Source: Macrostomum lignano
Taxonomy: Eukaryota
Assembly: GCA_002269645.1 (NCBI GenBank)
Contig: NIVC01000749.1
Coordinates: forward strand, 62,001-126,000
Length of the DNA: 64,000 bases
Direction of reading: 5' to 3'
Translations under genes and position numbers: made by a program
Shown here: piece after piece, positions 1 to 64,000 of the stretch
How the letters are laid out: each line of letters begins with the position of its first letter
How positions within the stretch are numbered: the stretch's first letter is position 1
Notes under the pieces: model-generated
The model's input: only the letters and a program-made list of their open reading frames with translations
Databases searched by the model: none
Told to the model about the DNA's origin: nothing

Positions 1-983
1 CCTTCCGTCAACTTCAAAACGACGTGCTCACCAAGGCTTGCCTCACGCTCTTCCTCACGGCCAACATACATAAGGATATTCCAGCAGTACCCAGTAGCCG
101 CATCGTTTAGGCACCAGAACTTCAGCCCATACTTGGCAGGCTTCTTTGGCATGTACTGTATGTAGCTGCATCTTCCTCTATAGGGAAACAGCTGTTCGTG
201 TACAGTAACAGCTTCATTAGGAAAGTAACTCTTCTGTGAGTTCTGGACAAGTCCGTCAAGCAGCAACCTCACAGCGGCAAGCTTATCTCTTTGCAGTCGC
301 GCATTTCGAGTTTCGCGGTTGTCAAATCGCAGAAATCGGCGAATAGTCTTGAAGCGCGTCAAAGACATGGAGTTCTTGAAAACCTTTCTTCCGAATTCCT
401 CACTCCAGAGCTCATCGATGCTCTCCATGCTTCCTTTGAATACTCCGCGAAGAATGTTTAGGCCAATGAAGGCATCGATTTCCTCTCTAGTAGTTGGATT
501 CCAAGCATTTCCAAGAACTCTCCTAGCTTCGCGGTTGGTCTCTATCACAATTGTGTCAACCATGTCATTGTCAAAGATGACGTGGAAAGCCGACTCTTCA
601 TCGTGAATGCGTGCTGCAGCGTAAGCTGTGATTCCAGGTCTATTGCGCAAGATGTTACAGGCTGGCCTCTGTCCAGGACGTGGAGTTTCACGGTGCCATA
701 CTTGACCACAAGGACTGCGATAACCTCTTCCAAAATCAGCAGCAGCAGCTGCGGCAGCAATTGCAGCAACAGGCGATGCTGGCATTGATGAATCACTAGA
801 TGCGTCTTCAACATCGGGCAAATCAATATCTTGTTCGGCTTCAGCAATATCCGAAAGAGCCTCGTCTTCGTCCGATACTTCAGCGTCAATATGGGCTTCT
901 GGGTGAGCAACTGGTTGGTTCATAATCACTTCAAGAGCTCTAGACTTAGCAGCTCTTACGTCCATCGGTCTAGAAGAACCCAT
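1..983 (-). CDS. piggyBac (PGBD4-like) transposase, 5' part; ORF runs off the window start
   Basis: Manual translation from ATG at 983 is stop-free to base 1: MGSSRPMD...ETNREARR...TTREEIDAFIGLNILRG...MSLTRFKTIRRFLRFDN...DKLAAVR...VTVHEQLFPYRGRCSYIQYMPKKPAKYGLKFW...TGYCWNILMYVG. These are canonical piggyBac motifs. The ORF is absent from the supplied track, probably because it has no stop in the window. Confidence 0.93.
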   Translation of the reverse strand, partial: MGSSRPMDVRAAKSRALEVIMNQPVAHPEAHIDAEVSDEDEALSDIAEAEQDIDLPDVEDASSDSSMPASPVAAIAAAAAAADFGRGYRSPCGQVWHRETPRPGQRPACNILRNRPGITAYAAARIHDEESAFHVIFDNDMVDTIVIETNREARRVLGNAWNPTTREEIDAFIGLNILRGVFKGSMESIDELWSEEFGRKVFKNSMSLTRFKTIRRFLRFDNRETRNARLQRDKLAAVRLLLDGLVQNSQKSYFPNEAVTVHEQLFPYRGRCSYIQYMPKKPAKYGLKFWCLNDAATGYCWNILMYVGREEEREASLGEHVVLKLTE

Positions 984-1424
984 TTCGTAAATTTTCGCAA
1001 ACACTTGCTGAGTAAATGCTTGGTATAGTAGCTTTCTCTATGAATCAGCTGGAAATCTTTTGTTATAGAATAGCTATTTTCACAAGATTAGGGCAAGAGG
1101 GCGCTCCTTATATACCCAACAGCTATATATGGAATATTCTAGAAATAGAAAATATTAGAAAGTTTAGAAAATATTGCACAGCCCCAACCGACCTTATGTC
1201 TTTCAATTATATAAATATAGCTATACCCCAAGAACCCCCAATATAATAAGTTCACTTGGTGAACAGCGCTTAGATAAAACAAGAACAACGAGGTTTACAT
1301 GGTTGAATACCTTCAAAAATAATAACTCTCCTAAGATCTGGTTGTTTTAACATAATATTAAGTATGAATTTGTTCTAAGTAAAGACACCGTTGGGGACCA
1401 ATGGACCCCAATATCTTTCGAGGG
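1..1424 (-). mobile_element. piggyBac DNA transposon, 5' end
   Basis: Minus strand begins CCCTCGAAAGATATTGGGGTCCATTGGTCCCC at 1424, a piggyBac-type CCCT...GGGGTC terminus, flanked by TTAG (1425-1428), upstream of the transposase ORF. Confidence 0.75.
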
Positions 1425-4031
1425 TTAGAGTCCTGGCCCCCCACTCCTGTCAAGACGGTCAGCCCCCAAGGTAGCTTGATCTGTGGCGAGCAGTCTAGGT
1501 CCTATAGCTAAGAGAGGGACAGCGAGAGACAAACAGGGAGAATTTTGAAGGTAGAGGTCAGCTAATCCGCAGATTAACTAACTCGCTGCCACCAGCCCGT
1601 ACGTCCTGGCTCACCAAACCGGAACTTTCGAAACTGGGCTTCCGACTAAAAGGGGCTTTATACTTACCTGCCAACTAGTGCCCTTTTGCTGTCAATCTCA
1701 AAGTCATAGCCGATGATAAGGGACACTGCTGGGACTAGATCGCATTGGCCATGCAAGTACAGAGGGGACTTGTGCAGGGGATTCTTGCAGTGGCGAGCCT
1801 ATGGGGTAGTTACATGCACTATTACATTGCTAAATACGAGGGATTGTACTTTTGGCCTTCAACGCGCCAACCAGCCTCTCGTAGCGCTGATGATAGGCTA
1901 ACTCGAACTTTAGAGATCGCATGATTCAGTCCCGAGCCGCTTGGCGAATCTAGAGTGCATAGAGTACATCTCTAGCGCCGATTTTGCACTTTTGGCAATT
2001 TCGCTAACTGATTTGATAAATAGGTCGACCGAGAACTGCCTTGCCATTGGTCCACTGTGACCGGCGCCTACTAGCTTAGCTACTCATCTGAGCCATCGGC
2101 GAACAAAGAAATAAAACCGATAAAAATAACTGTCAGATTTAACCTCCTCACTAAATCACTTCACACTTCAGATTGAATTGGAGTACTCAGACTACTAACA
2201 GTATTATTGAATGATTTCTGCCTCAATAACAGCACTGCTGAACAAAATGAGCAAAAGTGCGCGCCTAATCCAGCTACTGAAATAGGGGACAGATAAGGAA
2301 TCACCCAATCAAGCAAGTCTAGGTAGCCTCTCACCCGAACCAATCAGAAACTCAACAGCCGGAGACCAGGTAATCCACAGTGACCGAATCAGCTTAGTGC
2401 TTCGCAGCTGTAGGCCCAGGATGATGCTGTCACAATCGCTGCAGATAGCTAGCAGGTGATGATCTTTAACCTCGATGTTTGATGCAGTCGACCGGGTGAG
2501 ACGTCCTTGATGATGAGGGGGGTTGTCGCAATCCGGGGATCAAGAGACGACGGTCGTGACTCCGGAATGGGAGCCGCCAACGTAAAGCGGGTCGAGTCCC
2601 GGGAGCCCGAAGGCGTAGAACAGTCGAGTCCGAGCGGGCCAAAAATATCGGTTTAAATAGCCGTTGACTGGACCGCAATTTGTTAAAATGGATCACTTCG
2701 ACGCTGATTGGCTGAGCCGATTTGTTATAACTGACGTGGAATTTTCTGATTGGCTGAGCTTGTTGCCACCCAAACTTACGTGACCAGAAGATCCTATCAG
2801 TTCCCTAGGGGCCATAAAAATACGCCAGGTGTTGTCATAAATGATTCAACATCGCTGCACAATGGTTTATGACCTTTCGCGTAGGAATTACAACAAATAA
2901 TGAAATATATGCATTAGAAAGATCTATTAAGTAGAAGATGGTGAAGAGAAATCGCTAATTACCAATCCCAAAGTACTTTTAGGGGTAAAAAGCATAGCTG
3001 TCAGAGCTGTCACACGCTTGAGTGAACACGAACAATAGGCCCTGACCTCATAAATCTGATGGCGTGTCGAAAATGATGAGAAAAAGCTACCGCCCGCATC
3101 CTCTCAGACCATGTGGTGCCAGCCTCAACACTGAGTGAGGCGCTGGTGGCTGTCAGACCAGCTCACAAGCAATGATTTATGATCCCAAAAGTAGCGAAAA
3201 CCGCGCCTATATTATAGTGACTACAGGTATGGCAAAATCATATAGCTACAGAAATTCTACTAGTATGAATTCTAGGAAAATTACATAAAAGGAAGAAAAA
3301 TGCCGATAGCCTGCTCTCAGTGATCAGTAGCCTGATCAAGATTTACGATGATTGTCAGCCCATTTACCAGCGGTGTGTATATTTTACAATAAACTGCCAT
3401 TTGGTAGTTTAGAAATTATAAACAGAGTATATTAGCTTGAGTAACATGCAGTGCGCCTTCAAGTTCAGTAAGGGATCGAAGAATTCGGTCCAAACGGAAC
3501 ATGAGAAGGTCGCGGAACGCATGTACATGCACACGAGTAGACGAAATAACGCATGTAGAAAATTGTTCAAAAAATAATAAGCAGTGCTTATATTTGAGAT
3601 TCTCAGTTCACAGCCAGTGGAATTTCATTGTAATAATTATTCCATTACCATAAATGAATGCAAAACACTAAACCCATCGAGTTTATCTGATAGAGATACG
3701 AGCTAAACTATAATGCACTTTTAGAACGCAGAAATTTAAAACGCAATATGCCTATACGATGGTATTTAATGTTTTCCCACGTACAATTGTAGGTTATTTC
3801 TTTCCATGAACTGTGAGCAATATATTGTAAAGGGTCTGTCGACTTAAGCTCATAAGTTGGAGTCCCTAATTGTCCCCTTGCTAGTTCTGTTCTATCCCAG
3901 GCCCAGGTTTTTGTCACTTTTTGCCAAACCCAGCTTTCTGGTGTCACTGTGAGTATAATGACCTATCATTTGTGTACATAGGCCCCACTCTATGAGCTTT
4001 AGTTGACAGGTCCTTCAACAGCAATAACAAG

Positions 4032-4796
4032 CTAAACATCTGAAATGAGAGGTGCCCTACTGGAGGCCGAGTAGTTTCTTTGCCGTCGCAGTCTCCATCG
4101 GCCAGCTGCACCGTCGAGTCCCGTCGAATTGCATCCAAACGGCTCCGATTGATCGTCGTCAAGCGAGTGAATCGGTGGCATCTCGATGACCACTTCGCCA
4201 GGCGATCGAATGGACATCTGATCGGATTGATAGCCGCCGTTGCCACCTCCGCGACCACCAACGATTCGAACTGCCGTCGTGTCGAATTCGATCATCGACT
4301 GGCGACGCGCATAGTCCGACACCTCCAACTTGATCACGTTCTGCCTGCCAGTGAACTCGCTGGCGTTGAATTCGCGCGCAATGTCGATGCCTTTTCGAAC
4401 GATGTCTTCCAGTTTGACGCTTTCGCTGCTGCCAGTCGAGGCTGCCGATAAATTTTTGCTTCCGCGGGATGCGGCAAGACTCAGCAGTGTCGCCTTCTTT
4501 GGCTGAGGCCGAGTCTGGGGCTTTGTTGGCATCGGTGCCGGCTGTGCCTGCTCAGCTGGCCTCTCCAACGGAGCCGGAACAATTCCATCTTCGTCGCTGA
4601 TTGTGCGATCCATCTTCAGAGCGGCTACTAATTCGGAGTCTGTAATAATAGAATTGGCGGCAGAAACGCCCTGACAACTGCCGTAGTATCTGTGTCTATT
4701 TTGCGTTCGCAGCAGAGCTGTGCGGTCTGATGTGCTTAGAGGCGTGCTCTGGTCGACTGCACCGCGGCTCGGGCTAACCAACTCGGCCGAGAACAT
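4032..4796 (-). CDS. putative coding exon/ORF, 254 aa, low-complexity, unknown function
   Basis: Long GC-rich ATG-started ORF within AT-rich flanks, with protein-like composition (S/P/A-rich). No recognisable domain. Confidence 0.45.
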   Translation of the reverse strand: MFSAELVSPSRGAVDQSTPLSTSDRTALLRTQNRHRYYGSCQGVSAANSIITDSELVAALKMDRTISDEDGIVPAPLERPAEQAQPAPMPTKPQTRPQPKKATLLSLAASRGSKNLSAASTGSSESVKLEDIVRKGIDIAREFNASEFTGRQNVIKLEVSDYARRQSMIEFDTTAVRIVGGRGGGNGGYQSDQMSIRSPGEVVIEMPPIHSLDDDQSEPFGCNSTGLDGAAGRWRLRRQRNYSASSRAPLISDV

Positions 4797-5164
4797 AACA
4801 ACTTTTGTAGCTAGCCAAGTTATATAGGACTGAGAAGTGCAGTGCAGTGCCGTGCCGTGCAGTCCCCGAAAACGCGTTTGTACGCCAGTTATTCTAGGAA
4901 AGGCAAAAATTTAGATTTGCAACTTGGCCTGCGAGCAGTTCAGAGGAGAGAAGGGTTGCGACGGATCGAACGAGAGCAGCGCTCTAGGGGTGGAGGGAAG
5001 GGGGGCTGTCGTGCAGTCCGGTGCACGTGGAATCGAAAAAAGCTGCTATAGCCTATTTTGAAGTTACAGGGCAAGGCACAATGTGCGCATATAATTTAAT
5101 CTATACTATTTGGTGCGTAATTCAACTCGTGTATGTACGTGCTTGCAATAACTGCTTGAATCCG

Positions 5165-5277
5165 GTTCACGTTACCGCCAGTAGCTCCGCAATCAATGTG
5201 AAGTCAGTTCAGGTCCGTTTTTTTAAACTTGATCTGAGCAATCTTTGACCCACGGAGCTACTGGCGGTAACGTGAAC
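5165..5277. repeat. perfect 25-bp inverted repeat pair (mini-MITE/hairpin)
   Basis: GTTCACGTTACCGCCAGTAGCTCCG (5165-5189) and its exact reverse complement (5253-5277). Confidence 0.85.
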
Positions 5278-5458
5278 AAAGCAATATACTCGTACTACCA
5301 GGTAGTTAATGCAGCTAGCAGTGAGCACAATAGTTTTCATATTGTAGTACCAGTACGAGCTAATAATAATCGTATTAAAGATTTTCTATTGAATATCGTC
5401 GGCTGCTCGTTAGATTTTATGGGCATGGTAGTTGTCAGACGCATTCAAAACTTATTTT

Positions 5459-5572
<114 letters not shown>

Positions 5573-6600
5573 CTCTTACGACTGTCTGTGTGTTTAGCGG
5601 GACCTGAGTTATGTTAATGCGTTACGTGGACCACGCAATTCCGGTTAAAAAATAGAGTCTGTTTTGACAACGCGAAAGGCTAGCTAGGGTTATCTTTTTG
5701 TTAACTTGACGGAATAGCCAGTTCGGGGAAACTGTGGTGGTTCACTAACTACGTTTTGGGGACCGGGTTAGGTGGACCGCAAAAAAACAGTTGGTTTAGT
5801 TAGACCTCTTTCGTTGTAGAAAATTTATTGCTTTAAACTGTTCTTTTGAACTAATTAAAACAGAAATTCTCAAAAAGAACAGATAAAAGGGTTACGACGT
5901 CATTTAATGAAAATATCCCAAGTTCAAGCCAATTTATTTAGCATTACTAATCGGGTTAATCGGGTTAAACAAATGTACGATCGCATTAGTTAGTTGCGTC
6001 GCGTGAATACAAGAAGGTAAATGAAAATAAAGCATTTTGAAAATAAATACAGAATCATATCAAATACTAACTGTAAACTCATTAAAACTAATTTAGGTCA
6101 AAATGTATGCTTCAAATACATGTTAACAAACGTAAGATTCCATTAGTTAAAAAGGTCATCCGAGTACGAGCCTACAAGAAGTTGAAGGGCATTTTTAATA
6201 ACGACAAAAGTTACTAAAACTGAAATTAAATTGATTTGACTACATCAGTCCTATTATACTGAATGAGTTGGTGAGCAATCATATGATAAGCCAATCATTT
6301 TACCGACTTTCATCTTTTCGTTCACGCAGATGATGGCTTAATCTTCTTATTTTTTCTACGAAATATTCTCCTGGACCTTCCCTGCCTCCGTGGTCCGGGA
6401 CCGCTTCTGTTATTGATCTGTCATTGCCTCTCTCACGAATTTCAGCTTACTCAGCCATCGAATCCACTTTCGTCAGCTCAGCTTCTTTTACAGTTCGTTT
6501 TAACCTTCATCTCGGTGAAACGCAGTCAGTCTCGTCGAGCTCAGGCGAACAAAATCAACCACAGGCTCCTACAAAGGTAGAAAATAAAATTAACTGACAA

Positions 6601-9600
6601 TCAAACAGACACAGAAATCTGTTCCAGTTGTGTCTGTAGGTTATGTGGACCACCTCAGATCCAGAGCCTCAAACAGACAGAGAAATCTGTTCGAGTTGTG
6701 TCTGTAGGTGAGGTGAACCACCTTCTGAGAGCCTAAGCCTCAAACAGACTTAGAGAGCTGCTTCAGTTGTGTCTATAGGTTATGTGGACCACCTAAGAGC
6801 CAGAGCCTCAAACAGACAGAGAAATCTGTTCGAGTTGTGTCTGTAGGTTAGGTGGACCAGCTACTGAGAGCCAAAGCCTCAAACAGACTGAGAGAGCTGC
6901 TTCAGTTGTGTCTGTAGGTTATGTGGACCACCTAAGAGCCAGAGCCTCAAACAGACAGAGAAATCTGTTCGAGTTGTGTCTGTAGGTTAGGTGGACCAGC
7001 TACTCCAAAGCACTTCTAGGCGATAGTCTGAGCCAGGAATCTCCGAGAGCCTCTCGTTACACATCCAGATGTTCTACCTTGATGCTGGATTAGCTCACTT
7101 TCTAGGAATCTGTTCTGATTGCATTCTAACAAACTGAAGCATTCTCGGCACTAAACTTTCTCGGCGGCTCTGAGAGCCAGAGCCTCAAACAGACAGAGAA
7201 ATCTGTTCGAGTTGTGTCTGTAGGTTAGGTGGACCAGCTACTCCACAGCACTTCTAGGCGATAATCTGAGCCAGGAATCTCCGAGAGCCTCTCGTTACAC
7301 ATCCAGATGTTCTGCCTTGATGCTGGACTAGCTCACTTTCTAGCAATATGTTCTGATTGCATTCTAACAAACTGAAGCATTCTCGCACTAAACTTTCTCG
7401 GCGGCTCTGAGATCCAGAGCCTCAAACAGACAGAGAAATCTGTTCGAGTTGTGTCTGTAGGTTAGGTGGACCAGCTACTCCACAGCACTTCTAGGCGATA
7501 ATCTGAGCCAGGAGTCTCCGAGAGACTTTCGTTACACATCCAGATGTTCTGCCTTGATGCTGGACTAGCTCACTTTCTAGGAATCTGTTCTGATTGCATT
7601 CTAACAAACTGAAGCATTTTCTGCACTAAACTTTCTCGGCGGCTCTGAGAGCCAGAGCCTAAACAGACAGAGAAATCTGTTCGAGTTGTGTCTGTAGGTT
7701 AGGTGGACCACCTTCTGAGAGCCAAAGCCTCAAACAGACTGAGAGAGCTGCTTCAGTTCTGTCTGTAGGTTATGAGGACCACCTAAGAGCCAGAGCCTCA
7801 AACAGACAGAGAAATCTGTTCGAGTTGTGTCTGTAGGTTAGGTGGACCAGCTACTCCACAGCACTTCTAGGCGATAATCTGAGCCAGGAGTCTCCGAGAG
7901 ACTTTCGTTACACATCCAGATGTTCTGCCTTGATGCTGGACTAGCTCACTTTCTAGGAATCTGTTCTGATTGCATTCTAACAAACTGAAGCATTCTCGGC
8001 ACTAAACTTTCTCGGCGGCTCTGAGAGCCAGAGCCTCAAACAGACAGAGAAATCTGTTCGAGTTGTGTCTGTAGGTTAGGTGGACCAGCTATTCTACAGC
8101 ACTTCTAGGCGATATTCTGAGCCAGGAATCTCCGAGAGCCTCTCGTTACAAATCCAGATGTTCTGCCTTGATGCTGGACTAGCTCACTTTCTAGGAATCT
8201 GTTCTGATTGCATTCTAACAAACTGAAGCATTCTCGGCACTAAACTTTCTCGGCGGCTCTGAGAGCCAGAGCCTCAAACAGACAGAGAAATCTGTTCGAG
8301 TTGTGTCTGTAGGTTAGGTGGACCAGCTACTCCACAGCACTTCTAGGCGATAATCTGAGCCAGGAGTCTCCGAGAGACTTTCGTTACACATCCAGATGTT
8401 CTGCCTTGATGCTGGACTAGCTCACTTTCTAGGAATCTGTTCTGATTGCATTCTAACAAACTGAAGCATTCTCGGCACTAAACTTTCTCGGCGGCTCTGA
8501 GATCCAGAGCCTCAAACAGACAGAAATCTGTTCGAGTTGTGTCTGTAGGTTAGGTGGACCAGATACTCCACAGCACTTCTAGTGATAATCTGAGCCAGGA
8601 GTCTCCGAGAGACTTTCGTTACACATCCAGATGTTCTGCCTTGATGCTGGACTAGCTCACTTTCTAGGAATCTGTTCTGATTGCATTCTAACAAACTGAA
8701 GCATTCTCGGCACTAAACTTTCTCGGCGGCTCTGAGAGCCAGAGCCTCAAACAGACAGAGAAATCTGTTCGAGTTGTGTCTGTAGGTTAGGTGGACCACC
8801 TTCTGAGAGCCAAAGCCTCAAACAGACTGAGAGAGCTGCTTCAGTTGTGTCTGTAGGTTATGAGGACCACCTAAGAGCCAGAGCCTCAAACAGACAGAGA
8901 AATCTGTTCGAGTTGTGTCTGTAGGTTAGGTGGACCAGCTACTCCACAGCACTTCTAGGCGATAATCTGAGCCAGGAATCTCCGAGAGCCTCTCGTTACA
9001 CATCCAGATGTTCTGCCTTGATGCTGGACTAGCTCACTTTCTAGGAATCTGTTCTGATTGCATTCTAACAAACTGAAGCATTCTCGGCACTAAACTTTCT
9101 CGGCGGCTCTGAGAGCCAGAGCCTCAAACAGACAGAGAAATCTGTTCGAGTTGTGTCTGTAGGTTAGGTGGACCAGCTACTCCACAGCACTTCTAGGCGA
9201 TAATCTGAGCAAGGAATCTCCGAGAGCCTCTCGTTACACATCCAGATGTTCTGCCTTGATGCTGGACTAGCTCACTTTCTAGGAATCTGTTCTGATTGCA
9301 TTCTAACAAACTGAAGCATTCTCGGCACTAAACTTTCTCGGCGGCTCTGAGAGCCAGAGCCTCAAACAGACAGAGAAATCTGTTCGAGTTGTGTCTGTAG
9401 GTTAGGTGGACCAGCTATTCTACAGCACTTCTAGGCGATATTCTGAGCCAGGAATCTCCGAGAGCCTCTCGTTACAAATCCAGATGTTCTGCCTTGATGC
9501 TGGACTAGCTCACTTTCTAGGAATCTGTTCTGATTGCATTCTAACAAACTGAAGCATTCTCGGCACTAAACTTTCTCGGCGGCTCTGAGAGCCAGAGCCT

Positions 9601-12600
9601 CAAACAGACAGAGAAATCTGTTCGAGTTGTGTCTGTAGGTTAGGTGGACCACCTTCTGAGAGCCAAAGCCTCAAACAGACTGAGAGAGCTGCTTCAGTTG
9701 TGTCTGTAGGTTATGAGGACCACCTAAGAGCCAGAGCCTCAAACAGACAGAGAAATCTGTTCGAGTTGTGTCTGTAGGTTAGGTGGACCAGCTACTCCAC
9801 AGCACTTCTAGGCGATAATCTGAGCCAGGAGTCTCCGAGAGACTTTCGTTACACATCCAGATGTTCTGCCTTGATGCTGGACTAGCTCACTTTCTAGGAA
9901 TCTGTTCTGATTGCATTCTAACAAACTGAAGCATTCTCGGCACTAAACTTTCTCGGCGGCTCTGAGAGCCAGAGCCTCAAACAGACAGAGAAATCTGTTC
10001 GAGTTGTGTCTGTAGGTTAGGTGGACCAGCTATTCTACAGCACTTCTAGGCGATAATCTGAGCCAGGAGTCTCCGAGAGACTTTCGTTACACATCCAGAT
10101 GTTCTGCCTTGATGCTGGACTAGCTCACTTTCTAGGAATCTGTTCTGATTGCATTCTAACAAACTGAAGCATTTTCTGCACTAAACTTTCTCGGCGGCTC
10201 TGAGAGCCAGAGCCTAAACAGACAGAGAAATCTGTTCGAGTTGTGTCTGTAGGTTAGGTGGACCAGCTACTCCACAGCACTTCTAGGCGATAATCTGAGC
10301 CAGGAATCTCCGAGAGCCTCTCGTTACACATCCAGATGTTCTGCCTTGATGCTGGACTAGCTCACTTTCTAGGAATCTGTTCTGATTGCATTCTAACAAA
10401 CTGAAGCATTCTCGGCACTAAACTTTCTCGGCGGCTCTGAGAGCCAGAGCCTCAAACAGACAGAAATCTGTTCGAGTTGTGTCTGTAGGTTAGGTGGACC
10501 AGCTACTCCACAGCACTTCTAGGCGATAATCTGAGCCAGGAGTCTCCGAGAGACTTTCGTTACACATCCAGATGTTCTGCCTTGATGCTGGACTAGCTCA
10601 CTTTCTAGGAATCTGTTCTGATTGCATTCTAACAAACTGAAGCATTTTCTGCACTAAACTTTCTCGGCGGCTCTGAGAGCCAGAGCCTAAACAGACAGAG
10701 AAATCTGTTCGAGTTGTGTCTGTAGGTTAGGTGGACCACCTTCTGAGAGCCAAAGCCTCAAACAGACTGAGAGAGCTGCTTCAGTTGTGTCTGTAGGTTA
10801 TGAGGACCACCTAAGAGCCAGAGCCTCAAACAGACAGAGAAATCTGTTCGAGTTGTGTCTGTAGGTTAGGTGGACCAGCTACTCCACAGAACTTCTAGGC
10901 GATAATCTGAGCCAGGAGTCTCCGAGAGACTTTCGTTACACATCCAGATGTTCTGCCTTGATGCTGGACTAGCTCACTTTCTAGGAATCTGTTCTGATTG
11001 CATTCTAACAAACTGAAGCATTCTCGGCACTAAACTTTCTCGGCGGCTCTGAGATCCAGAGCCTCAAACAGACAGAAATCTGTTCGGGTTGTGTCTGTAG
11101 GTTAGGTGGACCAGCTACTCCACAGCACTTCTAGGCGATAATCTGAGCCAGGAGTCTCCGAGAGACTTTCGTTACACATCCAGATGTTCTGCCTTGATGC
11201 TGGACTAGCTCACTTTCTAGGAATCTGTTCTGATTGCATTCTAACAAACTGAAGCATTCTCGGCACTAAACTTTCTCGGCGGCTCTGAGAGCCAGAGCCT
11301 CAAACAGACAGAGAAATCTGTTCGAGTTGTGTCTGTAGGTTAGGTGGACCAGCTACTGAGAGCCAAAGCCTCAAACAGACTGAGAGAGCTGCTTCAGTTG
11401 TGTCTGTAGGTTATGTGGACCACCTAAGAGCCAGAGCCCTAAACAGACAGAGAAATCTGTTCGAGTTGTGTCTGTAGGTTAGGTGGACCAGCTACTCCAC
11501 AGCACTTCTAGGCGATAATCTGAGCCAGGAATCTCCGAGAGCCTCTCGTTACACATCCAGATGTTCTACCTCGATGCTGGACTAGCTCACTTTCTAGGAA
11601 TCTGTTCTGATTGCATTCTAACAAACTGAAGCATTCTCGGCACTAAACATTCTCGGCGGCTCTGAGATCCAGAGCCTCAAACAGACAGAAATCTGTTCGA
11701 GTTGTGTCTGTAGGTTAGGTGGACCAGCTACTCCACAGCACTTCTAGGCGATAATCTGAGCCAGGAGTCTCAGAGAGACTTTCGTTACACATCCAGATGT
11801 TCTGCCTTGATGCTGGACTAGCTCACTTTCTAGGAATCTGTTCTGATTGCATTCTAACAAACTGAAGCATTCTCGGCACTAAACTTTCTCGGCGGCTCTG
11901 AGAGCCAGAGCCTCAAACAGACAGAGAAATCTGTTCGAGTTGTGTCTGTAGGTTAGGTGGACCAGCTACTGAGAGCCAAAGCCTCAAACAGACTGAGAGA
12001 GCTGCTTCAGTTGTGTCTGTAGGTTATGAGGACCACCTAAGAGCCAGAGCCCTAAACAGACAGAGAAATCTGTTCGAGTTGTGTCTGTAGGTTAGGTGGA
12101 CCAGCTACTCCACAGCACTTCTAGGCGATAATCTGAGCCAGGAATCTCCGAGAGCCTCTCGTTACACATCCAGATGTACTACCTCGATGCTGGACTAGCT
12201 CACTTTCTAGGAATATGTTCTGATTGCATTCTAACAAACTGAAGCATTCTCGGCACTAAACTTTCTCGGCGGCTCTGAGATCCAGAGCCTCAAACAGACA
12301 GAAATCTGTTCGAGTTGTGTCTGTAGGTTAGGTGGACCAGCTACTCCACAGCACTTCTAGGCGATAATCTGAGCCAGGAGTCTCCGAGAGACTTTCGTTA
12401 CACATCCAGATGTTCTGCCTTGATGCTGGACTAGCTCACTTTCTAGGAATCTGTTCTGATTGCATTCTAACAAACTGAAGCATTCTCGGCACTAAACTTT
12501 CTCGGCGGCTCTGAGATCCAGAGCCTCAAACAGACAGAAATCTGTTCGAGTTGTGTCTGTAGGTTAGGTGGACCAGCTACTCCACAGCACTTCTAGGCGA

Positions 12601-12890
12601 TAATCTGAGCCAGGAATCTCCGAGAGCCTCTCGTTACACATCCAGATGTTCTACCTCGATGCTGGACTAGCTCACTTTCTAGGAATCTGTTCTGATTGCA
12701 TTCTAACAAACTGAAGCATTCTCGGCACTAAACTTTCTCGGCGGCTCTGAGAGCCAGAGCCTCAAACAGACAGAGAAATCTGTTCGAGTTGTGTCTGTAG
12801 GTTAGGTGGACCACCTTCTGAGAGCCAAAGCCTCAAACAGACTGAGAGAGCTGATTCAGTTGTGTCTGTAGGTTAGGTGGACCAGCTTCT
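6601..12890 (+). repeat. complex satellite: 238-bp long units interspersed with 71+68-bp short pairs (higher-order repeat)
   Basis: About 21 long units (head plus body CACTTCTAGG...CGGCGGCTCTGA) and about 19 short head-only units. Each head contains TGTCTGTAGGTTAgGTGGACCA. No through reading frame. Confidence 0.97.
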
Positions 12891-14284
12891 CTACAGCAAT
12901 TGAGTTGCAGGCCTTGCAGCTAGCTACTTTGAGATCATCAAACGAAACTCACTTTTCTGGACTCGGTGTCGACGGATTTGCGAGCAGACTGATGATTTTC
13001 ACCAGGCGATGCGGCTTCTTCGATTTCGCAGTGGCTTTTTGCGACGGTGTTTTTTTAGTTTTTATTTTAGGCTTGGCGTCCTTTTTTGCGGGTCATCATA
13101 TCTTGGTTGTAGATTACAGTTTTTGGCACAATAAATTTATATATGGATGAAACTTGGAGTAAGGATTAACATTAGACCTATTAAGTATAAAAAAACCGTT
13201 CTAATCTATACAATTGCAATCCTTTAGAGTTGTATAGTATGGATTATAAGTACTTTCTTTTAAACTGTCTGTGTCTGGTCTCACTACGCCATGGTTTACG
13301 TGGACCACCCGCTTAGACATTATATATCCCTCTCTCCACTGTCTTACCTTCAGAACGCTTGCGGGTTTCCTATTGGCTGCGGTCGGTCCCATTGTTGGGG
13401 TGGATCTATCCTCCTAAGTGTTAACCAGCCAATTATAGAAAGGGAGGTCTGTCTGTCTGTCTGTTCCAACCCTATACTCCTGCACATGTGTTTACGAGGA
13501 CCAAACAGACAGTGAGTGTTAGGCTGACTGTTAATGCGTTCTTAGTTTTACTGGGACCGCAATCAAGTCGACCTTTTGCTAGAGAGTCAGAGACCCGATC
13601 GCTAGCTAAAAGGCCCTTCTTAATTGCGTCCTCTTGATCAAATCTTTTGCATGTACATGTATGAATTGTCCTTTTCAATTAGGTAAATTGCATCTTCAAC
13701 TTTGCACTTGAAAGGCTGCAGCTTAGGATCTTCTTCTTCCAACATTGGAGGAGGATAGAACAGGATATCCCATAGTGTTTAGGATAGAATTGGCAAGCAC
13801 TTAATTCATGAAGTTGCTATTTTCTTCTTGTGTAATGGTAGAGCCTCAGAAATTCGCATTTACACAGTGTGGCTATCAAGGACCACTGGGAGTTCTTGAG
13901 AAGTCATTGAAGAATACTATTTAAGCTTCACTTAAATATCTTTCTTGTCTCGGAGTCTTTATCGTTTGATCTGGTTAGCGAATTGGATTTCTTTACGTTG
14001 GTGTCTTACTCTGTGAGTCTGTGCTCAGAGTACGATACCGGAATTGCTGGAACTGAGCTAATTAAATGGAGTTTAAAGTTTACTGTATCAAATTCATTTC
14101 GCATACGAGGTTTCAGAATTTTTAATTAACCTGCGCACCTACTTGAATGTCAAAGAACTGAACGCATATTGTTTTAAAGCCAGTAGCGGTCATAATATGA
14201 TGCCAACATAGCCCTTTGTTCGTAAGGTAATGATCTGTAAAAAAATTCAGTTTTGCATCGAATCTATGCTTAATAACTGCTATA

Positions 14285-14335
14285 CACAAACAGACACAAA
14301 CAGACACAAACAGACACAAACAGACACAAACAGAC
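14285..14335 (+). repeat. (ACAAACAGAC)5 tandem repeat
   Basis: Directly visible. Confidence 0.9.
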
Positions 14336-14645
14336 GATTTTCGAAAAATTTTCTAAAATTTTTCGGTTTACGTGGACCAGACTCGCTCGGTTTAGGTAGA
14401 CCAGGCTGGAGGTCCAGCTAAACTGAAATGCAAATAACTTTGGAAAAATCCATGCTAGACATCCCAAAATTGCTTAAGCCTTTCTTGACCCGCCTGACAT
14501 TAATGTGAGATCCTCATCAACGTCTTAACCCCACCAGAGACAAAATTATTTGGTGGTCCACCTAAGTGGTCTACCTACACCGGTTGGTCCAGCTAACGAG
14601 GCTACTGAACTTCCAAAAAGTCCACGTAAACACACAGACAGTAGA

Positions 14646-15110
<465 letters not shown>

Positions 15111-15599
15111 TTCTGCAAGTACATGCTTATAACCTTGAGAGTCCTATTCTGTCTGTAAATCACCGCCTCTACTGTGCGTTCTCTCAGAATTGTAGTTGTC
15201 TGTACAGCCTTAAATATGGCTATAACTCATTTTTCTTCTCAAAGCAAACGAAAGCAAGCAGGAAAGAAAACTATAGCCACTCAGATGGCTGAGAGGTTTT
15301 AACGTGAGACCACTGCTGGGGTTGTAGGCTTGTGCTTCTCAGAGCAGTAGAGAGTGAGGTAGAGATTAGAAAGGAGGTTTGTGGGTGCACGTTTTGGAAT
15401 TGATTGACTGCTTCAGCTCGTGCATTTGCCTGTACCTATCTCTCTCTGTCACTTCCCTCCCGATCTTGAACTAAGCTAAGGAAATAATTGTCTCACTGCA
15501 GCGAAGGGGCTACAAAATCTGCCGTTCTCAAGCCGTAGACCGCACGTGCAGTTTGCACGCATTTTGCTTGCTTCAGACCACGATCAATCGTAAATGTAC

Positions 15600-15742
15600 T
15601 GTGTCTAAAAATCATTAAAGTGGCACAGCTCGACTCATTGGTTTTATGAATCTATTTTGGTCATCTTGGCTCATTGACAAAATAATGAAACAGGTTCATG
15701 AAATCATGAGTCTAGTGGCCATTTTTATGATTTTTAGGCACA
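15600..15742. mobile_element. small foldback/MITE-like element
   Basis: TGTGTCTAAAAATCATTAAAGTGGC at 15600 pairs imperfectly with GGCCATTTTTATGATTTTTAGGCACA ending at 15742; inner arms are also complementary. Confidence 0.55.
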
Positions 15743-15932
15743 AGACGTGTAGGTAGAATAGTAGATTAATAGGCGCCCTAATGGCGCCCTCTGATTTTCC
15801 CATTAACGCCCTTAAAGCATGGGTATTAATATTATTGTGCCATAGACATTTGTGTCCTTGACAAAGTGGGACAGAATAATCGGGCGTTAAATGTCAATAA
15901 CTGCCCGCTAATTTGCATTAAAGTAAGTTTAA

Positions 15933-16680
15933 AGCAAAGAGTATTGAGGTCGCCTAGTATAGAGTGCCAATAAGGATGAAAATCTGAAGCCGATTTTTAG
16001 AATCCACCCACCCCCTCCGGTCACCAAGCTTTTTGGTCTATGGCACAAGTTGTGGCTAGAATGGTGTACAAAGCCGATGCTCAGAAATATACATAGAGTG
16101 CATGAGAAAAATACAAGTAGCTAATGTAGCTGGACGAATACCGTGTATGCTTAAAACGTCCTCAAGACTTTATTTCTGTATCAATACTGTAACCGTACGT
16201 ACATTGATTGAATTGTGTAAGGAGAAAAGAAGTTGAGCAGGATTCTTGCAGCAGAGTCGGAAAGACAAAAACATAAGTCATAAACAGGCAGAGTGAAGGT
16301 CCTTGAAAGGCAGACGAAAAGAAGGATACAGATGCATCAGAAACGCAGTTATTGCAATTAGCTACCACGCACTTTAGTGGCATGGCTGTTGTTGTTCAGA
16401 CGTAAGGACTATATGGCATGGCTGTTACGGAGTTGTGTATCGACGACGGCAACTGAGTCGGGTGACTGAGCGATGTTGTCTTTCTTATTTGATGCATGCA
16501 TTTTCTCAGTGTGAAATGTCTTATATTTCTGAGCATCGGCTTTGTACACCATTCTAGCCACAACTTGTGCCATAGACTAAAAAGCTTGGTGACCGGAGGG
16601 GGTGGGTGGATTCTAAAAATCGGCTTCAGATTTTCATCCTTATTGGCACTCTATACTAGGCGATCTCAATACTCTTTGAT
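15933..16680 (-). mobile_element. Kolobok-like non-autonomous transposon with THAP remnant
   Basis: About 160-bp TIRs; TTAA on both sides (15929-15932, 16681-16684); AG...CT-type termini. Internal MPLKCVVANCNN...SFF/RLPFKD (frameshifted) resembles a THAP N-terminus. TTAA TSD, RR..YY ends and THAP are Kolobok traits. Confidence 0.65.
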
Positions 16681-17836
16681 TTAAAGCATTAAAGTCCTGC
16701 AAGCGGCTTAAATGTAGTCTATGGCATTAAAAGGCAAGAATAAGTGCCCAGCGGGCACAAAGGTCATGGTACAATATAAAAAATTACCATAGAATCCTTA
16801 TTTTCTAAACGAAAAGCTTTTTGAATGTCAAGAAGAACCAAGGCAAGACATATCAGAAGATGAACACTGAGTGTCCTTTCTATCGAAAGCAGTAACAACT
16901 TTTTGTGCTGAAAAATGAAAAAATGAAAAAAACTTCAGTAGTCCTTGGCTCTCAGACGCACTTACCAAATAGAATTGGTAACAGCTTGTAAAAAAATTAG
17001 CAATAAACTGCTAATACATAGTTCTACGTACTCATAAGACGTAGCTAGATGTACAACTGCAGTGTTAACGCTCGCGCAAGATTTTTTGTTGCTAGACGTG
17101 AGTGGCTATCGCGACTAACTTTGATGTTATGACTTCTGAAAAAAACACAAACCGATTTATCTCACTATCAGCCGTGTAAACAGATGCGAGCGCATTATGA
17201 GAGTTAAAAGGGCTCAGATTTAATCGCACCGAACTATCGGAAGTTAAAAATTAACTATACAAACTTTGAGTCATAATTTATTGTGCGCTTTGAATTAAAT
17301 AGGACAAATCAAAAGGATTTTTTTAATACAAAAAGATTGTAAAACTTTGTTTAAACCCATTTAAGCGTTGTTAGCGTAAGTACTGTAAATGTTAGTACAA
17401 CAGTACAGCATGTGGTTCTGCTTTTTTTACAAATGTCTGTTCTAGATCTCACATAGTCAGAAGTAATTAGCTAACGACAAAAAGGTAGATAGAGGAGGAG
17501 AGGGATGAAACTTCCCATTCTTTACAGCTCAGATAAATGACAGGAAAAAATGGCAAATATAGAAATCTTATATGCATTATGCATACACATTTATTTATAA
17601 ACCGGCTTCGACTATTAGGCAGTTCGAATTTCATCAAGCCTAAGAGAGCTGAAGTACTCTTTGCCTGCAGTTGCTAATGCTTTTCCTTTACCTTTGAACG
17701 GCAGCACAAAAGTATTGCCAGTGCCAGTGCAAGTTCAAGCGAAGTTGGAGAAGTGCGGGAAATGCGGCAACGGGTGGCTGATAACAAACCAGCACGATCA
17801 ACGTCAACAGATAAAGATTACGTCAGATGATTGGAG

Positions 17837-18436
<600 letters not shown>

Positions 18437-19022
18437 CCCAGAGTGCTCGTCACTAAAAGTACTGCCAATGATTGCAAAAATGCTTTATCACGACCCCACC
18501 CAACTGCCGCGTCAATCACAGCACACGTCGGTAAACGGAACAGTCGTTATCCAAATCGTTAGACAAGCTAAACCCCACCTGATTATCGCGCCCTGTCGAA
18601 CTAGAAAAAAATTCCTCTCCAAGCTGAACTCGAGATAAATTAAAAGTGCGCTGGTCTGTCGCTAGGCAGGTTTGCTCTTAGCAACAATATTCGAACTGAT
18701 TGATGAGTGGGAAGCAGTGTTGGATTAAGGCGCGCCGGACCGAATCTACAAAAAATCATGCAAGGCCTCGTATTTGCGTGTGCGAGCCTATTGCAGGGTT
18801 GGGTATACTACATGTACGCTACGATAACAAAACCAACACGCGGAATAGAGGATCAAGAGTAACTCTCGTGTGTTCCTTTTCTTAGAGGATTTCCAAGCGC
18901 ACCTGTTAATACAATGACAAATTCCGCCGCATTTTACCCGCAATAGGTTTTCCTAGAAATTATTGAGTGCAGAGGTCGGCTCCTGTTTTACAGAAGCTTC
19001 TGTTCTGTGCAGTGGACACCTT

Positions 19023-19687
19023 ACAGGGATAGCGACCTGTCCAACAGGTATAGCGACCTGTCCAACAGGTATAGCGACCTGTCCAACAGGTATAGCGACC
19101 TGTCTAACAGGTATAGTGACCTGTCTAACAGTTATAGTGACCTGTCCAACAGGTATAGCGATCTGTCCAACAGGTATAGCGACCTGTCCAACAGGTATAG
19201 CGACCTGTCTAACAGGTATAGCGACCTGTCCAACAGGTATAGCGATCTGTCCAACAGGTATAGCGACCTGTCTAACAGGTATAGTGACCTGTCCAACAGT
19301 TATAGTGACCTGTCCAACAGGTATAGCGACCTGTCTAACAGGTATAGCGACCTGTTCAACAGGTATAGCGACCTGTCCAACAGGTATAGCGACCTGTCTA
19401 ACAGGTATAGCGACCTGTCCAACAGGTATAGCGATCTGTCCAACAGGTATAGCGACCTGTCTAACAGGTATAGTGACCTGTCCAACAGTTATAGTGACCT
19501 GTCCAACAGGTATAGCGACCTGTCTAACAGGTATAGTGACCTGTCCAACAGGTATAGCGACCTGTCTAACAGGTATAGCGACCTGTCCAACAGGTATAGC
19601 GACCTGTCTAATAGGTATAGCGACCTGTACAACAGGTATAGCGACCTGTCCAACAGGGGGTATAGCGACCTGTCCAACAGGTATAGC
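19023..19687 (+). repeat. 21-bp minisatellite (ACAGGTATAGCGACCTGTCCA)n, about 31 units
   Basis: Directly visible; source of the NRYSDLS/TGIATCP ORFs. Confidence 0.98.
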
Positions 19688-20541
19688 AAACTTGTCTCAG
19701 TGCGATACTCGTCCAAGTATTTATTTAATATTTCTTACATTTGTTGAAATTCAGCCATTATTTCAATTTAAGGAAGTCACACATGTAGTATGCATTTTTA
19801 ATAAAAGGTTCATTTCTCAGCACGGTTAAAGTAGATTATAGTTGCCTTGCAGTAAGACAAACAAAATGTTGTTTTTTTATAATGTCAAAAAATCTATAAA
19901 TTGCATGCATTGCGCGTCAGAATATGCGCTGCACAATCTTTGATCAAAGATTCTGTGTGCTCTGCATCTGTCTGCGTGAAAGGGAGCCGCTTATTAAGGC
20001 AGGATAGAGGGGCCACAGGGGTAGAAGGGGATTGAGATAATCGAATAATGACAGATGGCTTCATCGCGCAAGCAAGGACTCGATGAGGAGGCTGCAGGTT
20101 TCATGGACTTCTATGACGGAGCGCCGAGACTCGATATATTTTCATAAGATTTTCTCGTATAGCCAATACACTGCAGTATTGGCTGCAGGTTTTCTATACG
20201 AGTAACAAGCACTAAGAAAAGCATCGTCTCGAAAAAACGAAATATCATAATCGTTGAAAACTGATTAAGCGTCTGGTTGTAATGAAATTTGCGACGGATG
20301 ATCGATGATATGATATTTCACTCTGCTAATATCAATAATACTTGTGGTTGCTTCCTGTGACGATTTAAGGTGACGATTGAAGAACACACGCGAGGTTGCA
20401 CTCTCGCGAATATTGACACAATCTGAACTGACTTTCGTATAGACTTTCCCTGTTATGCAACTCTATTTCAAATTTCATTTTTATCAAAATTTTAAAAAGC
20501 ATATATCCTAGGATACTGTAATGCTGTAATACTGTAATACT

Positions 20542-22030
20542 CAGAAACAACTTAAACTACCGGGACGCGAAACAAGCCAAATCATGCCGAAAAAAAGTTG
20601 GGGGCTAGTTTGAGTCTATGGGCGCCCGATTTTTCATGCATTAAATGCTTAGCTTAGCTGCTGAAAAGACTAAGGCCACAGTATTATTTTTGCTTTAAAA
20701 GGTTCAGTAAGTTGTCTAAAAGGTTTTTTATTCAGTTTTAAATTTTTTATTTTGTTTTTTGAGCACTAAAAAACGGCCGTGCAGAGCACAGTGACATACA
20801 ATTAGACACGCGAGATATTCACGAAGAAAATATTTAAACTTAGCATGGTGTATACATCGTGGAACGGAACTGAATAGCTTATTTGAGGAGGAACTTATAC
20901 GAGGACTTGTATACTGTATAGGAAAAACTGGGGTACTAAGCGAAAATTACATATATTTAAGCATGTGAAATAAGCACAAGAGAAAAAAGTTTTAAAGCAT
21001 GAAATGATGCGTGTACAAAAGTACAAGGCAACTCGTACTCGTAGAATAGAACACAGAAAATCAGGACTAAACAGAACGAATTTTAGGAGGAACCCAGATG
21101 AGGAGCAGCTAGATATGAAAGATTTCGGATTGAAAAATTTGAAACTCCAAAGACAGAATACTAAAAACTTTACCGCAAATTCACTGGTCTCCCAGTTTGC
21201 GTAGCTTTCTGTCGTGCGATGTAGTCGGCGCAGGTGCAACTTTCAATGAGCGCTTTACCAGGCCTTTAAAATAAACATTCGTAAGCCGACGACTTATACT
21301 GCCGTGTCTATGGAGCCGTCGCACTTCAGTGCTGCAACAACCTTTTCATTGAAGACTTGGAGAGCGAGTGTTACCTTCGTTTTTCTGTATGCTTGAACTG
21401 AAGGATAGCAAGCTTCGTGGGTTAATTCCGTTCGTTTGACAACGTGATATTCTTCTGATTTGTACAGTCGGATCACGTCCATCCATTTGGCCGATATATT
21501 GACTGTCTGCACCTGGCGGTTGAATAGTTAAGGTTCCATTGGATTCAGTTTGCCAATTGTTGCAAGTCTCGAATCAAAACTTGGCCAGTGCTTTTGGCAT
21601 ATGTCCATGTGTTCAGTCACTTTCTAGAAAGGTAAATTTTATCGCAGTGGTTATTTTTAACAATTAGGTTGTAATAAATTCATCCACGCATACCAGCGTG
21701 TGATCGCTTAGAATTAACATCCTTCTTACCTCAAAAATATTTGGTAGGGTTCGTCTCCAACGCTCCCGTTCTCGTGCATCTCAAGGAAGAGCAAATATCG
21801 TTGTTCGGCTTTGTTCTGAGTTATAGTTTGATCTGCAGTTAAAGATGCTGCACTTTCTCGACATTTTTCACAGTCGCACAAGAGTTGAGGGCTTTTTATT
21901 TGCCCTCACACCTCTTTAGACTAAAGAGTTGTAGTTGGAACGGCCATAGAACACTGCTTTCAAACGAGCCCCCAACTTTTTTCACCATGATTTGGCTTGT
22001 TTCGCGTCCCGGTAGTTTAAGTTGTCCCTG
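20542..22030 (-). mobile_element. P-superfamily (THAP9-like) DNA transposon, internally deleted; left arm only
   Basis: About 73-bp TIRs (CAGAAACAACTTAAACTACCGGGACGCG.../...CCCGGTAGTTTAAGTTGTCCCTG) flanked by GTAATACT on both sides. THAP domain from ATG 21864 (MSRKCSIFNCRSNY...IFALP*DARERERW...VCVDEF). Transposase core fragment 21294-21512 (WMDVIRLYKSE...LTHEACYP...KTKVTLALQVFNEKVVAAL). Empty site at 58891-58941. Confidence 0.9.
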
Positions 22031-22995
22031 GTAATACTGTAATACTGCATGTAATACTGTAATACGAGGGTTGGCCCTCGCGCATGGGTGCGAATGGCAC
22101 ATGAACCCCCCGGCTAATTTCTCATGCACAACCCCAAATAATTATGATTGGCGCGCACGGAATTGAACCGGGGGTCGTGGCGAGTGAATATGACGAGTTT
22201 ATCATCCGAACGAAAATTTCAGAGCATTAAAAGTCTCGAATTTGCAGGACCGACTAGCTCATTGTTTCAATTCCAGACAACTAAATTTAGGAGTCCATGG
22301 TCGGTCCGGTGCAAAACAGGCTAAGTATATCAGCCACAGTTGCTAGCATTGAGGCTAGCGAATCCGCGAGCAGCTCGAAACAATATCGCTTCAGCTCACC
22401 GGGGGGGGGGCAGGCAGACGGGTTAGCTCACCCCTCCTGATGGGAAGTGTAGAGAGCCTGGGCTATCTTCGCCTCATCACATTCGTGTACGCGCATACGA
22501 TAACACAGGAAGCAGTAAAATATATAAGGCAGGTGTGACTCGTACGAGAGAAGCTCTTGACCGAAGCACAGTACAGTCGACAGGATTTTATAATCTGGAG
22601 CGTTTCAGGTAAGAATACTCGAAATATAAACCCCTTTCAGAAAGTGCGCCAAAAAAGCGCCCAAAGGGGTTGAAAGGGAGCCATGACTAGTCGAGTCCAT
22701 GCCACCGTGGACCCATGGTCTAGTCGCGTATTTTTCCTCCAGTGGAATGCCTGACTAGTCCGCGCAAATGGGCGAGCTCATTTTTTGCATCCTTTCGGCG
22801 ATAACTCTTGGCAAATTTATGAAATAAAATTTCTAACAAACAATAAATAAGTTAACGTCAGTAGGGAGATGTGAAATGGCACTTTGAATTTTAGGTGCTG
22901 ATTTCCTGGTCATATCAGATAGCAGAGTTGGAAAATTAGCGGAATTTTTTGTTAACAAGCAACAGCTGCCTCTTTTGCTTCTTTAGCTAGCAGCC

Positions 22996-25900
22996 ATGCA
23001 TTCGAGCCGACAGCCGCAGACGCCGCCGCCGCCGCCTCCGACGCCACCGAGCTCGACGCCGTCGTCGCAGGCTCCGCAGAGGCAGGGCCAGCCGCCGCAA
23101 CTAATGCGACAAACGTCCAACGTTGAAATGCTGGTGCAAAACGAATTTGGCGTTGCTCAGGAGGTAGAGATCGACGGTGAACTGCCGGAGGCCCAGCAGA
23201 TGGCCGGGCTTCGCGGTGAGTTGCAATTAAACAAAAAGTGACATATTTAAACAAAAATATATTGTGTTGTATTAAAAGCATTTTTAATTTAATAACTTTA
23301 AAAATATTTTAGAAGAATCCTAACAACTACATAATACCTAGTCGATGATTTAGTTGAAAGTGGGGTTGGGAGGGGCCAATAAACAATCGATAATAATAAA
23401 GTGGGAGGGGTAGCCGGGTTAGGAAAGTGGGGTTGGGACTGAGGGGCCAATAAACAGTCGATAACAATAAAGTGGGAGGGGTAGCAGGATAGGAAAGTGG
23501 GGTTGGGACTGAGGGACCAATAAACCGTCGATAACAGTAAAGTGGGAGGGGTAGCAGGATAGGAAAGTGGGGTTGGGACTGAGGGGCCAATAAACAGTCG
23601 ATAACAATAAAGTGGGAGGGGTAGCAGGATAGGAAAGTGGGGTTGGGACTGAGGGGCCAATAAACAACAATGGATAGTCTAAGAAAATCAAGAGGGGAAG
23701 GTTAGCAGGGCGGGAAACAGGGGGGCTGTGGCTGAGGGACCAACTATTCAAGACAATAAACGCCCATCAATGCCCGGTGTAGAGAGGGTTAACAAGGATA
23801 AGAAAGTGGTGGGGGTTGGGGTATGCGGTCCCGACCGGCAGTAAATCGATAAAGAGTTAATTATCGATTAATTGGAGAGTCGGTCGGGAGTGTGATAGAG
23901 ATGTCAGGGGGGGGGGCTAGAAAAGCAATTCTTAACCATAGCGTAACTCCAGCAGACCATCTACTAAGGTAAATGAATTAATTTAGTTGTGCATGCGACA
24001 GTGAAATAAATAGCTGTTTATAAGGCAAAACCAATAGGAATTGGTTCAGTACTTCAGTAAGAGCGAAAATACATGTAAGCTTCTTAATAAGTGCGTCTAT
24101 TTTTGTCTCGTATTTGAACTAACCAGCTGTAGCATAAACATATTTTTTCTTACAACGCCAAAAAAGCTAAAATGAGCGAAAAAGTGAAGCTCATAAATTA
24201 GTGCTGTGACTCCTGTTCGATAGACGTCTTGACAAAACTCTAAGTTATTTGTTTCCATTTTTAGCACTTCCTTAAAATTTTATGGCCTTTTATAATTTTT
24301 AGACCTGATACATAACATTAAATTTTAGCCTTTCTGTATACATGAATGTGAGAATGGTGTTGTTTGTAGCAAAACGGCAACGCTCTCCGACTCAGTTCGA
24401 TCTAATTCCCAATTACTCAACTGTAGTCTAAGGCGAACCGAGCCGTACTAGCTGTTGGTCTAGGGCGGCGCTCTGATGTGCCAGCGGCCCAGGCTCGATT
24501 CCAAGTGCAGTCACATTAATTTGGGGCTGAATTGGAATCTCGGCTTGGCTCTGCTTGTGCAATCAACGCCCTTGAGGGCCAACCCCCAAGGCACAGTGAA
24601 GTGTACATGCCTAACGATAAATAAAGTTAGGGCCGCTGTACACTCTTTTAACTAAACTATCTGCGCGCTTGTCTGCCTGCTCAAGGGGAGTCGGCGGAAT
24701 GGGCAGTAATGCCCCTCGTAGGTTGTTTGACAATGTCGCTTTAGGTGCACCAGGATGCACACAGACCCCTGCATTTAACTAAACTATCTAGCACTGTGGT
24801 CTTTGTTTGTGACAAATTATATAGTCGCTTTCACACCTGAGCTTGCCTATCGTATTACTGATGAGTTGCTATACCTCAGTTTATCAGCCCTAAATGATAC
24901 TATGGGACAATATTTATTTCACTACGGCTAGTTGTTGTCTCACTCCTTGAGATATGAGCAGAACTGCAGCAGAGCTAAAACATCTCTACAATGGGACAGG
25001 AAAAGCAAAATTACGGCAAAGCTGCATGGATGAAGCAGTAGCAAAAAGTTTCGGGTCACAGTCAGTCTTGTTGACTTTATAATTAGAGAGCTCGAGTTTC
25101 TTCTCAGGGTTGCAGAGGCCGGGGCTGAGAAAAAAGACAAGAAACATTATTTTGCAGAGCATGCAGCTCGAGAACGCTAATCATTATAGAAGCCTGCTGC
25201 CTCTTTGACTGCAGCCCCGTCTCTCTATCCGATGCTACTGCAAAGTCATCTCTCAAACAAGCAATCTCTTTAGCCTCAATATCTTGTTGAAGATCCTGAA
25301 CCTCTGTTAGACCCATGATGAACGAGAAATACTTTTGAATCAATTTGGAGATTAAAGGAATGATATGAAATCTATATTTTGTCAAAAAGGCGGTGTATAT
25401 AAATGAAGTGTGCTCCTTTGCGTAGTATCCGGTTTACACACAGCATCCAAGGATGGATTTGACTCCGAGTTGATGCAGCCACTCCTTGTTCAATACCGCG
25501 GGCATTGGCAGACAAAGTGCTGGGAATTTTCATTGTCTAAACATTAGAAGGGGGCAAGGAGCCGACGGGAGCTGGAACGTTCCTCTCTTAGCCAGAGTCG
25601 GGCAGATTGTTGCCCTAGCTAGAATCCTGAGTTGCCCCGGGATTTCTTGGCGGTGCAGCTTAGGGCTCGCTGAGCGACCTGGCTGTCGTAGTGGATGATA
25701 ATCGTCTTTCTAATAGCGCACTTGCGTTGCTGCAACACAGTTCTGCGGCGCCAGGAGCTGATAGCAAGGATTTTTTCTGAAAGACGCTGGAGAGTCTTTT
25801 AGTATGCAGGGTGTGGATTGCACTCACACAAATTTTGATTAAGATGCAGATCCCAAAGCTAGGTGAGGCCGTCTTCCAGGGAGCCATCTTTGAATCAGTG

Positions 25901-26940
25901 GACCTCTTCTGAAAGTTTCAATGGTCGTTGACGTCCTAATGAAGGGTGATCTAGAACTGTACGCCGAGCCAAGAACTGGAGGTTCTAGGCTCGGCGTACG
26001 GCATCCAAGAGAATGCTCAGACTCTTGCAAGGTCAGAGTGCGGCAGAAGCTGACGCTTCGCTATGGCTCTATAAAGCTTTGAATTGGACCGCTCGAAGTG
26101 ATGATCATGCGACACGCACGCCCCTGTGCACCTTCTGAGAGCCTCAAAACATGTCTTAATCCACAGGGAGATAGCCCAAAATTATTCCACCGTATGAAAC
26201 TGCTGGTTTAAGTCTGGCGGTTAGGTTCCACAAGAGGCGTACCAAAGGTCCTACACAGCTGCGATAGGATTGCAAAGGCTTTTTTTACTTTTGGCTTGAA
26301 CCTTTGACTTCTGGCTTTTTTCGCTCTGCTCTTTGCTCGGGGGCGGAGCACTGCCGTCTCAGGCTCTCTGAAACCAAAAACTGCCGAGATTACGTTCACC
26401 AGCAGAGTTAAATAGCAAAGCCGTCGGCTCACGCTTTGCAGAAAAGAAATCTTCCTCTGTAAATAAAATTGGGGGGGGGGCTAATGTTGTCTCTCATGGT
26501 CTGATGGTTCCGACGCCACAGTAGTGACGTCATAAGCTTATCCGGCCAAGGGATCAAGGTGAGCATCCTGGAGGAGCTCCAGCTGGCTCCACTGCCAACT
26601 TTTCCCCCTAACCCTCGCAGGACTCAACCGGAAGAAGCAGCGCGTCGAGCAGCGAGTGATCCGCCGACGCAATTCCGAGCTGACCGCCAACATGATTCGC
26701 TCGTCGGCTGCCCAGCGGAGGCGTCAATTCACCACTCTGCTGGAGGAGCATCGCCTGATCGTGCAGAGGCTGGAGCAGATGCAGCTCGCTGCTGCTGCAG
26801 CAGCCGCCACCGAGGATGAAGCTGGCGAATCTCAGAGGGCACCAAGTCTGGCTGAGATCGCCGAGAACAACGCCACGGCCGAGAGGCAAAGCGAAGATGT
26901 TGCAGTTGAGAGCAAATGCGACGAGTCCGATGTTAAATAA
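22996..26940 (+). CDS. two-exon orphan protein (~180 aa; Pro-rich N-terminus, coiled-coil C-terminal half)
   Basis: Exon 22996-23215 ends CGC G|gtgagt; exon 26621-26940 begins ctcgcag|GA CTC. Phases match (phase 1), giving ...QQMAGLR-G-LNRKKQRVEQRVIRRRNSELTANMIRSS...SDVK*. Confidence 0.75.
23355..23668 (+). repeat. 70-bp G-rich tandem repeat (~4.5 units) in intron
   Basis: Unit GGGAGGGGTAGCAGGATAGGAAAGTGGGGTTGGGACTGAGGGGCCAATAAACAGTCGATAACAATAAAGT; mirror at about 57350-57605. Confidence 0.92.
24442..24630 (+). mobile_element. tRNA-derived SINE-like relic
   Basis: A-box-like TAGCTGTTGG, B-box-like GGCTCGATTCC and partial cloverleaf pairing; mirror at about 56405-56585. Confidence 0.45.
25440..26400 (-). 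mobile_element. degenerate non-LTR retrotransposon (LINE) ORF2 3' fragment
   Basis: RT thumb-like KVKKAFAILSQL...AQGRACRMII followed by C-terminal zinc-knuckle-like PCPF*CLDNENSQHFVCQCPRY*; stops and frameshifts present. Confidence 0.55.
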
Positions 26941-27457
26941 GGATGTCTGAATGTCGAATGAGCGCTGTTGAATTGCCAGTACGCGTAAATGCATGACATG
27001 AGGTTTTGGGCAAGTGAATCTGGTCAATAATATTACTACTATATACAGTCGGTAAAACTTCTGTAGTTACGGTGTAACATCCAATGCCGGAAAGTGTAAT
27101 TTTTTCGAAACTAAAGTAATGCTTTACGTAAACTAACTTAATTTTTATTAGACATTCCTACCATGGGAAAGCTGTGTAAAAATTTGGTGAAAGTAAAACT
27201 TTGTCTAATACTCGCTTCATTATATAGCAGGGAACGCGATTAATAAAAAGTTATCATTATTTTAAGCTTTATTATCGATATAGTGTTAAAATTATACAGT
27301 ACTGAGTTTCTTAACCATTCTTTTCTTGCATAAACATTACTTACTTAGAAAGTAACCTCATAACCGAGTGTTTTCAATTACACTCGCAGTAAAAGTTGTT
27401 TAATGGACTCGACGAAGTTTGCCTTAAAATGGTCTAAACATGCTGTGTAGGAATTGA

Positions 27458-28870
27458 CTGCAGATTCAAGAACTGAGGGTAGAGTAGAGAGGCTGCAGAT
27501 TCAAGAACTGACGGTAGAGTAGAGAGGCTGCAGGTTCAAGAACTGAGGGATGGAGTAGAGGCTGCAGATTCAAGAACTGAGGGTAGAGTAGAGAAACTGC
27601 AGATTCAAGAACTGAGGGTAGAGTAGAGAAACTGCAGATTCAAGAACTGAGGGATGGAGTAGAGGCTGCAGATTCAAGAACTGAGGGTAGAGTAGAGAAA
27701 CTACAGATTCAAGAACTGAGGGTAGAGTAGAGAGGCTGCAGATTCAAGAACTGAGGGTAGAGTAGAGAGGCTGCAGATTCAAGAACTGAGGGTAGAGTAG
27801 AGAGGCTGCAGATTCAAGAAATGAGGGTAGAGTAGAGAGGCTGCAGATTCAAGAAATGAGGGTAGAGTAGAGAGGCTGCAGATTCAAGAACTGACGGTAG
27901 AGTAGAGAGGCTGCAGGTTCAAGAACTGAGGGATGGAGTAGAGGCTGCAGATTCAAGAACTGAGGGTACAGTAGAGAGGCTGCAGATTCAAGAACTGAGG
28001 GTAGAGTAGAGAGGCTGCAGATTCAAGAACTGAGGGTAGAGTAGAGAGGCTGCAGGTTCAAGAACTGAGGGTAGAGTAGAGAGGCTGCAGATTCAAGAAC
28101 TGAGGGTAGAGTAGAGAAACTGCAGATTCAAAAACTGAGGGTAGAGTAGAGAGGCTGCAGATTCAAGAACTGAGGGTAGAGTAGAGGCTGCAGATTCAAG
28201 AACTGAGGGTAGAGTAGAGAGGCTGCAGATTCAAGAGCTGAGGGTAGAGTAGAGAGGCTGCAGATTCAAGAACTGAGGGTAGAGTAGAGAGGCTGCAGAT
28301 TCAAGAGCTGAGGGTAGAGTAGAGAGGCTGCAGATTCAAGAACTGAGGGTAGAGTAGAGAGGCTGCAGATTCAAAAACTGAGGGTAGAGTAGAGAGGCTG
28401 CAGATTCAAGAACTGAGGGTAGAGTAGAGAGGCTGCAGATTCAAAAACTGAGGGTAGAGTAGAGAGGCTGCAGATTCAAGAACTGAGGGTAGAGTAGAGA
28501 GGCTGCAGATTCAAGAACTGAGGGTAGAGTAGAGGCTGCAGATTCAAGAACTGAGGGTAGAGTAGAGGCTGCAGATTCAAGAACTGAGGGTAGAGTAGAG
28601 AGGCTGCAGATTCAAAAACTGAGGGTAGAGTAGAGAGGCTGCAGATTCAAGAACTGAGGGTAGAGTAGAGAGGCTGCAGATTCAAAAACTGAGGGTAGAG
28701 TAGAGAGGCTGCAGATTCAAGAACTGAGGGTAGAGTAGAGAGGCTGCAGATTCAAGAACTGAGGGTAGAGTAGAGAAACTGCAGATTCAAGAACTGAGAG
28801 CATAGTAGAGAGGCTGCAGATTCAAGAACTGACGGTAGAGTAGAGAGGCTGCAGATTCAAAAACTGAGGG
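27458..28870 (+). repeat. 35-bp satellite (GGCTGCAGATTCAAGAACTGAGGGTAGAGTAGAGA)n, about 40 units
   Basis: Directly visible; 33-bp variants present. Confidence 0.98.
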
Positions 28871-29903
28871 GAAGAGTGGTCAAAGAAACTAGCAAAGTTA
28901 CATGTACCCCTTGAGCACTGGGCAAGAATTTCGACCCCTGTCATAATTACAAAGCGAAGATGCAAAGGCAGAACGCACAGACTTCCTCAGAGCGCACAGA
29001 GCCGTTTAGCTTGTGAAGCCACTGTGGTTGTCGCCTTTGAGCGTAAATATTTTCTTTGTCTCCAGACGGATCTGTAATCATGTAAATCATAAATTATAAT
29101 GCATCAGCTCGACCTATCAATTTTTACACAAGTATTCATGCGGAACTATAATTTCCGATGGGGCAGGAATGGGATAAGAATCGAAGTTAATTAGGCTGTA
29201 AATATTTATGTAGCTACTGACACATGGCCTAGCTGTGCTGAAAAGGCGCAAGAGACCGGCGCCGGCTAAACTTATTAAAAATGATGCCGCATTTTTATTC
29301 AAAACCACTCTATAGCATATCAGAGTGGTATTTTCTCATCTACGCTCTTATAATAAAAGTTAACCCTTTGTCTCGAAAGCTAAGCCAACAGGCCTACTGG
29401 TATGAAAATATTAACAACTTCGGGTAGATCAGAGGTAAATTTCCCGATTGCTCAAATCAAATCTTTCTTCTAGTAGCAAAAATACATGTAGCGAAATCCA
29501 TTGAAGCAGCCGTTTACTTCAAGTACTTTAGTGCATTAAATGTACGATTTCTTTACTTAAACCACTCAATGCGTTCGAGTACTTAAGAAATAACAAACGA
29601 CAACAAAAATTTCGACTGCTCCATTGAGTTTTGTATTTCCCAGAAAAGAGAACACATTTATTGATGCGAGTTTTTGTTAAAAATGACGCATATGTAAATA
29701 GAAACTATATACAAATTGCTTTGTTGGCTTGAGAATAAATAAATGCTAGATAAAAAGCCTTGAAAAAAAGTAAACTGTACTTACACATTTAGCAGTGACG
29801 TCTAGAAAATTAATGCTCACCTTTATATTAGTTAAATGCGAGTCAACGTAGTTCTCCGCATTGGCTGCTTCAAGGATGCTCTTCAGTTTAGGAGACACTT
29901 GCC

Positions 29904-30646
29904 AACTTGAGAGGTCGTGCCTGCAACACAGGGTTTTGTTTATAAAGCCTCTTCATGTTGTATGAAATAGAAGTGAAATCGAAATTTAGTTAGAGTGATG
30001 ATGATGATGATGACACAAGCTCTGCACCTGCCAACAGCACAATTCACCTGAGTTCTGACCACAGACACTGAATAACTAGATGGGCCACTTAGCACATTTG
30101 CGTGTAAACTACTTTCAGTTCAGTAGTAAGTTAAACAGAAGCATTTTAATGTATTTTTAAAGCCAAGGCTCACTTATTGACTCTTACCCCCACTTAAACC
30201 TCCAACCGCGCCTTTCCACACTACCCCCGCCCCACCCCAATTTTTAATGCCTTTCTCGGAATTCCAGCCTAAAGCGACCATGTACATTTCAGTGGACTGG
30301 CCAATGTACATTATTGCTGAACCAATTAGCAATTTGTTTACGCCTGCAAGCTTGGGCTTCTAAATCTAAAATTATCAGTCATTTCAGCTGCCTTATTTTT
30401 ATAAAATAGCTTATGTATTCTTCTTTGCTACTGAAGTGAGAGTAGAAAGCTGTTTTACTAAGTATACACGCTTGAGTGGCTGGCCTATCTAAGCTATTTT
30501 AGTAATCTGTGGCTCTGAATGACCACGAACTTGAGAAGCCGTGCCTGCAACACAGGGTTTTATTTATATAGCCTCTTCATGTTGTATGAAATAGAAGTGA
30601 AATCGAAATTTAGTTTGTGTGATGATGATGATGATGACACAAGCTC
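29904..30646 (+). repeat. pair of ~120-bp direct repeats ending in (GAT)n
   Basis: 29904-30022 and 30528-30646 share AACTTGAG...GTGCCTGCAACACAGGG...GATGATGACACAAGCTC; may be retroelement 3' tails. Mirrored near 46.3-47.0 kb. Confidence 0.8.
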
Positions 30647-31061
30647 GCTAGCTCGCTACTCCATAGCTCCATAGCTCGCTACTAAACTGGGGGCATTTCA
30701 CAAGTTCTCAAAACTTCACAATCTCTGAAAGTACCAGTAGTACTAGAAAGTTTTTTTGTTTTTTTTTATTTTTTGCTTTTTTAACTGCACTTTCTGAGTG
30801 CGAGTTTTTTTCTGCAGTAATTAACGTACCGAAAAACTTGTGCTTCTGAAATTTGGAGCTTGTGAAAGCGACCCATTAAACTAGAACGGTACTTATCGAA
30901 TTCAAAGTTTTAAGAACATCGGAAATGGTTATTAAATCGTTTGATATTCGGAGATATACGAGTATTAGGAATTTAGTGCGAAAAAACTGAAAACTTCCTT
31001 GAATTTGAAAGTGTCCGGTTAAGGTTCTGTGAACCCGCGTGAAAGCGGCACTGGAACTTAC

Positions 31062-34000
31062 CTAAAGTACACATTATTATCGCCGTAGTCTTCTTTGCGC
31101 AGCCAGCCAGACAGAGAAGCAACCCCAATAGCCCGGCCTGGCCAGTGCGTTGCCAGCACGAGAGCTCCGTGTCCGCCCATGGAGTGTCCGAGGAACACCA
31201 GTCGATCTGGGTCGGCCGCTGGCAATTCGACAGTGGCAACTTCAGCCAAAACTTCTACAGCTCGCATTGCGGTCAACGCGCCCGGTCCCTCCCAGTTGTG
31301 CGCCCCGTGACGACTTGGCGCCAACAGCCAAGCGCCGGAAATTCCAAATCTATAACCGGCGCTGGCGTCTCTACCAGCCTCTATAAACTTGTGACTATCG
31401 GCTTGATCCTCAGGCTTAATACTGGTGCCGTGTAGGCTGACTACGATTGGCAATCGAACCGCTTGCGATTTCTGACTGCGACCGGTGCCGCCCTGCCACT
31501 CTATCGGAGCAATCGCGGCAGCTCGCTGCACCGAGCCGTCGTGATCAACGAATGTGAACAGCACGCTCTGGTCTGGCCTGCGACAGCGGAGGGTCACCTG
31601 CGTGGAAATGGAGAAAAGATTGCGATGAATATTTCTGCTTTTTTACTTCCGGTACTTCCCAGCAGTATTCTTACTTGTACTTGGTAGCAGTATTTACTAC
31701 TTTTACAAGCACCAACTACAAAATGTAAAAACCTACAATGGGGTTGTAGCCTAGTACGTGGTTAGAGCGTCGAACTCTTGACCCGCTCGTGGCAACTTTT
31801 ATCCTTGAGCAAGGCACTTAACTCTGCATTGCTTCAGTTCACCCAGCTGTAAAATGGGTGCCAGCATTAGCTGGGGTAACTGAGGGTGCGTGTGGCGATA
31901 TCCAGTTACTGCATGCACTGAATAGCCGTACGCAGCCTTCAGATGCGCCGCGCAATAGCTGCGGCTGAGATTTCGGTTGCACATCCGCCCATTTAGCAAC
32001 TTCCTACCGGTACTTCCCACCAGTAGCAACTTCCTACCGGTACTTCCCACCAGTAGCTACTTCCTACCGGTACTTCCCACCAGTAACTACTTCCTACCGG
32101 TACTTCCCACCAGTAGCTACTTCCTACTGGTACTTCCCACCAGTAGCTACTTCCTATCGGTAATTCCTACTTTTACGCCGTGCCTGTACCTCCCAACCTA
32201 CCTGCATTTCTTGAGCCGGTCCGGAATCTTTACAGCTGAGCCGCAGCTTAAGCCGTAGGCTGTCGCCAGAGGCTTTGCAAGCGGCTCGGCGATCTTTCCC
32301 ACCAGTACCGCCGCCTGTCAGTTGCAAGTCACCCGCTATAAAGCCCAGCTGACCAGGCGCGAGATCTTTAGACGGAATGGGCTTAGTTGGTCCCATCCGG
32401 CAATCAATCTTATCCCCGCTGCAATCAAGGCGACAGCTGAGAGCTCCGCCAGTTCGCAGGCTGACAACTGGCACAAAAATTGGCGCCGATGCTCCCGTTA
32501 AAAACGCGGCGTCTTGTCCTTCTAGTAGCAGCAAATCGGGCAGAAAATCCGGCGGCCAAGCTCGAAACTTTGATCCTGTCGCCGCTGCAGAGACGAAACG
32601 GCACGACACTGCGGCGGCCTGTTTACCGCGAACTCGTGCCGCTAACAGGTGAACACCTCGGCGATTGGTTAGCAATCGCCCGGCAACCGAGGAGACCGCT
32701 CGGCCGCGCATGTAGCTAAAATAGTATTTAAAAAATAATGCTAATCCTGACTCATGCTACTAATAGTAGATAAAAAATGATAATGGAGAGAGAACCTACC
32801 GATCGGCGGATAGATCGACGACGTCATCAACCGTTACAGCAGCCGGTCCGTCGCACACAAGACTCCATTGTAAATCAGTTTTGTGGTCGTCAGCGTCGTT
32901 AATCTCCTTAGTCGTGTACACACCGCCAATGAGCCAGCCCTGGAATTCCAGGGCAGCCGTAGAGCCCAGACTGTTGACCAGTTCACCCCAAGGAACTTCA
33001 GGAGCCAGTCGGATCACTCCATTCGAGTCGATGGTATCAACTGGCGTCCACTCCATCGTAGAGGAATAGAAAAATTCCGTGAAAAGTTTTCGACGATCAA
33101 AATTCTCCGATCGAAGCATCACCGTGGCGACGGCATTTGGCAGGCTGCCAAAAGCTGACAGCACCGGATCGGCGTCCAGCTCCCCCGTTCCGATGGGAAA
33201 CCAGCCGAACCGATGCCAGTCCTCAATCGATGGAGCAGCATCACCTGACTCGACAGTAGATGCAGCCTCTTTGTAGACGAGTTCCGCCAAGTCCCGCTCG
33301 TCCAATTCCAGCAGACAATCGGCCAGGGCCAGACGAAGTTTTCGCAGACGATTCAGCCGCCTGCGACGCACCTTAGTCGACGATGAGGCAGCTTTAGTGG
33401 CAGCGACTGTCGCTTGAGTCACTTCGTTGATTAGGCAGACAATGTGTGGCTAAAACAATGCGTAAAATTTAATAAATATAAGCACGATGGCTGTGGCCTG
33501 GTGGGCATCTCAGGCCTTTAGCGACATCGTCCAACAACCATCGCCAGGCACGAATTCATACACACGCTCACACAGGGTGCACCAACGGTCCTGACTTTCT
33601 AATCGTCAGGTATGTACACTCTGTGACTTGGGGGTGGCTCTCATGGGCCCTCAACGCCAATTTTCCTGCATAAGCCCCAAATGAATGTGGCCACACAGAA
33701 TCGAACCACGAGTCGTGGTGCGAAAGTCAAACGTATTTACCTCTGAGCTGCTCTGCTTCCAATAACGAGCTAATTGACAGACTAATGCATGGAATACAAG
33801 ACTTGCGCTCTATGCTTGAGATTATCACACAATAATTGCGCCCAAAAACATGCGAGTCTGTCATGGTTGGGCCAGTGCCCACAAACGCCCCCTGCAAAGC
33901 AAACTAATTCAAACATTCAATGCGGGATCAATCTGAACTCACCCGGATGTCCCAGTCGGAAAGTCGGGCAGCTGCGAAAGCCAACGGCGAAAGCTCAGCG

Positions 34001-34253
34001 GCACCGGCGCGGTCTTTCCTCTGGCAGGGCGGCCATCCGCGTTGCTGGGCCAAATCAGTCAGCTGGCCGGATGATGGGGTAGAGCTGGATGCTGGGACCA
34101 GCTGGAAATAGAGATAGGTAGATACATGTTACATAGGTAAGAGAACTCACACCCAATTCAATATTTGAACCAACTCACCAATAGAGACAGGCATAGGAGC
34201 ACTGATCTGTCGAAACTTATACGACCGATGTTGCTCTCCATAAAAAAATTCAT
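31062..34253 (-). CDS. secreted alpha/beta-hydrolase (S9/esterase-like), N-terminal five exons; 3' exons not found
   Basis: Exons 34179-34253, 33943-34101, 32800-33449, 32202-32715, 31062-31597 join in frame at GT-AG sites. Signal-peptide-like SVLLCLSLL|LVPASS; motifs WFPIGTGELDADP, TFVDHDGSVQ, VVSLHG, APSRHGAHNWEGPG and nucleophile GHSMGGHG. Confidence 0.88.
31740..31990 (+). mobile_element. CORE-SINE (internally deleted head)
   Basis: CCTTGAGCAAGGCACTTAACTCTGCATTGCTTCAGTTCACCCAGCTGTAAAATGGG matches the MIR/CORE domain; mirror at 44886-45141. Confidence 0.8.
31995..32170 (+). repeat. 30-bp minisatellite (AGCAACTTCCTACCGGTACTTCCCACCAGT)n, about 6 units, intronic
   Basis: Directly visible; mirror at 44712-44886. 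Confidence 0.93.
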
Positions 34254-34323
34254 TTCATTTTGTGTCTCAATTAAATTGAGCAGATTCAAGTAGAAACTGG
34301 ATACAGGAACGGGCTTTCTCAGA

Positions 34324-35095
34324 AACTGAGAATCTGGGAGGCTGGCCCAGCAACTGAGGATCTGGGAGGCTGGCCCAGCAACTGAGGATCTGGGAGGCTG
34401 GCCCAGCAACTGAAGTTCTGGGAGATGGTGGCCCAGCAACTGGGATCTGGGAGGCTGGCCCAGCAACTGAGGATCTGAGAGGCTGGCCCAGCAACTGAAG
34501 TTCTGGGAGATGGTGGCCTAGCAACTGGGATCTGGGAGGCTGGCCTAGCAACTAAGGATCTGGGAGGCTGGCCCAGCAACTGAGGATCTGGGAGGCTGGC
34601 CCAGCAACTGACACTCTGGGAGGCTGGCCCAACAACTGAGGATCTGGGAGGCTGGCCCAACAACTGAGGATCTGGGAGGCTGGCCCAGCAACTGAGGATC
34701 TGGGAGGCTGGCCCAGCAACTGAGGATCTGGGAGGCTGGCCCAACAACTGAGGATCTGGGAGGCCGACCCAGCAACTGAGGATCTGGGAGGCTGGCCCAG
34801 CAACTGAGGATCTGGGAGGCTGGCCCAGCAACTGAGGATCTGGGAGGCTAGCCCAGCAACTGACACTCTGGGAGGCTGGCCCAACAACTGACACTCTGGA
34901 AGGCTGGCCCAGCAACTGAGAATCTGGGAGGTGAGCCCAGCAACTGAGGATCTGAGAGGCTGGCCCAGCAACTGACACTCTGGGAGGCTGGCCCAGCAAC
35001 TGAGAATCTGGGAGGCTGGCCCAGCAACTGAGGATCTGGGAGGCTGGCCCAGCAACTGACACTCTGGGAGGCTGGCCCAGCAACTGAGGATCTGG
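34324..35095 (+). repeat. 28-bp minisatellite (TGGGAGGCTGGCCCAGCAACTGAGGATC)n
   Basis: Directly visible; about 27 units. Confidence 0.97.
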
Positions 35096-35582
35096 GGATT
35101 TGAGAGAGTGAAAATTCAATTTGAGCATAGCATGACAGCCTAAAAATGAGACCTGTGCTGATATACTACTTCTAAGTACGGATGAGACGTACACTTCTGT
35201 TTTTGTAGATGAATAGCTTGTCATATCTATTACAACCAGCGTCTTAAAACGTATTTTATGACTATTAGCAAAATGTAATATCTCTGTAAAATACCTTATC
35301 AGTTTTAAAAAAAATAGCGTGAGCCAGTCCATTGGACTCAAGAAATAATTCAACAGAAATGGTAGCCATTCCTTTGTTTATTACATTTTTATTCAACAAT
35401 TTGCAAGTTAAATCAATACTAAAATTATCATTAGTGACCAAAAAATGAACGTTGTGTGCGTGGGGCAAGTTAATGTTACTAAATTTTTCCAGAGTTTCTA
35501 AGAAATTAACCAACAACTTGTCTTTCTTTATAAAACGATTTGCAAAAAGAGCTTCCTTAAAGAAAAGTAAGCAAACAAGCAA

Positions 35583-36389
35583 ACATCATAAACAGTCACT
35601 CAACATCATCATAAACAGTCACTCTTAACATCATAAAAAACAGTCACTCAGCATCATCAACAGTCACTCAGCATCATCAACAGTCACTCAGCATCATTAA
35701 CAGTCACTCAGCATCATCATCAACAGTCACTCAGAATCATCAACAGTCACTCAGCATCATCATCAACAGGATCACTCAGCATCATCAACAGTCACTCAGC
35801 ATCATCAACAGTCACTCAGCATCATCATCAACAGTCACTCAGCATCATCAACAGTCACTCAGCATCATCATCAACAGTCACTCAGCATCATCAACAGTCA
35901 CTCAGCATCATCATCAACAGTCACTCAGCATCATCATCAACAGTCACTCAGCATCATCATCAACAGTCACTCAGCATCATCAACAGTCACTCAGCATCAT
36001 CATCAACAGTCACTCAACATCATCATAAACAGTCACTCTTAACATCATCATCAACAGTCACTCAGCATCATCAACAGTCACTCAGCATCATCATCAACAG
36101 TCACTCAACATCATCATAAACAGTCACTCAGCATCAACAACAGTCACTCAGCATCATCATCAACAGTCACTCAACATCATCATTAACAGTCACTCTTAAC
36201 ATCATAAAAAACAGTAACTCAGCATCATCAACAGTCACTCAGCATCATCATCAGTCACTCAGCATCATCATAAACAGTCAATCAACATCATCATAAACAG
36301 TCACTCTTAACATCATAAAAACAGTCACTCAGCATCATCAACAGTCACTCAGCATCATCAACAGTCACTCAGCATCATAAACAGTCACT
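35583..36389 (+). repeat. 20/23-bp minisatellite (AACAGTCACTCAGCATCATC[ATC])n
   Basis: Directly visible. Confidence 0.97.
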
Positions 36390-38241
36390 GCACGCAAACG
36401 CAGGACGACAACTCGTTTCTAAATTGCCAATGGTTGTCATAGTAACCAGCGCAAGAAAACCCGCCCGGCCCGGCCGCACTAGCGGTCTCTAATCCGCCTT
36501 TGATCACTAGGTAGTCCGGCAGCCAATTGCTGAACGGCGAGCGCGCCATGGGCGGAATTGTTGGCGAGCTCAGACCAATGACTGCGTCACGTAGGCCGCG
36601 ACTGTCGATGGCAAGGAACACCAGGGCGACACCGTCGGGATCCTCCAGACCAGCCGGAGCCAGGCTGACAAACGCGGATCCGGGCGTCGCTGCAACTAAC
36701 GGAGCCAAAGCGCATTTCCAACGGCGCATTTGAAGCTTTTCGTCATCGATAAAATCTTGACCAGCCGAAGAATTCCAACCGCCGAGAAAGATGAAGTTTT
36801 TAATGCCGAGCGAGTTTAGCTCGCCGCGACGTTGCCAAGTTAATACGGGCGAGGGAGTGTCCGAGGTTAGCAGAAACTGATTGGCCAAGAATACGGCCAA
36901 GCTTTCCGGACAGATGGCCGGATCTGTGGAAGTAAAGAAAAGCATTGGTTTCAAACGATTCAGAATTATCAAATTAACATTATCACTATGTGAACATATA
37001 ACGCTAAGTAAGTGCTGCGTAAAATACAGCATTCACGCTGTGAAGTTTTGTTAATGTTGATAATAATAATAATAATAATAATTGATTTCACCTGCTCCAA
37101 TTAGGACAGATGTGCAACCGACAGCTCAGCCGCAGCTATTGCGCGGCGCATCTGAAGGCTGCGTACGGCTGTTCAGTCCAAGGACTGCGGGGTCGCCACA
37201 CACACCCTCAATTACCCTCAGTTACCCCAGCTAAAGCTGGCACCCATTTTACAGCTGGGTGAACTGAAGCAATGCATAATTAAGTGTCTTACTCAAGGAC
37301 ACAAATTGTTTCAGTGGGATCGGGAATCGAACCCCGACCTCCCAGTCGTGAGTCGGACGCTTTAACCACTATAGGCTACAACCCCTGTTAATGTTGAGAA
37401 TACACACTCAACACACACTAATCTTATGCTTAGACTAAACTTATCTATCTTAGCTCGCAGGAATATGGGCACAGTCCTAAAACTGATATATGATAATTAA
37501 ATGCTATGAGCGCAAAAACAGGGTTTGAGAGTGTGCTTAGGGAAAGAGGGGCAGACTGATAAACACATAAACAAGGCTGGAGAGAGAAAACGTAAAGTAT
37601 AGATAAGAACAGAAAAATGAGCCCTGGAAGCGGGGTTTAGCGACCAACATGCAGGGTGAGGAGATGAGAATTAAACACACGCACTGAGAGAGACAGCCAA
37701 TCAGAACGCAGATGGACGAACGGAGAGCAAGGAGCGCAAAAAACAGACAAACACACAGCGGAGACAGGAGCCTCAGTGCAAATGCACGTAATCACGACAG
37801 GAGGATTACTTTACAATACTTTACATTACGAGATTATTACACACAACTGCAAATTAATCTCAAGTAGTACGCACCAAATAGAATGGCAAAAGGCTGCTCC
37901 GCGACCCGGCGCATCGGTCCTAGTTGACTCTCAAGTCGCACTATTCTATCCCAGTTGTCACCTGACTGAATCTGTTGATCATCGGCATCAAATTTTCGAC
38001 ACTTCCAATCGCCATAACTACTAGAGAAATTTGACTGCCAATTTCTGAGGCACTTCACTGTCAAAAATTTTTTTGGAGTCTCTGTTGCCGAATCTGTCAG
38101 CAAATCAACGTCTTGACCGTCAACACTTTTAAACTGATCAATGGAGTAGGCATTTTGGGATTGCAAGTCAAAATTGGCTGTGAACTGCAGAACATTTTCA
38201 GTTGTAACCACTGCCATTGCATTGGTATCATCCGATTCAAC
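36385..38241 (-). CDS. C-terminal two exons, probably of the same alpha/beta-hydrolase family
   Basis: Exon 37875-38241 (cttcag|VESDDT...GPMRRVAEQPFAILF G|gtgcgt) splices in phase 1 to exon 36385-36923 (cacag|AT...PTIPPMARSPFSNWLPDYLVIKG...GPGGFSCAGYYDNHW...SSCVCVQ*). The family link is from recalled C-terminal motifs, not a search. Confidence 0.75.
37061..37385 (-). mobile_element. full-length tRNA-derived CORE-SINE with 12-bp TSD
   Basis: A box TAGCCTATAGTGG, B box GGTTCGATTCCC, CORE domain, (ATT)n tail; TGTTAATGTTGA at 37049-37060 and 37386-37397. Confidence 0.9.
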
Positions 38242-38769
38242 CTGAAGTTTAAACAGAAAAAAACAGAATCCGGTATCAATCATGGTTAGGTAAAGTGAGC
38301 TGCGTATGTCTATTCTTCATCTGATCTTTACTACAATACTGAAAGCTTGTCGTCTGATTATAGTAGGAACAGTCTAAATGGCTTAGCTTGATTAAAGAGA
38401 CGGTACGTGCTCGTAAATCGAACTGTTGCCATTTACTTCTCTTAGTCAAGTTTTACCGCCCCTTAAGTATATAACACAGATACCAGAATAGCCAGAATGC
38501 ACTCGCAAAATGCACTCATCTACTCGTTTTCAGTAGCAAAGTAAGCGTTTTATAGCGTCAGCTACAATCGCCTCTGGCTTTCCACAAGCAACCCCCCCCA
38601 TTAAATTAACATATTCATCCTGTTCTACCGACTCCAGACTAACTCAGACTCTAATTTGGGTCCATGAGAATTGCCTCTACGCGACGAACCAAAAAATGCG
38701 TCACACCCTTTGCCGACGGCTGGCTGGCACGATTTCGTGCCAAGTGCATGAGTGTCAGAAATTTCTACC

Positions 38770-38898
38770 NNNNNNNNNNNNNNNNNNNNNNNNNNNNNNN
38801 NNNNNNNNNNNNNNNNNNNNNNNNNNNNNNNNNNNNNNNNNNNNNNNNNNNNNNNNNNNNNNNNNNNNNNNNNNNNNNNNNNNNNNNNNNNNNNNNNN
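38770..38898. other. assembly gap (129 N) at the axis of the inverted duplication
   Basis: Run of N. Confidence 1.
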
Positions 38899-40571
38899 AC
38901 AGTGAAGTGCCTCAGAAATTGGCAGTCAAATTTCTCTAGTGGTTATGGCGATTGGAAGTGTCGAAAATTTGATGCTGATGATCAACAGATTCAGTCAGGT
39001 GACAACTGGGATAGAATAGTGCGACTTGAGAGTCAACTAGGACCGATGCGCCGGGTCGCGGAGCAGCCTTTTGCCATTCTATTCGGTGCGTACTACTTGA
39101 AATTATTTCGCAGTAGTGTGTAATAATCTCGTAATGTAAAGTATTATAAAGTAATCCTCCTGTCGTGATTACGTGCATTTGCACTGAGGCTCCTGTCTCC
39201 GCTGTGTGTTTGTCTGTTTTTTGCGTTCCCTTGCTCTCCGTTCGTCCATCTGCGTTCTGATTGGCTGTCTCTCTCAGTGCGTGTGTTTAATTCTCATCTC
39301 CTCACCCTGCATGTTGGTCGCTAAACCCCGCTTCCAGGGCTCATTTTTCTGTTCTTATCTATACTTTACGTTTTCTCTCTCCAGCCTTGTTTATGTGTTT
39401 ATCAGTCTGCCCCTCTTTCCCTAAGCACACTCTCAAACCCTGTTTTTGCGCTCATAGCATTTAATTATCATATATCAGTTTTAGGACTGTGCCCATATTC
39501 CTGCGAGCTAAGATAGATAAGTTTAGTCTAAGCATAAGATTAGTGTGTGTTGAGTGTGTATTCTCAACATTAACAGGGGTGTAGCTATAGTGGTTAAAGC
39601 GTCCGACTCACGACTGGAGGTCGGGGGTTCGATTCCCGATCCCACTGAAACAATTTGTGTCCTTGAGTAAGACACTTAATTATGCATTGCTTCAGTTCAC
39701 CCAGCTGTAAAATGGGTGCCAGCTTTAGCTGGGGTAACTGAGGGTAACTGAGGGTGTGTGTGGCGACCCGCAGTCCTTGGACTGAACAGCCGTACGCAGC
39801 CTTCAGATGCGCCGCGCAATAGCTGCGGCTGAGCTGTCGGTTGCACATCTGTCCTAATTGGAGCAGGTGAAATCAATTATTATTATTATTATTATTATCA
39901 ACATTAACAAAACTTCACAGCGTGAATGCTGTATTTTACGCAGCACTTACTTAGCGTTATATGTTCACATAGTGATAATGTTAATTTGATAATTCTGAAT
40001 CGTTTGAAACCAATGCTTTTCTTTACTTCACAGATCCGGCCATCTGTCCGGAAAGCTTGGCCGTATTCTTGGCCAATCAGTTTCTGCTAACCTCGGACAC
40101 TCCCTCGCCCGTATTAACTTGGCAACGTCGCGGCGAGCTAAACTCGCTCGGCATTAAAAACTTCATCTTTCTCGGCGGTTGGAATTCTTCGGCTGGTCAA
40201 GATTTTATCGATGACGAAAAGCTTCAAATGCGCCGTTGGAAATGCGCTTTGGCTCCGTTAGTTGCAGCGACGCCCGGATCCGCGTTTGTCAGCCTGGCTC
40301 CGGCTGGTCTGGAGGATCCCGACGGTGTCGCCCTGGTGTTCCTTGCCATCGACAGTCGCGGCCTACGTGACGCAGTCATTGGTCTGAGCTCGCCAACAAT
40401 TCCGCCCATGGCGCGCTCGCCGTTCAGCAATTGGCTGCCGGACTACCTAGTGATCAAAGGCGATTAGAGACCGCTAGTGCGGCCGGGCCGGGCGGGTTTT
40501 CTTGCGCTGGTTACTATGACAACCATTGGCAATTTAGAAACGAGTTGTCGTCCTGCGTTTGCGTGCAGTGA
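38899..40571 (+). CDS. mirror copy of the C-terminal exons; 1-bp frameshift near 40460 (possibly sequencing error)
   Basis: Exon <38899-39085 and exon 40034-40571; GGCGGATT in the left arm versus GGCGATT here gives a premature TAG. Confidence 0.65.
39576..39897 (+). mobile_element. full-length CORE-SINE, mirror copy
   Basis: Flanked by TCAACATTAACA on both sides. Confidence 0.9.
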
Positions 40572-41500
40572 CTGTTTATGATGCTGAGTGACTGTTGATG
40601 ATGCTGAGTGACTGTTGATGATGCTGAGTGACTGTTTTTTATGATGTTAAGAGTGACTGTTAATGATGATGTTGAGTGACTGTTGATGATGATGCTGAGT
40701 GACTGTTGTTGATGCTGAGTGACTGTTTATGATGATGTTGAGTGACTGTTGATGATGATGCTGAGTGACTGTTGATGATGCTGAGTGACTGTTGATGATG
40801 CTGAGTGACTGTTGATGATGTTGAGTGACTGTTTATGATGATGCTGAGTGACTGATGATGATGCTGAGTGACTGTTGATGATGCTGAGTTACTGTTTTTT
40901 ATGATGTTAAGAGTGACTGTTAATGATGATGTTGAGTGACTGTTGATGATGATGCTGAGTGACTGTTGTTGATGCTGAGTGACTGTTTATGATGATGTTG
41001 AGTGACTGTTGATGATGATGCTGAGTGACTGTTGATGATGCTGAGTGACTGTTGATGATGATGTTAAGAGTGACTGTTTATGATGATGTTGAGTGACTGT
41101 TGATGATGATGCTGAGTGACTGTTGATGATGCTGAGTGACTGTTGATGATGATGCTGAGTGACTGTTGATGATGATGCTGAGTGACTGTAGATGATGATG
41201 CTGAGTGACTGTTGATGATGCTGAGTGACTGTTGATGATGATGCTGAGTGACTGTTGATGATGCTGAGTGACTGTTGATGATGATGCTGAGTGACTGTTG
41301 ATGATGCTGAGTGACTGTTGATGATGCTGAGTGATCCTGTTTATGATGATGCTGAGTGACTGTTGATGATTCTGAGTGACTGTTGATGATGCTGAGTGAC
41401 TGTTGATGATGCTGAGTGACTGTTGATGATGCTGAGTGACTGTTTTTTATGATGTTAAGAGTGACTGTTTATGATGATGTTGAGTGACTGTTTATGATGT
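40567..41500 (-). repeat. 20/23-bp minisatellite, mirror copy
   Basis: Directly visible. Confidence 0.97.
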
Positions 41501-41987
41501 TTGCTTGTTTGCTTACTTTTCTTTAAGGAAGCTCTTTTTGCAAATCGTTTTATAAAGAAAGACAAGTTGTTGGTTAATTTCTTAGAAACTCTGGAAAAAT
41601 TTAGTAACATTAACTTGCCCCACGCACACAACGTTCATTTTTTGGTCACTAATGATAATTTTAGTATTGATTAAACTTGCAAATTGTTGAATAAAAATGT
41701 AATAAACAAAGGAATGGCTACCATTTCTGTTGAATTATTTCTTGAGTCCAATGGACTGGCTCACGTCTATTTTTTTAAAACTGATAAGGTATTTTACAGA
41801 GATATTACATTTTGCTAATAGTCATAAAATACGTTTTAAGACGCTGGTTGTAATAGATATGACAAGCTATTCATCTACAAAAACAGAAGTGTACGTCTCA
41901 TCCGTACTTAGAAGTAGTATATCAGCACAAGTCTCATTTTTAGGCTGTCATGCTATGCTCAAATTGAACTTTCACTCTCTCAAATCC

Positions 41988-42588
41988 CCAGATCCTCAGT
42001 TGCTGGGCCAGCCTCCCAGATCCTCAGTTGCTAGGCCAGCCTCCCAGATCCCAGTTGCTGGGCCAGCCTCCCAGATCCTCAGTTGCTGGGCCAGCCTCCC
42101 AGATCCTCAGTTGCTGGGCCAGCCTCCCAGATCCTCAGTTGCTGGGCCAGCCTCCCAGATCCTCAGTTGCTGGGCCAGCCTCGCAGTGTCAGTTGCTGGG
42201 CCAGCCTCCCAGATCCTCAGTTGCTGGGCCAGCCTCCCAGATCCTCAGTTGCTGGGCCAGCCTCCCAGATCCTCAGTTGCTGGACCAGCCTCCCAGATCC
42301 TCAGTTGCTGGGCCAGCCTCCCAGATCCTCAGTTGCTGGGCCAGCCTCCCAGATCCTCAGTTGCTGGACCAGCCTCCCAGATCCTCAGTTGCTGGGCCAG
42401 CCTCCCAGATCCTCAGTTGCTAGGCCAGCCTCCCAGATCCCAGTTGCTGGGCCACCATCTCCCAGAACTTCAGTTGCTGGGCCAGCCTCCCAGATCCTTA
42501 GTTGCTGGGCCAGCCTCGCAGTGTCAGTTGCTGGGCCAGCCTCCCAGATCCTCAGTTGCTGGGCCAGCCTCCCAGATTCTCAGTTGCT
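41988..42588 (-). repeat. 28-bp minisatellite, mirror copy
   Basis: Directly visible; about 21 units. Confidence 0.97.
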
Positions 42589-42655
42589 GAGAAAGCCCGT
42601 TCTTGTATCCAGTTTCTACTTGAATCTGCTTAATTTAATTGAGACACAAAATGAA

Positions 42656-45600
42656 ATGAATTTTTTCATGGAGAGCAATATCGGTCGTATAAGTTTCGAC
42701 AGATCAGTGCTGCTATGCCTGTCTCTATTGGTGAGTTGGTTCAAATATTGAATTGGGTGTGAGTTCTCTTACCTATGTAACATGTATCTACCTATCTCTA
42801 TTTCCAGCTGGTCCCAGCATCCAGCTCTACCCCATCATCCGGCCAGCTGACTGATTTGGCACAGCAACGCGGATGGCCGCCCTGCCAGAGGAAAGACCGC
42901 GCCGGTGCCGCTGAGCTTTCGCCGTTGGCTTTCGCAGCTGCCCGACTTTCCGACTGGGACATCCGGGTGAGTTCAGATTGATCCAGGGGGGCGTTTGTGG
43001 GCACTGGCTCAACCATGACAGACTCGCATGTTTTTGGGCGCAATTATTGTGTGATAACCTCAAGCACAGAGCGCAAGTCTTGTATGCCATGCATCAGTCT
43101 GTCAATTAGCTCGTTATTGGAAGCAGAGCAGCTCAGAGGTAAATACGTCTGACTTTTGCACCACAACTGCTGGTTCGATTCTGTGAGTGACCACATTCAT
43201 TTGGGGCTTGTGCAGGAAACTTGGCGTTGAGGGCCCGTGAGGGCCACCCCCAAGTCACAGAGTGTACATACCTGACGATTAGAAAGTCAGGACCGTTGGT
43301 GCACCCTGTGTGAGCGTGTGTATGAATTCGTGCCTGGCGATGGTTGTTGGACGATGTCGCTAAAGGCCTGAGATGCCCACCAGGCCACAGCCATCGTGCT
43401 TATATTTATTAAATTTCACGCATTGTTTTAGCCACACATTGTCTGCCTAATCAACGAAGTGACTCAAGCGACAGTCGCTGCCACTAAAGCTGCCTCATCG
43501 TCGACTAAGGTGCGTCGCAGCCGGCTGAATCGTCTGCGAAAACTTCGTCTGGCCCTGGCCGATTGTCTGCTGGAATTGGACGAGCGGGACTTAGCGGAAC
43601 TCATCTACAAAGAGGCTGCATCTACTGTCGAGTCAGGTGATGCTGCTCCATCGATTGAGGACTGGCATCGGCTCGGCTGGTTTCCCATCGGAACGGGGGA
43701 GCTGGACGCCGATCCGGTGCTGTCAGCTTTTGGCAGCCTGCCAAATGCCGTCGCCACGGTGATGCTTCGATCGGAGAATTTTGATCGTCGAAAACTTTTC
43801 ACGGAACTTTTCTATTCCTCTACGATGGAGTGGACGCCAGTTGATACCATCGACTCGAATGGAGTGATCCGACTGGCTCCTGAAGTTTCTTGGGGCGAAC
43901 TGGTCAACAGTCTGGGCTCTACGTCTGCCCTGGAGTTCCAGGGCTGGCTCATTGGCGGTGTGTACACGACCAAGGAGATTAACGACGCTGACGACCACGA
44001 AACTGATTTACAATGGAGTCTTGTGTGCGACGGACCGGCTGCTGTAACGGTTGATGACGTCGTCGATCTATCCGCCGATCGGTAGGTTCTCTCTCCATTA
44101 TTATTTTTTATCTACTATTAGTAGCATGAGTCAGGATTAGCATTATTTTTTAAATACTATTTTAGCTACATGCGCGGCCGAGCGGTCTCCTCGGTTGCCG
44201 GGCGGTTGCTAACCAATCGCCGAGGTGTTCACCTGTTAGCGGCACGAGTTCGCGGTAAACAGGCCGCCGCAGTGTCGTGCCGTTTCGTCTCTGCAGCGGC
44301 GACAGGATCAAAATTTCGAGCTTGGCCGCCGGATTTTCTGCCCGATTTGCTGCTACTAGAAGGACAAGACGCCGCGTTTTTAACGGGAGCATCGGCGCCA
44401 ATTTTCGTGCCAGTTGTCAGCCTGCGAACTACCGGAGCTCTCAGCTGTCGCCTTGATTGCAGCGGGGATAAGATTGATTGCCGGATGGGACCATCTAAGC
44501 TCATTCCATCTAAAGATCTCGCGCCTGGTCAGATGGGCTTTATAGCGGGTGACTTGCAACTGACAGGCGGCGGTACTGGTGGGAAAGATCGCCGAACCGC
44601 TTGCAAAGCCTCTGGCGACAGCCTACGGCTTAAGCTGCGGCTCAGCTGTAAAGATTCCGGACCGGCTCAAGAAATGCAGGTAGGTTGGGAGGTACAGGCA
44701 CGGCGTAAAAGTAGGAATTACCGATAGGAAGTAGCTACTGGTGGGAAGTACCAGTAGGAAGTAGCTACTGGTGGGAAGTACCGGTAGGAAGTAGTTACTG
44801 GTGGGAAGTACCGGTAGGAAGTAGCTACTGGTGGGAAGTACCGGTAGGAAGTTGCTACTGGTGGGAAGTACCGGTAGGAAGTTGCTAAATGGGCGGATGT
44901 GCAACCGAAATCTCAGCCGCAGCTATTGCGCGGCGCATCTGAAGGCTGCGTACGGCTATTCAGTGCATGCAGTAACTGGAGATCGCCACACACACCCTCA
45001 GTTACCCCAGCTAATTCTGGCACCCATTTTACAGCTGGGTGAACTGAAGCAATGCAGAGTTAAGTGTCTTGCTCGAGGATAAAAGTTGCTACGAGCGGGT
45101 CAAGAGTTCGACGCTCTAACCACGTACTAGGCTACAACCCCATTGTAGGTTTTTACATTTTGTAGTTGGTGCTTGTAAAAGTAGGAAATACTGCTACCAA
45201 GTACAAGTAAGAATACTGCTGGGAAGTACCGGAAGTAAAAAAACAGAAATATTCATCGCAATCTTTTCTCCATTTCCACGCAGGTGACCCTCCGCTGTCG
45301 CAGCCCAGACCAGAGCGTGCTGTTCACATTCGTTGATCACGACGGCTCGGTGCAGCGAGCTGCCGCGATTGCTCCGATAGAGTGGCAGGGCGGCACCGGT
45401 CGCAGTCAGAAATCGCAAGCGGTTCGATTGCCAATCGTAGTCAGCCTACACGGCACCAGTATTAAGCCTGAGGATCAAGCCGATAGTCACAAGTTTATAG
45501 AGGCTGGTGGAGACGCCAGCGCCGGTTATAGATTTGGAATTTCCGGCGCTTGGCTGTTGGCGCCAAGTCGTCACGGGGCGCACAACTGGGAGGGACCCGG

Positions 45601-45819
45601 CGCGTTGACCGCAATGCGAGCTGTAGAAGTTTTGGCTGAAGTTGCCACTGTCGAATTGCCAGCGGCCGACCCAGATCGACTGGTGTTCCTCGGACACTCC
45701 ATGGGCGGACACGGAGCTCTCGTGCTGGCAACGCACTGGCCAGGCCGGGCTATTGGGGTTGCTTCTCTGTCTGGCTGGCTGCGCAAAGAAGACTACGGCG
45801 ATAATAATGTGTACTTTAG
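42656..45819 (+). CDS. mirror copy: secreted alpha/beta-hydrolase, N-terminal five exons
   Basis: Exons 42656-42730, 42808-42966, 43432-44081, 44166-44679, 45284-45819 (about 644 codons), all open with matched phases. Confidence 0.88.
44886..45141 (-). mobile_element. CORE-SINE, mirror copy
   Basis: Reverse complement of 31740-31990. Confidence 0.8.
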
Positions 45820-48073
45820 GTAAGTTCCAGTGCCGCTTTCACGCGGGTTCACAGAACCTTAACCGGACAATGGACAACAGAAGCAGTAGGACGTTACACT
45901 TTCAAATTCAAGGAAGTTTTCAGTTTTTTCGCACTAAATTCCTAATACTCGTATATCACCTAAACTTCCGAATATCAAACGAGTTAATAACCATTTCCGA
46001 TGTTCTTAAAACTTTGAATTCGATAAGTACCGTTCTAGTTTAATGGGTCGCTTTCACAAGCTCGAAATTTCAGAAACAAGTTTTTCGGTACGTTAATTAC
46101 TGCAGAAAAAAACTCGCACTCAGAAAATGCAGTTAAAAAAGCAAAAAATAAAAAAAAACAAAAAAACTTTCTAGTACTACTGGTACTTTCAGAGATTGTG
46201 AAGTTTTGAGAACTTGTGAAATGCCCCCAGTTTAGTAGCAAGCTATGGAGCTATGGAGTAGCGAGCTAGCGAGCTTGTGTCATCATCATCATCATCACAC
46301 TAACTAAATTTCGATTTCACTTCTATTTCATACAACATGAAGAGGCTATATAAAAAAAACCGGCCCTGTGTTGCAGGCACGGCTTCTCAAGTTCGTGGTC
46401 ATTCAGAGCCACAGATTACTAAAATAGCTTAGATAGGCCAGCCACTCAAGCGTGTATACTTAGTAAAACAGCTTTCTACTCTCACTTCAGTAGCAAAGAA
46501 GAATACATAAGCTATTTTATAAAAATAAGGCAGCTGAAATGACTGATAATTTTAGATTTAGAAGCCCAAGCTTGCAGGCGTAAACAAATTGCTAATTGGT
46601 TCAGCAATAATGTACATTGGCCAGTCCACTGAAATGTACATGGTCGCTTTAGGCTGGAATTCCGAGAAAGGCAATAAAAATTGGGGTGGGGCGGGGGTAG
46701 TGTGGAAAGGCGCGGTTGGAGGTTTAAGTGGGGGTAAGAGTCAATAAGTGAGCCTTGGCTTTAAAAATACATTAAAATGCTTCTGTTTAACTTACTACTG
46801 AACTGAAAGTAGTTTACACGCAAATGTGCTAAGTGGCCCATCTAGTTATTCAGTGTCTGTGGTCAGAACTCAGGTGAATTGTGCTGTTGGCAGGTGCAGA
46901 GCTTGTGTCATCATCATCATCATCACACTAACTAAATTTCGATTTCACTTCTATTTCATACAACATGAAGAGGCTATATAAATAAAACCCTGTGTTGCAG
47001 GCACGACCTCTCAAGTTGGCAAGTGTCTCCTAAACTGAAGAGCATCCTTGAAGCAGCCAATGCGGAGAACTACGTTGACTCGCATTTAACTAATATAAAG
47101 GTGAGCATTAATTTTCTAGACGTCACTGCTAAATGTGTAAGTACAGTTTACTTTTTTTCAAGGCTTTTTATCTAGCATTTATTTATTCTCAAGCCAACAA
47201 AGCAATTTGTATATAGTTTCTATTTACATATGCGTCATTTTTTTAACAAAAATTCGCATCAATAAATGTGTTCTCTTTTCTGGGAAATACAAAACTCAAT
47301 GGAGCAGTCGACATTTTTGTTGTCGTTTGTTATTTCTTAAGTTCTCGAACGCATCCGAGTGGTTTTGGTAAAGAAATCGTACATTTAATGCACTAAAGTA
47401 CTTGAAGTAAACGGCTGCTTCAACGGATTTCGCTACATGTATTTTTGCTACTAGAAGAAAGATTTGATTTGAGCAATCGGGAAATTTACCTCTGATCTAC
47501 CCGAAGTTGTTAATATTTTCATACCAGTAGGCCTGTTGGCTTAGCTTTCGAGACAAAGGGTTAACTTTTATTATAAGAGCGTAGATGAGAAAATACCACT
47601 CTGATATGCTATAGAGCGGCTGAAGCGTTGAGGCACAAAGTTTGAATAAAAATGTGGCATCATTTTTAATAAGTTTAGCCGGCGCCGGTCTCTTGTGCCT
47701 TTTCAGCACAGCTAGGCCATGTGTCAGTAGCTACATAAATATTTACAGCCTAATTAACTTCGATTTTTATCCCATTCCTGCCCCATCGGAAATTATAGTT
47801 CCGCATGAATACTTGTGTAAAAATTGATAGGTCGAGCTGATGCATTATAATTTATGATTTACATGATTACAGATCCGTCTGGAGACAAAGAAAATATTTA
47901 CACTCAAAGGCGACAACCACAGTGGCTTCACAAGCTAAACGGCTCTGTGCGCTCTGAGGAAGTCTGTGCGTTCTGCCTTTGCATCTCCGCTTTGTAATTA
48001 TGGCAGGGGTCGAAATTCTTGCCCAGTGCTCAAGGGGTACATGTAACTTTGCGAATTTCTTTGACCGCTCTTC

Positions 48074-51000
48074 CCCTCAGTTCTTGAATCTGCAGTTTCT
48101 CTACTGTACCCTCAGTTCTTGAATCTGCAGCCTCTCTACTCTACCCTCAGTTCTTGAACCTGCAGCCTCTCTACTGTACCCTCAGTTCTTGAATCTGCAG
48201 TTTCTCTACTCTACCCTCAGTTCTTGAATCTGCAGTTTCTCTACTCTACCCTCAGTTCTTGAATCTGCAGTTTCTCTACTCTACCCTCAGTTCTTGAATC
48301 TGCAGTTTCTCTACTCTACCCTCAGTTCTTGAATCTGCAGTTTCTCTACTCTACCCTCAGTTTTTGAATCTGCAGTTTCTCTACTCTACCCTCAGTTCTT
48401 GAATCTGCAGTTTCTCTACTCTACCCTCAGTTCTTGAATCTGTAGTTTTTCTACTCTACCCTCAGTTCTTGAATCTGCAGCCTCTACTCCATCCCTCAGT
48501 TCTTGAATCTGCAGCCTCTCTACTCTACCCTCAGTTCTTGAATCTGTAGTTTTTCTACTCTACCCTCAGTTCTTGAATCTGCAGCCTCTACTCCATCCCT
48601 CAGTTCTTGAATCTGCAGCCTCTCTACTCTACCCTCAGTTCTTGAATCTGCAGCCTCTCTACTCTACCCTCAGTTCTTGAATCTGTAGTTTTTCTACTCT
48701 ACCCTCAGTTCTTGAATCTGCAGCCTCTACTCCATCCCTCAGTTCTTGAATCTGCAGCCTCTCTACTCTACCCTCAGTTCTTGATTCTGCAGCCTCTCTA
48801 CTCTACCCTCAGTTCTTGAATCTGCAGCCTCTCTACTCTACCCTCAGTTCTTGAATCTGCAGCCTCTCTACTCTACCCTCAGTTCTTGAATCTGCAGCCT
48901 CTCTACTCTACCCTCAGTTCTTGAATCTGTAGTTTTTCTACTCTACCCTCAGTTCTTGAATCTGCAGCCTCTACTCCATCCCTCAGTTCTTGAACCTGCA
49001 GCCTCTCTACTCTACCCTCAGTTCTTGAACCTGCAGCCTCTCTACTCTACCCTCAGTTCTTGAACCTGCAGCCTCTCTACTCTACCCTCAGCTCTTGAAT
49101 CTGCAGCCTCTCTACTCTACCCTCAGTTCTTGAATCTGCAGCCTCTCTACTATACTCTCAGTTCTTGAATCTGCAGCCTCTCTACTCTACCCTCAGTTCT
49201 TGAATCTGCAGCCTCTCTACTCTACCCTCAGTTCTTGAATCTGCAGCCTCTCTACTATACTCTCAGTTCTTGAATCTGCAGTTTCTCTACTCTACCCTCA
49301 GCTCTTGAATCTGCAGCCTCTCTACTCTACCCTCAGTTCTTGAATCTGCAGCCTCTACTCCATCCCTCAGTTCTTGAATCTGCAGCCTCTCTACTCTACC
49401 CTCAGTTCTTGAACCTGCAGCCTCTCTACTCTACCCTCAGTTCTTGAATCTGCAGCCTCTCTACTCTACCCTCAGTTCTTGAATCTGCAGCCTCTCTACT
49501 CTACCCTCAGTTCTTGAACCTGCAGCCTCTCTACTCTACCCTCATTTCTTGAATCTGCAGCCTCTCTACTCTACCCTCAGTTCTTGAACCTGCAGCCTCT
49601 CTACTCTACCCTCATTTCTTGAATCTGCAGCCTCTCTACTCTACCCTCAGTTCTTGAATCTGCAGCCTCTCTACTCTACCCTCAGCTCTTGAATCTGCAG
49701 CCTCTCTACTCTACCCTGAGTTCTTGAACCTGCAGCCTCTCTACTCTACTCTGAGTTCTTGAATTTGCAGCCTCTACTCTACCCTCAGCTCTTGAATCTG
49801 CAGCCTCTCTACTCTACCCTCAGTTCTTGAACCTGCAGCCGCTCTACTATACTCTCAGTTCTTGAATCTGCAGCCTCTCTACTCTACCCTCAGTTCTTGA
49901 ATCTGCGGCCTCTCTACTCTACCCTCAGTTCTTGAATCTGCAGCCTTTCTACTCTACCGTCAGTTCTTGAATCTGCAGCCTCTCTACTCTACTCTCAGTT
50001 CTTGAATCTGCAGCCTCTCTACTCTACCCTCAGTTCTTGAATCTGCAGCCTTTCTACTCTACCCTCATTTCTTGAATCTGCAGCCTCTCTACTCTACCCT
50101 CATTTCTTGAATCTGCAGCCTCTCTACTCTACCCTCAGTTCTTGAATCTGCAGCCTCTACTCCATCCCTCAGTTCTTGAACCTGCAGCCTCTCTACTCTA
50201 CCGTCAGTTCTTGAATCTGCAGCCTCTCTACTCTACCCTCAGCTCTTGAATCTGCAGCCTCTCTACTCTACCCTCAGTTCTTGAATCTGCAGCCTCTCTA
50301 CTCTACCCTCAGTTCTTGAATCTGCAGCCTCTCTACTCTACCCTCAGTTTTTGAATCTGCAGCCTCTCTACTCTACCCTCAGCTCTTGAATCTGCAGCCT
50401 CTCTACTATACTCTCAGTTCTTGAATCTGCAGCCTCTCTACTCTACCCTCAGTTTTTGAATCTGCAGCCTCTCTACTCTACCCTCAGTTCTTGAATCTGC
50501 AGCCTCTCTACTCTACCCTCAGCTCTTGAATCTGCAGTTTCTCTACTCTACCCTCAGTTCTTGAATCTGCAGCCTCTACTCTACCCTCAGTTCTTGAATC
50601 TGCAGCCTCTACTCTACCCTCAGTTCTTGAATCTGCAGCCTCTCTACTCTACCCTCAGTTCTTGAACCTGCAGCCTCTCTACTCTACCCTCAGTTTTGAA
50701 TCTGCAGCCTCTCTACTCTACCCTCAGTTCTTGAATCTGCAGCCTCTCTACTGTACCCTCAGTTCTTGAATCTGCAGCCTCTCTACTCTACCCTCAGTTC
50801 TTGAATTTGCAGCCTCTCTACTGTACCCTCATTTCTTGAATCTGCAGCCTCTCTACTCTACCCTCAGTTCTTGAATCTGCAGCCTCTCTACTCTACCCTC
50901 AGTTCTTGAATCTGCAGCCTCTCTACTCTACCCTCAGTTCTTGAACCTGCAGCCTCTCTACTCTACCCTCATTTCTTGAATCTGCAGCCTCTCTACTCTA

Positions 51001-53564
51001 CCCTCAGTTCTTGAACCTGCAGCCTCTCTACTCTACCCTCATTTCTTGAATCTGCAGCCTCTCTACTCTACCCTCAGTTCTTGAACCTGCAGCCTCTCTA
51101 CTCTACCCTCAGTTCTTGAATTTGCAGCCTCTCTACTCTACTCTGAGTTCTTGAATTTGCAGCCTCTACTCTACCCTCAGCTCTTGAATCTGCAGCCTCT
51201 CTACTCTACCCTCAGTTCTTGAACCTGCAGCCTCTCTACTATACTCTCAGTTCTTGAATCTGCAGCCTCTCTACTCTACCCTCAGTTCTTGAATCTGCGG
51301 CCTCTTTACTCTACCCTCAGTTCTTGAATCTGCAGCCTTTCTACTCTACCGTCAGTTCTTGAATCTGCAGCCTCTCTACTCTACTCTCAGTTCTTGAATC
51401 TGCAGCCTCTCTACTCTACCCTCAGTTCTTGAATCTGCAGCCTTTCTACTCTACCCTCATTTCTTGAATCTGCAGCCTCTCTACTCTACCCTCATTTCTT
51501 GAATCTGCAGCCTCTCTACTCTACCCTCAGTTCTTGAATCTGCAGCCTCTACTCCATCCCTCAGTTCTTGAACCTGCAGCCTCTCTACTCTACCGTCAGT
51601 TCTTGAATCTGCAGCCTCTCTACTCTACCCTCAGCTCTTGAATCTGCAGCCTCTCTACTCTACCCTCAGTTCTTGAATCTGCAGCCTCTCTACTCTACCC
51701 TCAGTTCTTGAATCTGCAGCCTCTCTACTCTACCCTCAGTTTTTGAATCTGCAGCCTCTCTACTCTACCCTCAGCTCTTGAATCTGCAGCCTCTCTACTA
51801 TACTCTCAGTTCTTGAATCTGCAGCCTCTCTACTCTACCCTCAGTTTTTGAATCTGCAGCCTCTCTACTCTACCCTCAGTTGTTGAATCTGCAGCCTCTC
51901 TACTCTACCCTCAGCTCTTGAATCTGCAGTTTCTCTACTCTACCCTCAGTTCTTGAATCTGCAGCCTCTACTCTACCCTCAGTTCTTGAATCTGCAGCCT
52001 CTACTCTACCCTCAGTTCTTGAATCTGCAGCCTCTCTACTCTACCCTCAGTTCTTGAACCTGCAGCCTCTCTACTCTACCCTCAGTTTTTGAATCTGCAG
52101 CCTCTCTACTCTACCCTCAGTTCTTGAATCTGCAGCCTCTCTACTCTACCCTCAGTTCTTGAATCTGCAGCCTCTCTACTCTACTCTCAGTTCTTGAATC
52201 TGCAGCCTCTCTACTCTACCCTCAGTTCTTGAATTTGCAGCCTCTCTACTGTACCCTCATTTCTTGAATCTGCAGCCTCTCTACTCTACCCTCAGTTCTT
52301 GAACCTGCAGCCTCTCTACTCTACCCTCATTTCTTGAATCTGCAGCCTCTCTACTCTACCCTCAGTTCTTGAACCTGCAGCCTCTCTACTCTACCCTGAG
52401 TTCTTGAACCTGCAGCCTCTCTACTCTACTCTGAGTTCTTGAATTTGCAGCCTCTACTCTACCCTCAGCTCTTGAATCTGCAGCCTCTCTACTCTACCCT
52501 CAGTTCTTGAACCTGCAGCCTCTCTACTATACTCTCAGTTCTTGAATCTGCAGCCTCTCTACTCTACCCTCAGTTCTTGAATCTGCGGCCTCTCTACTCT
52601 ACCCTCAGTTCTTGAATCTGCAGCCTTTCTACTCTACCGTCAGTTCTTGAATCTGCAGCCTCTCTACTCTACTCTCAGTTCTTGAATCTGCAGCCTCTCT
52701 ACTCTACCCTCAGTTCTTGAATCTGCAGCCTTTCTACTCTACCCTCATTTCTTGAATCTGCAGCCTCTCTACTCTACCCTCATTTCTTGAATCTGCAGCC
52801 TCTCTACTCTACCCTCAGTTCTTGAATCTGCAGCCTCTCTACTCTACCGTCAGTTCTTGAATCTGCAGCCTCTCTACTCTACCCTCAGCTCTTGAATCTG
52901 CAGCCTCTCTACTCTACCCTCAGTTCTTGAATCTGCAGCCTCTCTACTCTACCGTCAGTTCTTGAATCTGCAGCCTCTCTACTCTACCCTCAGTTTTTGA
53001 ATCTGCAGCCTCTCTACTCTACCCTCAGCTCTTGAATCTGCAGCCTCTCTACTATACTCTCAGTTCTTGAATCTGCAGCCTCTCTACTCTACCCTCAGTT
53101 TTTGAATCTGCAGCCTCTCTACTCTACCCTCAGTTCTTGAATCTGCAGCCTCTCTACTCTACCCTCAGCTCTTGAATCTGCAGTTTCTCTACTCTACCCT
53201 CAGTTCTTGAATCTGCAGCCTCTACTCTACCCTCAGTTCTTGAATCTGCAGCCTCTACTCTACCCTCAGTTCTTGAATCTGCAGCCTCTCTACTCTACCC
53301 TCAGTTCTTGAACCTGCAGCCTCTCTACTCTACCCTCAGTTTTTGAATCTGCAGCCTCTCTACTCTACCCTCAGTTCTTGAATCTGCAGCCTCTCTACTG
53401 TACCCTCAGTTCTTGAATCTGCAGCCTCTCTACTCTACCCTCAGTTCTTGAATTTGCAGCCTCTCTACTGTACCCTCATTTCTTGAATCTGCAGCCTCTC
53501 TACTCTACCCTCAGTTCTTGAATCTGCAGCCTCTCTACTCTACCCTCAGTTCTTGAATCTGCAG
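48074..53564 (-). repeat. 35-bp satellite, mirror copy, about 157 units with ~1.3-1.4-kb higher-order blocks
   Basis: Directly visible; the rare variant CTGCGGCC recurs at 49903, 51295 and 52583. Confidence 0.98.
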
Positions 53565-54086
53565 TCAATTCCTACATAGCATGTTTAGACCACTTTAAGG
53601 CAAACTTCGTCGAGTCCATTAAACAACTTTTACTGCGAGTGTAATTGAAAACAGTCGGTTGTGAGGTTACTTTCTAAGTATAAGTTATGTTTATGCAAGA
53701 AAAGAATGGTTAAGAAACTCAGTACTGTATAATTTTAACACTTATATCGATAATAAAGCTTAAAATATTGATAACTTTTTATTAATCGCGTTCCCTGCTA
53801 TATAATGAAGCGAGTATTAGACAAAGTTTTACTTTCACCAAATTTTTACACAGCTTTCCCATGGTAGGAATGTCTAATAAAAATTAAGTTAGTGTACGTG
53901 AAGCATTACTTTAGTTTCGAAAAAATTACACGTTCCGGCATTGGATGTTACACCGTAACTACAGAAGTGTTACCGACTGTATATAGTAGTATAATATTAT
54001 TGACCAGATTCACTTGCCCAAACCCTCATGTCATGCATTTACGCGTACTGGCAATTCAACAGCGCTCATTCGACATTCAGACATCC

Positions 54087-57000
54087 TTATTTAACATCGG
54101 ACTCGTCGCATTTGCTCTCAACTGCAACATCTTCGCTTTGCCTCTCGGCCGTGGCGTTGTTCTCGGCGATCTCAGCCAGACTTGGTGCCCTCTGAGAGTC
54201 GCCAGCTTCATCCTCGGTGGCGGCTGCTGCAGCAGCAGCGAGCTGCATCTGCTCCAGCCTCTGCACGATCAGGCGATGCTCCTCCAGCAGAGTGGTGAAT
54301 TGACGCCTCCGCTGGGCAGCCGACGAGCGAATCATGTTGGCGGTCAGCTCGGAATTGCGTCGGCGGATCACTCGCTGCTCGACGCGCTGCTTCTTCCGGT
54401 TGAGTCCTGCGAGGGTTAGGGGGAAAAGTTGGCAGTGGAGCCAGCTGGAGCTCCTCCAGGATGCTCACCTTGATCCCTTGGCCGGATAAGCTTATGACGT
54501 CACTACTGTGGCGTCGGAACCATCAGACCATGAGAGACAACATTAGCCCCCCCCCCAATTTTATTTACAGAGGAAGATTTCTTTTCTGCAAAGCGTGAGC
54601 CGACGGCTTTGCTATTTAACTCTGCTGGTGAACGTAATCTCGGCAGTTTTTGGTTTCAGAGAGCCTGAGACGGCAGTGCTCCGCCCCGAGCAAAGAGCAG
54701 AGCGAAAAAAGCCAGAAGTCAAAGGTTCAAGCCAAAAGTAAAAAAAGCCTTTGCAATCCTATCGCAGCTGTGTAGGACCTTTGGTACGCCTCTTGTGGAA
54801 CCTAACCGCCAGACTTAAACCAGCAGTTTCATACGGTGGAATAATTTTGGGCTATCTCCCTGTGGATTAAGACATGTTTTGAGGCTCTCAGAAGGTGCAC
54901 AGGGGCGTGCGTGTCGCATGATCATCACTTCGAGCGGTCCAATTCAAAGCTTTATAGAGCCATAGCGAAGCGTCAGCTTCTGCCGCACTCTGACCTTGCA
55001 AGAGTCTGAGCATTCTCTTGGATGCCGTACGCCGAGCCTAGAACCTCCAGTTCTTGGCTCGGCGTACAGTTCTAGATCACCCTTCATTAGGACGTCAACG
55101 ACCATTGAAACTTTCAGAAGAGGTCCACTGATTCAAAGATGGCTCCCTGGAAGACGGCCTCACCTAGCTTTGGGATCTGCATCTTAATCAAAATTTGTGT
55201 GAGTGCAATCCACACCCTGCATACTAAAAGACTCTCCAGCGTCTTTCAGAAAAAATCCTTGCTATCAGCTCCTGGCGCCGCAGAACTGTGTTGCAGCAAC
55301 GCAAGTGCGCTATTAGAAAGACGATTATCATCCACTACGACAGCCAGGTCGCTCAGCGAGCCCTAAGCTGCACCGCCAAGAAATCCCGGGGCAACTCAGG
55401 ATTCTAGCAAGGGCAACAATCTGCCCGACTCTGGCTAAGAGAGGAACGTTCCAGCTCCCGTCGGCTCCTTGCCCCCTTCTAATGTTTAGACAATGAAAAT
55501 TCCCAGCACTTTGTCTGCCAATGCCCGCGGTATTGAACAAGGAGTGGCTGCATCAACTCGGAGTCAAATCCATCCTTGGATGCTGTGTGTAAACCGGATA
55601 CTACGCAAAGGAGCACACTTCATTTATATACATCGCCTTTTTGACAAAATATAGATTTCATATCATTCCTTTAATCTCCAAATTGATTCAAAAGTATTTC
55701 TCGTTCATCATGGGTCTAACAGAGGTTCAGGATCTTCAACAAGATATTGAGGCTAAAGAGATTGCTTGTTTGAGAGATGACTTTGCAGTAGCATCGGATA
55801 GGGAGACGGGGCTGCAGTCAAAGAGGCAGCAGGCTTCTATAATGATTAGCGTTCTCGAGCTGCATGCTCTGCAAAATAATGTTTCTTGTCTTTTTTCTCA
55901 GCCCCGGCCTCTGCAACCCTGAGAAGAAACTCGAGCTCTCTAATTATAAAGTCAACACGACTGACTGTGACCCGAAACTTTTTGCTACTGCTTCATCCAT
56001 GCAGCTTTGTCGTAATTTTGCTTTTCCTGTCCCATTGTAGAGATGTTTTAGCTCTGCTGCAGTTCTGCTCATATCTCAAGGAGTGAGACAACAACTAGCC
56101 GTAGTGAAATAAATATTGTCCCATAGTATCATTATAGGGCTGATAAACTGAGGTATAGCAACTCATCAGTAATACGGTGGGCAAGCTCAGGTGTGAAAGC
56201 GACTATATAATTTGTCACAAACAAAGACCACAGTGCTAGATAGTTTAGTTAAATGCAGGGGTCTGTGTGCATCCTGGTGCACCTAAAGCGACATTGTCAA
56301 ACAACCTACGAGGGGCATTACTGCCCATTACGCCGACTCCCCTTGAGCAGGCAGACAAGCGCGCAAATAGTTTAGTTAAAAGAGTGTACAGCGGCCCTAA
56401 CTTTATTCATCGTTAGGCATGTACACTTCACTGTGCCTTGGGGGTTGGCCCTCAAGGGCGTTGATTGCACGAGCAGAGCCAAGCCGAGATTTCTATTTGG
56501 CCCAAATTAATGTGACTGCACTTGGAATCGAGCCTGGGCCGCTGGCACACCAGAGCGCCGCGCTAGACCAACAGCTAGTGCGGCTCGGTTCGCCTTAGAC
56601 TACAGTTGAGTAATTGGGAATTAGATCGAACTGAGTCGGAGAGCGTTGCCGTTCTGCTACAACAACACCATTCTCACATTCATGTATACAGAAAGGCAAA
56701 AATTTATTGTGTTATATGATGTATATCAGGTCTAAAAATTATAAAAGGCCATAAAATTTTAAGGAAGTGCCAAAAATGGAAACAAATAACTGAGAGTTTT
56801 GTCTTAGACGTCTATCGAACAGGAGTCACAGCACTAATTTATGAGCTTCACTTTTTCACTCCTTTTAGCTTTTTTGGCGTTTTAGGAAAAAATATGTTTA
56901 TGCTACAGCTGGTTAGTTCAAATACGAGACAAAAATAGACGCACTTATTAAGAAGCTTACATGTATTTTCGCTCTTACTGAAGTACTGAACCAATTCCTA

Positions 57001-57961
57001 TTGGTTTTGCCTAATAAACAGCTATTTATTTCACTGTCGCATGCACAACTACCAGTAAATTAATTCATTTAGATGGTCTGCTGGAGTTATGCTATGGTTA
57101 AGGATTGCTTTTCTAGCCCCCCCTGACATCTCCTCCCGACCGACGCTTTAATTAATCGATAATTAACTCTTTATCGATTTACTGCCGTTCGGGACCGCAT
57201 ACCCCAACCCCCACCACTTTCTTATCCTTGTTAAACCTCTCTACACTGGGCATTGATGGGCGTTCATTTTCTTGAATAGTTGGTCCCTCAGCCACAGCCC
57301 CCCTGTTTCCCGCCCTGCTAACCTTCCCCTCTTGATTTTCTTAGACTATCCATTGTTGTTTATTGGCCCCTCAGTCCCAACCCCACTTTCCTATCCCTGC
57401 TACCCCCCCCCCCACTTCATTGTTATCAACTGTTTATTGGCCCCTCAGTCCCAACCCCACTTTCCTATCCTGCAACCCCTCCCACTTTATTGTTATCGAC
57501 TGTTTATTGGCCCCTCAGTCCCAACCCCACTTTCCTAACCCGGCTACCCCTCCCACTTTATTTTTATCGATTGTTTATTGGCCCCTCCCAACCCCACTTT
57601 CAACTAAATCATCGACTAGGTATTATGTAGTTGTTAGGATTCTTCTAAAATATTTTTAAAGTTATTAAATTAAAAATGCTTTTAATACAACACAATATAT
57701 TTTTGTTTAAATATGTCACTTTTTGTTTAATTGCAACTCACCGCGAAGCCCGGCCATCTGCTGGGCCTCCGGCAGTTCACCGTCGATCTCTACCTCCTGA
57801 GCAACGCCAAATTCGTTTTGCACCAGCATTTCAACGTTGGACGTTTGTCGCATTAGAGGCGGCGGCTGGCCCTGCCTCTGTGGAGCCTGCGACGACGGCG
57901 TCGAGCTCGGTGGAGTCGGAGGCGGCGGCGGCGGCGTCTGCGGCTGTCGGCTCGAATGCAT
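54087..57961 (-). CDS. mirror copy of the two-exon orphan gene
   Basis: Exons 57742-57961 and 54087-54406; both open, with two amino-acid differences from the left copy (Q/P, E/D). Confidence 0.75.
54630..55590 (+). mobile_element. degenerate LINE fragment, mirror copy
   Basis: Near-identical mirror of 25440-26400. Confidence 0.55.
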
Positions 57962-58890
57962 GGCTGCTAGCTAAAGAAGCAAAAGAGGCAGCTGTTGCTT
58001 GTTAACAAAAAATTCCGCTAATTTTCCAACTCTGCTATCTGATATGACCAGGAAATCAGCACCTAAAATTCAAAGTGCCATTTTACATCTCCCTACTGAC
58101 GTTAACTTATTTATTGTTTGTTGGAAGTTTTCTTTTATAAAATTTCCAAGAGTAATCGCCAAAAGGATGCAAAAAATGAGCTCGCCCATTTGCGCGGACT
58201 AGTCAGGCATTCCACTAGAGGAAAAATACGCGACTAGACCATGGGTCCACGGTGGCATGGACTCGACTAGTCATGGCTCCCTTTCGACCCCTTTGGGCGC
58301 TTTTTTGTCGCGCTTTCTTAAAGGGGTTTATATTTCGAGTATTCTTACCTGAAACGCTCCAGATTATAAAATCCTGTCGACTGTACTGTGCTCCGGTCAA
58401 GAGCTTCTCTCGTACGAGTCACACCTGCCTTATATATTTTACTGCTTCCTGTGTTATCGTATGCGCGTACACAAATGTGATGAGGCGAAGATAGCCCAGC
58501 TCTCTACACTTCCCATCAGGAGGGGTGAGCTAACCCGTCTGCCTGCCCCCCCCCCGGTGAGCTGAAGCGATATTGTTTCGAGCTGCTCACGGATTCGCTG
58601 GCCTCAATGCTAGCAACTGTGGCTGATATACTTAGCCTGTTTTGCACCGGACCGACCATGGACTCCTAAATTTAGTTGTCTGGAATTAAAACAATGAGCT
58701 AGTCGGTCCTGCAAATTCGAGACTTTTATTGCTCTGAAATTTTCGTTCGGATGATAAACTCGTCATATTCACTCGCCACGACCCCCGGTTCAATTCCGTG
58801 CGCGCCAATCATAATTATTTGGGGTTGTGCATGAGAAATTAGCCGGGGGTTCATGTGCCATTCACACCCATGCGCGAGGGCCAACCCTCG

Positions 58891-58941
58891 TATTACAGTA
58901 TTACAGTATTACAGTATTACAGTATTACAGTATTACAGTAT
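58891..58941 (+). repeat. (TATTACAG)6 octamer repeat; empty site of the P element
   Basis: Six units here versus seven, split by the element, in the left arm. Confidence 0.9.
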
Positions 58942-59759
58942 CCTAGGATATATGCTTTTTAAAATTTTGATAAAAATGAAATTTGAAATAGAGTTGCATA
59001 ACAGGGAAAGTCTATACGAAAGTCAGTTCAGATTGTGTCAATATTCGCGAGAGTGCAACCTCGCGTGTGTTCTTCAATCGTCACCTTAAATCGTCACAGG
59101 AAGCAACCACAAGTATTATTGATATTAGCAGAGTGAAATATCATATCATCGATCATCCGTCGCAAATTTCATTACAACCAGACGCTTAATCAGTTTTCAA
59201 CGATTATGATATTTCGTTTTTTCGAGACGATGCTTTTCTTAGTGCTTGTTACTCGTATAGAAAACCTGCAGCCAATACTGCAGTGTATTGGCTATACGAG
59301 AAAATCTTATGAAAATATATCGAGTCTCGGCGCTCCGTCATAGAAGTCCATGAAACCTGCAGCCTCCTCATCGAGTCCTTGCTTGCGCGATGAAGCCATC
59401 TGTCATTATTCGATTATCTCAATCCCCTTCTACCCCTGTGGCCCCTCTATCCTGCCTTAATAAGCGGCTCCCTTTCACGCAGACAGATGCAGAGCACACA
59501 GAATCTTTGATCAAAGATTGTGCAGCGCATATTCTGACGCGCAATGCATGCAATTTATAGATTTTTTGACATTATAAAAAAACAACATTTTGTTTGTCTT
59601 ACTGCAAGGCAACTATAATCTACTTTAACCGTGCTGAGAAATGAACCTTTTATTAAAAATGCATACTACATGTGTGACTTCCTTAAATTGAAATAATGGC
59701 TGAATTTCAACAAATGTAAGAAATAAATACTTGGACGAGTATCGCACTGAGACAAGTTT

Positions 59760-60883
59760 GCTATACCTGTTGGACAGGTCGCTATACCTGTTGTACAGGT
59801 CACTATACCTGTTGTACAGGTCGCTATACCTGTTGTACAGGTCACTATGCCTGTTGTACAGGTCACTATACCTGTTGTACAGGTCGCTATACCTGTTAGA
59901 CAGGTCACTATACCTATTAGACAGGTCGCTATACCTGTTGGACAGGTCGCTATACCTATTAGACAGGTCGCTATACCTGTTGGACAGGTCGCTATACCTG
60001 TTGTACAGGTCGCTATACCTGTTGTACAGGTCACTATGCCTGTTGTACAGGTCACTATACCTGTTGTACAGGTCGCTATACCTGTTAGACAGGTCACTAT
60101 ACCTGTTGGACAGGTCGCTATACCTGTTGGACAGGTCGCTATACCTGTTGGACAGGTCACTATACCTATTAGACAGGTCGCTATACCTGTTGGACAGGTC
60201 GCTATACCTGTTGGACAGGTCACTATACCTATTAGACAGGTCGCTATACCTGTTGGACAGGTCGCTATACCTGTTGTACAGGTCACTATACCTGTTAGAC
60301 AGGTCGCTATACCTGTTGGACAGGTCGCTATACCTGTTGGACAGGTCGCTATACCTGTTGGACAGGTCACTATACCTGTTAGACAGGTCGCTATACCTGT
60401 TGGACAGGGCACTATACCTGTTAGACAGGTCGCTATACCTGTTGTACAGGTCACTATACCTGTTAGACAGGTCGCTATACCTGTTGGACAGGTCGCTATA
60501 CCTGTTGGACAGGTCGCTATACCTGTTGGACAGGTCACTATACCTGTTAGACAGGTCGCTATACCTGTTGGACAGGTCACTATACCTGTTAGACAGGTCG
60601 CTATACCTGTTGGACAGGTCACTATACCTGTTGGACAGATCGCTATACCTGTTGTACAGGTCACTATACCTGTTAGACAGGTCGCTATACCTGTTGGACA
60701 GGTCGCTATACCTGTTGGACAGGTCGCTATACCTGTTGGACAGGTCACTATACCTGTTAGACAGGTCGCTATACCTGTTGGACAGGTCACTATACCTGTT
60801 GGACAGATCGCTATACCTGTTGTACAGGTCACTATACCTGTTAGACAGGTCGCTATACCTGTTGTACAGGTCACTATACCTGT
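59760..60883 (-). repeat. 21-bp minisatellite, mirror copy, about 53 units
   Basis: Directly visible. Confidence 0.98.
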
Positions 60884-61468
60884 AAGGTGTCCGCTGCACA
60901 GAACAGAAGCTTCTGTAAAACAGGAGCCAACCTCTGCACTCAATAATTTCTTGGAAAACCTATTGCGGGTAAAATGCGGCGTAGTTTGTCATTGTATTAA
61001 CAGGTGCGCTTGGAAATCCTCTAAGAAAAGGAACACACGAGAGTTACTCTTGATCCTCTATTCCGCGTGTTGGTTTTGTTATCGTAGCGTACATGTAGTA
61101 TACCCAACCCTGCAATAGGCTCGCACACGCAAATACGAGGCCTTGCATGATTTTTTGTAGATTCGGTCCGGCGCGCCTTAATCCAACACTGCTTCCCACT
61201 CATCAATCAGTTCGAATATTGTTGCTAAGAGCAAACCTGCCTAGCGACAGACCAGCGCACTTTTAATTTATCTCGAGTTCAGCTTGGAGAGGAATTTTTT
61301 TCTAGTTCGACAGGGCGCGATAATCAGGTGGGGTTTAGCTTGTCTAACGATTTGGATAACGACTGTTCCGTTTACCGACGTGTGCTGTGATTGACGCGGC
61401 AGTTGGGTGGGGTCGTGATAAAGCATTTTTGCAATCATTGGCAGTACTTTTAGTGACGAGCACTCTGG

Positions 61469-61852
<384 letters not shown>

Positions 61853-63012
61853 CTCCAATCATCTGACGTAATCTTTATCTGTTGACGTTGATTGTGCTGG
61901 TTTGTTATCAGCCACCCGTTGCCGCATTTCCCGCACTTCTCCAACTTCGCTTGAACTTGCACTGGCACTGGCAATACTTTTGTGCTGCCGTTCAAAGGTA
62001 AAGGAAAAGCATTAGCAACTGCAGGCAAAGAGTACTTCAGCTCTCTAAGGCTTGATGAAATTCGAACTGCCTAATAGTCGAAGCCGGTTTATAAATAAAT
62101 GTGTATGCATAATGCATATAAGATTTCTATATTTGCCATTTTTTCCTGTCACTTATCTGAGCTGTAGAGAATGGGAAGTTTCATCCCTCTCCTCCTCTAT
62201 CTACCTTTTTGTCGTTAGCTAATTACTTCTGACTATGTGAGATCTAGAACAGACATTTGTAAAAAAAAAGCAGAACCGCATGCTGTACTATTGTACTAAC
62301 ATTTACAGTACTTACGCTAACAACGCTTAAATGGGTTTAAACAAAGTTTTACAATCTTTTTGCATTAAAAAAATCCTTTTGATTAGTCCTATTTAATTCA
62401 AAGCGCACAATAAATTATGACTCAAAGTTTGTATAGTTAATTTTTAACTTCCGATAGTTCGGTGCGATTAAATCTGAGCTCTTTTAACTCTCATAATGCG
62501 CTCGCATCTGTTTACACGGCTGATAGTGAGATAAATCGGTTTGTGTTTTTTTCAGAAGTCATAACATCAAAGTTAGTCGCGATAGCCACTCACGTCTAGC
62601 AACAAAAAATCTTGCGCGAGCGTTAACACTGCAGTTGTACATCTAGCTACGTCTTATGAGTACGTAGAACTATGTATTAGCAGTTTATTGCTAATTTTTT
62701 TACAAGCTGTTACCAATTCTATTTGGTAAGTGCGTCTGAGAGAGCCAAGGACTACTGAAGTTTTTTTCATTTTTTCATTTTTCAGCACAAAAAGTTGTTA
62801 CTGCTTTCGATAGAAAGGACACTCAGTGTTAATCTTCTGATATGTCTTGCCTTGGTTCTTCTTGACATTCAAAAAGCTTTTCGTTTAGAAAATAAGGATT
62901 CTATGGTAATTTTTTATATTGTACCATGACCTTTGTGCCCGCTGGGCACTTATTCTTGCCTTTTAATGCCATAGACTACATTTAAGCCGCTTGCAGGACT
63001 TTAATGCTTTAA

Positions 63013-63769
63013 ACCAAAGAGTATTGAGGTCGCCTAGTATAGAGTGCCAATAAGGATGAAAATCTGAAGCCGATTTTTAGAATCCACCCACCCCCTCCGG
63101 TCACCAAGCTGTTTAGTTTATGGCACAAGTTGTGGCTAGAATGGTGTACAAAGCCGATGCTCAGAAATATAAGACATTTCACACTTAGAAAATGCATGTA
63201 TCAAATAAGCAAGACAATATCACTCAGTCACCAGACTCAGTTGCCGTCGTCGATACACAACTCCGTAACAGCCATGCCATATAGCCCTTACGTCTGAACA
63301 ACAACAGCCATGCCACTAAAGTGCACGGTAGCTAATTGCAATAAACTGCGTTTCTGATGCATCTGTATCCTTCTTTTCGTCTGCCTTTCAAGGACCTTCA
63401 CTCTGCCTGTTTATGACTTATGTTTTTGTCTTTCCGACTCTGCTGCAAGAATCCTGCTCAACTTCTTTTCTCCTTACACAATGCAATCAATGTACGTATG
63501 GTTACAGTATAGATACAGAAATAAAGTCTTGAGGACGTTTTAAGCATACATGGTATTCGTCCAGCTACATTAGCTACTTGTATTTTTCTCATGCACTCTA
63601 AGCATATTTCTGAGCATCGGCTTTGTACACCATTCTATCTGGATAGCCACAACTTGTGCCATAGACTAAAAAGCTTGGTGACCGGAGGGGCAGGGTGGAT
63701 TCTAAAAATCGGCTTCAGATTTTCATCCTTATTGGCACTCTATACTAGGCGACCTCAATACTCTTTGCT
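63013..63769 (+). mobile_element. Kolobok-like element, right-arm copy
   Basis: Mirror of 15933-16680; ends CTCTTTGCT followed by TTAA at 63770. Confidence 0.65.
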
Positions 63770-64000
63770 TTAAACTTAATTTAATGCAAATTAGCGGGCA
63801 GTTATTGACATTTAACGCCCGATTATTCTGTCCCACTTTGTCAAGGACACAAATGTCTATGGCACAATAGTACATTAATACCCATGCTTTAAGGGCGTTA
63901 ATGGGAAAATCAGAGGGCGCCATTAGGGCGCCTATTAATCTACTATTCTAACTACACGTCTTGTGCCTAAAAATCATAAAAATGGCCACTAGACTCTGTG

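Follow-up and report, generated by a model that had tools for sequence, protein, structure and literature searches.

Why the exons for the C-terminal part of a putative secreted hydrolase lie upstream of those for its N-terminal part is the question raised by a 64,000-nucleotide stretch (the window) of scaffold NIVC01000749.1, from the Macrostomum lignano draft assembly Mlig_3_7. The window, which matches this scaffold with 100% identity, contains two diverged copies of one locus, placed head-to-head with mirror symmetry over ~30 kb around a run of Ns, and each copy (arm) has the same layout on one strand: exons 9 and 10, with the stop codon, then a spacer of 2.1 kb, and then exons 1–5, beginning with an ATG (Table 1). 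This tail-then-head order, described for both arms in an earlier note on this DNA, is real: the splice sites of the exons listed for both arms are all GT–AG, and the same order and spacer recur in contig NIVC01000184.1 (contig 184), the third of three independently assembled contigs in which they are seen. The spacer, previously put at ~2.1 kb and mostly satellite, measures 2131 bp from the exon 10 stop to exon 1 in the left arm, ~74% of it in two satellites, and 2084 bp between the stop and the exon 1 ATG in the right arm, the two arrays being separated by unique stretches of 485 and 487 bp, respectively. An ATG exon and four more exons up to a donor after the GHSMGG exon had also been recognized correctly; these are exons 1–5, with donors at 31062 and 45819, and the predicted protein starts with MNFFMESNIGRISFDRSVLLCLSLLLVPASSS, a putative signal peptide in which small residues come after a hydrophobic core. 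In the right arm, a deletion in exon 10 shifts the frame of the ~36 last codons.

Table 1. Features of the hydrolase locus in the two arms of the window (slash, splice site)
Arm	Feature	Positions	Strand	Remarks
Left	35-bp satellite downstream of exon 6	27458..28877
Left	Exon 6 (HDLSSWQV...HLTNIK)	29821..29920	-	Own strong donor AAG/GTGAGC
Left	Exon 5, GHSMGG nucleophile	31062..31597	-	Donor TTTAG/GTAAGT at 31062
Left	Exon 4	32202..32715	-	GT-AG sites
Left	Exon 3	32800..33449	-	GT-AG sites
Left	Exon 2	33943..34101	-	GT-AG sites
Left	Exon 1	34179..34253	-	ATG and signal-peptide-like start, MNFFMESNIGRISFDRSVLLCLSLL
Left	28-bp satellite of spacer	34320..35096
Left	20/23/43-bp satellite of spacer	35582..36389		Begins at stop codon
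Left	Exon 10 (last)	36385..36923	-	Stop TGA at 36387-36385; homologous to C-termini of P0003 and P0017
Left	Exon 9 (penultimate; VESDD...AILF)	37875..38241	-	AG/GT sites, homology
	129-N scaffold gap	38770..38898		Centre of inverted repeat; SSPACE join of two Canu contigs
Right	Exon 9, 3' piece only (cut by gap)	38899..39085	+
Right	Exon 10	40034..40571	+	1-nt deletion (GG to G, near 40463)
Right	Spacer satellites	40567..42589		20/43-bp at 40567-41499, 28-bp at 41987-42589
Right	Exon 1 (ATG)	42656..42730	+
Right	Exon 2	42808..42966	+
Right	Exon 3	43432..44081	+
Right	Exon 4	44166..44679	+
Right	Exon 5 (GHSMGG)	45284..45819	+	Donor at 45819
Right	Exon 6	47001..47100	+
Right	35-bp satellite	48074..53565

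No continuing exon had been recognized in either arm, and the gene had been taken to end after the GHSMGG exon, but exon 6 follows 1.14 kb beyond the exon-5 donor and has a donor of its own. The middle of the gene, reported as missing, is an effect of the assembly, and the exons for the catalytic Asp and His, which had been expected elsewhere in the genome, adjoin exon 9. In contig 184, exon 7 (L001 9210–9361), which carries these residues (GSNDRVVPP, GQGHWWWD), and exon 8 (L001 9979–10246) lie directly upstream of exon 9. Since L001 12080–23330 matches window positions 38769–27458, exons 7 and 8 fall in the part of the locus that the N gap conceals; the Asp and His are absent from the 64-kb window itself, and contig 184 holds the complete set, exons 7–10 followed by exons 1–6. 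The arms do not count as two independent observations in one chromosome: each is a separate Canu contig, and SSPACE linked the two, the assembly method of Mlig_3_7 (PMC5730564). Two splice sites are left as orphans: the exon 6 donor (AAG/GTGAGC, phase 0), and the exon 7 acceptor (cgcag/GGG), which is canonical, also in phase 0 and frame-compatible with that donor. There is no in-frame ATG upstream of exon 7, and this exon must therefore be joined to something.

As had been proposed, both halves belong by homology to one family of ARB_06907-like alpha/beta-hydrolases. The Saccostrea protein P0003 matches both, over residues 280–477 (E=1e-54) and 699–862 (E=1e-25), values that put chance far out of reach as an explanation for these similarities, and tblastn with P0003, P0004, P0007, and P0017 recovers exons 3, 5, and 6 as well as exons 9 and 10. 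A composite of exons 1–6 and exons 7–10, with exons 7–8 taken from the sister contig 184, encodes 1119 aa and can be aligned along the entire length with eight members of the family, retaining 60 of the 60 invariant columns of this eight-member alignment, including GHSMGG, GSNDRVVPP, and GHWWWD. It matches members of the family, annotated as 'uncharacterized secreted protein', over their full length with 27–36% identity, and has the Ser/Asp/His motifs and the C-terminal motifs PTIPPMxRSPFSN and GPGG..CAG. The Pfam models Esterase (PF00756; 31.1 bits, cut-off 22) and Peptidase_S9 (PF00326; 25.1 bits, cut-off 22.6) both recognize the composite, the latter over residues 590–749, which span the exon 6/7 join at 678/679. 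The family occurs in molluscs, brachiopods, annelids, echinoderms, amphioxus, a sponge, Physarum, dinoflagellates, and fungi. None of its structures has been solved, and similarity to the nearest relatives of known structure (e.g., LC-Est1C, 3wyd) is confined to the area around the nucleophile elbow. The M. lignano gene differs from the family in its non-collinear coding exons, with exons 7–10 upstream of exons 1–6. The catalytic triad is divided accordingly, Ser in the N part (exons 1–6) and Asp and His in the C part (exons 7–10), so neither product alone would be an active hydrolase. Between the arms, dN/dS is 0.43 in the N part and 0.16 in the C part (binomial p 0.006–0.047), which indicates some purifying selection on both.

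Over the sequence covered, the locus is not a pair of ordinary tandem genes. Downstream of exon 6, exons 7–10 are absent within 29.8 kb in the left arm, within 30.2 kb in the right arm and L004 together, and within ~33 kb in contig 184 (L001, L005, and L003), 4.1 kb of which is unseen; exons 1–6 are absent from the 9.2 kb upstream of exon 7 in contig 184, which contains a Ty3/gypsy element. Partner halves are thus lacking over 9.2 kb upstream and ~30 kb downstream. Missing exons in the gap or in distal sequence had been named as a sign of two ordinary tandem genes; half of this is borne out, since in contig 184 the gap region contains exons 7 and 8, but over the distances given above no such genes result.

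Circular permutation in the protein sense, the term under which the locus had been introduced, is not supported, given the TGA after exon 10, the spacer, and the fresh ATG with its signal-like peptide. All ancestral segments are kept and only reordered in contig 184, as in a permutation, but in protein circular permutation the pieces are fused in one frame, and no intact parental copy is seen.

Annotation treats the two parts as separate genes. The annotated proteomes contain only three models for the N part and three for the C part, so that each locus copy has one pair, and there is no full-length hydrolase model in either M. lignano annotation. C-part and N-part models share name prefixes (Mlig010965 g1/g2, Mlig011572 g1/g2), and given that a Mlig prefix stands for one cluster of transcriptional units, which the TBONE pipeline cuts into genes (PMC5730564), the two parts probably form one transcriptional unit. 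Subtraction of ~1580 bp of satellite from the 2131 bp between them leaves a repeat-adjusted intergenic distance of ~550 bp, within the <1 kb that defines operons in M. lignano (PMC8629364).

The reading that best accommodates these observations, with a probability of roughly one half, is that two partial, duplication-derived copies of one ARB_06907-like hydrolase gene meet head-to-tail at this locus and are transcribed together; on this reading it would for the most part be a common case of gene duplication or rearrangement, seen through a messy assembly. Downstream of the 3' part (exons 7–10, with Asp, His, and the C-terminal domain), after 2.1 kb and in the same orientation, would come the 5' part (exons 1–6, with the signal-like peptide, the N-terminal domain, and the catalytic Ser). 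The most likely origin would be a tandem duplication whose outer halves were subsequently lost or truncated, or else a partial tandem duplication; the former yields the same tail–head order with a short spacer on one strand, and the outer halves are absent nearby. Among the alternatives listed in the earlier note, this tandem pair of a headless and then a tailless copy fits best, with a circle-mediated duplicate as a possible further route. The rearrangement would precede the recent genome multiplication, and hence be carried by all locus copies. SSPACE would then have joined two diverged copies head-to-head, producing a false-looking palindrome and concealing exons 7–8 behind the 129 Ns, although the mechanism for such a join is not obvious. 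Both parts would be transcribed through as a single unit, which annotators split into separate genes for the C part and the N part. Judging from the sequence and the starts of the models, the orphan exon-7 acceptor may receive the spliced leader, which ends in an AUG that would be in frame with exon 7, and the N-part message may end by read-through into intron 6. Counting against this reading, the duplication-then-truncation route requires several events, and the selection on both parts is unlike that of simple dead fragments.

A more tentative alternative keeps an intact gene and treats what is seen as a partial tandem duplicate beside it, the true exons 1–6 lying >9.2 kb upstream of exon 7, either in an intron 6 made large by repeats or in sequence that was collapsed or never assembled. 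In that case, the exons 1–6 seen downstream of the stop codon would be an extra, tailless copy; the mirror case, in which the C part is the extra one, is also possible. Tail-then-head adjacency typically marks tandem copies. The region is satellite-rich, with 35-bp arrays that measure 1.4 kb in the left arm, 5.5 kb in the right arm, and ≥7.5 kb in contig 184, the Ty3/gypsy insertion already lengthens the sequence upstream of exon 7, the assembly has collapsed and expanded copies (PMC10733133), and both public assemblies derive from one PacBio dataset (PMC5730564). However, the two proteomes hold no fourth N-part or C-part model even though contig 184 extends for hundreds of kb on each side, the introns other than intron 6 are just 77–2361 bp, the sequence downstream of exon 6 is taken up by other gene models on the same strand, and the dN/dS of the visible N part is not ~1.

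A true palindrome in the chromosome, formed by inverted duplication with a breakpoint in intron 8 and exon 9, is an unlikely explanation of the inverted repeat. In its favour, such an SSPACE join requires read pairs directed outward at the ends of both contigs, palindrome centres are frequent break points in assemblies, and the two arm contigs, besides their long mirror symmetry, stop at nearly the same place in the locus, within ~700 bp. The centre itself has no sequence continuity, only Ns between two contigs, while contig 184, which has zero SNPs relative to the left arm over two genic stretches, runs uninterrupted through it. In known large palindromes, such as those of the human Y, gene conversion keeps the arms near-identical. 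The arms, in contrast, differ from each other by 0.8–1.7% SNPs and by many indels, some of kilobase scale, a divergence like that among M. lignano paralogous copies, which differ by 1.9–2.4% SNPs and reflect three subgenomes (PMC10733133). Locus copies in the assembly number exactly three, as three subgenomes predict. These diverged copies, the N gap, and a mosaic of inter-copy similarity fit the chimerism that affects 36% of Mlig_3_7 scaffold length, although the published case concerns subgenomes generally (PMC10733133), and the special case of a head-to-head join between two copies of one locus was not found described.

Less probable still is a split, permuted gene rejoined in RNA, through trans-splicing between pre-mRNAs or back-splicing into a circle. 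Trans-spliced genes include Drosophila mod(mdg4) and lola and C. elegans eri-6/7, and base-pairing of half-introns is found in some, not all, of them. The locus resembles these in having an orphan donor and acceptor of compatible phase, known here from DNA, and pieces presumably unable to function alone; it differs in that its pieces share a strand, come in reversed order, and probably belong to one transcriptional unit. Joining the exon 6 donor to the exon 7 acceptor would restore the full 1119-aa frame, with the expected junction ...CATTTAACTAATATAAAG/GGGCTACCTATTTTCCTTCG. Such a fate is in keeping with the retention of all invariant residues despite the divided triad, with the apparent constraint on both parts and their likely co-transcription, with the one-to-one pairing of N-part and C-part models, with the missing ATG before exon 7, and with trans-splicing of ~30% of the genes of this species (PMC8629364). 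Nevertheless, no transcript or protein bridging exons 6 and 7 occurs in a collection of 5.8 billion proteins, complementarity between the sequences downstream of exon 6 and upstream of exon 7 is ≤13 nt, which is chance level, the annotated N-part message passes the exon-6 donor unspliced (P0001, P0058), and 2 of the 6 parts carry 1-nt frameshifts. Moreover, the AUG of the spliced leader would account for the orphan acceptor more simply, without gene-to-gene trans-splicing.

An assembly error, a false join within the spacer satellites, is very improbable as the source of the adjacency: the satellite content of the spacer and the frequency of chimeric scaffolds would allow it, but the spacer arrays are each <1 kb and flank unique sequence, so that a single PacBio read should reach across the spacer; in three separate contigs, the adjacency is internal to the contig and away from gaps; and RNA-based transcriptional units appear to cross it.

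Separately, 25 kb downstream of left exon 6 and on the same strand, the window contains an unrelated 254-aa ORF (4032..4796, minus strand), whose counterparts in the other locus copies are annotated as the hypothetical proteins PAA88520 and PAA77351.

On one strand, the C-terminal exons of the hydrolase gene lie upstream of its N-terminal exons, and this tail-then-head order, claimed in the earlier note, is present in both arms of the window as well as in contig 184 (NIVC01000184.1, a sister copy of the locus). All exon borders, tested by splicing and translation, are of the GT-AG type. In the left arm, exon 10 and exon 1 are separated by a spacer of 2131 bp, about 74% of which is satellite (a 20/43-bp array and a 28-bp array). 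The gene does not end at the "clean donor" after the GHSMGG exon, as had been claimed, since a sixth exon with its own donor, homologous to residues 563-623 of a full-length family protein from Mytilus (P0004), sits 1.14 kb past the exon-5 donor. Among known proteins, the candidate exons match M. lignano models best (97-98% identity); next, at about 35-54% identity, come proteins named "uncharacterized secreted protein ARB_06907-like" and "Peptidase S9" from molluscs, a brachiopod, annelids, echinoderms, amphioxus, a sponge, Physarum, and dinoflagellates. Full-length family proteins match both halves; because that of Saccostrea (P0003) matches exon 5 (residues 280-477, E=1e-54) and also exon 10 (residues 699-862, E=1e-25), the family to which the C-terminal exons had been assigned from motifs proves correct. 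The M. lignano protein belongs with the ARB_06907-like alpha/beta hydrolases, every defining feature tested having been found, and its N-terminus may be a signal peptide. The nearest solved structures are generic esterases and cutinases, whose similarity to the hydrolase is confined to the region around the nucleophile elbow.

Positions of the hydrolase exons and of an unrelated reading frame (window numbering, except for L001, a piece of contig 184)
Feature	Position	Location, strand	Remarks
Exon 1 (MNFFMESNIGRISFDRSVLLCLSLL)	34253-34179	left arm, minus	GT-AG
Exon 2	34101-33943	left arm, minus	GT-AG
Exon 3	33449-32800	left arm, minus	GT-AG
Exon 4	32715-32202	left arm, minus	GT-AG
Exon 5 (GHSMGG)	31597-31062	left arm, minus	GT-AG
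Exon 6 (HDLSSWQVSPKLKSILEAANAENYVDSHLTNIK)	29920-29821	left arm	donor AAG/GTGAGC
Exon 9	38241-37875	left arm, minus	GT-AG
Exon 10 (last, TGA)	36923-36385	left arm, minus	GT-AG
Exon 1	42656-42730	right arm, plus	GT-AG
Exon 2	42808-42966	right arm, plus	GT-AG
Exon 3	43432-44081	right arm, plus	GT-AG
Exon 4	44166-44679	right arm, plus	GT-AG
Exon 5	45284-45819	right arm, plus	GT-AG
Exon 6	47001-47100	right arm	donor AAG/GTGAGC
Exon 9 (partial)	38899-39085	right arm, plus	GT-AG
Exon 10	40034-40571	right arm, plus	GT-AG
Exon 7 (GLPIFLRVGSNDRVVPPYYLRRLARQLASINATRVTFDEVSGQGHWWWDTR)	L001 9210-9361	contig 184	catalytic Asp and His
Exon 8 (RPNDGGVMNDEQ...SSLK)	L001 9979-10246	contig 184	
Unrelated 254-aa ORF	4796-4032	minus (same strand as left-arm exons)	no Pfam match; annotated hypothetical

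The middle exons, previously taken to be missing, are present in contig 184. L001 12080-23330 matches window 38769-27458, and the L001 sequence upstream of this match, which spans the place where the window has Ns, holds exons 7 and 8; neither was found anywhere in the window by tblastn with five family proteins or by blastn with contig-184 sequence. Exon 6 ends and exon 7 starts in phase 0, the composite junction reading GACTCGCATTTAACTAATATAAAG followed by GGGCTACCTATTTTCCTTCGAGTC, and the composite of exons 1-6 and 7-10 (1119 aa) aligns over its whole length with eight family members and keeps 60/60 invariant columns of the eight-member family alignment. As the Pfam Peptidase_S9 match (composite residues 590-749) crosses the exon 6/7 join (residues 678/679), the break between the gene pieces falls inside the catalytic domain; the catalytic triad is divided, with Ser on one piece and Asp and His on the other. 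The UniProt model A0A1I8FVF9, which derives from the older ML2 assembly, leaves out the stretch of exon 7 around the catalytic His (SGQGHWWWDTR, L001 9329-9361); the canonical GT donor at L001 9362 retains this stretch, in agreement with the family consensus HWWWDT, and the omission is probably an annotation error.

The window comes from assembly Mlig_3_7 (GCA_002269645.1), scaffold NIVC01000749.1, record positions 62001-126000, and L002, a piece of the same record, matches window 44223-38899 plus 38769-19746 at 100% identity. It forms an inverted repeat of roughly 30 kb per arm centered on 129 Ns (38770-38898), with mirror symmetry between about 3334-38061 and 38899 to about window-equivalent 68400 (in L004, the right-arm sequence continuing past the window). 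Since Mlig_3_7 consists of Canu contigs, assembled from PacBio reads, that SSPACE linked into scaffolds (PMC5730564), the Ns are the scaffolder's join of two contigs, the left of which reaches 707 bp nearer the center than the right. The arms are diverged contigs and not one chromosome seen twice, with 0.8-1.7% SNPs in unique sequence and satellite lengths that differ by kilobases. Shortly after exon 6 comes a 35-bp satellite that covers 1.4 kb in the left arm (27458-28877), 5.5 kb in the right arm (48074-53565), and at least 7.5 kb in contig 184 (L005 15376 to the end of that piece). A large 238-bp satellite array, in which units start 139, 236-238, and 376-377 bp apart in a higher-order pattern, occurs only in the left arm (6500-12900), the right arm having ~1.2 kb (L004 8020-9233) in its place. 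The DV1 line contains three paralogous subgenomes, 1.9-2.4% SNPs apart with many indels, and chimeric scaffolds account for 36% of Mlig_3_7 scaffold length (PMC10733133). With the third locus copy on NIVC01000184.1 (pieces L001, L005, and L003), the total of three copies matches the expectation for three subgenomes. The N join, the arm divergence, the three subgenomes, the chimeric share, and the third copy together make it likely that the palindrome is a head-to-head mis-join of two locus copies from different subgenomes; a real inverted duplication is rather unlikely. Contig 184 is itself a mosaic: two stretches, 3.2 kb covering exons 1-5 and 1.7 kb covering exons 9-10, show zero SNPs relative to the left arm, whereas around exon 6 the contig is nearer the right arm (0.33% vs 0.85% for the left arm). 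This pattern could stem from redundancy in the assembly, from conversion between the copies, or from mixing at the consensus or polishing stage. Searches for the gene identifiers in the literature and for the scaffold identifiers in the supplement of PMC10733133 gave no matches.

Downstream of exon 6, exons 7-10 are absent at both the protein and DNA levels over 29.8 kb of the left arm and 30.2 kb of the right arm (window and L004), and they are likewise absent over about 33 kb of contig 184 (L001, L005, and L003), minus 4.1 kb. This unseen 4.1-kb stretch corresponds to window-arm sequence that is free of exons 7-10 in both arms and, being shorter than the 5.3-kb exon 7-10 cluster, cannot hold it. 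The sequence downstream of exon 6 carries 35-bp, 21-bp, and 8-bp repeats as well as the unrelated 254-aa ORF. This ORF corresponds to PAA88520 of contig 184 (98% identity) and to PAA77351 (92%), which lies in the right arm past the window; the ML2 model that fuses it and spans the region after exon 6 (A0A1I8HC41, a 672-aa "GPCR" starting at acceptor 26946, attcag/ACA) was rejected as a reliable gene because its translation runs through the 21-bp satellite. Long (CAGACAGA)n-type microsatellites, whose open frames translate as TDRQ or SVCL repeats, give rise to long spurious ORFs, as do 21-bp satellite arrays, at window 14482-15160, 17661-18520, 18894-19802, and 59650-60900. Upstream of exon 7, exons 1-6 are absent from the 9.2 kb visible in contig 184. 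This side of the locus contains a Ty3/gypsy-type retrotransposon fragment (L001 1235-5786) that encodes a gag zinc knuckle, RT, RNase H, and integrase. The fragment has TG...CA termini and an ACTAGT target duplication; its empty site is at window 1674-1679, and the host repeat is uninterrupted in the window. A 1.5-kb collinear match of window 1424-2925 to contig-184 sequence preceding exon 7 had suggested a giant shared intron, a reading that was rejected: the segment is a dispersed/inverted repeat (84-91% identity) that also occurs in L003, and similarity ends on both sides. Rfam and tRNA scans of the window returned no matches.

The only Mlig_3_7 models of the hydrolase in the NCBI and UniProt proteomes are three for the N-part (exons 1-6) and three for the C-part (exons 7-10), one pair per locus copy; split models also come from ML2, and no full-length model was found in these proteomes. 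In Mlig_3_7 names, the prefix denotes a cluster of transcriptional units at 95% identity, and the gN suffix marks genes cut from a unit at spliced-leader or poly(A) sites (PMC5730564). The C-part and N-part are Mlig010965.g1 and Mlig010965.g2 in contig 184, and Mlig011572.g1 and Mlig011572.g2 in the right arm. Because the two parts have no sequence in common, their shared prefix implies, on the basis of gene names, a single RNA-seq-derived unit running from the C-part across the spacer to the N-part. The N-part models continue past the exon-6 donor and stop 24 codons on (unspliced, ...ATATAAAG followed by intronic GTGAGCATTAAT), and the ML2 C-part models start precisely at the first codon of exon 7, which no in-frame ATG precedes. 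In M. lignano the spliced leader terminates in ...GCATG, and its addition requires an acceptor without an upstream cis donor (PMC8629364). Joined to exon 7 (predicted junction ...AATTTATTGCATG to GGGCTACC), the leader would supply an in-frame ATG, and the exon-7 acceptor seems to lack a cis donor; we infer from this that the C-part message carries the spliced leader.

Both gene parts have open reading frames in the left arm, and two of the six parts are frameshifted by a 1-nt deletion, located near the end of right-arm exon 10 (GG to G, window about 40463) and in exon 5 of contig 184 (GGG to GG, L001 about 19486). As both lie in short G runs, they may be consensus errors (PacBio/Pilon), or they could be real lesions. 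Between the arms, the N-part differs at 14.5 non-synonymous and 11.5 synonymous positions (dN/dS 0.43) and the C-part at 1 and 2, respectively (dN/dS 0.16); the synonymous excess (binomial p 0.006-0.047) is modest evidence that the gene pieces have not been freely drifting since the copies diverged.

The best explanation, with a probability of about one half, is that partial copies derived from a duplication meet head to tail at the locus; this estimate rests on assembled sequence reaching 9.2 kb upstream of exon 7, and not on read depth. A tandem duplication predating the genome multiplication would have been followed by loss of the outer halves, and the view in the window would be distorted by the scaffold join and the gap. 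An intact collinear copy might lie out of view, which the count of annotated models speaks against and which we regard as unlikely. Considerably more doubtful is a truly split gene rejoined at the RNA level, each locus copy having one N-part and one C-part, reversed and co-transcribed tail to head; the 1119-aa enzyme would then be made only by splicing the exon-6 donor to the exon-7 acceptor of a second precursor, or from a back-spliced, translatable circle. Such rejoining would fit the orphan splice sites with matching phases, the triad split between the parts, the constraint on both, and their co-transcription, but no protein bridging exon 6 to exon 7 was found in a collection of 5.8 billion proteins, no intron complementarity able to drive trans- or back-splicing was found, and the spliced-leader explanation is simpler. 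A false tail-to-head join is barely credible: the adjacency is real, as it is internal to three contigs, no spacer array reaches 1 kb, and RNA-based units extend across the spacer.

Most of the apparent oddity, that is, the missing middle, the twin arms, and the abrupt end, is ordinary in cause, and the original observation is confirmed in part. The remaining rearrangement is real and modestly interesting, with a small chance of unusual biology. The interpretation likewise holds in part: the family and the tail-then-head arrangement are upheld, whereas circular permutation in the protein sense is not, because a circularly permuted protein has a single reading frame and the hydrolase locus has none. 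The locus resembles the first steps of the permutation-by-duplication route, and its likeness to trans-spliced split genes is limited to the orphan splice sites. As it stands, its main value lies in curation, in that NIVC01000749.1 carries a suspect head-to-head join and that six models annotated as "partial hypothetical protein" (PAA77347-77350, PAA88521-88522) all belong to a single member of the hydrolase gene family. The locus further offers a test case small enough for PCR, with a triad split over two reversed, co-transcribed, apparently constrained fragments and three possibilities: decaying duplication debris, an assembly illusion hiding an intact gene, or rare gene-to-gene trans-splicing in a flatworm. 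Were RNA rejoining true, trans-splicing would here rescue a permuted split gene, in a species where a third of the genes already undergo it.

Several introns carry repeats of their own. Copies of a ~200-bp dispersed repeat in intron 9 (window 39651-39854) and, inverted, in intron 4 (44891-45088) are 91-92% complementary and would pair in a tail-to-head precursor RNA, although they do not bracket the exon 6 and exon 7 sites. Intron 4 also holds a 30-bp tandem repeat (5.8 copies; window 31994-32167 and 44714-44887), and intron 7 of contig 184 a 52-bp tandem repeat (6.9 copies; L001 9426-9787).
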